DNA of 62,568 nt, counting the filler. It is 5 parts of 5 records of this genome, joined end to end, with 100 filler letters (N's around TTAATTAATTAA, not from the genome) between each part and the next. Parts side by side here need not be neighbours in the genome. Positions count along the whole stretch, not along the records: positions 54,262 to 62,568 come from DRR378314_1502; 4 more parts are not named here. One strand, given 5' to 3'. Position 1 is the stretch's first letter. Each line of letters opens with the position of its first letter. The position numbers were made by a program, and so were the translations under genes. Under the pieces are notes generated by a model that worked only from the letters and a program-made list of their open reading frames with translations, searched no databases and was not told the origin of the DNA. Shown in pieces: positions 1 through 62,568 of the stretch.

Positions 1-316
1 TGCTGCCGCACCCACTCGGGCGCGCATTCATGCACGCGCGTTGGCGAGCGCAGTATGGCCGTTATCGGGTCCGCCCCCTGCGGAGATATTGCCCGTCGTG
101 CCTGTATGACGTTACTTGAAGAGAAGAAATGCATTTTTTTGTTTGTTTGTTTTTTTCGTTTTGGACACTGGCCCTGGGAAGGACCGTATGGCTGACCATG
201 GTGCGCGTGCTTGTATGTTGCGAGCGGTGCCGTGTCGCACCTTTTCCGCGTACGCCGCTGCTCGTCAGCAAGGCTTACAGGCGCGTTCTGCGGGGTGCTT
301 TTTTGGACGGATGTAG

Positions 317-3300
317 GTCCGCGAGATGGATGAAAAACAGCAAATGGATCCGGACGTCATTCGCGGATGTTTTGAACAGGGCTTTATGGGCATAGAAACT
401 CCCGAGGCTCTAGGCGGGGCGGGGCTGTCTTTTACGGCGTCGTGCGTTGTGATTGAAGAGCTCGCCAAAGTCGATCCTGCGGTTTCCGTCATGGTACGCT
501 CCGGATACGTACGACGCCTGCATTTAATTAATTTATGTTTGAAGGAACTGCGTTTTTTGTTGTTGTTGATGATCGCATTTTACAGTCGCCTGTTCGTCCA
601 AGCTGGGCTTCTGTGTGCTTCGCGGATATGTAGCACGTGGCGCCAGTGGCCTTGGCAGACCCGCAGCGCACGCGCACTCGCATTGTGCATCCGCTCGCTC
701 TCACGGCCCTTGGAACATAACCGACTCCTATCGCGCTTCGTTCTGTTGCATGGTTGCGTGCTCGCACTTGCGTGCCGTACGTCCATTTTTACGCGCTATA
801 TTTCGTGTCTGATGGCGCTGCCGAATGTCGTGTATGGGGCGTGCGGAACCGCATTGTGCAGGTGGATGTCCAGAACACGCTGCTGAATACGGCGATCAAG
901 AAATGGGGATCCACCTTGTTGCAGGAGAAGTACCTCCCGCGCCTGGCGACGGACACGGTGGGAAGGTGCGACGGCGCGCCAAGTACCAGCCCCCCCCTGC
1001 ACTGGAGAGCATACTCCACTCTGTGTACATGTTGCACGCAGCGTCTACGCACATGGTCATTGGTTTGCATAACATTCTGTTCTCATTGCGCATATTCCCT
1101 TGGAGAAATGATCGGCTTGGCGGAATCCGCCGATGCGCCAGTTGGCTGCGAGACTCGGTGACCAAGCGGGAGACTGATTATGGGCCTCGTATTGTTTTTT
1201 ATTTATACTTTTTATGCTGAACGGGTGTATGCCCTCTCTCATACTTGTACGTATTGGCCTTTTGTGCAGTTTTTGCCTCAGTGAGGCAGGAAGTGGCTCG
1301 GACGCCTTTGCGATGAAGACACGGGCGGACGATGTCGGTGACCATTATGTGATAAATGGAACAAAGGTAGGAATGAGGAGGCAGGGAGCTGCGAGTGCAG
1401 CTGTGAATTGCGCCACGTTGTGCCCCAGGTTATTTTTTCTTTATGCGCAAGGGGTGGTGGTTGTACGTTCAGGGTGGCGGTTTGCGTGTTTGTGTGTTCG
1501 TACTGGCACTTGCGGAGTTCAGTGCGCTTGCCAATGATGCTTGTCTCCCTCCTGTGCTCTACCGCATGTGCTGGTTTGTGTGCTCGTAATCTTGCTTGCT
1601 TGCTTGCCTGTGTGCCTATCTGTTTGTCTACTTGTGTGTTTGCTTGCTCTTTGCCCTGTGTTTCACCCGCCTGTCGCCTCTGGTGTGTACCGCACTTCGC
1701 ATGTTGCACTCTAGCTGTGGATTACGAATGCAAAAGAGGCGAATGCGTTTCTTGTCATGGCGAATGTGGATCCATCCGTGGGGTACAAGGGCATCACCGC
1801 TTTTCTCGTAGATGGAGACAATCCGGGTATTCGTGTGGGCAAGGTATGTTGCACATCGCCAATCGTTCTGCTGCCGCGGCTCTTTTTTTATTTCCCTGCT
1901 GTGTCGATACGTGCCTCGACTGAACGTGCGTAGATATTACACGACTGATCTATTTCGCAAGCCTTTCGCACAAGTTGTACGGCATTATTCAGAGCTGTTT
2001 TCGTTTTCTGGGAGTGGCGTGGTATGGACGCTGTAGGAAAATGCCGTTGTGCTTTCGTCCACACCTTTATGCTGCTGCGGCTTTGTGCGCTGGAGCGAGT
2101 GCGTGCTTGACACTGCTTGTTGCTGCATCCGTGTGGTTTCTGCAGAAAGAAGATAAGCTCGGCATCCGTGCATCTTCAACCTGCGAAGTGATTTTCGACT
2201 CATGCAAGGTACCCAAAGATCATGTAGTTGGCGAGATTGGAAAGGGGTACAAGTATGCCATTGAAGCGCTCAACGAAGGACGCATCGGTATCGGTATGTG
2301 CCTGCGGCGTAGGTGGCCTTGCGAGGCAGACGATTTTAAGTTTTTGCGTCTCAGGAATAAAGTCGTAGCCTAACAAATCTGGTCGTGAAAGGTCCCTGTT
2401 TACGCTCCATCGTGATGATTGGTTTCGTCGTGGGAATTTGTGTTTCGGTGGTGCCGCATTTGTGGCGAGCGGGGTTTCCGAAGCGACTTGGGTGACGTTG
2501 GTGCAACTTCGCATCGCCGTTGTTGGTTTCAAAAAAAAAAAGTGTACACATAATGTCCGTATTCTTGCACCCATGCGGTATCGGTATAACGCTATACAAG
2601 CTGCTATTGTGTTGTATTTGTTTCACTGCTTTCTTCGCATTGCTCTGTGTACTGGGGGAGGACATGACTGATCGGACGCATGAATTGGTTCCATCGTCGT
2701 GCAATCGATTTGTTCAATTTATTTTTGTTTGCTTTCCGCCCTGCCCATGTCGTATCTCCGCGTTTATGCCCGTAGTAATGAACGCATGCGAAGCGGTGCG
2801 ATCACACGTTATGTGAGCAGGAATCCGTGTTGCGTTTATCAGTGGCCGGCTGTGCTTGCTCATGGTGTCTCTCAGCACGTAACCGTTCAAGGACGCTGCG
2901 CGCTGTGCTTGCGTGTTCCTTCGCGCAGGCGCGCAGATGCTCGGGCTTGCGCAGGGTGTTTTTGACCGCACAATGCCGTACGTGATCGAACGCAAACAGT
3001 TTGGGCAGGTATGTCGTGCATAGCTCTTCAAGTGCGTATCTTGGAAGGCGCCGACGTTGTGCAAGGTTGGCAGGTGCCGGCGCGAATGAGGGAGGAAAGG
3101 TAGCAGGGTGCGGAGCTGCTTGCGCGAAGGAACGCGCTAGCGTTGGGGAGCGCGGGCAGTATTCTGACCTCGACCTCTTGTGTCATGGTTTGCACGGCGC
3201 AGTCTATTTCTGATTTCCAGGGTGTCCAGTTCAACTATGCGTCGCTTGCGATGGAACTCGAAGCCGCTCGACTGCTGGTGTACAATGCAGCTGCTCTGAA

Positions 3301-4036
3301 GGAGAGCGGAAAGGTGCGCGCCGCGTTCGGCTACTGCGTGGCACTCGGGCGCTCGCTTTTGTGGTTCCCTGAGGATAGGCCCAGTGTGCCTGCACGCGCA
3401 CCGATGTTGCTCGAGTTCCGTCCGCATCCATCTTGATTGCAGCTGATCGTTGTTGTTTTTTGCGTGTGTCCAGAGATGGCTAAGACGGCATACCGCAGCG
3501 CTTCGTTGCCTTTTGCGTCGTACCCATGGCCTGAGTTGTGTTTTGTCAGTTCTGCGGTGTGCATTTGCGGAATCCCTCCCCTCACCGGGGTGCTGCGGTG
3601 GTGCCAGCCGCACTGTTCGCCCTGACCCGGTGTGGCCCTCACGACCGCGCATTTCGTTTGCTCTGCAGCCCTTTGTCAAAGAGGCTGCGTTTGCAAAGCT
3701 GTACGCGTCCAATGTAGCGGAAAAGTGTTCCTCCATGTGCATCGAATTGGCTGGGGGCGTTGGGTTCACGAAGGAATTCCCGATCGAGAAGGTATGCAAA
3801 ACGCACGGCGCGGCTTGCCTGCCATTGCCGCGCGCAACCGGCGGAGTGCAGTGCGCGCGCTACGTTTCGATAGGCCGCCGCAATGCGCTCACAATGTGCT
3901 TGCGTCTGTGCGCTGACCGGAATTCTGTGCAACGGCGCAGTACTACCGCGACTGTAAGGTCGGCAAGATCTACGAAGGAACGTCGAACATTCAACTGCAG
4001 ACCATCGGGAAGCTCGTGCAAAAAGAGTACTCGTGA
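317..4036 (+). CDS. ACADSB: Short/branched-chain acyl-CoA dehydrogenase (5' end lies upstream of the window). Exons 317-493, 862-965, 1270-1366, 1715-1843, 2146-2293, 2929-3008, 3203-3313, 3669-3791, 3941-4036
   Basis: GT-AG splicing gives a continuous ORF with ACAD motifs: [109 protein letters not shown]. Stop TGA at 4034-4036. Confidence 0.93.
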
Positions 4037-4564
4037 GTACCGGCAAAGACCTAGCGGCGGTATCGCACGCAGCGACAAGGTGCTTGCCTTGTAGGGCGGC
4101 TGCGGCGGTTTCGGTGGCTTCGGCTTCCGCTTTTTTTTCTTTTCCAATCGTCCCGTCGCTGCCTCCATGGTGTATTGCCATACGAGGCACATGGTGTGCG
4201 TACAACAGTTGCGCAAGACACCGGCCCGGACGGTTTTGGCACAAAGCCGGTCGTCATCTCACGCGATAGATCAAACAACACGCACAACGCGCCGCACCGG
4301 GGCCGGTTTCGCCGGAGGAGGAGAGGACGTCCTGCTGCAGTGCAGCGCACGTGCGCATGGGCATTCGGAATACAAACATGAGATGGTCCGCAGAACCGTC
4401 GGCGCGCTGGAGTATGCGCGGCACGAGCCGCGCACACGCATAGACCCAATGGGATTCCCCTCGCAAGAGACGCACAGCTGCGCGCGCGTTTTGTGCACGC
4501 GCGTCGGTCTCTTTGGCGCGTCCTGTGCCTCGGTGGGCGCGCCAGTGAACGTACCCAGGATTAC

Positions 4565-6636
4565 CTCCGTTGCGATTGCGTGAAATCTTTTCCGCGCGAG
4601 CGGTTGCGCGGCGCTTCTGGACTGCGTTCTGCAGAACACCAAGGAGGATTTGCGTAGCGCACCGCGAAGCGACATACGATTAACAATACTTACGTGTCGC
4701 AGCTTTCTACCCGGCCAGCGCGGGGTAGACCGTTGCAGCTCAGCTAGGACCCCGGCAAAATGCGACGCGCAAGCTGCAGAACGGCAACAAAGACGCGTCA
4801 GTCTGTGCACAGCAACCACTGCGCCCTGCCGCGTATGTACTGTCGGAACGCATTACACGGCCTGTCCCTATGGGAGAAAAAAAAAAGGCTAGCGCTACGT
4901 TACGCTCGAGATGGTACTCCAAACAAACCTTGCGATTGTCTCGCCCCGCGCCCTGTTTCGTCGGGTTGGCGCTGCGGGCACCCTGAAGCTTGGCGCCCGC
5001 GGCGTTGCCTCCCCTTTTGCGAGTGGGCGCCGCTGCGCTTCCTCCCCGTCCGCGCGCACGGTCGCGCGAGCCCGCTCGCGTCAGCGGCGGGGAAGGAATC
5101 AGCTGCGCACCGGTCGGCATTCGAAGCGGCGTGCGTGGCTTCGACGTTGCACGGCTTGGCACTGCTCCGACGGTGAACGAAATCAGCAGTTTCTCCTTGA
5201 GCACCGGCGGACCCGACGGTACTTGCGCCGGCTTCTTCTGCGCTGCGGCATTTTTCCCCGGAGAGAAGGACTGCACGCGCAGCGACAGCAGTAGCGTCGG
5301 TGGCGTACAGTGAGGAAAGAAGGACTTTGGGTTCCTCGGAGGATCGGTTTTGCCTTCTTGGTGGCTACGATGCATAGTATTCTCTATGGTAGCGGCGAAG
5401 GCAATCGATCAAGATGCCGCGCGTTTGCAGCAGAGCCGAGGCGCGAGCGCCACACAACGACGGCTGTCCGAGGGAGGCAAGGCGGCGATCCGGGTGCTTG
5501 CGATACTCGTGCCCCTCACGTACATTCGGTGCTTTACTTGCGCGCGCTGCCGTCAGACGGGATTGTCGCGCTTTTGCCCTGCGCAATGCCGTGGAATCCT
5601 TGCGCTTTGCCGCGCTATCTGCGCCGCGCGTGCCGTTGGTCTGCATCACGGCAGCGTGCGCCGGCGCGCAGAGCGAGGTGCGCGTTGGTGGAGCGGGCGA
5701 GCGGCAGCAGCGCGCGAGGAATGCCAGCTTTGGTTCGCAACGCTCCCGGCGTGCGACCTTGCACGACCCTTCCGCGCGTCAACTGCAATGCGCAAGACGT
5801 GGTCACTGCAATAGAATTCCCGCATTGTGCACACGGACGCGGAACTTGGGGGAAGGGAGAAATCACGCACCACGGCCTTTGCCGACTTCTTCTTCCGTTT
5901 CCCCACACCGCCCGCGACACCGCCCGCCTGCTGCGCCTGCGCCTTGGCTTTCCCCGCGCGGTTCTTCTTGCGACCCGGAGTGCCGCCGTTCACCGCCGCC
6001 GCAGGCGACTGCTGAGACTGAGCTTGTTTTGCTTTCTTCGGCTTGGGAGACTTTTTCTTCGCTGGGGTCGAGGGCTTTGCGCTACGGCGCTGCTGCTTCA
6101 CAATGTCGTCTGCGCCAAGGTGCGCGCGGCGCAGGCGGGGCGAGCACACGCAGAACAACGCGCCGAACGCGAGCCCCAAACCAAGACAGAACGGCCGCGC
6201 ATACAATCAGCTCCGCGCGGAAGAGCGGCAAGCGCAGGCCGGATGCGCAGAAGAAAGCGATCCCGCGGTGCATAGCTTGACGGCGATCGCAACTCTGTCC
6301 TGTCCAACTACCAAGGAGCGCTTACTTGCGCAGATAGCTGGGTTGTACAGAAGCGAAACCAGTTTGTCCACGTTGTGTATGACAAGTGCACGCGCTCTGG
6401 GTCGAAGAAGAAGGCGGTGGAAGGCAGCGAAACAGCACGGGCTGGATCGCAAGTTTTGTTCGCCAGGCGCGCCACGCTGGGGACTATGGCGTGAGCGCGC
6501 GCGACCGCCTTGAGCTGGCTCGCCCACCGCGTCTCATTGTCCTGTGCCTGCCGCTACGCTGAGGAGCATCGGCGACCACGCGCCCCCCGCTGGACAACGT
6601 ACCCAGGGACATGTCCATTTTTACTGCTCCCGACAT
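4565..6636 (-). CDS. Small Lys/Arg-rich protein with an N-terminal UAP56-binding-type motif (ALYREF/FYTTD1-like). Exons 6636-6603, 6109-5871, 5270-5111, then probably ~4773-4693 and ~4628-4565; last exon unresolved
   Basis: Splicing gives MSGAVKMDMSLDDIVKQQRRSAK..., matching the ALYREF N-terminal xxSLDDII motif, followed by a low-complexity basic region. Exon phases are consistent. No RRM seen. Confidence 0.6.
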
Positions 6637-8182
6637 GCTTGACGCGGACGGCGCAAGCGTGCGAAAGTCGGGGTAGGAAGCGGATCGAGCTTCACCAACG
6701 CGCAGTACGGGCTGCACGAACGAGCAGAGGCGACGAGACTGGCAAGCGACAACGAACTCGCCTGCGGCACTGCGCGCGAACGTTTGCTAGATCTGCGGGT
6801 GCGCCTTGCAAGCAGGAGAGCAAGGAATGCGACTAAACAGAATTCTTAACAAGAAAAAATGGTCTGTCACGCTGTACACTTGCCCAATATACGCGCCGAT
6901 GCGAGCGCGCACAGTGGATAGGCCGACGCAGAGGAGGGCGAGAACTAGCGAGGGCCGCAGGGTGCTCGGGGGATCTACGGCTGCTGTGCGCCTGCGCCGC
7001 CGCGAAGCCCGTGCATCCACAAGCGCCTAGATGGAGAGGCTATGCGAGCAAATTTTGTCCGATATAGCGAAGCAGTAGGTTGGTACATTTTGTATGACAC
7101 ATTGCCAAAACGACCGAATTTTTAAACACAACGTTACAGAGAACAATAAATTTTGACTTGCATATATTGTATTGTGAAAATGGGCAGAACATGAATTTTG
7201 TCTTGCATATGACTGGGGTAGTCTCGATCATGAGGTCTCTGTCTGCGTTAGGTCCTGTTTGGCGCTTCTGTAGCAAAGATTGCTGCGAGCCTGTGAGGCG
7301 GATCGTGCGCTGCCCGGCACAGGCGCTAGTCGAACTGTGGCTACTTCTGTACGGGAAGCTCTCTCTGTGGTGCGAGCAAGGCCGTGCTTGCGTTGTCGTC
7401 TCGGTGGCGCGCGCGAAAAGTCTTGTTGGCCGCACGCTTACCAGGAGCGACGTGGTGTCGCCTATCTCGTAACAAGAGATTATAAAATATGGTGGAAGGA
7501 AAAGGAGGAACGCCGGATTGGCCGTCGCGTACGTTGGCTTTGTTCGCTGGCAAGAAGTTGTTCTCGCGACTGCGCGTCTGGGGTGGACGCAAGCTTCTGG
7601 CAGGCTGCTCTGTTGGGTGCGCGTCCGACTGCACACCGTGTACAGAATTCGTGCGTGTCTTCTCTGGAAAGAACTTCCCGGTATAGTATGGATCTTCGTA
7701 GCGGAATAACGATACGTTGGATAAGCCCATTGGGGATGCCGCTGTTCGCGAAAGCGATGGAAGTGGGCCCGCACCTTGGCGTGTGCGCCACGTTTGCTTT
7801 GTTTTCGCACGGGCTGCCGTCGCAGCTGATGGCGTGTGAACCACCTGCTGTGCCGCCCGCGCACACGCCAGGCGACGGCAGCGTTAGATGCCGTGCCGTT
7901 GCGGATAAATACCATAGTAAGTATGTAGTATATATTCATCTATTTTGTTTCGCGCGCGAGGGTGTAGGGTATGGCGGGTGAGGGAGTGCTTGCCTGCCGC
8001 TGTGCAAGACGCGCGTGCCGCCCTGCACCGCTGTCGACTGGCCTCGGAACGCACTCGCTTCCTCGCGGAGCGTTGCAGAGTTTGTCCAGCCTCCTGCTGC
8101 ACGGTGCTCTCTACTGCGTCGGGGTTTCGTAGGCTATCTAACGTAAATTTTCACTGTGCTCTATGATGAATCCGAAATCATC

Positions 8183-11100
8183 ATGAAAAATTTCGATGGA
8201 GCAGAGTCGGAGGATTACGAGCTACTCGAACGTGTTGGACGCTCTCGCGTCGGTGTCGTGTACCGTGCTGTCTGTCCTACTCGCGCGAACGAGGAATGTG
8301 CCGTGAAAATCATCGATCTCGAACGGCACGGTGTCGAGCTGGACGCTTTCTGGAAGGAAATGAGGGTAAGGATTGGTTCGCGCGTGGTTTTTATGCGCCG
8401 AAGCATGCATTCGCAAGCCTTGCCCACTGATGCATATACTCGCGTTGGACGCAGCGTGCCCGCAGCACGCAATGCGTCCAAAGCGAAAAGCGGGGAGTCG
8501 GCGAAACCAGTGTGTGTTCGTAGCTTGCGCTTCATGAAGTTTCTCTCGCGTGTCCTGCGTTTGATAGCACTGTTGCCATGCGTATTGCACGCTCGTGGGC
8601 TAGAACTTTTCTTTGTTGCATCGAGGGGAAAGGAGCCGGTTGTCTGCGCCGGCGCATGCCTGCACTGCGCGGCCGTTTGCAGCCCACATGCAGCGGAGGC
8701 GACCTCGGCAGATTGCCGTTGTGATGCGAGCTGGCGTATTTTTGGATGAGCTTTACATCATTTGGAGATCAAAATGGACGCGGTTATTGCACCGGCTTGT
8801 TCGGTTGCTTGTGTTTGGTATTATTGCGCCGGCAAACGCGCGGGGCGGTGCTTGCCTGAGCTCGACGCGGTAGCTTTCTGCGGGCTGCGAAAGCTTCGTG
8901 GCTGCGCTCCTCCTCGGCGCGTATGCCGCGCGACGTCACTTTTTGACAGGTGTGCTGCATGTCATTTGCCTTTGCACGCACGGGCTTTTCATATTCTGGC
9001 GCAGATTTTTCGCGAATGACGCGCCGCTGTGCTTTGTGCGCCTTCCGTACCCCGCGTGTTCCTGACTGCAGGCGTTGGGTGAGCTGTCCCACCCCACAGT
9101 ACTCAAGTACCACCGCGCGTTTCTGGTACAGTCAAGCCTCTATCTTATCATGCCGTACGCGGCTGGAGGGTCGTGTCTGAATATAATGCGCGACGTCCGG
9201 CAAGACGGATTTGATGAGACGTTTATCGCAACTGTGCTTTTGGAGACGGTGCGGGCGGTCAAGTACATTCACGAAAACAACTACATTCACCGCAACATCA
9301 AGGCGGCGAATATTCTGATTGACGGCGATGGACATGTGAAACTGGCTGATTTTGGCGGCTCCGCGTCGTTGCTCGAGGGAGGCGATCGCGTGAGTGCGCG
9401 GAACACGTTTATTGGCGACCTTCACTGGATGGCGCCCGAGGTGATGGAGCAAGTACAAGGCTATGACTATAAGGCTGATATTTGGAGTATCGGAATAACC
9501 GCGATCGAGCTTGCGTGCGCGCACGAGGGGTTCTTTGCCGAGGCTCCGCTGAAAGTGATGCATCGCTTGTTGCAAGGCAAAGCGCCGCATCTTGTGGAAA
9601 CATCGGAGCGCAAGTTTTCGAAATCATTTCACGACTTTGTTGCGTGCTGTTTGCAGCGCGATCCAGAGAAGCGTCCGACCGCGGGGAAGCTGCTGGAGCA
9701 CAAGTTTCTTCGCAGCGCGAAGAAACCCGAGTATATCCGAAAGAATTTTGTCGAGAAGCTCCCGTCGCTTGGCAAGCGCTTCCGCAGTCAGCTTGCCGAA
9801 GATGGGCATGACGACGAGATGGAAGGCCCGCTGCCCCCGCTGCCGCAGACTACGAGCGTGACAAATCCAAGTGTGGGCCACAAACGTACGCCGAGTGATG
9901 ATTTCTGGGTTGTTCCAGACAGTGTCTCGAGTGCGAGTGGCGCAGAAATGTCGCAGGCTCGCGTTGAACGCGCAAACGTGGCGCTTCCAGGCAGTGGACC
10001 TCGCGCTGTGCCGCTCATACCTGCGGAGATGCCCAGAGAGTCTGTGCAATCGGGATCGCCCAACTTGATTGTGCTTGACGATGTCGATGGTGTTTCCAGC
10101 ATTGGCGCGAACGGCACGGATAGCATCTCGTCCGGAAGGCCAGTTTCGTCTGGCCCGCCTTCTGCAGCTTCCGATGCAGGGCCGCGCGCGCGCGGCATGC
10201 TGCGCGGCGAGGATGCGTCGGGCGCTTCCATGGCGGGCAATGCGCGTGCTGATCTTGAGGCGCCGGATGCGTCGACTGTTCCGAGACTTGAGGAACCGCT
10301 TGGCGCCGCATCGCCCCACGCTGCGGTGCAGAATGCATCAAGTACGCGGCCGACGCCTGGATCCTCGCCGCCCCCGCGATCCAGAGATGTTTCACCGGGA
10401 ACGGAGCCGAATGCACCGCTTGGCGCCGGCACTGCGGTCGGAACTGCGATGCAAGCATCCGTAAGCAACCCGTCTTCCCCGCGCGGCGACCCACCCGCGC
10501 CGCACCCTGAGAAAAGTGTTCCCAAAATCGTAGCATTTGCAACCGTTGGCACGGCGGCAGGGGCGCTTGCCGGGGATTCCGCTGACCTTGCCGCACCGCA
10601 GGACGTCTTGCGTGATGAGCGCGCGGGTGTTGCAGTCCATCACCCTTCTCGCGAGCGCCGCGCACCCTCCTCTACCGCAACTGCTGTGACGGCTCGCGAA
10701 AGCGGCCTTGACGCGACACGAAGCACTGCTGACATCTCTCAGAGCGGCGCAGATACGTCCGTACCGCAGCCTGCGGCATCTCGACCATCGCCAGGAGCGC
10801 TTGCTCGGCCGACGACTGAAGCTGTCTCCGCTGACGCTCCACCGTCGAGGCGTTCTGAGGAGAGCGCGGCGGATGCAAGTTCGAAAGCTACCGCCGTGGC
10901 GGAAAGGGCGCGCGAAGGAGCACCCATGTCACGTGTCCCATCAGCCTCGCAATTGGCCGGCAGTACGGTCAGTGCAGCTGCTCGCAGCGCGGTGGATGGA
11001 AGCAGAGCTACCAGCACGGCGGCATCCCGATCGAATGGCGAGCAGACCAAGGCGGCTGCGCCCGCTCTCGCGCAGAGTAGCGTAGCGGAGACCGATGTGT

Positions 11101-12108
11101 CCGGCGCGCGCCCCGCTGCCGCGACGAGTGCGACGACCAGTGCCGCTACCGCCGCCCCCGTCATCGATCCCGGCTCTTCCCAGGTTTGTTTTCCATCGTT
11201 CCAGCTTCCCGTTTCGTCGTGGGCACTGGCGACTGCAGGTCGCCCATTCGGATTCGGCTTTCTGGGTGCGCGTTGCGTTATCACTCTGCTCCCGCGCATG
11301 GCCTGCCTTTGTATTCGTGTTTCCCTCGCCACCGCTGCTGTTTGCGACTCCGAAAGGTCCAACAGATCGTACGCTGCGTACGGCGCGCGTGTGTGTGTGT
11401 GCTTCTGTATTCCCTGTGCGTCTAATGCAGGCTGTGGATCGGGACAATGTGGCGGAAACGACGCGTGTGGGACGGTTTAATGTCAAGCGCGCTGGAGAAG
11501 CTGATAGCTCCTCGCAAACCAATGGACCGGCGCCCGCAGCGGAAGGGAACGGGCGCGCTGCGAGCAACGCGACTGGTAAGCCGGCGCGAGTAGAGGGGCC
11601 CGTTGTGGCGGCCGAAAGAGCGCCAGCGTTAGCGGCTGGGACGGCGGAATCTTTTGGCAATGCACCGGATGCCTTGGTGCCCAACGGAGGTGGCGCCAAG
11701 GCGGGGGGTGAACGTCCCCGTCCGCCAAAGCCAAGTGCAGAGGCGCAAGCTGCTGCAGGAGGCGAGCGCGCGCGGCCGAGCGGGGGCGCCGGTGAGACTG
11801 TACCCAAGGCCGCAGCGCTGAGCGTGAATGCGTCCGCGAGCGGCTCGGGCGCTCCTGCCAAAGTCGAGGCGCGCGCACCTTCTCCGCGTGGCGAGCGCTC
11901 GCGGGAAAAGACGACGGAAAAATCGGCTTCAGAGCGCAAGTCGGATGTGGAGCGCGGCGCTGACGGTGCGCCGAACGATCGCGCGCCGTACCCCAGCGAC
12001 TCTGAAGGCGAAGGTGCGACCGCGCCCTCCTCTGCGGAGCGCGAGGGCGAGGTGCGCGGCCGTTTCAAGGTCAAGTCGACCAAGCCTTCCTCCAAGGCCG
12101 AGCGCGGC
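8183..12108 (+). CDS. STE20/GCK-VI (OSR1/SPAK/Fray-like) kinase, probable pseudokinase, with a long disordered C-terminal tail. Exons 8183-8365, 9072-11183, 11431 to >12108 (runs into gap)
   Basis: DYELLERVG, CAVKIIDLE, MPYAAGGSC, HRNIKAANILI, ADFG, RNTFIGDLHWMAPEVMEQVQGYDYKADIWSIGITAIELA, FSKSFHDFVACCLQRDPEKRPTA. Confidence 0.9.
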
Positions 12109-12208
12109 NNNNNNNNNNNNNNNNNNNNNNNNNNNNNNNNNNNNNNNNNNNNTTAATTAATTAANNNNNNNNNNNNNNNNNNNNNNNNNNNNNNNNNNNN
12201 NNNNNNNN
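12109..12208. other. Assembly gap with artificial TTAATTAATTAA linker
   Basis: 100-nt N run with a central TTAATTAATTAA (stops in all six frames), identical at all four gaps. Confidence 0.97.
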
Positions 12209-12282
12209 AGGAAGCTGCGAGCGCAGAGGGAGGCGCCATTATGCACGTGGCAGCAGCGAGCTACCCATAACATGCTTCCCTT

Positions 12283-15200
12283 TCACCTACTCCGATTGCG
12301 AATTGAACAAACTGTAACTCCATTACCAACAAATCTCATCATGATCGAGCCCAACGATACCTTGCACCAACAAAGACAAAGTTGGATCTGCGACATGTGG
12401 TTTCTGTTTGGCAAATCATTCGCTGTACCGCTTTCCCCGTTCCAGCCACAGAAAACGCGGGCACATAAAACCCGACCCGTCCAGAGCATATCGATACCCA
12501 AGTTTACAATCCCGTACATCGCACGTAGGCGCGCTGGGCGCCGGGGTGTTCGCAAGCACGCAGCACGTACCTCGATTCGTCCTGTAACACCGAATCCGAC
12601 CACGGAACCCCTGCCGTCTCCGTGAACTAAATCACACGTGAGTTGGGCGATTTCGAAAAACGAGACAGGGTCATCCGTTGCAGCGTTCACGGTGATGACG
12701 AATCCGACATCTACTCTGCATCCCTCTCTGGCGCGTTGTTCCCGCGCAGCTAGGAAGGCCTCGAGAACCGCACGAGGCGTCATACCGGCACGGCAGTGAC
12801 GCAGCGGTGAGACGAACAGCTCCATGTACCGCACACCGTCCTCCGCTGCGGCACTGACAAGCGCATTGAAGCCTGTTGTAATAGCTTCCGCATTTTGCAG
12901 CAAACTGACACTGGCGTCGCGGGCGCGAGCACGCGCCGCACCGTGCCCTTTCCCTGCACAAAATAGCTCGTGCGCCTCCTCTGTGGTCGAAAACAGCGCC
13001 GCACGTTGCTCTGTCGCAAGCTCGCTGAGCGCCGCAGCTGGAACAGAGGTCTCAAAGCGACAATGCAGATCTGCTTTCGGCAGTTTCTTCAAAAGGTCCA
13101 GTGTGATCGGCGGGTCGACATGGACCACGTTGAGGCGACATTCGCGTACGGGGCCACCTTCGTCCGCGTGCAGATCTAACCCGGCCGCCAGCTGCCAATG
13201 CCGCTGCAGAACCTGCGACACATCGTAGCCGTGCTCGCTCAGAGCATACACAATCTGCGCAAACGCCTCGTAGCGCAACGTCGTACGTTCCGTCTTGTCA
13301 ATGAACGCACTTGTGAACCCGTAGTCTATCATCGCAACCAAATCCGATATCGAAAGCCCGCACGCGGACTGGATACGCGCGTACTCCGAGCTTAGCGTCA
13401 CATTGCTCACTGTCTTGTTGTCCGTGCAAGGAACAACAACGACGCCGGCTTCATAGTACTGCCGAATCGGATGGTCGTCGAGGCTCGTGACGGCCTTCGT
13501 CTGCAGATTACTTGTGATGCACACTTCCAGCGGAATGCGGCGGTCCACGACGAATTTCAGCAGCTCAGCGTTCTCGCGCAGGCGCGTTCCGTGCCCGATC
13601 CGCTGTGCACCACAGCAGAAAATCGAGTCGTGGATCGACTCCCACCCGTCGGCCTCGCCCGAGTGCAACGTGCAATTTACGCAACGCGAGTGAATGATCG
13701 AAAATGCCTCCTGCACCGCCGGACATGAACAAACCATACGCCATTCATAGTGAGCAAGGGGATCAAACTCCAGGGTGAACGAAGGCCCAGATCAAAGACG
13801 TTGTATGCGCAAGACTTCGAACGGGCCATGTTCAGGCAAGCGAGTGAGCTATGGTTGCGGCGAGCTCGCAGGGTGTGCTCGCGGATGCAGGGGTGGTGCC
13901 ACAGGGCAGCGCGCTCGTCCAGTCTTACCTTGTGCTGCTCGGAAGAGAAGCCAGCCTCGGGGCCGGCCAGATCGAAACCCACGACGCCTTTCTGAGCATA
14001 CCGCCACGCGATTTCCGCAAGTGATTGTGTGACAGCCCCAGGAAGCTGTCGCATTCCACACACAATAAGCCGGCAGCGAATTGAAAGATGGTATTCCGCC
14101 AAAGAGAGGCCGTCGCACGCGGCCTCCATAATCTGCGACAAGCTCAGGCCTTCCTTGGTGTGAAGGATCGGACTGAACCGGATTTCCAGGTATCGCACAC
14201 CGTCGCGCGACGCATCTTCGCACACCTGTTCAAAGTTTCAGGTATTGCATTGCGCAGGCGAACAGAGCGCAAGCGTGTGAGGGGAAGGGAAAGGAAGATA
14301 TGTGAGAGTGCGAGCGCCAAGCAATCCTATTCTGAGACCCAGCGCACTCTCCCCATGCGCAGCACAGCGGCTGCGCAGTCGGCAAGAGCGACGCGCAACG
14401 TGCCCTGTAGCGCGCTTCGTCCAGCGCGGGGGAGGGAATATGCATAAAAGTGCATATCTACTCGATAGCTTCTCTGTACGAATTACGAGCGAATAGGGCA
14501 TAGCGTTCGTCCATGATGAAACACAGTCTGTCAGCTGCCAGCGACTAACATCTGCCTTCGCGCGCCCTCGACGCGGGCAGCGCAGTCGTACCTCGTACAC
14601 GCACCGCGTGATCGCGTACGCCTTCTGCATGACACTGAGCGTAATCTCGAAGCCGCGAAGGTAGTCGACCAAGCTCTCGCACGAGTCATCAACCGACACG
14701 AGTCCTTGCAATTCCTCGAGATTCTTTGTAGGCAATTCAACATTCTGCTGCCGCGCAAGATCGACAATCGTCGACACGCGAACGCTCCCGTCCAGGTGGC
14801 AGTGAAGATCCGCCTGTACGAAGTACGTGAAGCAGAAAGTGCTGAATTCTCAGCGTCGCGTTCCTCTCCCGCACCGCACGCAGTTGCCGTTCAGACGCGC
14901 GACAGTACACTCCAGAGTACCCAACGAAATTACCATTCAACTCCCAACAAGCGATACCTTCGCGGGACGCACCCCGCCTCATAAACGCGGACGACGTATC
15001 GGACAGAAGGCGAGAGCACACAGGACTCCGCTACAGCGGGAGAAGCTCCGTGCCACTCCTCTGCGCACTAGCACAGGTGAGCTCGTTTCTCCTCCTGATT
15101 GCACGCAACAGAACCGCCAAGCGCAGCCGGGGATGCGCTTTGGCCGCTTATGCAACGAGCACCCATGTAAGCGTGACCAACACCGCAAACTTGAATCATC

Positions 15201-16177
15201 GCGGCGTATTTCAGACAACGCAAACGTGCAGGCGGTGTCCCACAGGAGCAGGTGCTGTGAAAAGGACCAGCGGGTAGCGCCCCGACGAAATAAACTGCGG
15301 AGAACGCGCGCGCGCGCGTTCAGTTGCGCACGCACGAGAACTCCACACGGGCACCACCTTGACCTGTCGGACACTACAAGCCATCAGGACGAGCCGCGCA
15401 CACCATCAGTGCGCCTCGATCATAGAATAAATAAATTACGATCCGAACCCTATGTGCGCTGCGAAGGAAGCAGCTCGGGAAACGGTGTTCGCAAGAAGCT
15501 GCGGCCGCGCGCACTCGCGCGCCCTCACAACACCCGCGCGCCGCACGCCACTATCAGCAGCGCGGAGCGAACCCTCGTGCCGCGCACGCGTGCGCAGCGG
15601 CAGCAGCAGCGTCTCGCGAACGGACACCGCGACGTGCTGCACTGCAGCACCATACTTTGGGGAATTGTCGAATCAAGTCCACTGGAAGAATAGCATCGTC
15701 TCCAAGTTTTGACTGCAAGAGCCGGGAAAATAGGAAACGAGAAAGAGGGCAGCAAGATAACGAGGAACGTAAGGAGCAGGAAGGCAGATCCCCGCGCTGC
15801 TCTTGCTTTGACTTGCGCGTGCCGCGGCGCGTCAGCGCGCAGGCGGAACGGCGCACTGCGGGCGATGCGAAACTTGCGCGTACCATGTTCGCACAATGTC
15901 GCACAATCCGCTCACAGATTGTAATTTCACGATCTAGGAGAAGTCGCGTTTGATCGCAAGTGGGAGCGCCTCAGGATGGGATAAACTCCGGAAACTAAGC
16001 GAGAAAGTGCCGCCGCGAATAACAAGGTGCTGGTCGAGCAGTCACGCAGCGTGTGTCAATTTCGCGCGAACAGACCCTTTCTAGACGGCGCGGCAGTGCA
16101 GCGCTGCGAGGGAGCGCTCGGCGCGCGGGCAACTGAGAAGCATGTCCAAGTACAGGCACCCTTCTTCTTTCGGGCAT
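12283..16177 (-). CDS. ADA: Adenosine deaminase-family protein with two tandem ADA domains. Exons 16177-16160, 15712-15656, 14813-14592, 14225-13929, 13710-12571; 3' end uncertain near gap
   Basis: LIRQFPKADLHCHLDGSVR, DGVRYLEIRFSP, GVVGFDLAGPE, TLHSGE, RIGHG, LEVCITSN, PCTDN. A second copy follows: LLKKLPKADLHCRFETSV, DGVRYMELFVSP, SVVGFGV. The 18-nt first exon is less certain. Confidence 0.88.
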
Positions 16178-16812
16178 GTTTGAATCTTCAGCTCCGAACG
16201 CACGCCTCGCACGCGAAATGCGGAACGCTCCGCCCCGTCGATGCGCTGCGCAACACCATTTCCGCTTTCATGACCCATTAGAACAATAAGCATCAGAAAA
16301 CACCGTCGAATCAATTATAATACCGCGCGTTTGCGCACGATAGCTCAACAAAGCGACGCCGGTGCGACGATTAGTGACGGCAAACGAGAAAGTGCGCTTC
16401 TCTGTCCTTAACCACAGCGTCAACCCTGAGGCGATGAGCAACGCAGGTTGCCGAGCAGCTTCGTCTGGATCTTGAGCACACGCAACAAGGACCCATATGT
16501 TATCCTACAGCCTTCCAACCCGCTATCAGAGAACAGTTTTGTTCGAAACTGTCGCCTATATGACAACATTGTGCACCATTCACTTGGCGATCACGACAGA
16601 GGACAAAACCGAACCACCCTCAAGCTGGCAAGAGACCTTGGAACGCTCACGCAGTTTTATTTCACTCGCAGCCCCCTAGGCGCTAACTGCTGTCTACAGC
16701 CCGCTATGTGCGGTACAAGGCAATGCCAACATGCGGTATATCTCATACGCACGACGCGCGTTCATGTGATTGTGTGCAAATATAACGAGCGGCGTATTCG
16801 AGCACAACGTGC

Positions 16813-19800
16813 TTACGGCAGTAGCAATTCCTCTACATCCTCAAACTCGTCCTCGCTGTACTCCTCCGTGTCCTCCTTGGACTGCTGCGCGAGCAGCACC
16901 GCTGCACTCTGCTGAGCTGGCCTCCCGTCTACAAAGATACTGGAAAAAGAGCCGTCGGCTGCGTCAAAAGGAAGCGAAAATCCATCCATTAGCAGCAACG
17001 TACGGTTACAATAGTGACCCGCACACAGACGATTGTAACGAGCAAACACTTGTTGCATCATGCGTGCAGCGTCTGAAACCCAAGCGAGCGGGAAGGGAGC
17101 CGCGTGGCGCTTTTCAGGTGCGATTCTCGGTTTGCTGAGCCTAGCCCGACGCTCACGGAACACAATGGGCGTCCAACGCACGGACTTTCATCACCTTTGC
17201 ACTGGACATCGCACCCGTTTCGAGGCATACCTTGTGTAGTGTCCATTGAAACACTTGCGCCGATATTTTCTGATGTCCTTATGAGGTCGTCCGAGCTTAC
17301 CGACACCATCGAACCGCGGGCGGCCACGTCCAGGGATTGATACGCTTCGACGGACGTGCAAAGGTCCTCGACTGCTCCCGTCGACCTTGCTGCCGCCGTG
17401 GCCCCGGCACTGGGCTCTGCGTCTGAGTCAGCAGTGCTTACATCCGATGGAGGCAGTTGATCAGCCTCGTATTGCGCAAAAGTTTCTGTGGGAGTGTCCA
17501 TGCGACTGGTCAGGCTTGATTGTGCTGCCGCACGCTCCCGTGCGGGGACGCGCTGCGAGCGCAACACGGGAGACCCGGATCGCATTTTCTTGTCTCTTCC
17601 TTCTTCTTTGCCAGCGTCCTCCTGTTTATCCTCAACCGAAACTTTTTGACTCAATTCATCGATTGAATTGATATTGGTTGGCTGTTTCTCATTATGAGAG
17701 TGATTTCTGGAATCATGTGACAGCTCCTGAGGCCGTTCACTTTCGCCAACCGGCCGCTCGTCCAGCATCTCGCCGTGGGTGGCAGAGAGGCGAGACAGAA
17801 GAGCATCCACCTCCGCCCGCGCAGCGAGAAAGTGCGGATCCTGCTCCACGAGAAAGGTACACCGTATGAGACGTGTCAGAATAGAACGAACGCAACTACC
17901 CGTGCGATGTCTTTGCCTTCCATATATACAAGGCAATGCGGACAGGGCAGTCTCTCCAAAAGCTCCCTTGCAACTACATCCTTGCCACGCACACAGAAAG
18001 CGTGCTGACAATCATACAGTCACTATTTACCAAGCGGAACGCGGAGTCCCAAAAGGACTCACCGAGCAAGGATGCGAGGGTCGCTCTTGCATGCAAGGCT
18101 ACCATATCGCCGATACGTCGCGAATTGGGGAGCTCGTGCTGCTCGAGCGTTGCTACAGCACTCGCACCTTTTGTTTGGCACGCATTGCCTGTTGGCTCTT
18201 CATTTTCTCTGCTGCTCGGCGAAACGAAACCTTGTCAGCAGGTTGCAGCTTGGATTGCTGGAAGCGCAAGCAGGAGTGAGCAGCCACGGCCATGTACAGG
18301 CAGGAACAAGTAGGCAGCCGTCAACGGGGGAGAAGTACCGGAGCAAAAGGAGAGCCGCGGTGGCATGGAATACAAGGTGCTCATTTCAATATCCAGCCAT
18401 CAACCAACAAGCATCAAAATGATGTGATAATCCCAACTACACCGCGTCTGCAACGACTTTGGAGAGAAAATCACCTCTGCGTGGACCCAATATCACGTGA
18501 AGGGGCACATGCGCTACTGTATCGTTGGCTGGACTTGCGTCAATTGTCGATCCGCACCTCGAACGATTGCGAAGCCTCTTGCACCAAGTCCCGCACCGCA
18601 TCCTGTGTCTCCTCAGATTGGATTTTCAGCTGTGGAGAACTCGAACGTTTGCCCAGTAGACTTCGCATGGTTGGAGCCAGTGCCGAAAGTGCACTGATTA
18701 CGGGATTGAGAGTGTCGCGCTTCGCTGTTACATTTGTAGATATTGGGGCTCGCCCGGTGAAGATTTCGTCGCTAAGGTTTACCGGTGAACCTGTGTCGCT
18801 GCTAGCGTCATCGTCTACTTCGGACACATCCCGAAATGATGCAGATCTCTTCGCTCTCTCGACTTCAGTATGCCCTGCGACCTGGACGGTATCCATTTCT
18901 GTCGAAGAAGATGGCACATGTTGCTGGTTGCTAGTTTCTGCGCGCCCTTCGACACGATCGTCACCGAATCTGCCGCCGTCACGTGGTTTCTTCTTTCTCT
19001 GTTTCTCTTGCTCCGCCACCACTTTGTTTCTGGATTTCTGCCAAAATGCGACTCGTTTTGGCTTCGTGTGGGCAGGTCGTTGGTTTGCCCGTTTCGGAGA
19101 GCTCTGCGCTGCATCCTGAAGACTTTGCTCGGCGGGGGGTGTAGGAGTGTCTGGCATTACACTGGCCGAGGCGTTGACCGCACTGCACGAGCCAGAATCG
19201 GTCTCCGTCCTTTGGTTCTCTTGAATACGACCCTGCAACGTGTTCTTTGAAAGAGGAAATCAACGTTCAGCGCAGAATTCCCGTGTCACCAGATACACGC
19301 GCGACGTGGTATACTCGAGCAACAACACACGTATGCGAAACCAAACACTTGCCGTAGATAAGAAGCGATCATTCCCTCTTGTATACCCTTTCGCAGCGGC
19401 GCCCTCGAATCAACCGCCGACGCTGGCAATTAAGCTGATCACTCGTGAAATGAAACCCCTTTATTTGAAAAAAAGAATAATCCATTTGTAAAATGGCCCT
19501 AGCAGAGGTTATTGGTGTAGACTTGCATTGCTTGTGTTTACGCGGGCACAGCTCAGGTCAAAAGTCCGCAAGGAGTGACTGGCCAACATGCTACTGCAGT
19601 ATGCTTACCTCCGCAGCTGGGATGATATTGACATTGTGTGCGTGCGCCATACGTTGTTCGCCAGGTACATCAGGCTGTACAGTTTGTACTCCGGCGTCAC
19701 TGCCAGCTCCAACACCGGCGCTTGCAATGCGCTTCGCCTAAGACACAGAAACGTCGAGAGTATCGCAGGGAGAGTTAGCGACTAGAAACTATTTCTCTAC

Positions 19801-22800
19801 CAAGTACATCTTGGCAGACTCTACAGGTCCTCGGATAAGGATGTGTCCATTTTCTTGTTCAACTGAGCGCAAACATGCTCTACAGGCAGCAATTCTCTCC
19901 CTGGATTGGTACACACCATGTCCACAGAAATGCTCGTCAGCTGCTTTTCATACATTGCCCGTAGGGTTGCCAGCTGTTCTTCAGATTCCCTTTTCCTGTG
20001 CCGTACGCAAAACGAGAACCTTTTTTCCTTAAGTAAGACATTGTTGGCGCACGATGAGATCGAACTCATGTCAAATACCCAAGTGCCCATTCCCACGGCA
20101 ACGCCACTATCGTAAAGGGCGCGGGAGCTTGCGCCCTCATAAGCATGCCGTAGCAGGATTCCTGTACGCGCGCGCGCACAGTGTAGCCTTTGCCAAACTC
20201 ACCGCATTCCAGCGTTCATAGAAATAGCACGTTTTGTAGCCATGAATTTTTGCAAGAGTATTCCCGTATTGCAAACACTAGGTATGCAAATGTGAAGCAA
20301 AGAAGTTGTAATGATTGTGGCATCTGCGCCGGAGAAAGTGGGAATCACAGCCCTGGCGTACGTACATGGAGGCCACTGTGTCTTGAAATTCAGCAGCTCT
20401 TTCTTCCATGGCTCTTTGGAGTTCTTTGTGCTCCTGTTTGCGTTCATTCTCTGCCTGAGCAATCCGCGCTTCTGCTCTCTTGCGTTCTTCTTCCGCATGC
20501 GCTGTCGCGGCGTCGCGCTCCTGTCGTAGGGAAGCGAGCTCAGCGTCCAGCCGCCTTACTTCATCGCCCTCGCGCGCTTGGAATTGATCTGCTGAGACCC
20601 TCAGGCTGGTGTTTTCAGTTGTTAGCGCAGCTATCCTTGTTTCCAGCACCCGAATCTGCTGGTCCCACTCTGGTCTTGCAACAGCGTCTCGCTGTGAGTT
20701 CAAGAGGTCGTTGCGCATTTGCGCATTCTGCTCACGTAAATCTGCCAAGTCTTGCTGCACGCTCGACAGGCGCTCCATCAGACTTTCAGTCCCCAGCCAC
20801 TCTGCGCGCAATTTGTCTTGCACAACTGCCTGCGAGGTGACCTTTTCGCGTATATCTGCAGTGTCATCGATCATAAAGGAACATACGTTCGCGTAAGGGC
20901 ATATGCGGTGCCTATATGGACTTCGGATGGATGAGCTCCTGACAGGGCTTAGCGTTAGGGTCGTTGCTCTACCCGTTCCAGTGACACATGGAGCACCCCC
21001 CCCATCCTCTTCCGAACGAGAATGTGTAAAACCGCTTCAATCCTGCGTATCTCTCCCGTTCCTGCGGCGCGATGAGTTTACCCCTTCGAGCAGGGACTGG
21101 TTCGCAAAAACCTATACACATGCAGCGAAGTCTCTCGCATCCTTTCCCGCTGCCGCCCCACGCCAAGCACAGGGCGGAAGTGATGGAGACAGTACATGAC
21201 GCAAAAGCGGTCTCCTCCGCCACCCGCGTACGTACGCTCGAGTTCGCCAAGAAGCTTCGCTGAATCGTCTGAAGTTGCTGTTGGGTGTAACTTGAGCGAA
21301 TTGATTTGATCACGAAGCTCTACCAGCTGCGCGCGAATTCCTTCAATTTCCTGGACATTCGCGGCACTGCACACGCCATTTGTCCGGAGCAACGGCGAGT
21401 GTCAAGTCGAGTCACGCCATTTCGCTCTCAGCGAAATCAATCTGACGCCCGTTCTATTGGTGCGTTTGTTCTCTCTGGGTATGTTTGTTTTGAGAGCATA
21501 GTAGCCAGGACTATGATGGACTTGCGCGGAAAACTCAGAAAGGTGCTGTTGGCACGGCGATAAGTTTCTCTGCCTTGGCTGCAAAATCACCGTAGTTTCC
21601 GGTAGAAGTCGCAAATCGGCGGTACGACATACCGCTGCGATACTTCGGACCTCTCCGTAAGCTCGTCAGTATGAACATTTATCGAAGAAGGCATCTCACG
21701 CGCATGCGCAGGATCTCGTAGTCTGGCACATCACATTGTGGCGGTCGCCCGTATGGTACATGATCACCGAAGGGAACATGGAAGTCAGACGGGTCTACCG
21801 CATAGTCGTGGTGGGAGCAGCCCATGCGCTAGTTGCTCCACCGCAGAAATGAAGCTCGAATATTTCTCGCTCTGTGATCAAGCATGTCACCTCATATCTC
21901 ACTCCTCTCCATCTCTTTTGTTGCTGTGCGCCTGCACGCATATTCTCTGTTAACGATATGTGATATGGCGCCAGCCGCATGTACGACAAGTGCTGTGCAT
22001 ATTGCAACACACCCTGATGAGCCTGCAACAACGATCTCCTGAGGCCGATCCCTTCCCTTTGCCTGCATGCGCACCGGAGTGGTGCGAGTATTGAGAACGA
22101 TCCGTTAGCGCACGCCTGTACGATGAGATACGTACATCTCGCAAGAATGCTGATTGCATTGCTTGGCCCAGGGGTGTACGTCCAGTGTTACACAAGCAGG
22201 CAGTGTCCCCTGTCGATCGTGGGATGTACACACGAGCACGACGTTTGGAAGAGCATTTCCCGCGCAGCTTGTCCAACTCGCGCCTGTCCAGGAGAAGAAA
22301 TACGTCGTGCGCATTTCACCATCTAATAGAACGACAGCAGAAACATAGCGGAACGTTTATGACACGCAGCAGCTGGTACCTCCACAATCTTTGGGGAATA
22401 CGTACCAGTATTTCGTACTTGTTCGCAAGTTTCTTCTGTGCTCGAAGCTCCTTACGGAGGAATCCAATTTCCGTTTTCTGATTGCGCAGCGCAGTGGCTG
22501 CGCGTGCAAGATGACGACGAATCTCTTCACACTCGGATCGCTTTTTCTTGCGCTCGCGGAGAAGCACTGTCTGTGCGTGTAGAAGGTACTCGACCATTGT
22601 CTGCGCAAGCAAAACGAAGCTGAACATGTCTCGGGGTGAAATATTCGTCATGTCTGTAAGCGACAGGGGCGAAAAACACACAGATGCGAAATGTATGCCA
22701 AAGCCCAGATCAACCAGTTCCGTCAAGTTTCCTTTAGGCGTACAAGAAAGCGAAGGTGAGATCGTTTCGGCGTTACACTGCTACGGATAGTTGTGTCCAC

Positions 22801-23410
22801 GCACCTGCTTCAGCGAACGCCCCGAACGCAACCATGTCTACATACTGCTGCAGGGTCTCGATGTCGTTCTGGTGCAGCAGCAGAACACGGACGGTCAACA
22901 GCGGCATTGTATGGACCCAGCCACGTCCACATGGTGAGATATACAGAAAGAGCGAGCAACAAGCAAACATATCAGGGTACGTCGACTGCTGCCGTGAAAA
23001 AAATGTAGGGGTAGCACGTATCGACGTGCGCTCACAGAAGCAACAGCTATCTCTGACAACATCGTCTGTCGAAAGCCCGCCAGCCACGATCTGCATGTAC
23101 CTCGTTACATGGGCGTGTTGAAACCCGCTCTTCCCTAACTGAGAATCAGCAGATCCCTTCTGCGCCTACTTTAAAACATTAGTCTTTTGCAATAGTTTGT
23201 ACTCGCAGCTATGCGCGAGCCTGCGATGCAACGTACTTGCTGCCGGAGGGAGTGTACGTTTGCCGAGCGAATTCGCCTCCAGTCAATCGGTACGGTTTGA
23301 GCAGTAAATTGAAATACTCGTTGGCGCGCCGCGTTCCGAAACCGAACCCCATCATCATCTATCGATGATTGAATGGATGTTGAAGTCGAGGAGGAGGAAG
23401 TGTAATCCAT
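16813..23410 (-). CDS. DZIP1: DZIP1/Iguana-like basal-body protein: N-terminal Dzip-like domain, coiled coils, acidic disordered tail. Multi-exon; internal exons partly resolved
   Basis: N-terminal exons give FQFTAQTVPIDWRRIRSANVHSLRQQ / DIETLQQYVDMVAF / DMFSFVLLAQTMVEYLLHAQ, resembling Dzip-like_N. Same-strand coiled-coil exons at ~21235-21350, 20360-20860, 19915-19995, and low-complexity exons at ~18540-19232, 17060-17840, 16813-16930. Joining these into one gene is inference. Confidence 0.62.
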
Positions 23411-23572
23411 TCTCGCTACAAAATAAACGACACATTTTTGCTGTCGAATGTCTGTGAGTGTTTGTCAATCTCGCGTGGAAGGGCAGGGACGGGCTCGCAC
23501 TACCGGGCAAGGCGCACTGGAGATGGGCGGCTGTCGGCGGAGCGGCGGGGAAGAGGGCAAACGCTGCGCACT

Positions 23573-26500
23573 ATGAACCAAGATCAGTCGTCGACAAGAC
23601 GTGCGCCCGATCGAATCTCCCTTGAAAGAGAAGCTAGCCGCACTGTAGACCAAGACGAAGAATATATATTGCAATATGTTATACAAGTACTGCCTTTCCC
23701 GCACCAGGAGAGCCTTGGATATCACGCCCTGTCTTGGCACAAACGCAAGCTGATGCAGGCTTGCAGGCGTGTAGCCGACCTTACTGTTCCGTTTCCCGCG
23801 TGCCGCGGGCGATATGTCTCTGAAGCAGCGTGCTTTCAACAGGAAAGCCATACCCTCGAAGTCATAAGGACGTGCTATGCTGGAATTAGATACGTACCAT
23901 GCGCTGTGCTTTATTCTTTCTACGGGGCGCCCTTGCAACGTACGGTTGCCGGCTTGACGAATAACGCGCGCGCTGGCGTTTGCGCAGGCGCCACCGTTTT
24001 CTGTTCAGTGCCGAAATTCGCCCGCTTCCCGCGCTTTTCCTCTCCCCCCTCGTGCCTGCCAACCCCAGGAACGTAAAACAAACGTAGGGTTACTTTGCTT
24101 ATGCACACACTTACTCTTTCCCCGCGCCAACATGTGGTCACTGTCATCTCGCTTGTCGGAAAGTGGGAGAATTTGAAATTGCTATGGCCGCTGGAAGGCA
24201 CATGCTGCCAGGGATCGACGTATTTTCGCATGCAAGACAAGTACTTACCATCTCGAGCGCAAGTGACGTGTTCTTCTCGTCAACTTGCCCCTTCCTCATA
24301 CGGGTGCACCGGATCTACTGTCCGTGTAAGTAGCGAACTCTGCCTGCGGAGGCCGCTGCGTTGCGCAACGCTGGTTCGGAGGATAGGGCGTATCCTACGA
24401 GGCGCTAGGGCTCTGCAGCCCCAACAGGAGGCTCGCAGGATACATACGGACTTCACTTGACAGCACTGTCCCGACGTGGACGGCACTTCCCTTTGCAAAA
24501 CTACGCGTATTTCGATATATTGATTGCTACGAACGTTTGCGATTTGGGATTCAGAAGTGTCATAAAGATTCGCCGAGGTCATCTAGTGTGGGCGCGCTTG
24601 TGGTGCGGCAACAGAGTGCGCTTGGATGGCTTTTGCACTGCGGCTGAATGATCGCATCCAAGATGCACAAGAAATGGTACATAGCCTTGAAAGAGAGCTT
24701 TCCCAGGCAAGAGAACAGGTTACGTCTACTAAAGCGTTACTACAGACGGCTCAAGAAGAAATCATCGAGCTGAAGCGCGAAAATGCGCGCGCTTTAGATC
24801 TGTATCGTGAGGCCAGCAGGGAGGGCGTCGAGTTGTCCAACAAACTCAAGGTCAGTTCCGTAGTGCGGACCTGCGTGCGTTCCACGAGAAGTCCCCTTGA
24901 TCATGCGATCTGATTCTCAGATGCGAGCCGGGTGATCTTTTCATTCGCAAATAAGACGACTTGCAGTGTGCATGGCGGTACACGATACGTTCAGCTCCCT
25001 GGTGGAAGAGGAATTCCAGTACTTCCATGCGTTGGGGAGTGCGGTTGCCACCCTGCAGCCGACCTCTGCTGACCAAGGCGCAACGCGTAGCGCTTGGTGT
25101 TTCGCAGAGCGCGCGCACATATTCTCACGCGCGATGTAGTACGATAAAACAGGCTACAGATATTCCGTCGATGTCGTTGCAAAACGGTACCATTCAGACC
25201 CTAATGAGTAATAGCTTGCATATGCGGCACAGGAAGGTGAAGAGGTCGCAGCAGACTTGGGTCGTGCAAAGGAGGAGCTCGACGCCAAACTAAAGTACGT
25301 CACAAGCGTCAGTGCGGGGCGCGACAGTAGTCCTCCCCCTTCGCCAACAGAAAGCTTCAAATACTTATCCGGCCCGAGCAATTGAATTAACGTAATAGCT
25401 TGCGAGAAGAATTATATATCACCCCAGCAGCACCAAAGGAAGAGAAATTGCTTGCGTATGTCGTTGTGCCGATGGTCGCTTCCAGAGTCGCGCAGAAGGA
25501 GATCCACCAACTGCAGGAGACGGTAGCCGGCTACAGAGACCGGCAGCTGCGCGACAGCGACCGCATCTCGGATCTGCAGGACGAAAACGAACGCCTTCAG
25601 AAATCCTTGACAAGCGCATCTAGTTTAGCGTCCAGAGTCCGTGACGCGCTCGTTGATTCGCGCCGCAAGCTGGAAAAAGTTGCGTTTGGCTTGGCATGGT
25701 GCTCATTGCAGAGCTGTGACCATCATTTCGTGACTCTCGTCCATCCTATACTCTGGCAGCGCATGTCGTTACACCGTGACTCTTTTTCGCCAACAGGCTT
25801 TACGCTATGTAAGTGAGCATGCGCTGCTATATAGAGTAGATTTATTGCGCTTCCCGAATTCGCGAAAGAAGGTGGGAAAACTGGCTTTCCCGAGACTTCA
25901 TATGCGCAGGAAGCGGTGCACCGCGGCTATGTGGCTGGTTTCTCGTAGTAAACTCGTCGCGAGGACGCCTCGTGCTCCTACAGGAACGTAAGGAAAAAGA
26001 GGCATTGGACGAAAAGGTCACAAAGTTATTGCTTCAAGTACGAAGTCTTGTCGACAAAGCCAAAATAGGCGAAAAGCAGCACCGCTTGGCCGCTGATGCT
26101 CGCGATAAGTATCGGGCAGAAGCGCGAAGCTGGGAGCGCCGGGTAAGCTACCGCACGCGTGGCCTCCCTGCCTGCATTCTGCAGGGCCCGGAGTGCGGGT
26201 GTGGTTCCCAAATGGATCACATGCCATATACTCCAACAATCCATTGGATAGACATATGGCGATGTATGAATGTGCACCGTCCGCGTTGTATCCACCGGGT
26301 GGGTGGCGCAAGAGTTCTCTTCCCAAGGGAAGCAGAATGCATATTTGGTAGTGCTGCAGGAATGTGGCGAGGAGAGCGAAGTTAATCGCCATGTTTCTGG
26401 CTTCTGATACCGAGCAACGCTGTTTGCGTTTGTATATAGTATCAATTGCAATGCAAAAAGGTTGAGCGTGCAATTGAGGCAGAAAGGCAGGCCAATCGAG

Positions 26501-27105
26501 ACCTTTCGAGGCAACTGGCTGCGCTCCGGCACGCGCACGGCGGCAGAAACCGGTCCGCGTTGTGCGGAGAGAGTGCAGCAGCACGCACGCTCGACCTTTC
26601 TCCCAGCTGTATTGCCAAGGTACGCTGGCCATTTGTCCATCTCTGTCCTTCCACCTGTCGCATCTTCAACAAATACATATAAATATTTAGCGTCGTAGTG
26701 TCAGGATATCAAGACGTAGAGCGGAACTGGGGTTTGGGATAGACCCGTCGTTCGTTGGCGCTGCGCACTCCAGCACCCCAAGCACAACAAAAGTGCTGTG
26801 ATACTTGAATCACATGGGCACGCACTAGCGGCTCGCTAGGTGTTGCCCAGTCCAGTGGAAGCAAGCAAAGTGGCCGCCGCCTCGTTTCGCCTCTTTTATA
26901 ACCAGAAGCAGGCGGAGCGTTGCCGCTCCGGGGAAATTCTTTTGTACCTTCACACGCATTACAATAGAAATAATCATCGTTTATTTTATATTTTATGCAG
27001 GTTAGCACGGAGGCGATCGATCTAGCGCGGAAGGCAGACATTGCAAGGCTTCGCGGTCAGACTACTCTGCTGCTGCGCCAGCTGAACAGCGGCTCGACTG
27101 GCTGA
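23573..27105 (+). CDS. Multi-exon coiled-coil protein of unknown function
   Basis: Heptad-rich exons bounded by GT-AG (RIQDAQEMVHSLERELSQAREQ; EIHQLQETVAGYRDRQ; ERKEKEALDEKVTKLLLQ; KVERAIEAERQANRDL). Final exon VSTEAIDLARKADIARLRGQTTLLLRQLNSGSTG*. Start codon uncertain. Confidence 0.6.
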
Positions 27106-27637
27106 GCAGGCGCTATTTCTGTACTCCGTTTTTCCACGCCTTGGCGAAGTGTGGAATGTTGCGAACAGAGCGCGAAATTGACGCTTTCAATAAACTACTC
27201 GACGAAGAACATACGACAATCCAGGCTTCATTTTTGCTGCCGCATTCCTTTCTAACGACCCTCCCACTCGCAGCTTTGGGCTATTGTGCAAACCGGAGCA
27301 ATGACGCACGCGCACCGGTGTCTCAAAGGGACTGCTAGGGTTATCGCTATGATGTGGCCCATTCTTAGCTTCGCAACACAGCGGTGCGCGCACGGAATGG
27401 CTTAGCGCCGAGCGTCCAGGCGGTTTCCGGACGCTCTGTTCCTTGGCGGTGTGCCATTGCGTTGGCAGGGAAGTTTGCGTCTTATCCCCGCTTTCTTTTC
27501 AGAAGCTCCGCGAGTACCTTCTGAGAAACAGTACCGCAAAAACGACTTTGCTGTTGCTGCTGTCCGTAGCGAGAATTGGAAGGGGCGTCGCTGCAGTTCC
27601 GCTTCTGCTTGGCGGGCAACGCCGTCCAGGCCGAACA

Positions 27638-30600
27638 ATGCCGTCCGATACACAGGCACTCCTGGCACCGTCGCCGCTGCGGCGCCTTGGCGGGTGGCTT
27701 GCTCTTGCTGGGATGTTTGTCGCTATTCTTTTCGTTAACGTATCGTGCTTATTTGGTCAGATATTCATACTGCCTTTTTCTCGCAAGCGTTATCACCGCT
27801 GGGCTAACCGTGTAGTTCAGGTGTACACTGCGGGAACGTTCTGTTGGCTTGTGGAAAGGTGCGATCGCAGTGCTGTTGCTGCTGCTGCTCTTTGCAAAGG
27901 CTGTATTGCTGCCAGGCTGAGAACTGCCGTGTTTGCGTATATAGCAAATGTAGCGGACCGTATATTGAACCTTTCGTTTGTCGCATATTCTCGCATATTT
28001 GCTCTCCGTATCATTGCGCCGTTATTGGCCTCTGATTTTGCATCCGACTTCTATTGTGCAACTTCTACGAATTTCTCCGACGTGCAGTCTCTCCGGCCTT
28101 CGGCTCGAGCTGAGGACACACAATCTCGTGCTCGACAAGCCTATCTTTACCATTCTTGTACGTAGAAAATACACACCCTCGTATAGTGCAGACGCATGCG
28201 TCTCTTTGCTCCATGTGTGGCATTTTCCCGCAAGTGCTCGATGGCCGGCGAGCGGGAGCAATGCTGTGCTGAGATCTTCCCTAGTACCGTCTGAGCGCAC
28301 TGCTTTCTGCGGTGGCGCTTCCCGCACTCTGCGGCACTGCTCGCGAACGTGGTCTTTCTTTCCGTGCGTTGTGAGGGCAACGGACGTCCTGTTCCTAACC
28401 CACCGGTGATTGTCATCGCGTTGCGTATGCGAAAAATGAAGATCGCAAACCATGTTTCTTCGCTCGACTTTATGGTGCTGTACTGGGTTGCGGCCAAGCT
28501 CGGCTGTCCGGGCTCGCTGCGCTATCTGGCGAAGGAGTCGCTCAAGTACATCCCGCTCTTCGGGTGGGGTATGGCCCAGGTATGCCCAGAGGACAAGCGA
28601 GGCGGCACCCGCGACGTGCTCTTGCAACATTGAGATAGCTAGTTCACCGACAGACGCTTCCGCCGCGTGCTGTATGGTTCCATGGCCCTATAGCTTGAGC
28701 GAATGCGTAGCTTCTGCCGCGGCGTGCGCCTTGTCGCTACACGCCAGAGGCTGCTGCTCGTGCTGCTTTGCGCGGCAGCGCAAGGCTTCGGGCGGAAGTG
28801 CACGAGCGTGCGTAGCCTTGGCTGGAGCAGCACAAGCTCCTTTTTTACAGTGTATCCCGAACTCCCCGCTTGTACGGCCGGTAGCTTCGTTTCATTTTTA
28901 TGTATCCTCATGCGCGTACTTTTGACGCATGATTGTGAGAACTATGCCACGAGAGGCGAGCTGCATCTTGCTCGTTCGGAAGAGCAAGGCAGCGCCAGGC
29001 GAAGCCGCACTGCGTCGTCTGCGCCAAGCTCAGAAATGCTGTTCGGCAGAGTACCGCCAGCGCAGGAGCCGCTCAATGTCGTTGGCCGAGGAGAACAGGG
29101 CAGACCATGAGCGCGCTTACATGATTTCGGTTCCTTATTTTGATACGCGGTATGCGCATCGTTCGATGCAGGTCGAAATGATCTTCCTCAAGCGTCGATG
29201 GGATCAAGATGCGCCCCGAATCCGCGCTGGGCTTGAGCGGCTGCACTTGTTGCAGGAAGATCTTATTATTGCGATTTTCCCCGAGGGAACACGTGCAAAC
29301 GCCAAGTCGATTGCGGTACGCTAGGTTCAGAGATCTTCCATATCAGCTAGCAGCTGCACACTTGAATTATGGGTGATCTGGTATTCAAAACCGCCTGGGC
29401 TGGGCGAATCGTGGAAGCGGTGAAGGTGGTGAAGGACTTTTGTTGTGCGGCATTGGCGTTTGCGGTTGTAGCCATTCTACTCTGCATTGGAAACCGGCAC
29501 GCGCAAGGCTGCCGTTGTGTTAGATGTGCACGACGGTCCGTGCATGGGGTACCCAATGTCACATGTTTTGCGCAGCGGTCTTGTGGCGGCATAAGCGTGT
29601 TCGTTTGCTCGGAAGTAGGCGTTTCAAAGCATGTGCTCTCGGACGACGAAGCTAGGCTCTTATCCGCTTCTCACTTTGGTCCTCGGCTGCTACTGTGGGG
29701 TTTCTGCAGGCTGGGCAAGAGTTTGCACGCTCTCGGAATCTCACGCCGCTGAAACATCTTCTTTGCCCACGAGTGAAGGTATGCTTTGCTCTCAAGTTCG
29801 GTTCGGAATCTCGAAAAAAAATTGGGGGGGAGACAGGCTTCTCGTTTGTTCCTCTTGTGGGAGCGGAATGAGACAAAGTCGGTGCAGCGTGCGGCTGATG
29901 ACTACATATTTTCGGACCACCCGAAAGCACAGCACTCTGAAAGTGATTTCGTACATACTCAACGATTAGGACGTTTCGTTTTTCTTGACCAGTTGTTTTC
30001 GGAGACCCCCTCTCCTGTTTTGTCACGTCGATACCTACGTATGAGGAACCAGTGTATTCTCGGGAGGCATCAATTTGGTTGTTCTCCATGTGTTTCGTTT
30101 TGTGGCTGCGGAATAGCAGCTGGCATAGTGCGCGCGCGCAGCCAACCTTTATTCTATTCTTCAAGCCTCTGGATATTTATTCTCAATTGCGATATAAGTG
30201 TACATGATGGCGTGTTGCGCACGTGCTTTTTTTTGGTTTACCTTGCGGGGTAGGGGTTCGCGGCGCTCGTCCGCGGCATTGCCGGATGCTCGTCGGAGTC
30301 GATCCTTGACGTCACGTACACGTACGATGGGGCTGCGCCGTCCATCGTTAGCGCTGCCACAGGCAAAGCGAGTGGCCAGCGCGCGATCGTGCATGTGCGG
30401 CAAATCCCCATCCGCCCGCTGCAGAATCTCGATGACGCTGAACTGACAAAGGTACTGTTGCGATACACATGGGCGCGTTTGGGCGATTGGTGTCCTGCGC
30501 GGAGGAGCAGGGCGGGGCAACGAATTTCTTGCGATGCTCTGGAGCCTATGCCTGTGGGCTCTGTTGGGCCTCATTGTGCTCCTGTTGCGCGCGAGCTCGC

Positions 30601-30852
30601 GCTTTGGGACTCTTCATCGCGACACCCTGGTTGGTATTATTCTCCGCGTGAATCTTTATGCAGCCCATTCGTTTCCGCCTGCTGTCTTCGCGTGCCATAA
30701 TGCAGAGACTACACCAGATCTTTGTTGAGAAAGATGGTCTGTGCTCCGCACATATGCGCGAACTGGAGCAACTGCGCACGCGCGAGCGGGCGAGTAGGCA
30801 AGCCGGCGAAAGAAGCGGGGCGAGCGAGATGCGGCGGAGGAAGAAGGGGTGA
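27638..30852 (+). CDS. Lysophospholipid acyltransferase (AGPAT3/4/5-LCLAT1 clade, PlsC fold). Exons ~27638-27858, 28088-28157, 28442-28579, 29172-29315, 29710-29778, 30254-30451, ~30706-30852
   Basis: N-terminal TM segment, IANHVSSLD (HxxxxD), LAKESLKYIPLFGWGM, IFLKRRWDQD, IFPEGTR, KHLLCPRVKGF, ILDVT, LHQIFVEKD. Confidence 0.9.
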
Positions 30853-32107
30853 TTGGCAATTCGAGTGGGTGTTGCCCAGCTGCTCTGCTTTCGCATTCTT
30901 GTGCTTGGTCGATCATGCGCAGAAGGTCCTCGACTTCGGAGCTGGGTGCGTGGTGCGACAAATACCCGGCGAACAAGAGTTACTCATTCGTGATGCAAGG
31001 AGTGCACTTTGTGTATGTAGAGTCGATTTTTTGGGTGTTCTACCTCTGTCGGGGCTGAATGTTCAAGAGTACATTTTTTTTGTCCTCGTCCCGGCGTCGG
31101 ATTGGAGGTCGGGGAGCCTGATCTTGGGGTGCGTTTAGCGGCGGTGGCGTGCTGACTGGACGTTTTTTTTTTTTTTTTTATTTAATATATACATTCGGCG
31201 AGCTGGATTCTGCAATACATGGTTCCCTTTTCGCTATCAATGTTTCAATGTTCACTCTGTCGCAAATTTAGAATTCAACAGAGTGAGCCACGTGCGAGGC
31301 CTGTGCACCGAAAGTGGGACTGGAAGCGCACGCGAACGGGGCACCAGTGTCGAGAGGCGTGGCTCGATCCGCCGGCGAGGGCGTTGGCGGCCTGGGAGAT
31401 GCACTTCGTAGGGGTACGATGCGGTATCCTGGAGTGCGCGGCACCTGCGTCGCTGGAAGCCGCTCGCGCAGCTGCGTCGCGTGAAGAGCGGAGCCGCTGG
31501 ACACACTCGGGACTGGTGGCTGCCAGGCAAGGTAGCGAGTGCAGCCGTGCCAAAGATTATTTCCGCACAGGCACGTGAATATTGCAGTAGTTTGATGCAG
31601 AGTTAGGGCCCTACTGTTTGTGGCTGGGGATTTCGTCGCAGCATATGAGAACGCCGATCCGCTTCTTGCCTATGTCCGCGCACGAAGTTCGTGTCTTGGA
31701 GCGTGGTGCTGCAGCCTTGCTCTCGCTTCGTCATCACTGGCGAAGCTATCGCAGTGCGTTTTCCGCTCGTACTCGGCAAGCAAACGGTCTTTGCACTGGT
31801 AGTTACACCCATGTAGTGCGGTTCGTCTAGTTGTTCCGAGCCCGCGCTTGTGTGGAAACGCCTTGCTTTCCGCGCAGGGTTTGACCACGACTCTACCGCT
31901 TCTCAACTGCGCATGCAGCTGCCGCCGTTCCGTTGCTGCGGTTGGCCGCTAGCGCGCGCTGCACAGTCCGCTTATTTTCCGCTCCTTTGTCCACACAAAA
32001 TCGAGTGACTTGTAATATTAATGCATTGTTTATCACCGTGTAACAAATCATTCACACCTGGATTGTTACGCGCTCCTTTCACAATACTTGAGCAGGAAAC
32101 GGCAACC

Positions 32108-33547
32108 ATGGGCGACAAGCTGGCGGCGTCGTCCAAGGAGGAGCTTGTGGCTGCACTTCAGAAACAAGGCGTGCAGCTCAAGAGCCTGAAGGAAGCGTAC
32201 GACAAGCTCAATGCGAAAGCGTCCGAGCTCCTCAAGCTATACAAAAAGACACAATCAGATTATCAAAACGTGAATACACAGCTGAAAGAAAGCCAGGGTC
32301 GTGAGCGAGCGCTTGAACAGGAGAGAAAAGGGCTCGAGGACACCAACGCTGAGCTTCGCGCTGCAGCAGCTAGCGCTGCTGCTCAGGCTGATAGTTCGGC
32401 AAGCAAAGCGGGGGATCCCGATTTACAAGAAAAACTGCAAGATCGCCTGCGCCAGGCAATCAGTATCATCAAGAAACACGAGGCAGAAAAAAAGGCGCTA
32501 CAGGAGGCACACGCAAAGGCAATCGCTGCAGCCCAGTCCGAAGGCCCCAAGGTACTCAAAAGCTCTCTTGCGCTGTACGACCGCGCGAGCGTCCTGGATT
32601 GCTAACGGTCTGCTGAGAGCGAAGAGCTCCCGGTACCTGGTACTCTTACAGAACGCCAATAAACCTTTTTATTACCTTTAATTACTCATTTATTTCCGAG
32701 TGCGGTGTTTCGTGGAAAAGTATATTGAAGAATACTTGTGTATTTTCGCGTTAAGGATTTCTTGTCCTGCAGTTGCAAGTCCTCCTTTTCGCCACGTGTG
32801 CTGCTCGACTGCGCAGCAAATCGTAGCGTGCTGTGCGGTTGTCGTACGGATCTGACAAGATGACCTGCCTTTAACATGAATTAGGACGCAATATAATGAT
32901 TTTGCTGGTGTAGGATATTGTGGAAAAGTATGAAAAGGATATCGAAGAGTTCATGGCAGAGAGCGAACGGGAGAAGTCCGAGCTCAATGGGCGCATCAGC
33001 CAGCTTGAAAGTCAGCTGCACGTACTACAGGAGTCACTTCGAATTGAAAAGAGCGCACGCGAGGAAGGTATGCATGCGCAGAATGTTCTTAGTGCACACA
33101 AGCATCCTCTCAGGCAGGTTCCTGGGAAGTTCTGTAAGGCGGCGATGTACTTGCTTACAAGTGACGATCAGCGCTCGTTTCCTCCTTTCTGAGACTACGC
33201 TCCACCGCGCCGTCTTATTTCTTGCATCTCATACTTTCTACCCTGAACTTTGCTTTCTACCCTCCATCAACAGCAGAGAAGAACCAAAGTGTAAATGATG
33301 ATGCTTCAACACGCAACTCCACTCTAAAGCATGCTCTCGACTCAGCAGTTGCTCGGCTCGAGGAAGAAACGAAGGAGAAGCAAACTCTGCAAACCGCACT
33401 CGAGCGCGTAACCGCAAAAATCGAAGAGCAACAGGCGCATATTACCAACCTCAAAGAATCGCTGTCAAAGATAGAGAATGAAAAATCAAATTCTTTATCG
33501 GCCTGCAAATCTCGCATACAGGAGCTCGAGCAGGCTCTTGCAAAGGC
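32108..33547 (+). CDS. N-terminal part of a long coiled-coil protein (golgin-like?), truncated by gap. Exons ~32108-32551, 32914-33067, 33274-33547
   Basis: MGDKLAASSKEELVAALQKQGVQLKSLKEAYDKL..., continuous heptad pattern across GT-AG junctions. Confidence 0.7.
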
Positions 33548-33647
33548 NNNNNNNNNNNNNNNNNNNNNNNNNNNNNNNNNNNNNNNNNNNNTTAATTAAT
33601 TAANNNNNNNNNNNNNNNNNNNNNNNNNNNNNNNNNNNNNNNNNNNN
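33548..33647. other. Assembly gap with artificial TTAATTAATTAA linker
   Basis: Same 100-nt N/linker block. Confidence 0.97.
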
Positions 33648-33673
33648 GAGAGAGAGAGAGAGAGAGAGAGAGA
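33648..33673 (+). repeat. (GA)n microsatellite at contig end
   Basis: gagagagaga... directly abutting the gap; may have broken the assembly. Confidence 0.9.
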
Positions 33674-34004
33674 AAGATGTTGCGGTTCATAGTTTTCGGA
33701 CACATTGCCCACCGTGCATTTTTACAGCATTCTATCAACGTACCTTTATTTGTAATTCGCTCCAACAAAACTGATATATTTATGCGCCTTGTATCGCGTT
33801 CCATATCACCACAGGAAAGAAATTCGCATCTCTCGCGTTCGATATCGAAAACGCCGTCATGTACGTTTCGTTTCCTCATGTAACTTTCTTATGACAACCA
33901 CACGCATGAAAGTAACTTTTACATATAAAAATAGCCACTTCGATATCATACTGCATCGTGAGCACTGGTGCGACAGCATAGTATCGACTTGCATGAATGC
34001 TCAG

Positions 34005-36492
34005 CTAAAGATTTAGTGCCCAAGAAGTACGTCTGGGGCCATTCTATCTCTCGCTGTACGTCTCACGCATTTACAAATATGTACGCAAATGGTTTTTTTA
34101 CGCTCTCTAATTTGACGAATTCTCCTTGCAGCGATGCGACGCCGGCCGGACGCGTTGTCTCGATTGTAGTAAAGGGGGTTGATATTTACAAGCACATCAA
34201 GAGGTTCGCAAGCATACCCAACCTACTCTCCTTTCGGTAGTTGGGAAACGAACCACTCTGGTTAACCAGGTTCTGCTCGTTTTCAAATACGTGCAGCGTT
34301 TCTTATATGTTCGTTCGCGCCATGTTCGTTTTTTCCCGTTCATTTTCTGAATACCGCAGTGCGATCTCGAGCTGCCACGACCACGATTACATTTCCTGCG
34401 GCGCCGATATCGGCGATGCAATCACTACAATCAATACGAGTGACCTGCTCCACGGATTTTTCCAAAAAGTTGCCGGATTCATTCCCGAGAGTACGTGATT
34501 CAGACTCATTGGCTTATAAGAGGACAGTCCCTGGTGTCCTTTCTGGTGATATTGGATTTCGTTTGCGTACTCGCCACGCTGTAGCGGTTCTCTTTGAAAG
34601 GAATGTAGCAGTTGTGAGCCTCGCATGTATTCTTCTTCCACGATTCTTGACCTCTTCTTGATGCCTCTACACTCTCTTCCGCTCCAGGTCTTGGATCAGA
34701 CGCTTCAGGGCTGATGCACACCTTTGACGTGCTCCACAACGCCTTTGAGAAAATTTACACCCCAGTACAGAAAATCGAGGGCAGCATTCAGGTACCGAAC
34801 CCTTTAGATTTTGGAGCTACAGGGCTCTTCCTCCGGTTTAGTCGCTTGTCTGCAGTGCTCTTCCTTATGCAAAAGCACCAGGGTCTGGTTGCTACTAAAA
34901 TCGCGCTCTTTGTTCCATCCAGCTGTGCTCTTCGCCCCCCCCCACCTCGTAGTCCACCTGAATGACACAAATGGTTCTGGTTTACTCTTGGATCTGCTTC
35001 TGTAGGGCTGGATTTCCAAAATCGAAAACTGGAGAACGCTGCTCACCGACGGCGAGAACAAGGCATTTGCTCCGCTGATCAACACAATTGAAGGGTACGC
35101 AGACTGCGTTTTATTCTATTGGATATGATAACTTGGTGCGACGTGCAGCGACTTCCTCAATGTGTTGTGCGGAAAGAGTAAAGGAGTCGAGTGTATTCTT
35201 AGCTTGAACGTCTTGGCGTTTCGGTTCCACACCCTTGCGTTCAGTGACATTGGCAAGCTTATTGATAGTGCCGAAGGTATTCTCGAGAAAACTGGCATCG
35301 ACGATGCTACAGCTAAGAAAATCGGACAAGAGGCGATGACAGGTATGCGGGTACTTGGCTCTTCTGTACAGGGGGAGAAGTTACCGGGCGCATATTGCTA
35401 CGTCAGAGAGAGCAGAGACTTACAAATTTTCTTCGCAACGCATCTTCTTGCCAGCTGTAGCTTCTATAGTCTATGGTCGTCGTCATATCTCTGTTTTATT
35501 CCGTTGTCGTATTCTTGCTTCGCGCGCCGAACCTGCGAGCGGGTCCGGAGGATCATTGAGTTTATGAAATTGCGCCTGCTGTTTCTGGCGCGATGGCTCT
35601 TTCTTTTTTTTTCTTCTTGCTCGAACGATGTTTTTCCTTCTGCGCAGATCTTGGCGACACGATTGACAAATGGAGCGCTTACCTCGAAAAGGCGAGCCAG
35701 AAAGTCATCAGCAAAGATATGGATAAAATCGTTGATGCTGTCAAGAATGCAGATGTGTACGTGCGGTGCTTGTAGTGAGGGCATCAGCTACCCGCGAGCC
35801 ACAGTGTAGTATGCTTTCGTTCGCCTCGGCAGTTCTCTCCTGATGTTATCGCCTCGCATTATGTTTCACGTTTGGAGGACCCTCGTCCAATTTAGTTTGC
35901 AAAGCATTGCGAAATCATTTTCCGCGCACGCAACATTCTCGATTTTTCCTCTTTGTGGTACCAAGGCGCTGGTGTGGGCCGAGCTAGTCGACGTACAAGG
36001 CGCTATGCAAACGGAGGTTCTAGATACGCTCGTCACGCAAGCAATATACGTCCTTTCGTGTCATTTGTGTCAACATTGCAGCATCTTTGACGAAAAAACC
36101 AAGCTCATTAATCAAATCCTTGTCGGAGGACAGGACATTTTCCAAGATGTTGAGGATGCCAAGGACAAGTGTGCCCAGGAGGACTTTGAGGATTGTGGTA
36201 GCTCACTGGGCACTCTTGTGCAAACGGTGTGTTTCCTCGGGCTACGACATTCTTTTCCCACAGCGCCGCTCGCATTGATGTTGACTTCATTTGGCGCTCT
36301 TGATCTTTTGTCTACGCTTTTGAATGTCTTGGTTTGCGCATTAAGCCCTCCGTGTTGGTAAGTTCTCTGTCTTCGTACCCGCCTCTGATAGATCCACTTC
36401 CGCAAATACTGACCCGTCGCTGCTTGTTGCGTGCGCTGTGCACGACGCAGATCGAAGACATCATACAGAAGAAGGATCCCCCTTCGGCTTAA
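34005..36492 (+). CDS. Helical protein with an internal duplicated Cys-containing motif; at least 8 short exons, 5' end unresolved
   Basis: Spliced ORF contains IVVKGVDIYKHIKSAISSCHDHDYISCGADIGDAI and ILVGGQDIFQDVEDAKDKCAQEDFEDCGSSLGTLV. Ends IEDIIQKKDPPSA* (TAA 36490-36492). Phases are consistent from 34131 onward. Confidence 0.7.
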
Positions 36493-37224
36493 GAAGATAC
36501 TTGTGCTGCAAATTCCGTGGCATTTCGCCAATTGAGCCTAGATCTTGAGTGCTGGATACGCGTTGAGCATACAGTGAGGTGCTCCGCAGTTGTGCCTTTC
36601 ATACAGGACGAAAGGGAGCCAATGTGGCAACCCTGGAGATTCCCGTTCGCGGCACTCAGCACACTCGACCACTGTATCGTCGTGTAAGCAGCAGCGGAAA
36701 TTCACTTTCTTTGCTAGCTTCTCATTATGTGAAACTACCCATTTTGTTACGTAGCAGGCAATGTTCTCCAATGAGTAATCGCCTTCTTTTCCTCGCCAGC
36801 ACAAGCGAAGTGCCAAAGCTGAGTGCAGATGGCAAACGGTAGCGTTACGCCCGGCGAGGTTACTCCCGCATCTGGGCATCCTCCAATTCGAGCCTCCACA
36901 TATCGCACATTCGCCTATTCCGACTACATCACTGGTTTATTTTCACACAAGGAAAACGAATGGTTGTAATGCCTGGTCCATGCGCCCGTGGATCGTGGGC
37001 TGCTCTCGAAAGACGACTTCGTGCGCGCGCGCGCCTCCCTCCCTTTGCCCGCTCGGCAGCACGCCCACCCCCAGTTCCCCCTCCGCTCGCCCCGGCTTTC
37101 GCTTCCCGCGCGATTCGGTCCCGACGGCGCGCTGGTGTGTCGTCGTTTCCTGTTGTATCTACACAGCACCACCTATCTCTTCGTGTCTTTCCTCAGAATA
37201 GAATCTGAAGGCGCAAGAGTAAAT

Positions 37225-40200
37225 ATGCGTGTCAGAACTCTTTCTTGCATTCTCCTGCTTTACATCTTCGCAACAGGCACGGAAGGTGCTACAACAGCGG
37301 AAGGTACATGGGAAAGCTTCTGCACCTTGGTGCTTGCTGCGAAGTCGAGTGCTGCTCGCCCTGTGGCTTTTCATGACGCATCAGTTCTTTTTTCTTGCCT
37401 GTCTACACTCGCCAAGTTGAGGTTTCGTGAATTGGAACGGTTACAGAGTACTATCTCCTTGGATTGTGCCACGGATAGTGCAAGTGCTCCGCGCAGAGCT
37501 CATAAGTAGGGGCATGTCATTCACAGCTGAGGTTCGAGTTGCAAGCGTCGACTGGTGGCCAACTCCGTCATATGCACGGAAGTAGCGCGCTTATGCGAAG
37601 AAAGGGTCACATGGAGAATGACTCCATCGCTCGCGCCTTGGACCTCCTGTTTCTCCCTCGCTTCTACAGAAAAAATACCTGCCTCTTAGCGTGTGCACGA
37701 TAAAGAAAGAAGAAGCTCGATATGCTTGGCCAGCATCCTTTTCTTGAGCCGCAGCAACGGAAGGAAATTATCGAGTATAGGGACTTTGACTGTGACGGGA
37801 GTACTGGCACAACGTTGTTTCCTTGTCCTCGGAATATTTCCAAATCGCAATGTAGCTATGTGGAAGCAGAGAATACGTCTCTACCACAACATCGCCCCCC
37901 TGAGCCCAGTAACTTTCGTTCGCCCATGCCCTGACGCTTTGAACATTTGGTAATTTACGCTCTTTCCGCTGTATTCCCCAAAGCGCAAACACTCCAGTCA
38001 TTGTACAATTCGCTTCAAGGCGAAAAGTGGATTGACAAGGCAGGGTGGACGGAGCCCACTTCGGACCCTTGCGGGTGGTACGGCGTCACGTGCGACGCGA
38101 ACGGCAGCGTGACGGAGCTGTACGTTTTCTGCCAAGGCAATGCGGCATTGCGAAAAATAGGAGCGCCGCATTTTCTTTTTCCAGTCCAGACTGCAACAGA
38201 CCTCTCAGTGGCTGTGCTTCAACGATCTTCTCGCTCGTGTTAAGCATTCCGAAGGGCAAGCGTTCGGGACAGAAAGACTTGGTTTCTCCCGTGCTCCAAA
38301 TCAAACCCGAGTTGCTTGAAGCTGTTTTCTCCGTGTCGATGAAAGCCTGCTGAGCACTGTGGCATGCACGGAGCTGCCATTGTACCAACTAGCCCAAACC
38401 CTCTGCTGTTGTGATAGAGAGGAGCGACTGTATCGTTTCTTGACGATTCTCGCTACAAACGAAGGTTTCTCAGCACATGCGCTGTTCTTCCCGCTGGGCC
38501 CACCGGAACCAGAGCGGACGTCGAGCCGTCTCCAGTTTCAGAACACGTAGGCAGTCGCAAGCGTTTGGACGATGCATCCTTCTCCCCTGAATACTGTGTC
38601 TCGCATTATACAAAGCTTCATGCTTGCTACATTGATTAAGAATCTTATTTTGCTTGGAACCTCACACTTTCTGTTGCAGAGATCTTCGCGGCAACAATCT
38701 GCAGGGAGTATTGCCAAGCCTGAAAGGACTTGCAAACCTGCAGGCAATGTACGTCCAATGATAATTAAGATTTTGTGCACTCACTTGTCGACAAATCATC
38801 AGATCCTTGTACAGTCGCATGCAAAAAAACGAATTGCAGACCTTTCAAGCGCTTTCATATGTAACACACGGCCTCCGAATTGCCATCTCCATACCCTGAA
38901 CTAAATGAGAATCTGCTGTTTTCCCGCTCCACAGGGACATAAGTTGGAATCACGTGTCTGGTGCATTCGAGGATGATGTCTTCTCACACATGCCAGCGCT
39001 TGTATCGCTTCAAATCGCGAGCAATGACCTTTCTGGGTAAGCGGTCGGTTTACACCCTTTTGGTGTCCGTTGAACGAGAAAGCAACGACTTACCCGCAGC
39101 AGCATGTATCGGGTGGTAGTTTTAGGTACCGAGCGCAGGAACGTAGGAAAGAGAACTTGCAACGCGCATCCCTTTGCAAATTCTCTCCTCGAAACTACGT
39201 GCTGCGTGGCGCTGCGGAATTCTTAACCCTTCTTCTTTGTATTGATCGTTGTGCAATTCTCGTTGCTTTCCTATTTTTTTGCATCATATAGAAATATTCC
39301 CTCGTCTCTATGCATGCCAGAGCAGCTGACGTTTGTGGACTTGTCCAACAACGACTTTACCGGCGCCCTTCCACAGTGTAATGCACAGCAGTGGAAAAAC
39401 ATTCGCGTCTTCCACTGCGCCAGTGAGAATCTCTTCGACGAGAATGCGCTCAGCAAATTTGCACAGTACGTTCCTTCTAGCGCGACATATTACTCTTAGG
39501 ATAGGTGTGGGTGGTGTAATGCAAATGAGTTGCCAATACACGCCTCTCGGCTTGGCTTGGTCATAGAAACAGCGAGCAGACAAAGAGTCGTTGAGTCAGA
39601 GAATGCTGTTCGAGGTGGTTGGGCGTCGAAGAGTATGGTATACCACAACTTTGTCGCTTTGCCTTGATGCGATTCCTTCATCAAATTCCGTCCTATTTTG
39701 TACACGTTTCTCCACATAATGGACTCTCCACGCTTTCTTGGTAAGGAAGATGGGCTTCTTTGCGGTCACGGTGGAGTCGTACAGTCTTCCAAATCTTCGC
39801 TTTGGAGTACAAATAAGCTAGTGGCTCTCACATTCGACGCGTCCCATGTCCGCTAGTGGATAACTTACGTGAGTGCGATAACGCGGATCAGATCCTTGCA
39901 GATATATGCATATCCTTACTTGAGATAGTGCTTCATGTTTCATCTCTATCCTCCACCCACATTTTCATTCCTTGTTCTGGCTGTCTTCGCAGGTGCACCA
40001 ACCTGATCTCGCTGGGGCTCGCAGGCGTTCGCACCGGCGGAGGCACTCTGGCCCCCCTGGGCGGCTTCACGAGCACGAACTTGTCGCATTTGGACTTGGT
40101 GAATATGGAACTACAGGGAAACATCGAGCCATGTATGTTGGATAGAAGTGCACATGACTGGATTCCGTAGTGAACTGCTGCTCGAAAATCCCCTTGTTCG

Positions 40201-42339
40201 TGCCACTCTCCGATGCTGCACATCCAAAACGGAGTATTCGGTCGCTCTTGTGAACCACGGACGGTTGGGCACTGTACCTCTCGGGGATAGGATTACTCAC
40301 CCGCACTCTCGTTCGTTGTTACGTTCACTTCAGTAAAACGCTTCCGCGACCTTGAAGCGATCAAGTTGGCGTCAAACCGATTCACAGGGCCCCTTCTTGC
40401 CGGAACGGTATGGTTTCTACCTTGCGCAGAGTAGCACTACACGGACCGGCGCATAAACACTCAGAGAGCAGCGGCATTTGGTATTCTGTATGATCGAAGA
40501 TCACGACTCTCATCATTATGGATCGCGATATCTATCTTACATCAACCATATAATGATGCAATGCAGTTCAGCGGGGCAGTCTTTCCCAGTTTGGTTGTGC
40601 TTGACCTGCGAGAAAACCAGTGGTCGGGGAGCCTACCTGAAGATATTGGCACGCTGTCGAAACTCACCACTCTCGACTTGTCCGACAACCGATTCTCCGG
40701 CCCCGTACCAGCCTCGTTTGCGCAACTCACTCTAAAACGGTGCGCTTCCTTATTCGAAAGAAAAGGTATTCAGGAATGCACAGTTTCAATGCTCTGCGCT
40801 GTCTGACTGGCTAATGCGTATAGCGTACACGTTGCTCCGCACACCGCTTCAATGCGTGTCAGCACCTTCAATTCCTCGTTCCGCGCGCAACGTGCTTCTC
40901 TGCGACATCTGAAATGCCTTGCATTGAAAAAAGCCTCTATGTGCAAAATAACCAATTGACAAGTCTGCCGGAGAATCTTCAAGTCTCATTTGCGGCAAGT
41001 ACATCGGGAAACAATTTCTATTGTCCGGTTCCACAAGAGGGTCCACTGCAGAGTACGCAATGCCGCTGCAAAGGTGAGGAGGCACGCCACAAAACGATGT
41101 AACACCAGACGTCGCGGACAATTCGTTGCACTGTAGTTGCTTCGCTACAAGTCTTCGAAAATACGAAAGATGATGGTAGTACGATCGTATGATGTCACGG
41201 GCGCGCGAAAAAACCATGTCCATGGATCTCTGCTGTTCTTTTTTTGTTGTTGTTGGGGGTACAGCGCTCAACATAAAGAGCGCACAGCGTACGAATTCCC
41301 GATTAGCTCTTGTGCGTGGACTTATCAAGAACAATCCACTGTGCATGTACTCGTTCGTCCTTCCCATACACACAGTCACATGAACCTAAATTTCTCATAT
41401 TATGTTTATATATCATTGCTTCTACTGGAAAATGTCCGGCATAACAGCTGGTTACGAGCCCTCAGGACGCAACTCGTGCCAAGTGTGCAGCGCCGGGCAC
41501 ATTTCCGACGGCACGACAGGCTGCAGGACGTGCGGGTTGAACGAAGGTACGTCACCTGTAGACTGGGTCATCGACAAGTGAACGCGAATGCTTGTGATTC
41601 CATATCACATTGTTTGTTCTTGTGGGAGCGGAGGGCTGGATAACTTGGAGTGGAGTGGACAGTTCCTGCAGACTCGCAGTCCTTCCCAAGACACACGCTA
41701 CGTAGTTGAGATGCGCTGGAGTCTAGGCGCAATGCCCGTGACTTGCAGAGATTCTACTTCATCTGTCTTCCTTCTCTCTCCCTAGGATTTGTAAGGAACC
41801 CACTTGCTCGCGAGTGCTAACGACGTTTTTCGCTGTGTCAATTTTGTGGCTTGCATTGCACGTGGCATGCGAACATCCAGTGAGCGAACAAGGCTCGTCG
41901 ACGTGCATCCCGTGCGGCACTTTCTTCGCACCAGCATCCGATAGAACCACGTGCGTGGTCCCGCTGTTGATGGTTCTTTTCATCATCACCACGATCATAT
42001 CTCTTGGTCTCATTATCACGCTTATAGTGCTCTTCAAGACAAAGAGGATTCGTGCAGACATAAAGAGCAAATACGGTACGCAGGATCATTCATTTGCGAG
42101 CGACTAACATTCGAACACGTCCGGAGGACCGGGTCGAAACTCGCTGACCCTCACTCGCTTCTCTGGCAACGAACAGCTTGATGAAATGGCCCAGCAAGTG
42201 CGTAGCGTGGAGAAAAGATCAAAATTATTTTGACAGCGTTCATTTTGCTGACATAGAACCACTTTGATACTCTACATTTGTAACCTGCGTTACAGAAATC
42301 AAACTACGCAAAGATGGTCAAAACTCAACCCTTCTGTAA
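37225..42339 (+). CDS. Single-pass LRR receptor-like protein: signal peptide, plant-type LRRNT cap, LxxLxLxxNxLxG repeats, CxxC-rich stalk, TM helix, short tail; about 12 exons
   Basis: MRVRTLSCILLLYIFATG; LQSLYNSLQGEKW...DPCGWYGVTC; DLRGNNLQGVLP; LDLRENQWSGSLPEDIGTLSKLTTLDLSDNRFSGPVP; CQVCSAG, CIPCGTF; TM LLMVLFIITTIISLGLIITLIVLF then KTKR. Last exon and stop less certain. Confidence 0.85.
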
Positions 42340-42544
42340 ATGGCAACTCGACGAGCATCATACAAGGACGCTTCTCCAATAGAATTACAGCCCACGAGCG
42401 CCAGTAGAAACGCCATCAGAAATAAAGGAGCCAGGTGGCACACTTGTGAATTCTGCACATATTATGCGTTCGCTCCTCCAGCGCGAAGAGAACGCAGAGG
42501 CTCCCCAGCGGAGCATTTCCACAGCAACAAATGTGCTCAAGCTC

Positions 42545-45340
42545 CGCCGGCAGAGCCGTAGTTGTCAGAGGATACGTCGCCCATAAGTCCGACTTCCTCG
42601 CCAGGTGCACCGCCAGCCTATCCTCAACATACAGAGGAAAGTAAAGCGCACGAAGTTGGACAAACAGGGTACCAATATAGTGAGCATGGATGCGGGTGAC
42701 TTGCCAGAGCATTTGCAAAACCGCTGCGCAAGCAACGATGCGCTCTCGTTCCGGTACACCGCAGCGGTTCTGTAAGCCGAAAAGCGGCACGCAACCTGTT
42801 GTTCCTTCTCACGCCAGTCCTCCAAGAAGTAGAGGCGCAGAAGTTCTCTCGTCCAAACGGCAAGCGAACGCAGACTCTATATTGTTACTGCTCATATCCT
42901 TGTATGCGCGCCAGCGCGCGCGTTTTCGAGGGCGCGAGGTGGAAGGGACCGTACATTAGCAGCGCTGCTTCGTGCGAGCGTCGCAGCGAGGAACAGGAGC
43001 AGCGTCGCGGCAGGGAATATCTCGGCGAGCCGAAAGGCGACCAGCTCCGCGAGCGGATCGGTGTAGTTGAACGAGCCTGTTACAAAAGCATGCTGTAAAC
43101 AATGCAGGGAGCGACGAGCAGCCGAACACGGCGCGGCCTTTCTCAGCAATTGCACCGACGTTCCCAGCATTCTGCGGTGTGCGCGGTAGGTGCCACGGCG
43201 AGGGACAGGACGCGCCATCGCTCTGTCCGCGCGCGGGGCGCTCGCACCTCTCGCATAAGCTCGCTCGCATCGGCGACCAGAAGTGCAGCGTACAAAATTG
43301 GCACAAAGGTAGATATCACACAAAATAGTAGTAGCGTATCGACGTAACGTCTTGGAAACGAAGGCGACATCTGCAAGGGGAGAAAGCAAATCGCACCGCG
43401 AGTGGTTGAGCGGGGAGGGGAGGGAACGACACCTGCTCGCGAGACGAGTTTCCGCCTTTGGAAGGGACGACGGAAGCAAAATCAGCAACGCGCTCTCGCA
43501 CTGAGAAATTCACGCGCGCATAGACGAAACGATTTCCTTCATCGTGCACAACAAAGAAGATACTGTAGCTCATCTACGCAGTTTCTCACGTCGGTATCGC
43601 TGCGTTGACCTCGCGGGAAGCGGACCGATACAGTGTAATTGTCGTCTACACCGGAGTGGGCGAACGCCAGAATCCAGCACAAAGAAGGAGAATCTGACTT
43701 CCAAAAATAAAAAAATACGAAGCCAACGTACAATCGATGCAAGGGACGCTGACCCACGCCATCGCGTCCATATTCGAATTGACAGATGAAGCGCAACTGG
43801 AAAGCAAGAAAGGCGAAGAAATAGAGCGAAAGCACAATCCAGCGTTAGAAACATGACATCGGAGGTTTCCAACCACGCGCATTGCGTGCACCGAAGATTC
43901 ATTCAGGGGAAGTCATCACACGGATACACGGGAAACGAGTTCAAAGCCATGGTTCTTTGTTCGTCTTGTGAGAGAAAGGGGGAAAGATTACAGGCTTGCG
44001 AAGCGCTCGGACGATGCTTTCTCGTGCGTATGCTCGAGCTATTGAACGCGAGAACGACGAAAACCGAGCTTTGACGTCGCGAAAGCGCACGCTGGCGCGT
44101 GCTGCGGGTAGAAGAAATCAAAATCACAAAGAAACACCACGTTGGTCGCTATATTCTTACACACTGAATTCCATACATGGGCATACCTGATCCAGTGGGT
44201 AAGCAGAGGGAGACTGCTAAGATATTCGACACAATGATGACAGAAACGCGTGCGGAGTGATCCAGCAAAATCGCGAGTGCGAGCACGAAGCTGCCGAGTA
44301 CGAGACCAATCGTGCTTTTCTCTACGAACGTCCGCGAATGCAGCTTCTCCAGTAGAAGACCATACGGAAGCGGTTTACAGCCAAGTGCCAGAGAGATCTG
44401 CGCGAGGATGCGCGGGCGCAGCGGCAAGGTCACACAGGGAGAGCAAGGAGTGCGAATCTTACGTTTCTCGAGGATCGACTCGCTTGCGCAGCAGAATGGA
44501 ACGATGAAAAGCATGCGAAATGACTGTAGTCGCCATGCGTACCTGATACGCAAAGGCGAGCACAATCCCATACACTATTGTCCAAAGGAACACTGGAATA
44601 ACGAAAAACAGGTGCTGGACAGCGTGGACAGAGGCTTCATCGGAGTTTTGTCTGCAAAGATGGCAGATCGCATTGGATATCGCACAGTAAGCGGTTTGAC
44701 CAACCACTCTCCTCCCACGCTCAGAGGAAGCAGAACTGTTTTCTTACACTCTGATACAGACAGTCGAGGAGCGTGAGGAACTCACTGATAAGAGAGGAGG
44801 AAGGGAGGAAAAGGGACACGGTTGACGAACTTCCTCTCAGCTTCTTGATGTGGTTCGACTTCTACTATCCGAGGTTCAATACTACTCGCTGTGCTTGAGG
44901 AAATCACTGACTTGGGCCAAGGCGAGCCCCTTCGATTGCGGGACGGAGAAGAAATAGGCATGGTCGCCTCCAAAGCATCTCTCGCGCGGAATTTAATATA
45001 TACGAGGATTACGCATACTGCTCACGACAGCCATGCGTATTGAGGTAGCGGGGTTCCGATCAATATCGTGTGCGGCGAGCTGGTTCTCTCTTCGTTCGCT
45101 TCGCCAGCAAGCACCGAGTTTGCACTGCGGCTGAAGCGCAACTGCGCGTATCACAGCGCTTGCCGCATTGTGCGGGATCGTACCCAACATTCCCGACTCT
45201 GAGGGAGAAATCCAGCGTTTTTATAGTGAGACACAAGACCAGCAATCGTAAAGCTGCCATTCGGTACCGCGTATTTTCTGTTTTTAGATTCGTGTGGCAG
45301 TAGACCGTTCTGTGTGCTCGCTCCAGTGCAACTGCAGCAG
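42545..45340 (-). CDS. Multi-pass membrane protein, possibly TOM1/THH1/GPR137-like 7TM; boundaries approximate, may extend to ~46500
   Basis: Successive hydrophobic exons: MAALRLLVLCLTIKTLDFSLR; QHLFFVIPVFLWTIVYGIVLAFAYQ; STIGLVLGSFVLALAILL; DTLLLFCVISTFVPILYAALLV; LVAFRLAEIFPAATLLLFL. Family assignment is inference from topology. Confidence 0.45.
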
Positions 45341-46768
45341 CTGCCAGACCTGCAAAGACGCACATGCATACTGGCAACCGAGCGCAGTTCGCACGAAAGG
45401 ACAGCGCTCGTTGGACCTCTCAACGATTCCCGCAAGCGACGTCTTGCGGAAAAAAATAGCTTCTGATGCATACGATATATCTACGGTCGAATGGCTTCGG
45501 TCTTGTGGAAATGAGAAAGAGTGCGCAGCGAGTGAAACGGCAGTTCCACGCACAGAACGGAGCATACGGCCACAAGGTCTGTACAAAAAGCTTTCGAACG
45601 CGCTGCATGCTTGGAGCGCTGGCAGCGAGCGCCAATGGCACAGTTAATATCATACTCCTGGCACCAATACATTAAGTACGGGATAGAGAAGTTAGCACTG
45701 CGCGCAAGCGAAGGCGCAGCTGGGGCAGCAGCAACAGCTTGCGGGGTGCGCTTCGCGTTGATCGATACACTATGTCGCCCAGCGACGCTGTTGCGCATGA
45801 ACTCGCGGTGCACAGCCGCTCGCTGTTCGTGGTCGCAATCAAGAGCGGTTCGCCCTGTCACGTCTACATTGTAAAATCTACATACATTAGAAGTAAGTCA
45901 AGAGTACGAAGTGCATATCGTCGCGAAGAACTGCCTGGCGATCGCGTACGGTGACGGAGATGGATGGCAGAAAAAGCTGCGCGGTTGCCTGTGCTGGGCT
46001 TGTGTTTATCGACAGAGGTTTGTCGCTGTCCGCGCACGATTGCTGGCGAACAAGGAGCTCGTCCGCCATGTCCTTGCGTGTAAGGACAAAGCGCTCACAA
46101 TCCCGTCGCTTACGACTCCCTTTCAAACTCTATACACCACTGTCTCAGACGCAAGGCGAAAGGCAGCGTACGGTTCCGCTCTTGCTCTGAAGAAAGGGAA
46201 AGGGACACGGACCTACATCATATGTCAACGCCCACGAAGGCCTGTTAACCTCGTGCATCGACGCGCGTGGAGCAGCTCTGCACGAGCGCAAATACACGGA
46301 GATCGCGGCCTCTTGAACCTCGCGTCCTTAAAAGTACGCGGTGACAAGGGACAATGCACAGATTACGGTATTGGGAAGAAGACCACAAACAAATGAGCGC
46401 AAGCCGCTCGCTCGGCGGAAGACGCGGAGAGCAGCGCTTCCCCGGCGCCGACTGCAAGCGCAGGAGTACCGGCCAAGGCAACTCGCCGCGTTGTGGCACC
46501 TAGTGCACTCACGCAGTCCCAGCTCACATAGAGGCTCGAGTAGCGAGCTGTGAAGAGCTTCGCGCTGGAGCAGAGGGAAGAATCGGGAAACAGAAAGGTA
46601 CCAAATTTGGGTCCATCAAGGTAGGGTTACTTCAACGTTCCACCCGCCGCGTTGTGCCGACCCGTGCTCGATCTGGCACGAGGCGGTCGAAGTATCCTCT
46701 CACCCAAAAGCTCGCCGTCGAGGCCGAGGTCAGCCTTCGGGCCCCTCTACGTTCAGGACTGTGCAAAT

Positions 46769-47150
46769 ATGGTCGGACCCGTCGCTATTCCAGAGACCCG
46801 CGTGGATATTCCTGAAGATCACTCATCGATTGTGGGATCTTATGTACGTGGGGGAGGATTTGTGCGCACTTTTTTGCGCTGAGCGCGACGTCCGCGCAAA
46901 GGGCGTTTGCGTTCTTTGATTGTGCGGGTGTATCTGGATCGCGGGTCGCGTTGTCAAAGCCATTCTTTTTCAGTCATTTGAAGGGACAGAGCGCACGCAG
47001 GCTGCATTGAGCGTCCGTGACGTCGCGTGTGGCCCTGTTTGTTTTCCCCAATTTGTAGCCCATTACCTCCACATTTCTTATGAATAGACGTTCATGTGCT
47101 TTAAAGTATTGTTGATAGGAAGTTTGGAATCAGTATTTGGGTGACATGAT
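46769..47150 (+). CDS. Probable first exons of an unknown gene, possibly the 5' end of the gene beyond the 48141 gap
   Basis: ATG-initiated MVGPVAIPETRVDIPEDHSSIVGSY followed by donor gtacgt; short AG/GT-bounded segment EVWNQYLGDM at ~47119-47150. Confidence 0.3.
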
Positions 47151-48140
47151 GTAAGATCCTTGCTTTTTGAAGGGTATTATGGGGCTCGTTCGTTGCGCAC
47201 TGCGGCGAACGTGTTGTTCGGCGTGGACGCGGCAGAAGCGCTCTGTGCCGGCAGCGCAGGCGACGGCTAGCCAGATCCGGCTTGGCAGGCGCAGGGTCTG
47301 TCACGGCGAACAGCCTTTTTATAGGCTTCGCCTCTGCCGCAGCAGCGCAGCTCGGTGCGAGACCGGGCGCACGACGTTGCACGGAAATTTTACACGTCAG
47401 TCGTCGGGCGCACGATGTATAGCAAGGCGCAAACATAGTGCCGATCTTTTGTTACATTTTTTTCGAATAGGATTCCTTTCGCAGCGCACGGGCAAGCATT
47501 ACTGTGAGCGCAGAGAGGCGCCGCGAGGCGAGGGAACCGCCACGTCCTTCCTATTGTGGCAGAGGGGGAAGGCTGGTTCCTGCGTATGCGTGTGTCTACT
47601 TCAGTCCGGCTTCCGTGTAGGACGCCGTCGCTGCTTTTGGAACCCGACAGCGCAGTCGTTGCGCACGCTCCGTTCCTGGCTGCTCCCCCGCTAGCGCTCG
47701 CTCCTTCCGGTTACGCCGCGGGCCTGTGTGCGAAGAATGTCCCTTTCTCTCGGTGCCTGCATTACCATGCTGCCCGTGCTGGGGTGCGGCAGCGTTGGGT
47801 AGGACTGGGGTGCTGCTGCGGGCCCGTGTCTCCTCTGCATGCCACGTGCGCTGCTTGCGAGCGGCGCGTGCGCAGTGATAGGGCTCCTGAAGCTCTCTTG
47901 TAGCGCAGATTGAGCATTTGCACAGGCGGAGGTACTGTGGTCGGTTGGCAATGTGGGGGTACACAGGCCAAGGGGCTCGCTGTTGCATACTTCCCCTATG
48001 ATTGCTGACCGAGTGCCTCGCTGGTTTCGTTGATGACCACCGAATGGCCCACACGTACAGGAGCACGACGAATGTGTACGTGCACTGCACTCCGTCGACG
48101 TGACATCGGATTCCCAGTCAGGTAAGTATGCAGGTCGCTT

Positions 48141-48240
48141 NNNNNNNNNNNNNNNNNNNNNNNNNNNNNNNNNNNNNNNNNNNNTTAATTAATTAANNNN
48201 NNNNNNNNNNNNNNNNNNNNNNNNNNNNNNNNNNNNNNNN
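48141..48240. other. Assembly gap with artificial TTAATTAATTAA linker
   Basis: Same 100-nt N/linker block. Confidence 0.97.
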
Positions 48241-48308
48241 CACAGCGTGCTCATTGTTTCCGATTGCTCATGGTCGTATCGTGGCTTCTCTTCTGGTCGA
48301 TATACAGC

Positions 48309-51300
48309 TCATTCTCGGAATTCGCTGTGATGAAAATAGCATCTCTGGCAAGCCAGCGGATGCGCGTTCCGCTATGGAGGCTCTTCGGAGGCAGCAGGAT
48401 TCCCTCGAGTTTGACCCGTCGAGCGTCCCATCACTGACGGAGGTGCAGAAAATGGCCAAGGAATACCTGGACGTGAGTTTACTTTCTTCCGCCCTCGCTC
48501 CCTCGGATTCCTTTTTCCTGCATAGGATGAGCAAAACTATTCACCTGCGTTACGTTCTTGATGTTACGTGTGCGTGCACTGTCGAATCTTCATATATACA
48601 GGCGATTAAGAAGACGGAAATGTCGGAAACTGCTCGCGGAATCGTGAACCGTTGCGCAGCCACCCTTGAGGAGCTTGTGAGCGGAAAAGACGCGGAAGGA
48701 GTGTACAATGATCTCACAGCAGCACCTCGCGGTACGCTGCTCACCCTTCACATACTAAACATATGCGCCACAGCTCTGGAATGGGGAAACACGATCGCTT
48801 TTGTCTTCACGGTATTGCTCAGAATAGAGGTCGACATTGTCCTGGATTTGTGCACGTTTGTCAGAGCAACATGAATGTTGGTTTGACGTTGAAGAGTCAC
48901 TTTGTAACCGTTACGTATCTGACCTCTCCGCAACTGCGTGAATCTTCATTCCCATAGGACGTAGTGCCGCAGCATTGTAGTCATGTGTCGTAAGGCGATA
49001 AGAAACGCGTGAGTTACATGATGAACAGTGGGAAAGTACCTGCCGAGCTGGCATGGTCGCGCCCTACTAGCTGCTCCCCTGCAAGGTGTCGCTGCGGTGC
49101 CGCACTGCAATACGCGTATTTCTCACGCACATCGGTAACGGGTGGCACTGGTTGTTTTCGATTATCTTCAAAGGTCGCCGTATGCTGGTGAGCCTGTTTC
49201 GCTCGGAGCGCACGGCGGAGGCGCTTCTGCGCAGTCCAGAGGCCGAGGCGCTGTACGGACGCGGACGCGAGCTGGTTGACGGATTTTCGAGCACACGCGA
49301 AGGCCGCGAGCTCATGAGCAAAGTACGTGGGCGGACATGCGCGATGCTGTGTGGAATTTCGGAAAGTTTTGTCGCAGTTCCCCGTTGCCTTTGCATACGC
49401 TGGGATGTAGCATCGAGGGCCGGATTTGCCGTATCGCTGTGGTTCTGTGGCTAACATAACAGACCGCGACTCCGAATCGCGGTCTGTTACCCTGAAACGC
49501 ATTGCGACGCACAAACACTCCTGTCAAAGTTAGGAAATGGTATGTAGAGAGTCAGACGTGCGCGTGCGCTCGCTACAGCGAGCGAGCGGCACTCGTTGGA
49601 TGAAAAGGGCACTGCGCGTTTCTGCGACAGAGCTTCGAGTGTGCACGCGCCATTGCTCATGATTCGGCAGCTCCTATGCGACCCGCCGCCAACAAACTGA
49701 ATATCTCCGGTCGTTTTCTCACTGCGTTTGCTACTGTATTGCTCGGTGTTCGACCAGGGCGAGCGCATTGTGAACGATCTGATGAAATTCGAGACCGGAC
49801 GGACGGCGATTGAGTCTACGGGACAAGTGCTGAACAATGTGTTGGATGGGAAATCGGGTGCGCGCGCGGCGCACCGGCCGCGCTGAAATCGCGTCAAAGT
49901 GTTTCCCCTTCCGTGTAAATAATTAGCTTCCTATTCCTGTGCACTAAGACGCGCGTGTTCCTCTGCGCCTTGCTCACCTGGGAAGATCCTGTGCGCGCGT
50001 GCTCCGCCGCTGCGACAACAGACCAGAGCGAGTTGCTGGAGCACTCGAAAAACGTGTTGCGCAACCTACAGTCGGACAAAGACGGACGTCGCATTATTTT
50101 GCGCTCCCGCGTTCTTTTGGACGAAGTCTTGCAGTCTGCAGAGAGCAAGCGTGTGCTGGAAGAAGGTATTGGTGAGTATGCCGTCCATCTGCGCGCTTTG
50201 GCCACTGCGCGTGCGGCTGCTCTGCGTCGCTTCACAACGAATGCACCCGCGATTCGTGTTGCTTTTACCGCACGGACATTCGTTTGATGCTCAGTATGGG
50301 TGCGTTTTCACGCTGGCTCCGCGTTGTGGTAGGAACGGCGAACTCAATGGTTTCGTCGGAGCGCGCGGAAGCAGTAGCGCAGCTCGGCGCGGACATTCAG
50401 GGCGCCGCCGCCCAGTTCCTCCTTCAGTATGTCCCATCACTGAAGATCCAGGACGTGGAGGGCGAGCGCAAGGCAGCTGGAACAACTGTGGCATACAAAC
50501 TCAAGAATCTGGCCTTTTCGGAGTTCGATTTCCCGCCGGATAATGTACGGTTGTCGCTGCGTCGGCACTCGTGGCAGCGAAGTCTCTTGCCTCCACGCAG
50601 CGGGCTCTGTGTGTTCTCCCTGGCGACCTTTTGTCGTGCTCATTCTGTTTCTGTCCAGAAAAGGTCCACGTTCTGTGTACGAATTATGTCCGAGCTCTTT
50701 TTTTTGTACTACTGGCCAAATATCGTTTGGCTCGTCTTCAGCAATCTCGTTGTTATTTTTTATTCTTTTGTTGCAGCTGACAAGTGCCACATTGGCCGAG
50801 AGGCCAGCGCGTTCAGCGGCTGGTCCCTTTGCAGCGCGTAGTAGGGTTCCTTGTCGGGCGTAACCTGCGCACGCTCAGGCTGTATGCTCGTGCGCTTCTC
50901 GATGTGTATTGCATCGCACGGGTGCAGTGGATAGCGCTGTAAAAGTTTGCGGAATACTCATAATGCGGCAGAACTGCTTCTTGCGTTCGTCGCGGCTCAG
51001 TCTTTCCTCGTGAACTCGGGTTAGCCGTGATGCATTGGACTGTTTCTTAGCTAGGGCTTATCGAACTGGTTCCTCTCTTTCGATTCTCCAGGTTGCCGTT
51101 GCGCTGAGTCCGACCATCCGCGTCAATGTACACGACATTACCGCTTCCGTGCGGAACATGCACTTTGATTACGCGCAAAACGGGTTTCCTGGGCTAAAGG
51201 GTAATGGCACTGCGGACTGTCGCGTGACAGAAGCTTCGGTGTCAATCGAGCTGGAGCTCGTCGAGGTGCGCCATTCTGCAGGTGGCAAACGGAATAGCTC

Positions 51301-52346
51301 TCGCGCGCGTTTCCCTCGGTATGGAATGGTAGGGAGCACGACCTCGTTGTGCACACGAGACTTTGCGAGGGCCATTTTGCGGGGTAATGGGTGGCTACCC
51401 GGCTGTGCGTTGTGCTGCGTGGAAACGCGCAGGATGCGTACCAGAGCTCTGCGTGTCTCCTCGGTGAAATGTACTTCGATGTCGGTCGTGGTTGAGACGT
51501 CTCGCCCGCACACGCACACTCTCTCGTGTGCTCTTACAAGGCAACGGTGGTCTCTCTACTCGCTCCTTTGTTTCTGATTTGAACTCGTTTTGCGATCCTC
51601 TGTGTGCCTGTGTCGCTTTTGTGTATGGAGCAGAAAGAGACGTCGGATCAGGCTGGGATTGAGTACGACATCGTGATGCGCGGTCACCAAGTGCGTCTCG
51701 GCGAGCTTGATATTCGCGTGAGCTCCGGGTCCGCAAAGTGCGTTTTGGTAACACACACGTAACGCTAACCCACTTTTGTACGCGCGATGCACTCTTCGGG
51801 GGGTGGATGGGGCTATATATACACCTGCACGTCACGCTGCGGTCAATGCTGTGTCCCGAGATATTGAGAATCACTATGCGCGAGATGAACTCTACAGTAC
51901 AGCGGACTCAGTCCAAATTCGCATGCGATATTGTCAAAAATATTCTTCCTTACCTTTCATGTACTGAAATTCTTGTATTCGAAATTTTTAAACGCTGCAG
52001 GTGGTTGTACAATCTGTTGCTGTCGGTTTTCAAGGATCGAGTTCGGGACCTTCTCGAAGAGGAAATCTCCGAGATGATTGACTTGCACGCTGCCGAGCTC
52101 GTCTCGCACGTGAACCGCATTGTTGCGGAGTTTGCGGGTGTTTTGGATCCGTCTGCGGTCGATGTGTCGGCGCTGTCTGCGGAAGAGCGCGCAAAGCTCT
52201 TCGCAGATGATCAACATGACGAGCAAGCAGGTGCTGCCGCTTCTTCTGGGAAATCGAATGGTCCCAAAGGGAAACGGCAGGCAGGTGCGAAAAAGTCGAT
52301 TGCAGCGCGAAATCCAGCCAACTACGATTCGTTACCAGGTATGTGA
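48309..52346 (+). CDS. Protein with an N-terminal helical region and a C-terminal TULIP/BPI-like domain (resembles HAM1/DUF4449-type); multi-exon, 5' incomplete
   Basis: FLLQYVPSLKIQDVEG...YKLKNLAFSEFDFPPDNV; IRVNVHDITASVRNMHFDYAQNGFPGLKGNGTADC; LDIRVSSGSAK/WLYNLLLSVFKDRVRDLLEEEI, resembling the BPI beta-wrap followed by a long helix. Confidence 0.6.
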
Positions 52347-53410
52347 AAAATCATGCACACAAGTACTTTGCTGCTTGTTCTTACCGTCGCGACTTCTCGT
52401 GAGTGTCGCTCGTTATGAAGTAGACACGGGAGTGAGTGTTTGATGTTTGGTGTCAAGGTTCTGCGGTGTGAGAGAATGTACAGTCAATGCGAGAGGCGAG
52501 GAACGCTCTGTCGCCCTGGAGAGCCTTTCGAGAACCGTGGCGTGATGGTCTTCACTGGTGACAAGGAGGAGAGACGTAGAAACGCACGAGTTTCGATTCG
52601 CTGTTTCTTCGCTTATTCTCCTTCGTTGTGTTCTTCTGCGTGCGCGCGTGCGCGCTGAGCAGCGCATCTGCAGAAGCACGCTAGTGGCGAGTTGTCTGTT
52701 CGACCCTCATCGCGTACCAGCGCACGTGGAGTAAAGACATCCGGAACCATCAAGCCGAAAGCGTCGAAACCATGAGAAGTAGCACAGCGTTGTGTGGCTT
52801 GTTCTCGTTGTTTGTGGAGGGGAGTGATGTGTGAAAGTGGAGTATTGAGAAACGTCGTGCTTTTGCACTTATCATGTGTTTCCGCGAGCATGTTCTCAGG
52901 GGGGGGATCCGCTCTGCTTCTCGTAGAGGCGGATACGATGCAACGAGTATGGTGAAGCAAGTCTCTTTCACGGTTGTAGCGCTGGAGATACTTAGCAATG
53001 TGTGTGGCCGGCGATTTCTGGAAGCGCGGGTGTACGTGCTCCTATCCGCAACAGGACTCGCGTCAGCTCGTGATCGACGATGTCCTGAAGAAGGCGCGGT
53101 GTGTCCTGTTCTCAGTTCGTATACTCTTTGTAACGGTAATATATGCGTAGGCACTTGTGCGGCTGCATCCGATGTACGATGCAATGTCGCCTTTCGTCGG
53201 ATTCCCCCACGTCCCCTCTGGACTGGTACGCGAAGAAATCCGAGCTTCCACCGAGAGAGGAATTGAGGGCGCGGTTTTCGCCGCGGGCTCGCAAGCGCAT
53301 CGCCTATACACACAACAAAACGACGTCGTTTAGACTCGCAGAAGTTGGGGGGGAATGTAAAGGGGGGTAATGTTGTTTCATTTACTTCGTGGCCAGCGCG
53401 TAGAAGCTTT

Positions 53411-54150
53411 TCATCCTTGCTCCGCCGCCGCGATGCTTTGCAGCGTCAGCGAAGCCATCGCGAGCTCTTCATCTCGCCGCTTCTTCAGATCTACACGCAG
53501 TGAGCACAGGCACGAATGGCAGGGCGCTACGAGAGCTGTAAGTGCGTACCGCTGGCACTTGTTCAGCTCGCTCGCACTTTGTATCAATGAAGTTGGCTCG
53601 CTTCGATACGCCAGCGGGCAGAGGGAGAGTGCAATTCGCACCTATGGGGAAGCGCCACGGCGCGGCGGGCGACGGTCCGCCCTGCTGCAGCGACGCGACG
53701 CGGTTCCCGGACAGGTCCCAGATGTGGCAGCACCGGTCATGTCCCGCGGTAAGAAGGAGCTGCGTGGCGAGTTTCCGAAGCACATTGTAGCAGTGGTCAC
53801 GACAGGAGATGCGAATCGAATTGCACGCGTGACACAAGTGTAAGACGCGGTGAGGGAGCTTGGGCGGCACTTGCTGGCTGGTATGCTCCCCCCTGACTTT
53901 CTCAGTCCGGCGGCGCGCCGGGAAGGACTACACAGCACCGTACATGACGGTGACGGGGATACAGTGTAATGTTTCAATGCGGAATACACTCCTCGCAGCC
54001 GCTGTCGTTCGCACGACTCGCATGCAGTGGACTGGATCTCCTGCGGGTCGTTTCGCTGTCGATGCTGCTATTTTTGCATGTGACGTTGAAAGCAGGACGC
54101 ACCCGCGGATCATCGATAAGGCGAAGGGGCTGAACCGAGTCGCGGTGCGC
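53411..54150 (-). CDS. C-terminal exons of a WD40-repeat protein (WDR49/WDR64-like); upstream part lost in gap
   Basis: Spliced AHRDSVQPLRLIDDPR/LLLTAGHDRCCHIWDLSG...PWRFPI/DLKKRRDEELAMASLTLQSIAAAEQG*. Confidence 0.75.
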
Positions 54151-54161
54151 CTGCCAAGCAC

Positions 54162-54261
54162 NNNNNNNNNNNNNNNNNNNNNNNNNNNNNNNNNNNNNNN
54201 NNNNNTTAATTAATTAANNNNNNNNNNNNNNNNNNNNNNNNNNNNNNNNNNNNNNNNNNNN
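54162..54261. other. Assembly gap with artificial TTAATTAATTAA linker
   Basis: Same 100-nt N/linker block. Confidence 0.97.
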
Positions 54262-54737
54262 CCTGTGCGTAAGCCAGTTTCTCCTCAGGTGCGTTTTTGC
54301 CGGCGCGCTACTGCTGCTGCTGCTACGTGCGTACGTCTACCCCGAAGCGCACTATCTACGCGAAGTTTGCGCGCGAGAGGGAGACGATTCGATTACTGCG
54401 AAGGAATATCTACCCTGTTCTTTGTGCTTGATGCGAGGCGAGATGGGTTGGACCTTTTCACATGGTTTGGGATTGCTGTGTGTGCCATAGTGTGGCCGCA
54501 AGCACCGTTCCTGTGCGCAGTGTTCGCCCGCGGTTGTCCGCGTCCATGCTGCGCTCGTGCGCATGCACTGGTGCAGGTTTAAGGTATGGGCAGGGATAAG
54601 CTTATCTCTGGCTTTGTGCAATTTTGAATTTGCGGAGCTTCTCGGTATTTGCGCCTCTTTTGATAGTTGAATCATTTCTGCCTTGCGTGCTTTCTGTCGC
54701 GCATTTTGTTTTTCTTTTCTGGGGACCGACCTTGCAG

Positions 54738-56678
54738 CCGCGCGCGCCTGAGCCAGTAAAGGAGCAGCCAGCTACGACGCAGGTGTACTCATGTGCGTTT
54801 TGGGTAAGACGACGTGCTTGTTATTGTCGTTGTCGCCGCATGCTATGGCGAGGGGAGGAGCCTCGTGCTATTTTCGTCGGCAAACGGGTTTGCAGGGCAT
54901 AGCGCGGGACAATGCAAATCGCGTGCGTTTCTTCCCCTTGCACAATGCCGCATCCCTCATGGCGCGAAATGGCTGCTCACGCTCTGCTATGATGCCTGAT
55001 GTAGCGGTCGGCACTGCGCTTGGCGAGCTCGAGAAGACGCGCAAACGGCCGAGCTCAGGTATGTAATCGATTGCGGGAGCCCGTGTGTTTCTATGCGTGC
55101 TCTCACTGTCCGTCCCGCTCGTGTTGTTGAGGATCTGAACTGCATCTGCTGCCCCTTCTGTGTTGGGCCCTGCTGTGCGCACGCGCTACGTGATGTTCCT
55201 TGCCTGGCGCTTCCGACCGCAGCACCGAAATCCAAATCCGTTCCCTTTTCGACACTTTTGGTGGCTTTTATACTTGGATCGTTGGTCGGCGGTGCGATAC
55301 TGCTTGCCGCGGACGAGTACCGTGGAGCTGGCGTGAGCATTCAAAATGTTCCGCGCCTGATTCTCGGCAACATCCGCGCGTCCGTAGACTCGTGCGTTGC
55401 GGCTTGCAAAGCGTACGTTCCCGCCGTTGCAAGGCGAACCGGTGTATTCGTGCGAATCGCCAGAGAAATTTCGTTTACACAGCATGGGAAAGGAGGATGG
55501 GCATCGTTTGGGTGTCCGTTGTATTGCAACAAGGATGTGCTCTTTGGGATACGGTGGACTCTGCGTATGCGAGGGTTCTCGTGGTTCCGGTGTTCTCAGA
55601 AGAGTGCGCGAGGACCTGAACGCGGGCTGCATCCCGGTAGCAGCGTGGATCCCGTTCCCATGCAGGCGTTCTTTGCGGCCTTTGGGCGCTGATTGCGTGT
55701 GCGCAAAGAAAGATTGAGCGTGCGTGTTTCTCATCCTTCTTGCGATCTGGGGTTGGTTGAGTAACTGACGCGGTAATGCTTGATGTACTTTTCTTTCCGT
55801 CTATTGCAATGGGCGTGCTGGTTTTGGTGTTTGCCTCCTCTCTGTAGTGTGCTCGGGTTCGTGGCAGACACCGTGGACTGCATATTTTCATGGTTGCGCG
55901 CACTTTTCACTGGCAAGATTAACTACGAAACTATTGCAAGCACCGCGCATGATGTACGCGTGTTCATCTCAACATCGGCATGCGAAATGAAAGCCACTGC
56001 CGCCAGCCGTCTATCACGGCTGCGGACAGACCTGGTCGGGAAGGTGCGATAAATGCGAAGCGCGAAGCGTTTCGTCCGATAGCGCACGGCAGCTGTTCGC
56101 GAAAAACAGCAGGGATTCTCTGCTTGGTAGTAGAGCGAGTTGTGAGATGGCGTGCACAAAAAGAGAAAACACAAAACCGACACATGATGCGCGGCGAGGT
56201 GCTGGAGAGATTTATTGAAGTTGTACGCGCAGCCGATATACTCTGTGTGCTTTCTTCCTATGGATGGTCCGTGCACCCTGTGTGGCGTTGTACATGGGCG
56301 GAGCTGCTCGGCTTGTTTGTGTTGATGATAAGAGTCTGCCCGCGTGCGATTCACTGAGGGGGAGGCTTAGGGATGATTCTGGCGTCTCTCTTTTGCAGCG
56401 CTTACCGCTACGGCTGCTCAGCGTTTCGCGTCGCCTCGGAATGCGCTACGCGACGTGTGCGGGCCAGCCGAGGGCTATGCTGCGGCACGTCGGCCAGAAG
56501 CGTGCTTGGACCCAGCAGTGCGCGCTGGCTCTGTCCGCTTATTTGCTGCAATGTTCTTCTTTTTGCTGCGCTGTGGTTTCAGATGATTGAGCTTGTCCAT
56601 CGTTTCCACGGCGGCAACGTTCCTTCCCCTACACCGGCGTCGCCGTCAACGGAGAATGGAATCTTCTCGTGGTGGTAA
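54738..56678 (+). CDS. 3' part of an unknown membrane protein
   Basis: AG/GT-bounded exons PRAPEPVKEQPATTQ; GTALGELEKTRKRPSS; TM FSTLLVAFILGSLVGGAILLAA; VLGFVADTVDCIFSWLRALFTGK; MIELVHRFHGG...GIFSWW*. Confidence 0.5.
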
Positions 56679-57309
56679 CGGCGAATATATGATGCTACCT
56701 CTGCTGCGCCGATGCGCATGCGAGGGAGGCATCACTGCAGCCGGCGCCCGGGGGTCCCGCGGCTGGGCATGCGGATTGATATGTCTTGTAGAGAAGCTGT
56801 GCCGTCCAACTGTTGCCGTTAGCGGCCGATCGGGGGATTCGCACGACATGCGTGAGAAGGTTCATGTCGCGCGCGAAATCCGCGCCTTGGTCTATGGCGT
56901 TTTCAGCGGAAGCTTGGTTCGCGCAGCGCGACGGTTCCGCCCTGCTGCCAGCGCGCCGTGTGTTTGCGCGCGTTACTTTGTGTAAGTGTACAGTTTTGCG
57001 CAACTTGGTGTGTTCTCGAGAGTTGTTGCCGTGCTGTCTGCGTTTGCGCGTTCATGCAATGGAGGGTATGACTGGCGAAGGAGGGCGAGTGTGTGCACCC
57101 CCTTGCCCGTGTGTGGCAAAGCGAACGGAGAAAGCGTGGGCAAAGTACGTAATAAAACCTACAAAGCGGCGGGAGATGCAGCCCCGTGCGCGCGCGCGCA
57201 AGAACCCAACGCTATGCGAGCGACGGGCATCGTAGTGACACTTTCGACCATGCATTGAATTGGCACGGGGATCCGCAAGACTCGTGGCGGCGCCCGATAG
57301 TATGGTACT

Positions 57310-58462
57310 CTAGCTGGCGTTGCGATCCACCGCGTCGTCAAACGCAGCAAGCATCGCTTCACCAACGCCCTTGAGATTCGTGAGCCCCCTGACGACCGCC
57401 TCAGATGCCGGCTCGCCTACACCATCAGTTCATCAAGCACCCACCCATGCCGTGAATGAGATGACTCGTTATGCATAACGTATTGAACGGAAGTGACCAG
57501 CGCAGACCTCGGGCGGGGAAAAGGACGCCTACCGCACCCTACACCACAACGTTGAGCGCGCTGTTGCCTATGGGCAGCTGGAGCGCACCTCGCGTCTGGA
57601 CGACCACGTTCATCTTCGTTTCCAGCGGATGAGGAACTGAGTATCCAACAAATTTTACTCCGCGGCTGCAGAATTAGCGTATCGTACAGGTCCATACATA
57701 GACAAGAACCTGTTCAGCATCAATCGCGAAGGAAAACGAAACGAAACGGGGGTGCAACGCGCAAACGAGGCCAACGGTGCGTCGCCGTGGAAGCGGTGCA
57801 ACGCAAGGCTGCTCCGCTTCGCGTGCGCCCGCTCGTGCGAGCGTCTTCCACAGCAACGTACTCTCGCGCCATTAGATGCCGAAGCGTGTTGCCCAGGGTG
57901 TGGTCTTCGTTGTGAAAGACGATGGTTTGATTCGCAGGGTCGTCGCCCACCTGCGAAACGGTGATGCATCCAGGCAAGGGAGAAGAAAAGAAAAAAAAAA
58001 CCATCAAAGAAGTCCGCGTCGCGAGGGCGGTGAGAACTGCGGCAACTCTCGTGCGAGCGAGCCCGCAGCGCGTTGCAAGCCCATAATTCGCCCGATCTCA
58101 TGCGTTTGCAAACGGATACATAGGTGAAAATTATTCTGGATTTGCTATCGCGTTATCGGCTTCCATATTTGGATGGGTGCAGCAACCGGAACTGTGCAAG
58201 GCTAGCGCGCAAAACACACGACCGCAGCTGCCAACGTGGCAGACCGCTAGAAACGCGCTCACGTCGCTTCGCGATTTTTTTTTTTCACACAAAAACAAAC
58301 TTGGAGCAAACGCGACGCAACGGCGCGCCGGCGCGATATGGCAGAGAACTGGGTCACACTGACAAGAAATGCTACGAGTGCTGCTGATTACTCTCCTTGC
58401 GTCGACTAGTCACCGTGGCGTACAATTTCGACGGCAGCTTCGCCAGACTGCGACTGCGCCAT
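57310..58462 (-). CDS. POLR1D: RNA polymerase I/III shared subunit RPAC2 (AC19). Exons 58462-58424, 57950-57862, 57665-57589, 57416-57310
   Basis: TIVFHNEDHTLGNTLRHLMARDRGVKFVGYSVPHPLETKMNVVVQT, the RPB11/RPC19 signature of the GYSxPHP type. Confidence 0.92.
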
Positions 58463-59465
58463 TGCAAGAGCGCGTGCCCTGAGGAGGCACGACGAAATGC
58501 GACTTCGACACCGCGCGGCTGTGGCGCTGTCGAGCGCGCTTCCGTTTCGCGCTAGGGTTATGTTTACAACCCAAGCACTCCGCTTTCTGGTATCCCGTTT
58601 GTGCTGCCCAACGCCGGGGTTGCCGATGGCACTTTGCATAGCTCGGCCGACGTATCATGCCAATATGCTTCTCGCTTGGTGCAGAAGTGTAGATATATCA
58701 ATACGGATAACCTCATGCGATATAAGGAACGAGCTCGGCTGGACAGGGTGAGGAAGGATCTCCGCACGTACAGGGCAGGAAAATCGTGGACGCGCGATGA
58801 GCTGTAGCGCGCGCCGGCCGTATCGGAGTCCTTGTGGGTGCGGTGCACCGGCCTGCGTTTTTGCTACGTAGGGAATAGGGGTGTGGTGAAAAGACATACC
58901 AGCAATCATAGTAATAATGTTATGATGTGCGCTTGGTCAGGAACACGGTTACACGTGCTGCAGTAGAATGAGAAACGCCGCTCAGCCAAGCGGCGAGAGG
59001 GAAGCATGTTGCCTTTTGCAACGCTGCCATAACTGCCCTGCATGTGCTCCTCTTCGAATGCGATTGCCGCCATCGCCCCATCGTTGTGCAGCCATTTCCT
59101 CGTGAAGCATTGCTCCCCGGTAACTGAATCGAACGCAGTTGCTCCAGAACATTCGAGCGACCCCGAAAGGCCAGTCTGATAGCGCAACTGTTTGCGGTAC
59201 ACGGAGCTGTCCCCGAGTTGGCTTTGTAACGCTGCAGCGGCTGGCGAGGACTGTTCCACATGTGCTTGGGAGGTAGGGCTACGAGGGAGGAATCAATTTG
59301 AAAACTATTTACTGGAGGAACTGTATAGCGTACATGTCATATGATCACTACGGTGTGCTGCCGCTCCCTTTGCGCTGTCGCTGCTTTCTTCCCCCTCGCA
59401 GCGCAGCGTGTTGTGTCGCGCCACGCAGCGGAGTTGCACTTGGCCGCGTGCCGTGCCCGACAAAG

Positions 59466-62061
59466 ATGGCGTCCCGTGCTCAAGCATGGCTGAAATCGCT
59501 CACATCGGACTCGCGATCGATAATTGATATTAGTGAGGCGGTGTTCCGTGCTCCCATTCGGGTGTGTTTTGCGGCACATGGTCCGCCGTGGCTCCCCTTT
59601 TTGTGCGCTGGTGTAGGTTACTGTGTCACTCCGCGCCGCTGCAGCCTGTCTGCTGTCCTGCTGTTGCTCGCACGCCGCGCGCGCGGGGGGGATTTTTTTA
59701 TGACCGAGACCCTATGTAATCTTGCAGGGTATTTTTATTTTGTACTATATTTGGGCTATGTAGCAGAGATTGCGGCCCATACGCCAAGGGGAACGCCAAC
59801 TTTCTCGCGGTGGGATACAGCGACGTCGGTGCTGTGCGCGGCTCGTGCTGGCGCGCGTGCTGCTCGTGCGAACCGCCTCGCGCCGCATGTACTCTTCGCC
59901 TCTTGCTCGAGCTGTGCAGCAGATTGCACGCAACGAGAGATTTAAGTTCTACACATCCGTGCATTGAATTTTTGACGAGCCAGGGTGCAGCGCCTGTGAT
60001 GTTATTTTTTTTTCTCTCGCTTCGCGACTGTAACACCGTGGGCCAAGCTGCGTCCGGTTGCTCCTACTGTGATCTTCCCCACTTCCGTACTCTGCGCCCC
60101 GCAACGCAGCCGGACCTCATCCACCGCGTAGTTGTGTGGCAGCTTGCGAAGCGCCGCCAAGGAACTGCCAAGGCTCTTACACGAGGAGAGGTACGCGATT
60201 CTCGTGGGGCTGTCAGCGCGCAAGCATTGGCAAGGCCGTGCAAGTGGAAGGCTCGAGCGGCGCAACGCGAGTCTGCTGCTTCCGGTGCTTTTTCCGTGCG
60301 CTGCCCGCAGTTTCTGCGCCGGCACGCCTGCCGAGGTGTAGCGCACGAGCTGATGAAAACGATTGTTTCTCTGACCTGCCGCGCCCTCTAATGAAAGTGA
60401 ATCCGCTGCTGTTTTCTTCCCATAGGTGAGTGGAACGACGAAGAAAATGTATCGCCAGAAGGGTACCGGGCGTGCACGCCACGGCGCCAAGACTGCTCCG
60501 ATTTTCGTGGGTGGCGGCAAGGCGCACGGACCGCGCCCGACCCCCGGCCTCGGCTACCGGTACGTTGTTTCGCGGCGGGAAGAGCTGCGTCTCGTCTGCC
60601 GTCGATGGGCCAAATGGCAATCCTTTATAGCAGGAGCAAACTCGTATACAGTCATGAATGGGACGACTGAACGTAAGAAATGATCTCCTATTGCGCTGAA
60701 TCCGGTGCATTGAGCTCGTTGCAAAACATCCACTGGGGCACGGGGACGGGCGCGTTTTGCGTGCAGAGGAGCGGCAGTCGGGTGCTTTCTCAGCGCTTGC
60801 CCTCCTTCTACAGCTTGTATGTGCGTCAGTTACCCTCTTGCTGCTTGCTCTCTTTTCGTCTCTTCCTTTTCCCCGTCTCGGCCTCACACTGCGTCCCTTG
60901 TCAATCCTTCTTTGATTTGCGCGGAATCCAGTGACTGGTCGTTTAGCCTGCCCAAAAAGGTCCGCGCTGCTGGCCTGCGCGCTGCGCTGTCCGCCAAGTT
61001 CGACGCTGGTGCGCTACATTTCGTAGACTCTCTCTCATTCGACTCGCCAAAGACGCGGTATGTGCTCAGCCCTGTGGATCGCAGCACATTCCACCTATCG
61101 CAGAGTCTTTTCCGGCTGTTGTGCAGTTTGACAAAGCGAGTGAGCATGCGTATTTGTGCCATTTGGTGCTCCGTGGCAGGCGCGTGCGGGCTGCAGTGCT
61201 GCAGCTATGGTCTGAACGCGATACTGCACGGGCTTGAAGCGCGTGGGGTGAGGACGAGTTTGGAACTGCTCATGGAAGTGATACAGCCATAGTGTTCGTA
61301 TGGCAGCGTGTGACCTTGTTTTGTGAAGCCTTGATCTGATGTGTGTTCCCCCGTTCGTTCTGAATCGTGCGTGCGACATTTTGTCCCAGCGACCTTGCCG
61401 ACGTTTTGGCGGAGCGGAAGTGGGAGTCTGCCCTGATTCTTGCCGATACTGACGAAGATTGCGCAGACACATTTTTGCAAGCATCGAGCAATCTGCCCTT
61501 TGTTCAGGTGATGGAGAAAGAAGGGGCGAACGGTGCGTTGCGCTTCTGTAAGACCGATGTTGTCGTGCCTAGAGCGTAATCACTGTGCGCGCAGTCGTGG
61601 TGCCAAATCATGTGCGCGGCGGCCTCGCGTTGCTTGCTGTGCGTGGGGATGCGGGAATGTGAGAATGCGCGAGCCGGAATGGGTGGGGCAGTTCCCTAGT
61701 GATGTGCTTCTAGGCTCCTTTGGAGGGGCCATGCGGGAAAACGTGGCGTGTTTACGCTTGTTCTGCACCGAGAAGGGTTGGCTGTGTTGCGACAGCGAAG
61801 CTGTTAGTTGCGACGAGCGATACGGGGAGGGAGGGGATCACGCCGCAGGGGCGAGTGCTGCTCTTTGTGATAGCTGCAAGAGTGCTCATGGCTACCTTCA
61901 AAGCGCAGCAAGCGACATTCCACTTTTCTAACATGCGGCTGTGCGGGAATGCTTGAATGTTTGTGCGCGTTATGATTCGTGCAGTGTACGACATTCTCCG
62001 CAGTCGCAACGTTCTCGTGACGAAGTCCGCGCTGGAGTATTTGGAGAATCGCCTTGGGTAG
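59466..62061 (+). CDS. MRPL4: Bacterial-type ribosomal protein uL4, most likely mitochondrial. Exons 59466-59561, 60110-60190, 60426-60559, 60932-61057, 61390-61532, 61985-62061
   Basis: [85 protein letters not shown]. Confidence 0.93.
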
Positions 62062-62568
62062 GGATGTTGCTCTCTATTGTTCTTGAAATACATGTATGGA
62101 ACCGCCCCGCCCGCAACTGCGACGCTCCCCACCGAGATCACAAACAGCATACACCGCAAAAGCGCATGTTAGACGAGCAAGGGTACAGCGGGTGTGGGTA
62201 AAACGCTCGCCGATGTCGCTGGTGCCAGTGGAGGTCTGCCGAACCGGGTTAGGTGCAGCTTGCTGCGAAATCGACGTTACGCGACAAATGCCGCGGCGAT
62301 CCGCTCTCCTTGCCCGGCGAAGGGCCTACACGCGGAAATGTAGCCCTTTGATCATTATTAAACCTACACACGCACGCACAATCGAGCAAGCGGGGCGCGG
62401 GAAGTGCAGGTAAGCGCCGATGAACCGAATCACGGAAGCAAGGGCACTAAGCACGGTGTCCCTCTGGATATGCACGTGCGCGTTGCAGCGCGCTGCCGAG
62501 GACTGCGCGCACAAGACCGACGCGCAGAGCAGTGTTGAAGAGCCGGCCATCTCGTGGCGGTCCCGCAA

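Follow-up and report, generated by a model that had tools for sequence, protein, structure and literature searches.

The first intron in the coding region of a gene similar to RPAC2/POLR1D carries an imperfect inverted repeat at its two ends, and the arms of this repeat are set in register, each occupying intron positions 8-29 as counted from its own splice site. The gene lies on the minus strand of the window (the whole stretch of DNA analysed, 62,568 bases), where its four exons encode a 103-residue protein. What is unusual about the repeat is its placement, as the repeat itself and the energy of the duplex that its arms could form are unremarkable. An in-register match of this quality arises by chance at about 1e-4 per intron, and weaker matches in the same register are found at the ends of some other introns nearby; the main interest of the case is the hint that intron 1 is the clearest of several such introns. 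We tentatively favour a reading in which the arms are the decayed terminal inverted repeat of inserted DNA that created the intron, a reading that we hold to be possible rather than probable, and an Introner-like origin of intron 1 is plausible but not demonstrated. The relevant features of the gene are as follows, in the order of its transcription and with exon/intron borders marked by a slash.

58424..58462, minus strand: coding part of exon 1 (ATG plus 12 codons, 39 nt), from exon frames and translation
58415..58426, minus strand: 5' splice site, ATT/GTACGCCAC, from the contig join and site scoring
57951..58423, minus strand: intron 1 of the coding region, 473 nt, GT..AG, phase 0, with a contig join across it
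58395..58416, minus strand: 5' arm (+8 to +29), ACGGTGACTAGTCGACGCAAGG, including the 8-nt palindrome GACTAGTC, from the repeat search
58003..58007, minus strand: branch-point-like TTGAT, its A 54 nt from the 3' end, from the motif only
57976..58000, minus strand: polypyrimidine tract, from sequence and site scoring
57958..57979, minus strand: 3' arm (-29 to -8), CCTTGCCTGGATGCATCACCGT, including the 8-nt palindrome GATGCATC at the mirrored place, from the repeat search
57950..57957, minus strand: 3' splice site, TTCGCAG/G, from the contig join and site scoring
57862..57950, minus strand: exon 2, 89 nt, coding for the EDHTLGN motif region, from the contig join, translation, Pfam and a solved-chain match
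57666..57861, minus strand: intron 2 of the RPAC2/POLR1D-like gene, 196 nt, from a contig join
57417..57588, minus strand: intron 3 of the RPAC2/POLR1D-like gene, 172 nt, from a contig join

To judge from its sequence, the gene can reasonably be taken to encode an RPAC2/POLR1D (AC19)-like subunit of RNA polymerases I and III. The POLR1D label that it had been given beforehand is upheld by Pfam, in which PF13656 (the Rpb11/AC19 dimerisation domain) matches exon 2 at E 2.2e-5 and exon 3 at E 3.4e-8, and by solved chains, among which RPAC2 outscores Rpb11 for both exons. For exon 2 the top chain is RPAC2 (POLR1D/AC19) at 8.6e-5 versus 2e-3 for Rpb11, and for exon 3 it is again RPAC2, at 5.7e-4 versus 0.14, margins that are modest because the queries were single exons of 25-29 amino acids.

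Splicing was assessed by comparing contigs of a public run, X1, which is presumed to be RNA and contains 38% of the words sampled from the last 10 kb of the window, with positions 54262-62568. The contigs join over 13 intervals in 8.3 kb, and all 13 have GT..AG borders in the gene sense when checked in the sequence. At intron 1 a contig joins 57948 to 58422, and with the cut shifted by 2 it skips exactly 57951-58423, whose plus-strand ends are CT..AC; the reading frame is restored once this interval is removed. The join falls on the very splice sites of the original prediction, a comparison that had been set beforehand as capable of refuting it. The interior of intron 1 is without contig cover, an observation that was not counted as evidence. 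The length of intron 1, 473 nt, is not great by the standard of this genome (median 355 nt, maximum 706 nt).

In the minus-strand sense intron 1 starts with GTACGCC, and its 3' end is TTTCGCAG. The 5' site ranks weakest of the 13 confirmed introns, with a leave-one-out score of 3.7 over positions -3..+6 (the next weakest scores 6.3), and the core of the 3' site is average, in eighth place among the 13. No other of the 13 has as good a polypyrimidine tract as intron 1, where the top 20-nt stretch holds 20 pyrimidines; the 3' end of the tract runs into the 3' arm, whose inner 4 nt it shares. Upstream of the tract, TTGAT is the putative branch point; no AG lies between it and the 3' splice site, which is the next AG downstream. 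Of the other 12 confirmed introns, seven carry a motif of the TTGAT class at a distance of 51-75 nt from the 3' end. Given its GT..AG borders, exact removal, polypyrimidine tract and branch-point-like motif, intron 1 is an ordinary U2-type GT-AG intron that is removed by the spliceosome. An apparent weakness of the sites at both ends proved to be an artefact of score windows that overlap the arms, since restricted windows leave only the 5' site weak. Readings of the intron in terms of a snoRNA, a mirtron or a U12 intron were set aside in view of its 473 nt, the lack of an Rfam match, the conventional GT-AG consensus and the 7-nt single-stranded tails outside the stem.

The sequence contains both strings that the original prediction quoted for the ends of the intron. 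In the minus-strand sense the intron starts with GTACGCCACGGTGACTAGTCGACGCAAGGAGAG, and its 3' end, reverse complemented, reads CTGCGAAACGGTGATGCATCCAGGCAAGGGAG. Counted inward from the two splice sites, these match at positions 2, 4, 5, 8-14, 19-20, 22 and 24-29. The matches at 2, 4 and 5 fall in the splice consensus, which in this host is partly self-complementary (G-T-R-Y-G against its reverse complement C-T-G-C-R), and the others lie in the two 22-nt arms, which are 415 nt apart and 73% complementary (16 of 22), with exact blocks of 7 and 6 nt and a longest exact run of 7. The six mismatches within the arms comprise 2 transitions and 4 transversions, and four of them form one run, which leaves each arm with a palindrome. 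These palindromes, GACTAGTC and GATGCATC, both occupy intron positions 13-20 of their own arm and differ only in their palindromic 4-nt core; 8-nt palindromes are found at 0.56% of window positions. This mismatch pattern is not that of simple decay. Between the arms and the splice borders, the two 7-nt spacers (GTACGCC and TTCGCAG) have nothing in common except CGC, and this out of register. Beyond the splice sites there is a short in-register complementarity in the exons, CGTCG in exon 1 (-10..-6) against CGACG in exon 2 (+6..+10); its predicted pair probability is 0.0, and thus an extension of the helix into the exons is not predicted.

The placement of the arms was compared with several chance expectations, and the target was scored from position 8 onward only, because the consensus alone can inflate the scores of swapped pairs. 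For instance, over positions 1-40 one swapped pair reaches a score of 9, versus 10 for the target, through GTGCGTT/AACGCAG alone. Over positions 8-40 the local in-register score of 10 has P = 1.9e-4 among 2,000,000 random pairs from the window, and when the arms are made to adjoin splice-like sites it is found in 2 of 25,610 pairs (7.8e-5). Swapping arms between the 13 confirmed introns gives no pair that reaches 10 (0 of 156, maximum 7), and the same is true of swaps between 22 introns (0 of 462, maximum 9). By plain matches, the target scores at 16 of the 23 positions from 8 to 30, and the highest count among 600 swapped pairs is 13. The swapped-arm control, which had been named in advance as a possible refutation, thus left the claim of an inverted repeat in register standing, with arms at identical offsets of 8-29 and 0 of 600 swapped pairs equal to the target. 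With roughly 100 introns per window, a number extrapolated from the 13 introns in 8.3 kb, some 0.01-0.02 chance cases are expected per window, and at about 1e-4 per intron a genome with tens of thousands of introns should hold several. High in-register pairs of splice-like sites at 57159-57861, 4565-5110, 38699-38869 and 49540-49670, which are candidate introns, are present in a number equal to the chance prediction. Inverted repeats as such are common, as the window has 51 genuine ones of at least 20 nt within 1.5 kb, among which the target repeat is too weak to be seeded. Furthermore, when register is ignored, swapped pairs equal the duplex energy of the arms, -30.5 kcal/mol, in 1 of 156 cases in one set and in 23 of 462 in another.

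The arms are predicted by RNAfold to form a terminal stem that is present in both the minimum free energy (MFE) fold and the centroid fold of intron 1, with pair probabilities of 0.6-1.0 whether or not 39 nt of exon is included on each side. Folding the intron, one of the checks proposed with the original prediction, thus recovers the stem in the MFE fold as well as in the ensemble. The stem had been described as imperfect and of about 30 bp; a stem is indeed predicted, and its pairing falls short of that length, with 16 Watson-Crick pairs and one G:U over 22 positions, extended in the RNAfold prediction by 2 outer and 3 inner pairs that are shifted. The predicted stem, of about 20 bp, closes up the ends of the intron and holds the two splice sites next to each other, both of them single-stranded and 7 nt beyond its outer end. 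The fold of the whole intron is no more stable than that of shuffled sequences (z = -0.21).

Twenty-four other introns were available for comparison, 12 of them confirmed by contigs and 12 defined by homology, the latter chosen by frame, residue count and splice score. The homology-defined introns lie in a short/branched-chain acyl-CoA dehydrogenase gene (8), a kinase gene (1), an adenosine deaminase gene (2) and an acyltransferase gene (1); a Pfam search with 150 of 492 short reading frames from the unannotated parts yielded one usable extra intron, and an ab initio intron finder was set aside as it recovered only 5 of the 13 known introns. Four of the 24 (two RNA-confirmed, two homology-defined) have 11-12 in-register matches over the 23 positions 8-30, a signal weaker than that of the target, and intron 1 is in this sense the cleanest example, as had been claimed for it. 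The four introns are these:

56044-56582: intron with 11-12 of 23 matches
59562-60109: intron with 11-12 of 23 matches
3009-3202: intron with 11-12 of 23 matches
8366-9071: intron with 11-12 of 23 matches

The neighbouring introns of the same gene have no terminal complementarity, with 6 of 23 matches in intron 2 (57666..57861) and 7 of 23 in intron 3 (57417..57588).

At least 11 of 23 matches are reached by 2.36% of 552 swapped pairs and by 1.35% of 960 register-shifted comparisons inside the same introns, and when 41 registers are compared within each intron, the true register comes first or ties for first in those four and in no other of the 24. A permutation test on the count of introns with at least 11 of 23 gives P = 0.003, a value that is optimistic because the cut of 11 (the mean plus two standard deviations) was fixed after the values had been seen. 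Over the 24 introns, a threshold-free statistic of the Fisher type gives P = 0.048, and a test on the mean number of matches P = 0.09. No in-register excess is found in the deeper windows 31-53 and 54-76. A scan of the rest of the window that made no assumption about pairing of sites took in 64 strong 5' sites and found at least 11 matches for 9 of them, versus a null of 15.6%, which is no excess in a scan whose power is low, as there are about nine candidate 3' sites per 5' site. The arms of the five best introns have no common sequence. Real arms form no more stable duplexes than swapped arms (mean -20.55 versus -20.4 kcal/mol, permutation P 0.54), and G:U pairs are not enriched at the mismatch positions of the five best introns, at 11 of 54 versus 0.228 per position in swapped pairs.

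A wider proposal, which we regard as rather doubtful, is that in this host roughly one canonical GT-AG intron in five carries in-register terminal inverted repeats, unrelated in sequence between introns, as footprints of a family-less, genome-wide gain of introns. Such gain could proceed through many different inverted-repeat-ended elements, or through a hairpin or fold-back repair process, and its trace would be a pair of symmetric ends set 7-25 nt inward of the two splice sites. On this view the best-preserved example in the window, and therefore probably the youngest, would be the POLR1D intron.

MITEs are recognized by terminal inverted repeats together with a target-site duplication and multiple genomic copies. 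Of these marks, intron 1 has the inverted repeat, in the form of imperfect 22-nt arms, as is a feature of Introners as well as MITEs; a duplication was not found, and there is no copy in the window. The check for copies of the arms, made over the 62,568 bases of the window with up to 2 mismatches, returned only the two arms themselves, and comparison of the 13 confirmed introns with the window by blastn returned only short low-complexity matches and no intron family. The check for a target-site duplication came out negative too, as the direct repeat at the boundaries is only 2 nt (GT), which is ordinary among the 22 introns examined (range 0-4), and the sequence adjoining the arms has no convincing duplication. 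If a short duplication was made long ago, decay could have left it unrecognisable. Nine reading frames of intron 1 have no transposase-like or other match in Pfam, and Rfam has nothing in the window at the gathering threshold and nothing in 57300-58700 at E up to 1. The Introner-like origin raised in the original prediction is thus borne out as to the inverted-repeat ends, and not as to further copies in the window or a target-site duplication.

The closest documented case is that of the inverted-repeat/direct-repeat introner elements of Amoebophrya. In the part of Farhat et al. (2021, PMC7789003) that deals with these elements, 1% of the canonical introns in one strain and 15% in another are described as ending in inverted repeats of 8-20 nt, which are accompanied by direct repeats of 3-5 nt that overlap the exon/intron boundaries; most such repeats are in non-canonical introns and in repeated families, and the canonical introns that carry them are often without assignable families (PMC7789003). 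Intron 1 resembles the elements so described in having an inverted repeat at its ends, here an imperfect one that starts 7 nt inside the borders. Unlike them (PMC7789003), it has a repeat of 22 nt that is only 73% complementary, with a longest exact run of 7, and a boundary direct repeat that is an ordinary 2 nt, with no second copy in the window; furthermore, all 13 RNA-defined introns here are canonical and form no families in the window. The Introners of Micromonas, Aureococcus and others are presented, in the relevant portions of a review (PMC11282704) and of Gozashti et al. (2022, PMC9860276), as MITE-like DNA transposons that create introns. As portrayed in that portion of the review (PMC11282704), their defining mark is the presence of many copies, alike in sequence, in genes that are unrelated, and their usual target-site duplications supply one splice site. 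Intron 1 shares with this description the terminal inverted repeats and the precise GT/GC-AG splicing of a short non-coding element, and differs from it in having no similar copies in the window and no target-site duplication (PMC11282704).

Two further systems bring intron ends together by base pairing. As outlined in sections of Lin et al. (2016, PMC4691745), the (AC)m-(GT)n introns of zebrafish have complementary boundary repeats that are predicted to bridge the 5' and 3' splice sites, and these repeats are abundant genome-wide and experimentally needed. The likeness of intron 1 to the introns of that account (PMC4691745) extends to the proposed mechanism only, as its arms are complex, unique sequence, there is no energy excess across introns, and any function of the arms would be putative. 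For the nonconventional and intermediate introns of euglenids, portions of Milanowski et al. (2016, PMC4770533) describe pairing of positions +4..+6 with -8..-6, usually as CAG/CTG. Intron 1 is like these in having ends joined by base pairing, here predicted, and some of them have GT-AG borders; unlike them, it has CGC at +4..+6 and TTT at -8..-6, so that the defining pairing in that description (PMC4770533) is absent. It also has a strong polypyrimidine tract, which is lacking in euglenid introns in the account of the review (PMC11282704), and a conventional splice consensus.

The original prediction also raised the question of whether the position of intron 1 is shared with POLR1D orthologues. 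A strict back-translated pattern for the motif region found no match in metagenomes, and a loosened version found 16 metagenomic loci, none of them closely related. Eight of the 16 (L002, L003, L004, L007, L012, L013, L015 and L016) have an unbroken reading frame from the ATG to the motif and are without an intron at the place corresponding to intron 1. Likely 3' sites lie upstream of EDHT by about 9.7 codons in L001 and L009, about 0.7 in L005, about 18 in L006 and L014, and about 19 in L008, and the distance from the 3' site of intron 1 to EDHT is 14 codons; L010 and L011 resemble L009 in the upstream translated frame, at the level of translation. The N-terminal region is too variable for a firm alignment among these loci, and across 16 loci this distant the position is not demonstrably shared. 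The eight unbroken frames, together with the differing 3' sites elsewhere, indicate that the position of intron 1 is not a widely shared old one.

Four explanations for the arms were weighed, and we rank them with decay of an inserted terminal repeat first, then chance, then selection for an RNA bridge, and last a pair of protein-binding sites. Under the first, a MITE, an introner-like element or some other inverted-repeat-ended insertion would have created intron 1, supplying or recruiting splice sites 7 nt outside its arms, and the arms would be a relic of that event and not a product of selection. The strict fixed-register complementarity, which is found without an energy or G:U signature, favours such an origin at the level of DNA over selection at the level of RNA; a 5' site that is the weakest of 13 fits one that has not long been optimised, and introns of transposon origin with inverted-repeat ends are documented in the relevant parts of the literature (PMC7789003; PMC11282704). 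The rarity of such a placement by chance, the four introns with a weaker match and a position that is not an old, widely shared one also speak for this reading. The reading is weakened by the lack, over the searches described above, of a duplication, a second copy, a family, a Pfam or Rfam match and an arm sequence common to several introns, as well as by the mismatch pattern, by a wider tendency that reaches only P 0.048 or 0.09, and by the absence of an excess in the 64-site scan. By the second explanation, which we consider unlikely, intron 1 would simply be an ordinary intron with a complementary 7-mer and 6-mer at equal offsets, picked as the best of roughly 100 introns. Inverted repeats of the target's quality are common in the window (51 genuine pairs), the duplex energy is equalled by swapped pairs and the whole-intron z is -0.21; the expectation of 0.01-0.02 per window rises if near-register matches are counted as well; and there are no copies, target-site duplication or family in the window, nor an excess in the 64-site scan. 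Against chance stand the rate of some 1e-4 per intron, with none of the 600 swapped pairs coming close, and the four of 24 independent introns that share a register-specific signal (P 0.003 by count, 0.048 threshold-free). The same intron, moreover, has the weakest 5' site of 13.

Yeast zipper stems, beside the fish (AC)m-(GT)n introns, are an analogue for a bridge of RNA, in which the arms would be maintained for the sake of a stem that sets a weak 5' splice site beside the 3' site. Selection of this kind, which we also judge unlikely, is consistent with stem probabilities of 0.6-1.0 in the MFE and centroid folds, with splice sites left unpaired 7 nt outside the stem, with the 5' site being the weakest of 13, and with the documentation of bridge structures that pair splice sites, in the sections of PMC4691745 concerned. 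It is countered by the absence of an excess in duplex stability (P 0.54) and of G:U enrichment at mismatches, by a 3' end that needs no help, given its average core and the best polypyrimidine tract of 13, and by an intron that at 473 nt is not long (median 355). Decay of an inserted repeat and selection for a bridge do not exclude each other; if the arms are a relic, whatever assistance the weak 5' site has from the stem in meeting the 3' site would be incidental. It is very improbable that the arms are instead dyad-symmetric DNA motifs, each arm being a site for a protein that binds DNA as a dimer close to the 5' end of the gene. Two 8-nt palindromes at mirrored places are unexpected given their frequency of 0.56%, but this observation was made post hoc, the window has no further occurrence of the combined arm motif, and this reading gives no reason for the equal distances of the arms from the splice sites.

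The origin of new spliceosomal introns is an open question, and its clearest answers have come from genomes with transposon-marked introns. If intron 1 and the weaker cases are marks of insertion, the host would be a further lineage to set beside those genomes, one in which fully canonical introns have inverted-repeat ends and no recognisable families, and this would point to an insertion mechanism more general than that of the known Introner families. If the arms are a product of chance, the intron is an ordinary one, and it stands as a caution that one such case is to be expected per 50-100 windows.

The host is an unplaced protist whose nearest protein matches are distant. Its proteins are at most 36-53% identical to entries in the protein collection searched, and the best matches include an adenosine deaminase at 36% (Acanthamoeba) and an OSR1/STE20-type kinase at about 50% (plants).

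Each arm of the 22-nt imperfect inverted repeat in the target intron (57951..58423, minus strand; intron 1 of the RPAC2/POLR1D-like gene; 5' arm at 58395-58416, 3' arm at 57958-57979) contains an 8-nt palindrome, GACTAGTC at 58403-58410 and GATGCATC at 57964-57971, and the two lie at mirrored locations. The arms differ from each other in a 4-nt block, which in both of them forms a palindrome of its own. Complementarity in register, that is, at equal distances from both splice sites, is also present in the flanking exons (58424-58435 and 57939-57950), where CGTCG at -10 to -6 is matched by CGACG at +6 to +10. This exon pairing is absent from the predicted fold of the target intron with its flanks.

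In-register complementarity between intron ends is found in four verified introns besides the target:

56044-56582, plus strand, verified intron with in-register complementarity
59562-60109, plus strand, verified intron with in-register complementarity
3009-3202, plus strand, verified intron with in-register complementarity
8366-9071, plus strand, verified intron with in-register complementarity

Within positions 8-30 from either splice site, 11-12 of 23 positions are complementary, and in each of the four the in-register alignment is the best or tied-best among 41 registers. The arm sequences of these introns are related neither to one another nor to the target arms. A separate inverted repeat, 24 nt long and 88% complementary (2907-2930 and 3118-3141), flanks the 2929-3008 exon of the acyl-CoA dehydrogenase gene, with one arm closing the upstream intron at its 3' end and its partner lying within the downstream intron.

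In the last 80 nt of the 13 introns confirmed as GT..AG by contig joins in 54262-62568, YTRAY branch-point-like motifs, mostly TTGAT or CTGAT, often occur at a distance of 50-75 nt to the 3' splice site. There is a tendency for the pyrimidine tract to adjoin the motif directly, with a spacer between the tract and the AG. This motif pattern suggests a branch site placed unusually far upstream.

Among the 16 metagenome loci with an RPAC2-like EDHT motif region, four high-GC loci (L001, L009, L010, and L011) have near-identical RPAC2-like exons. L001 and L009 likely possess an intron that precedes the EDHT motif by ~10 codons. In all four, a further intron probably lies directly after the NPKV residues. 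Two other loci, L006 and L014, are identical in sequence around the RPAC2-like gene.

Four identical 100-base spacers (12109-12208, 33548-33647, 48141-48240, and 54162-54261), each consisting of 44 N, TTAATTAATTAA, and 44 N, interrupt the window. Their appearance suggests artificial linkers between contigs, with a stop in each of the six reading frames. The window would then consist of five or more contigs joined together, possibly of arbitrary order and orientation, with the target intron on the last piece (54262 onward). The genes and domains recognized are:

317-4030, plus strand, short/branched-chain acyl-CoA dehydrogenase
about 8200-11000, plus strand, OSR1/STE20-type kinase
12286-14849, minus strand, adenosine deaminase-like gene
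22319-22780, minus strand, Dzip1-like N-terminal domain
28295-29321, plus strand, acyltransferase
37935-41578, plus strand, leucine-rich-repeat gene carrying an LRRNT_2 domain of plant type
59720-61289, plus strand, ribosomal L4 family gene

In the protein collection searched, top identity for the deaminase and the kinase is 36-53%, and local identity reaches 76% in one conserved dehydrogenase exon.
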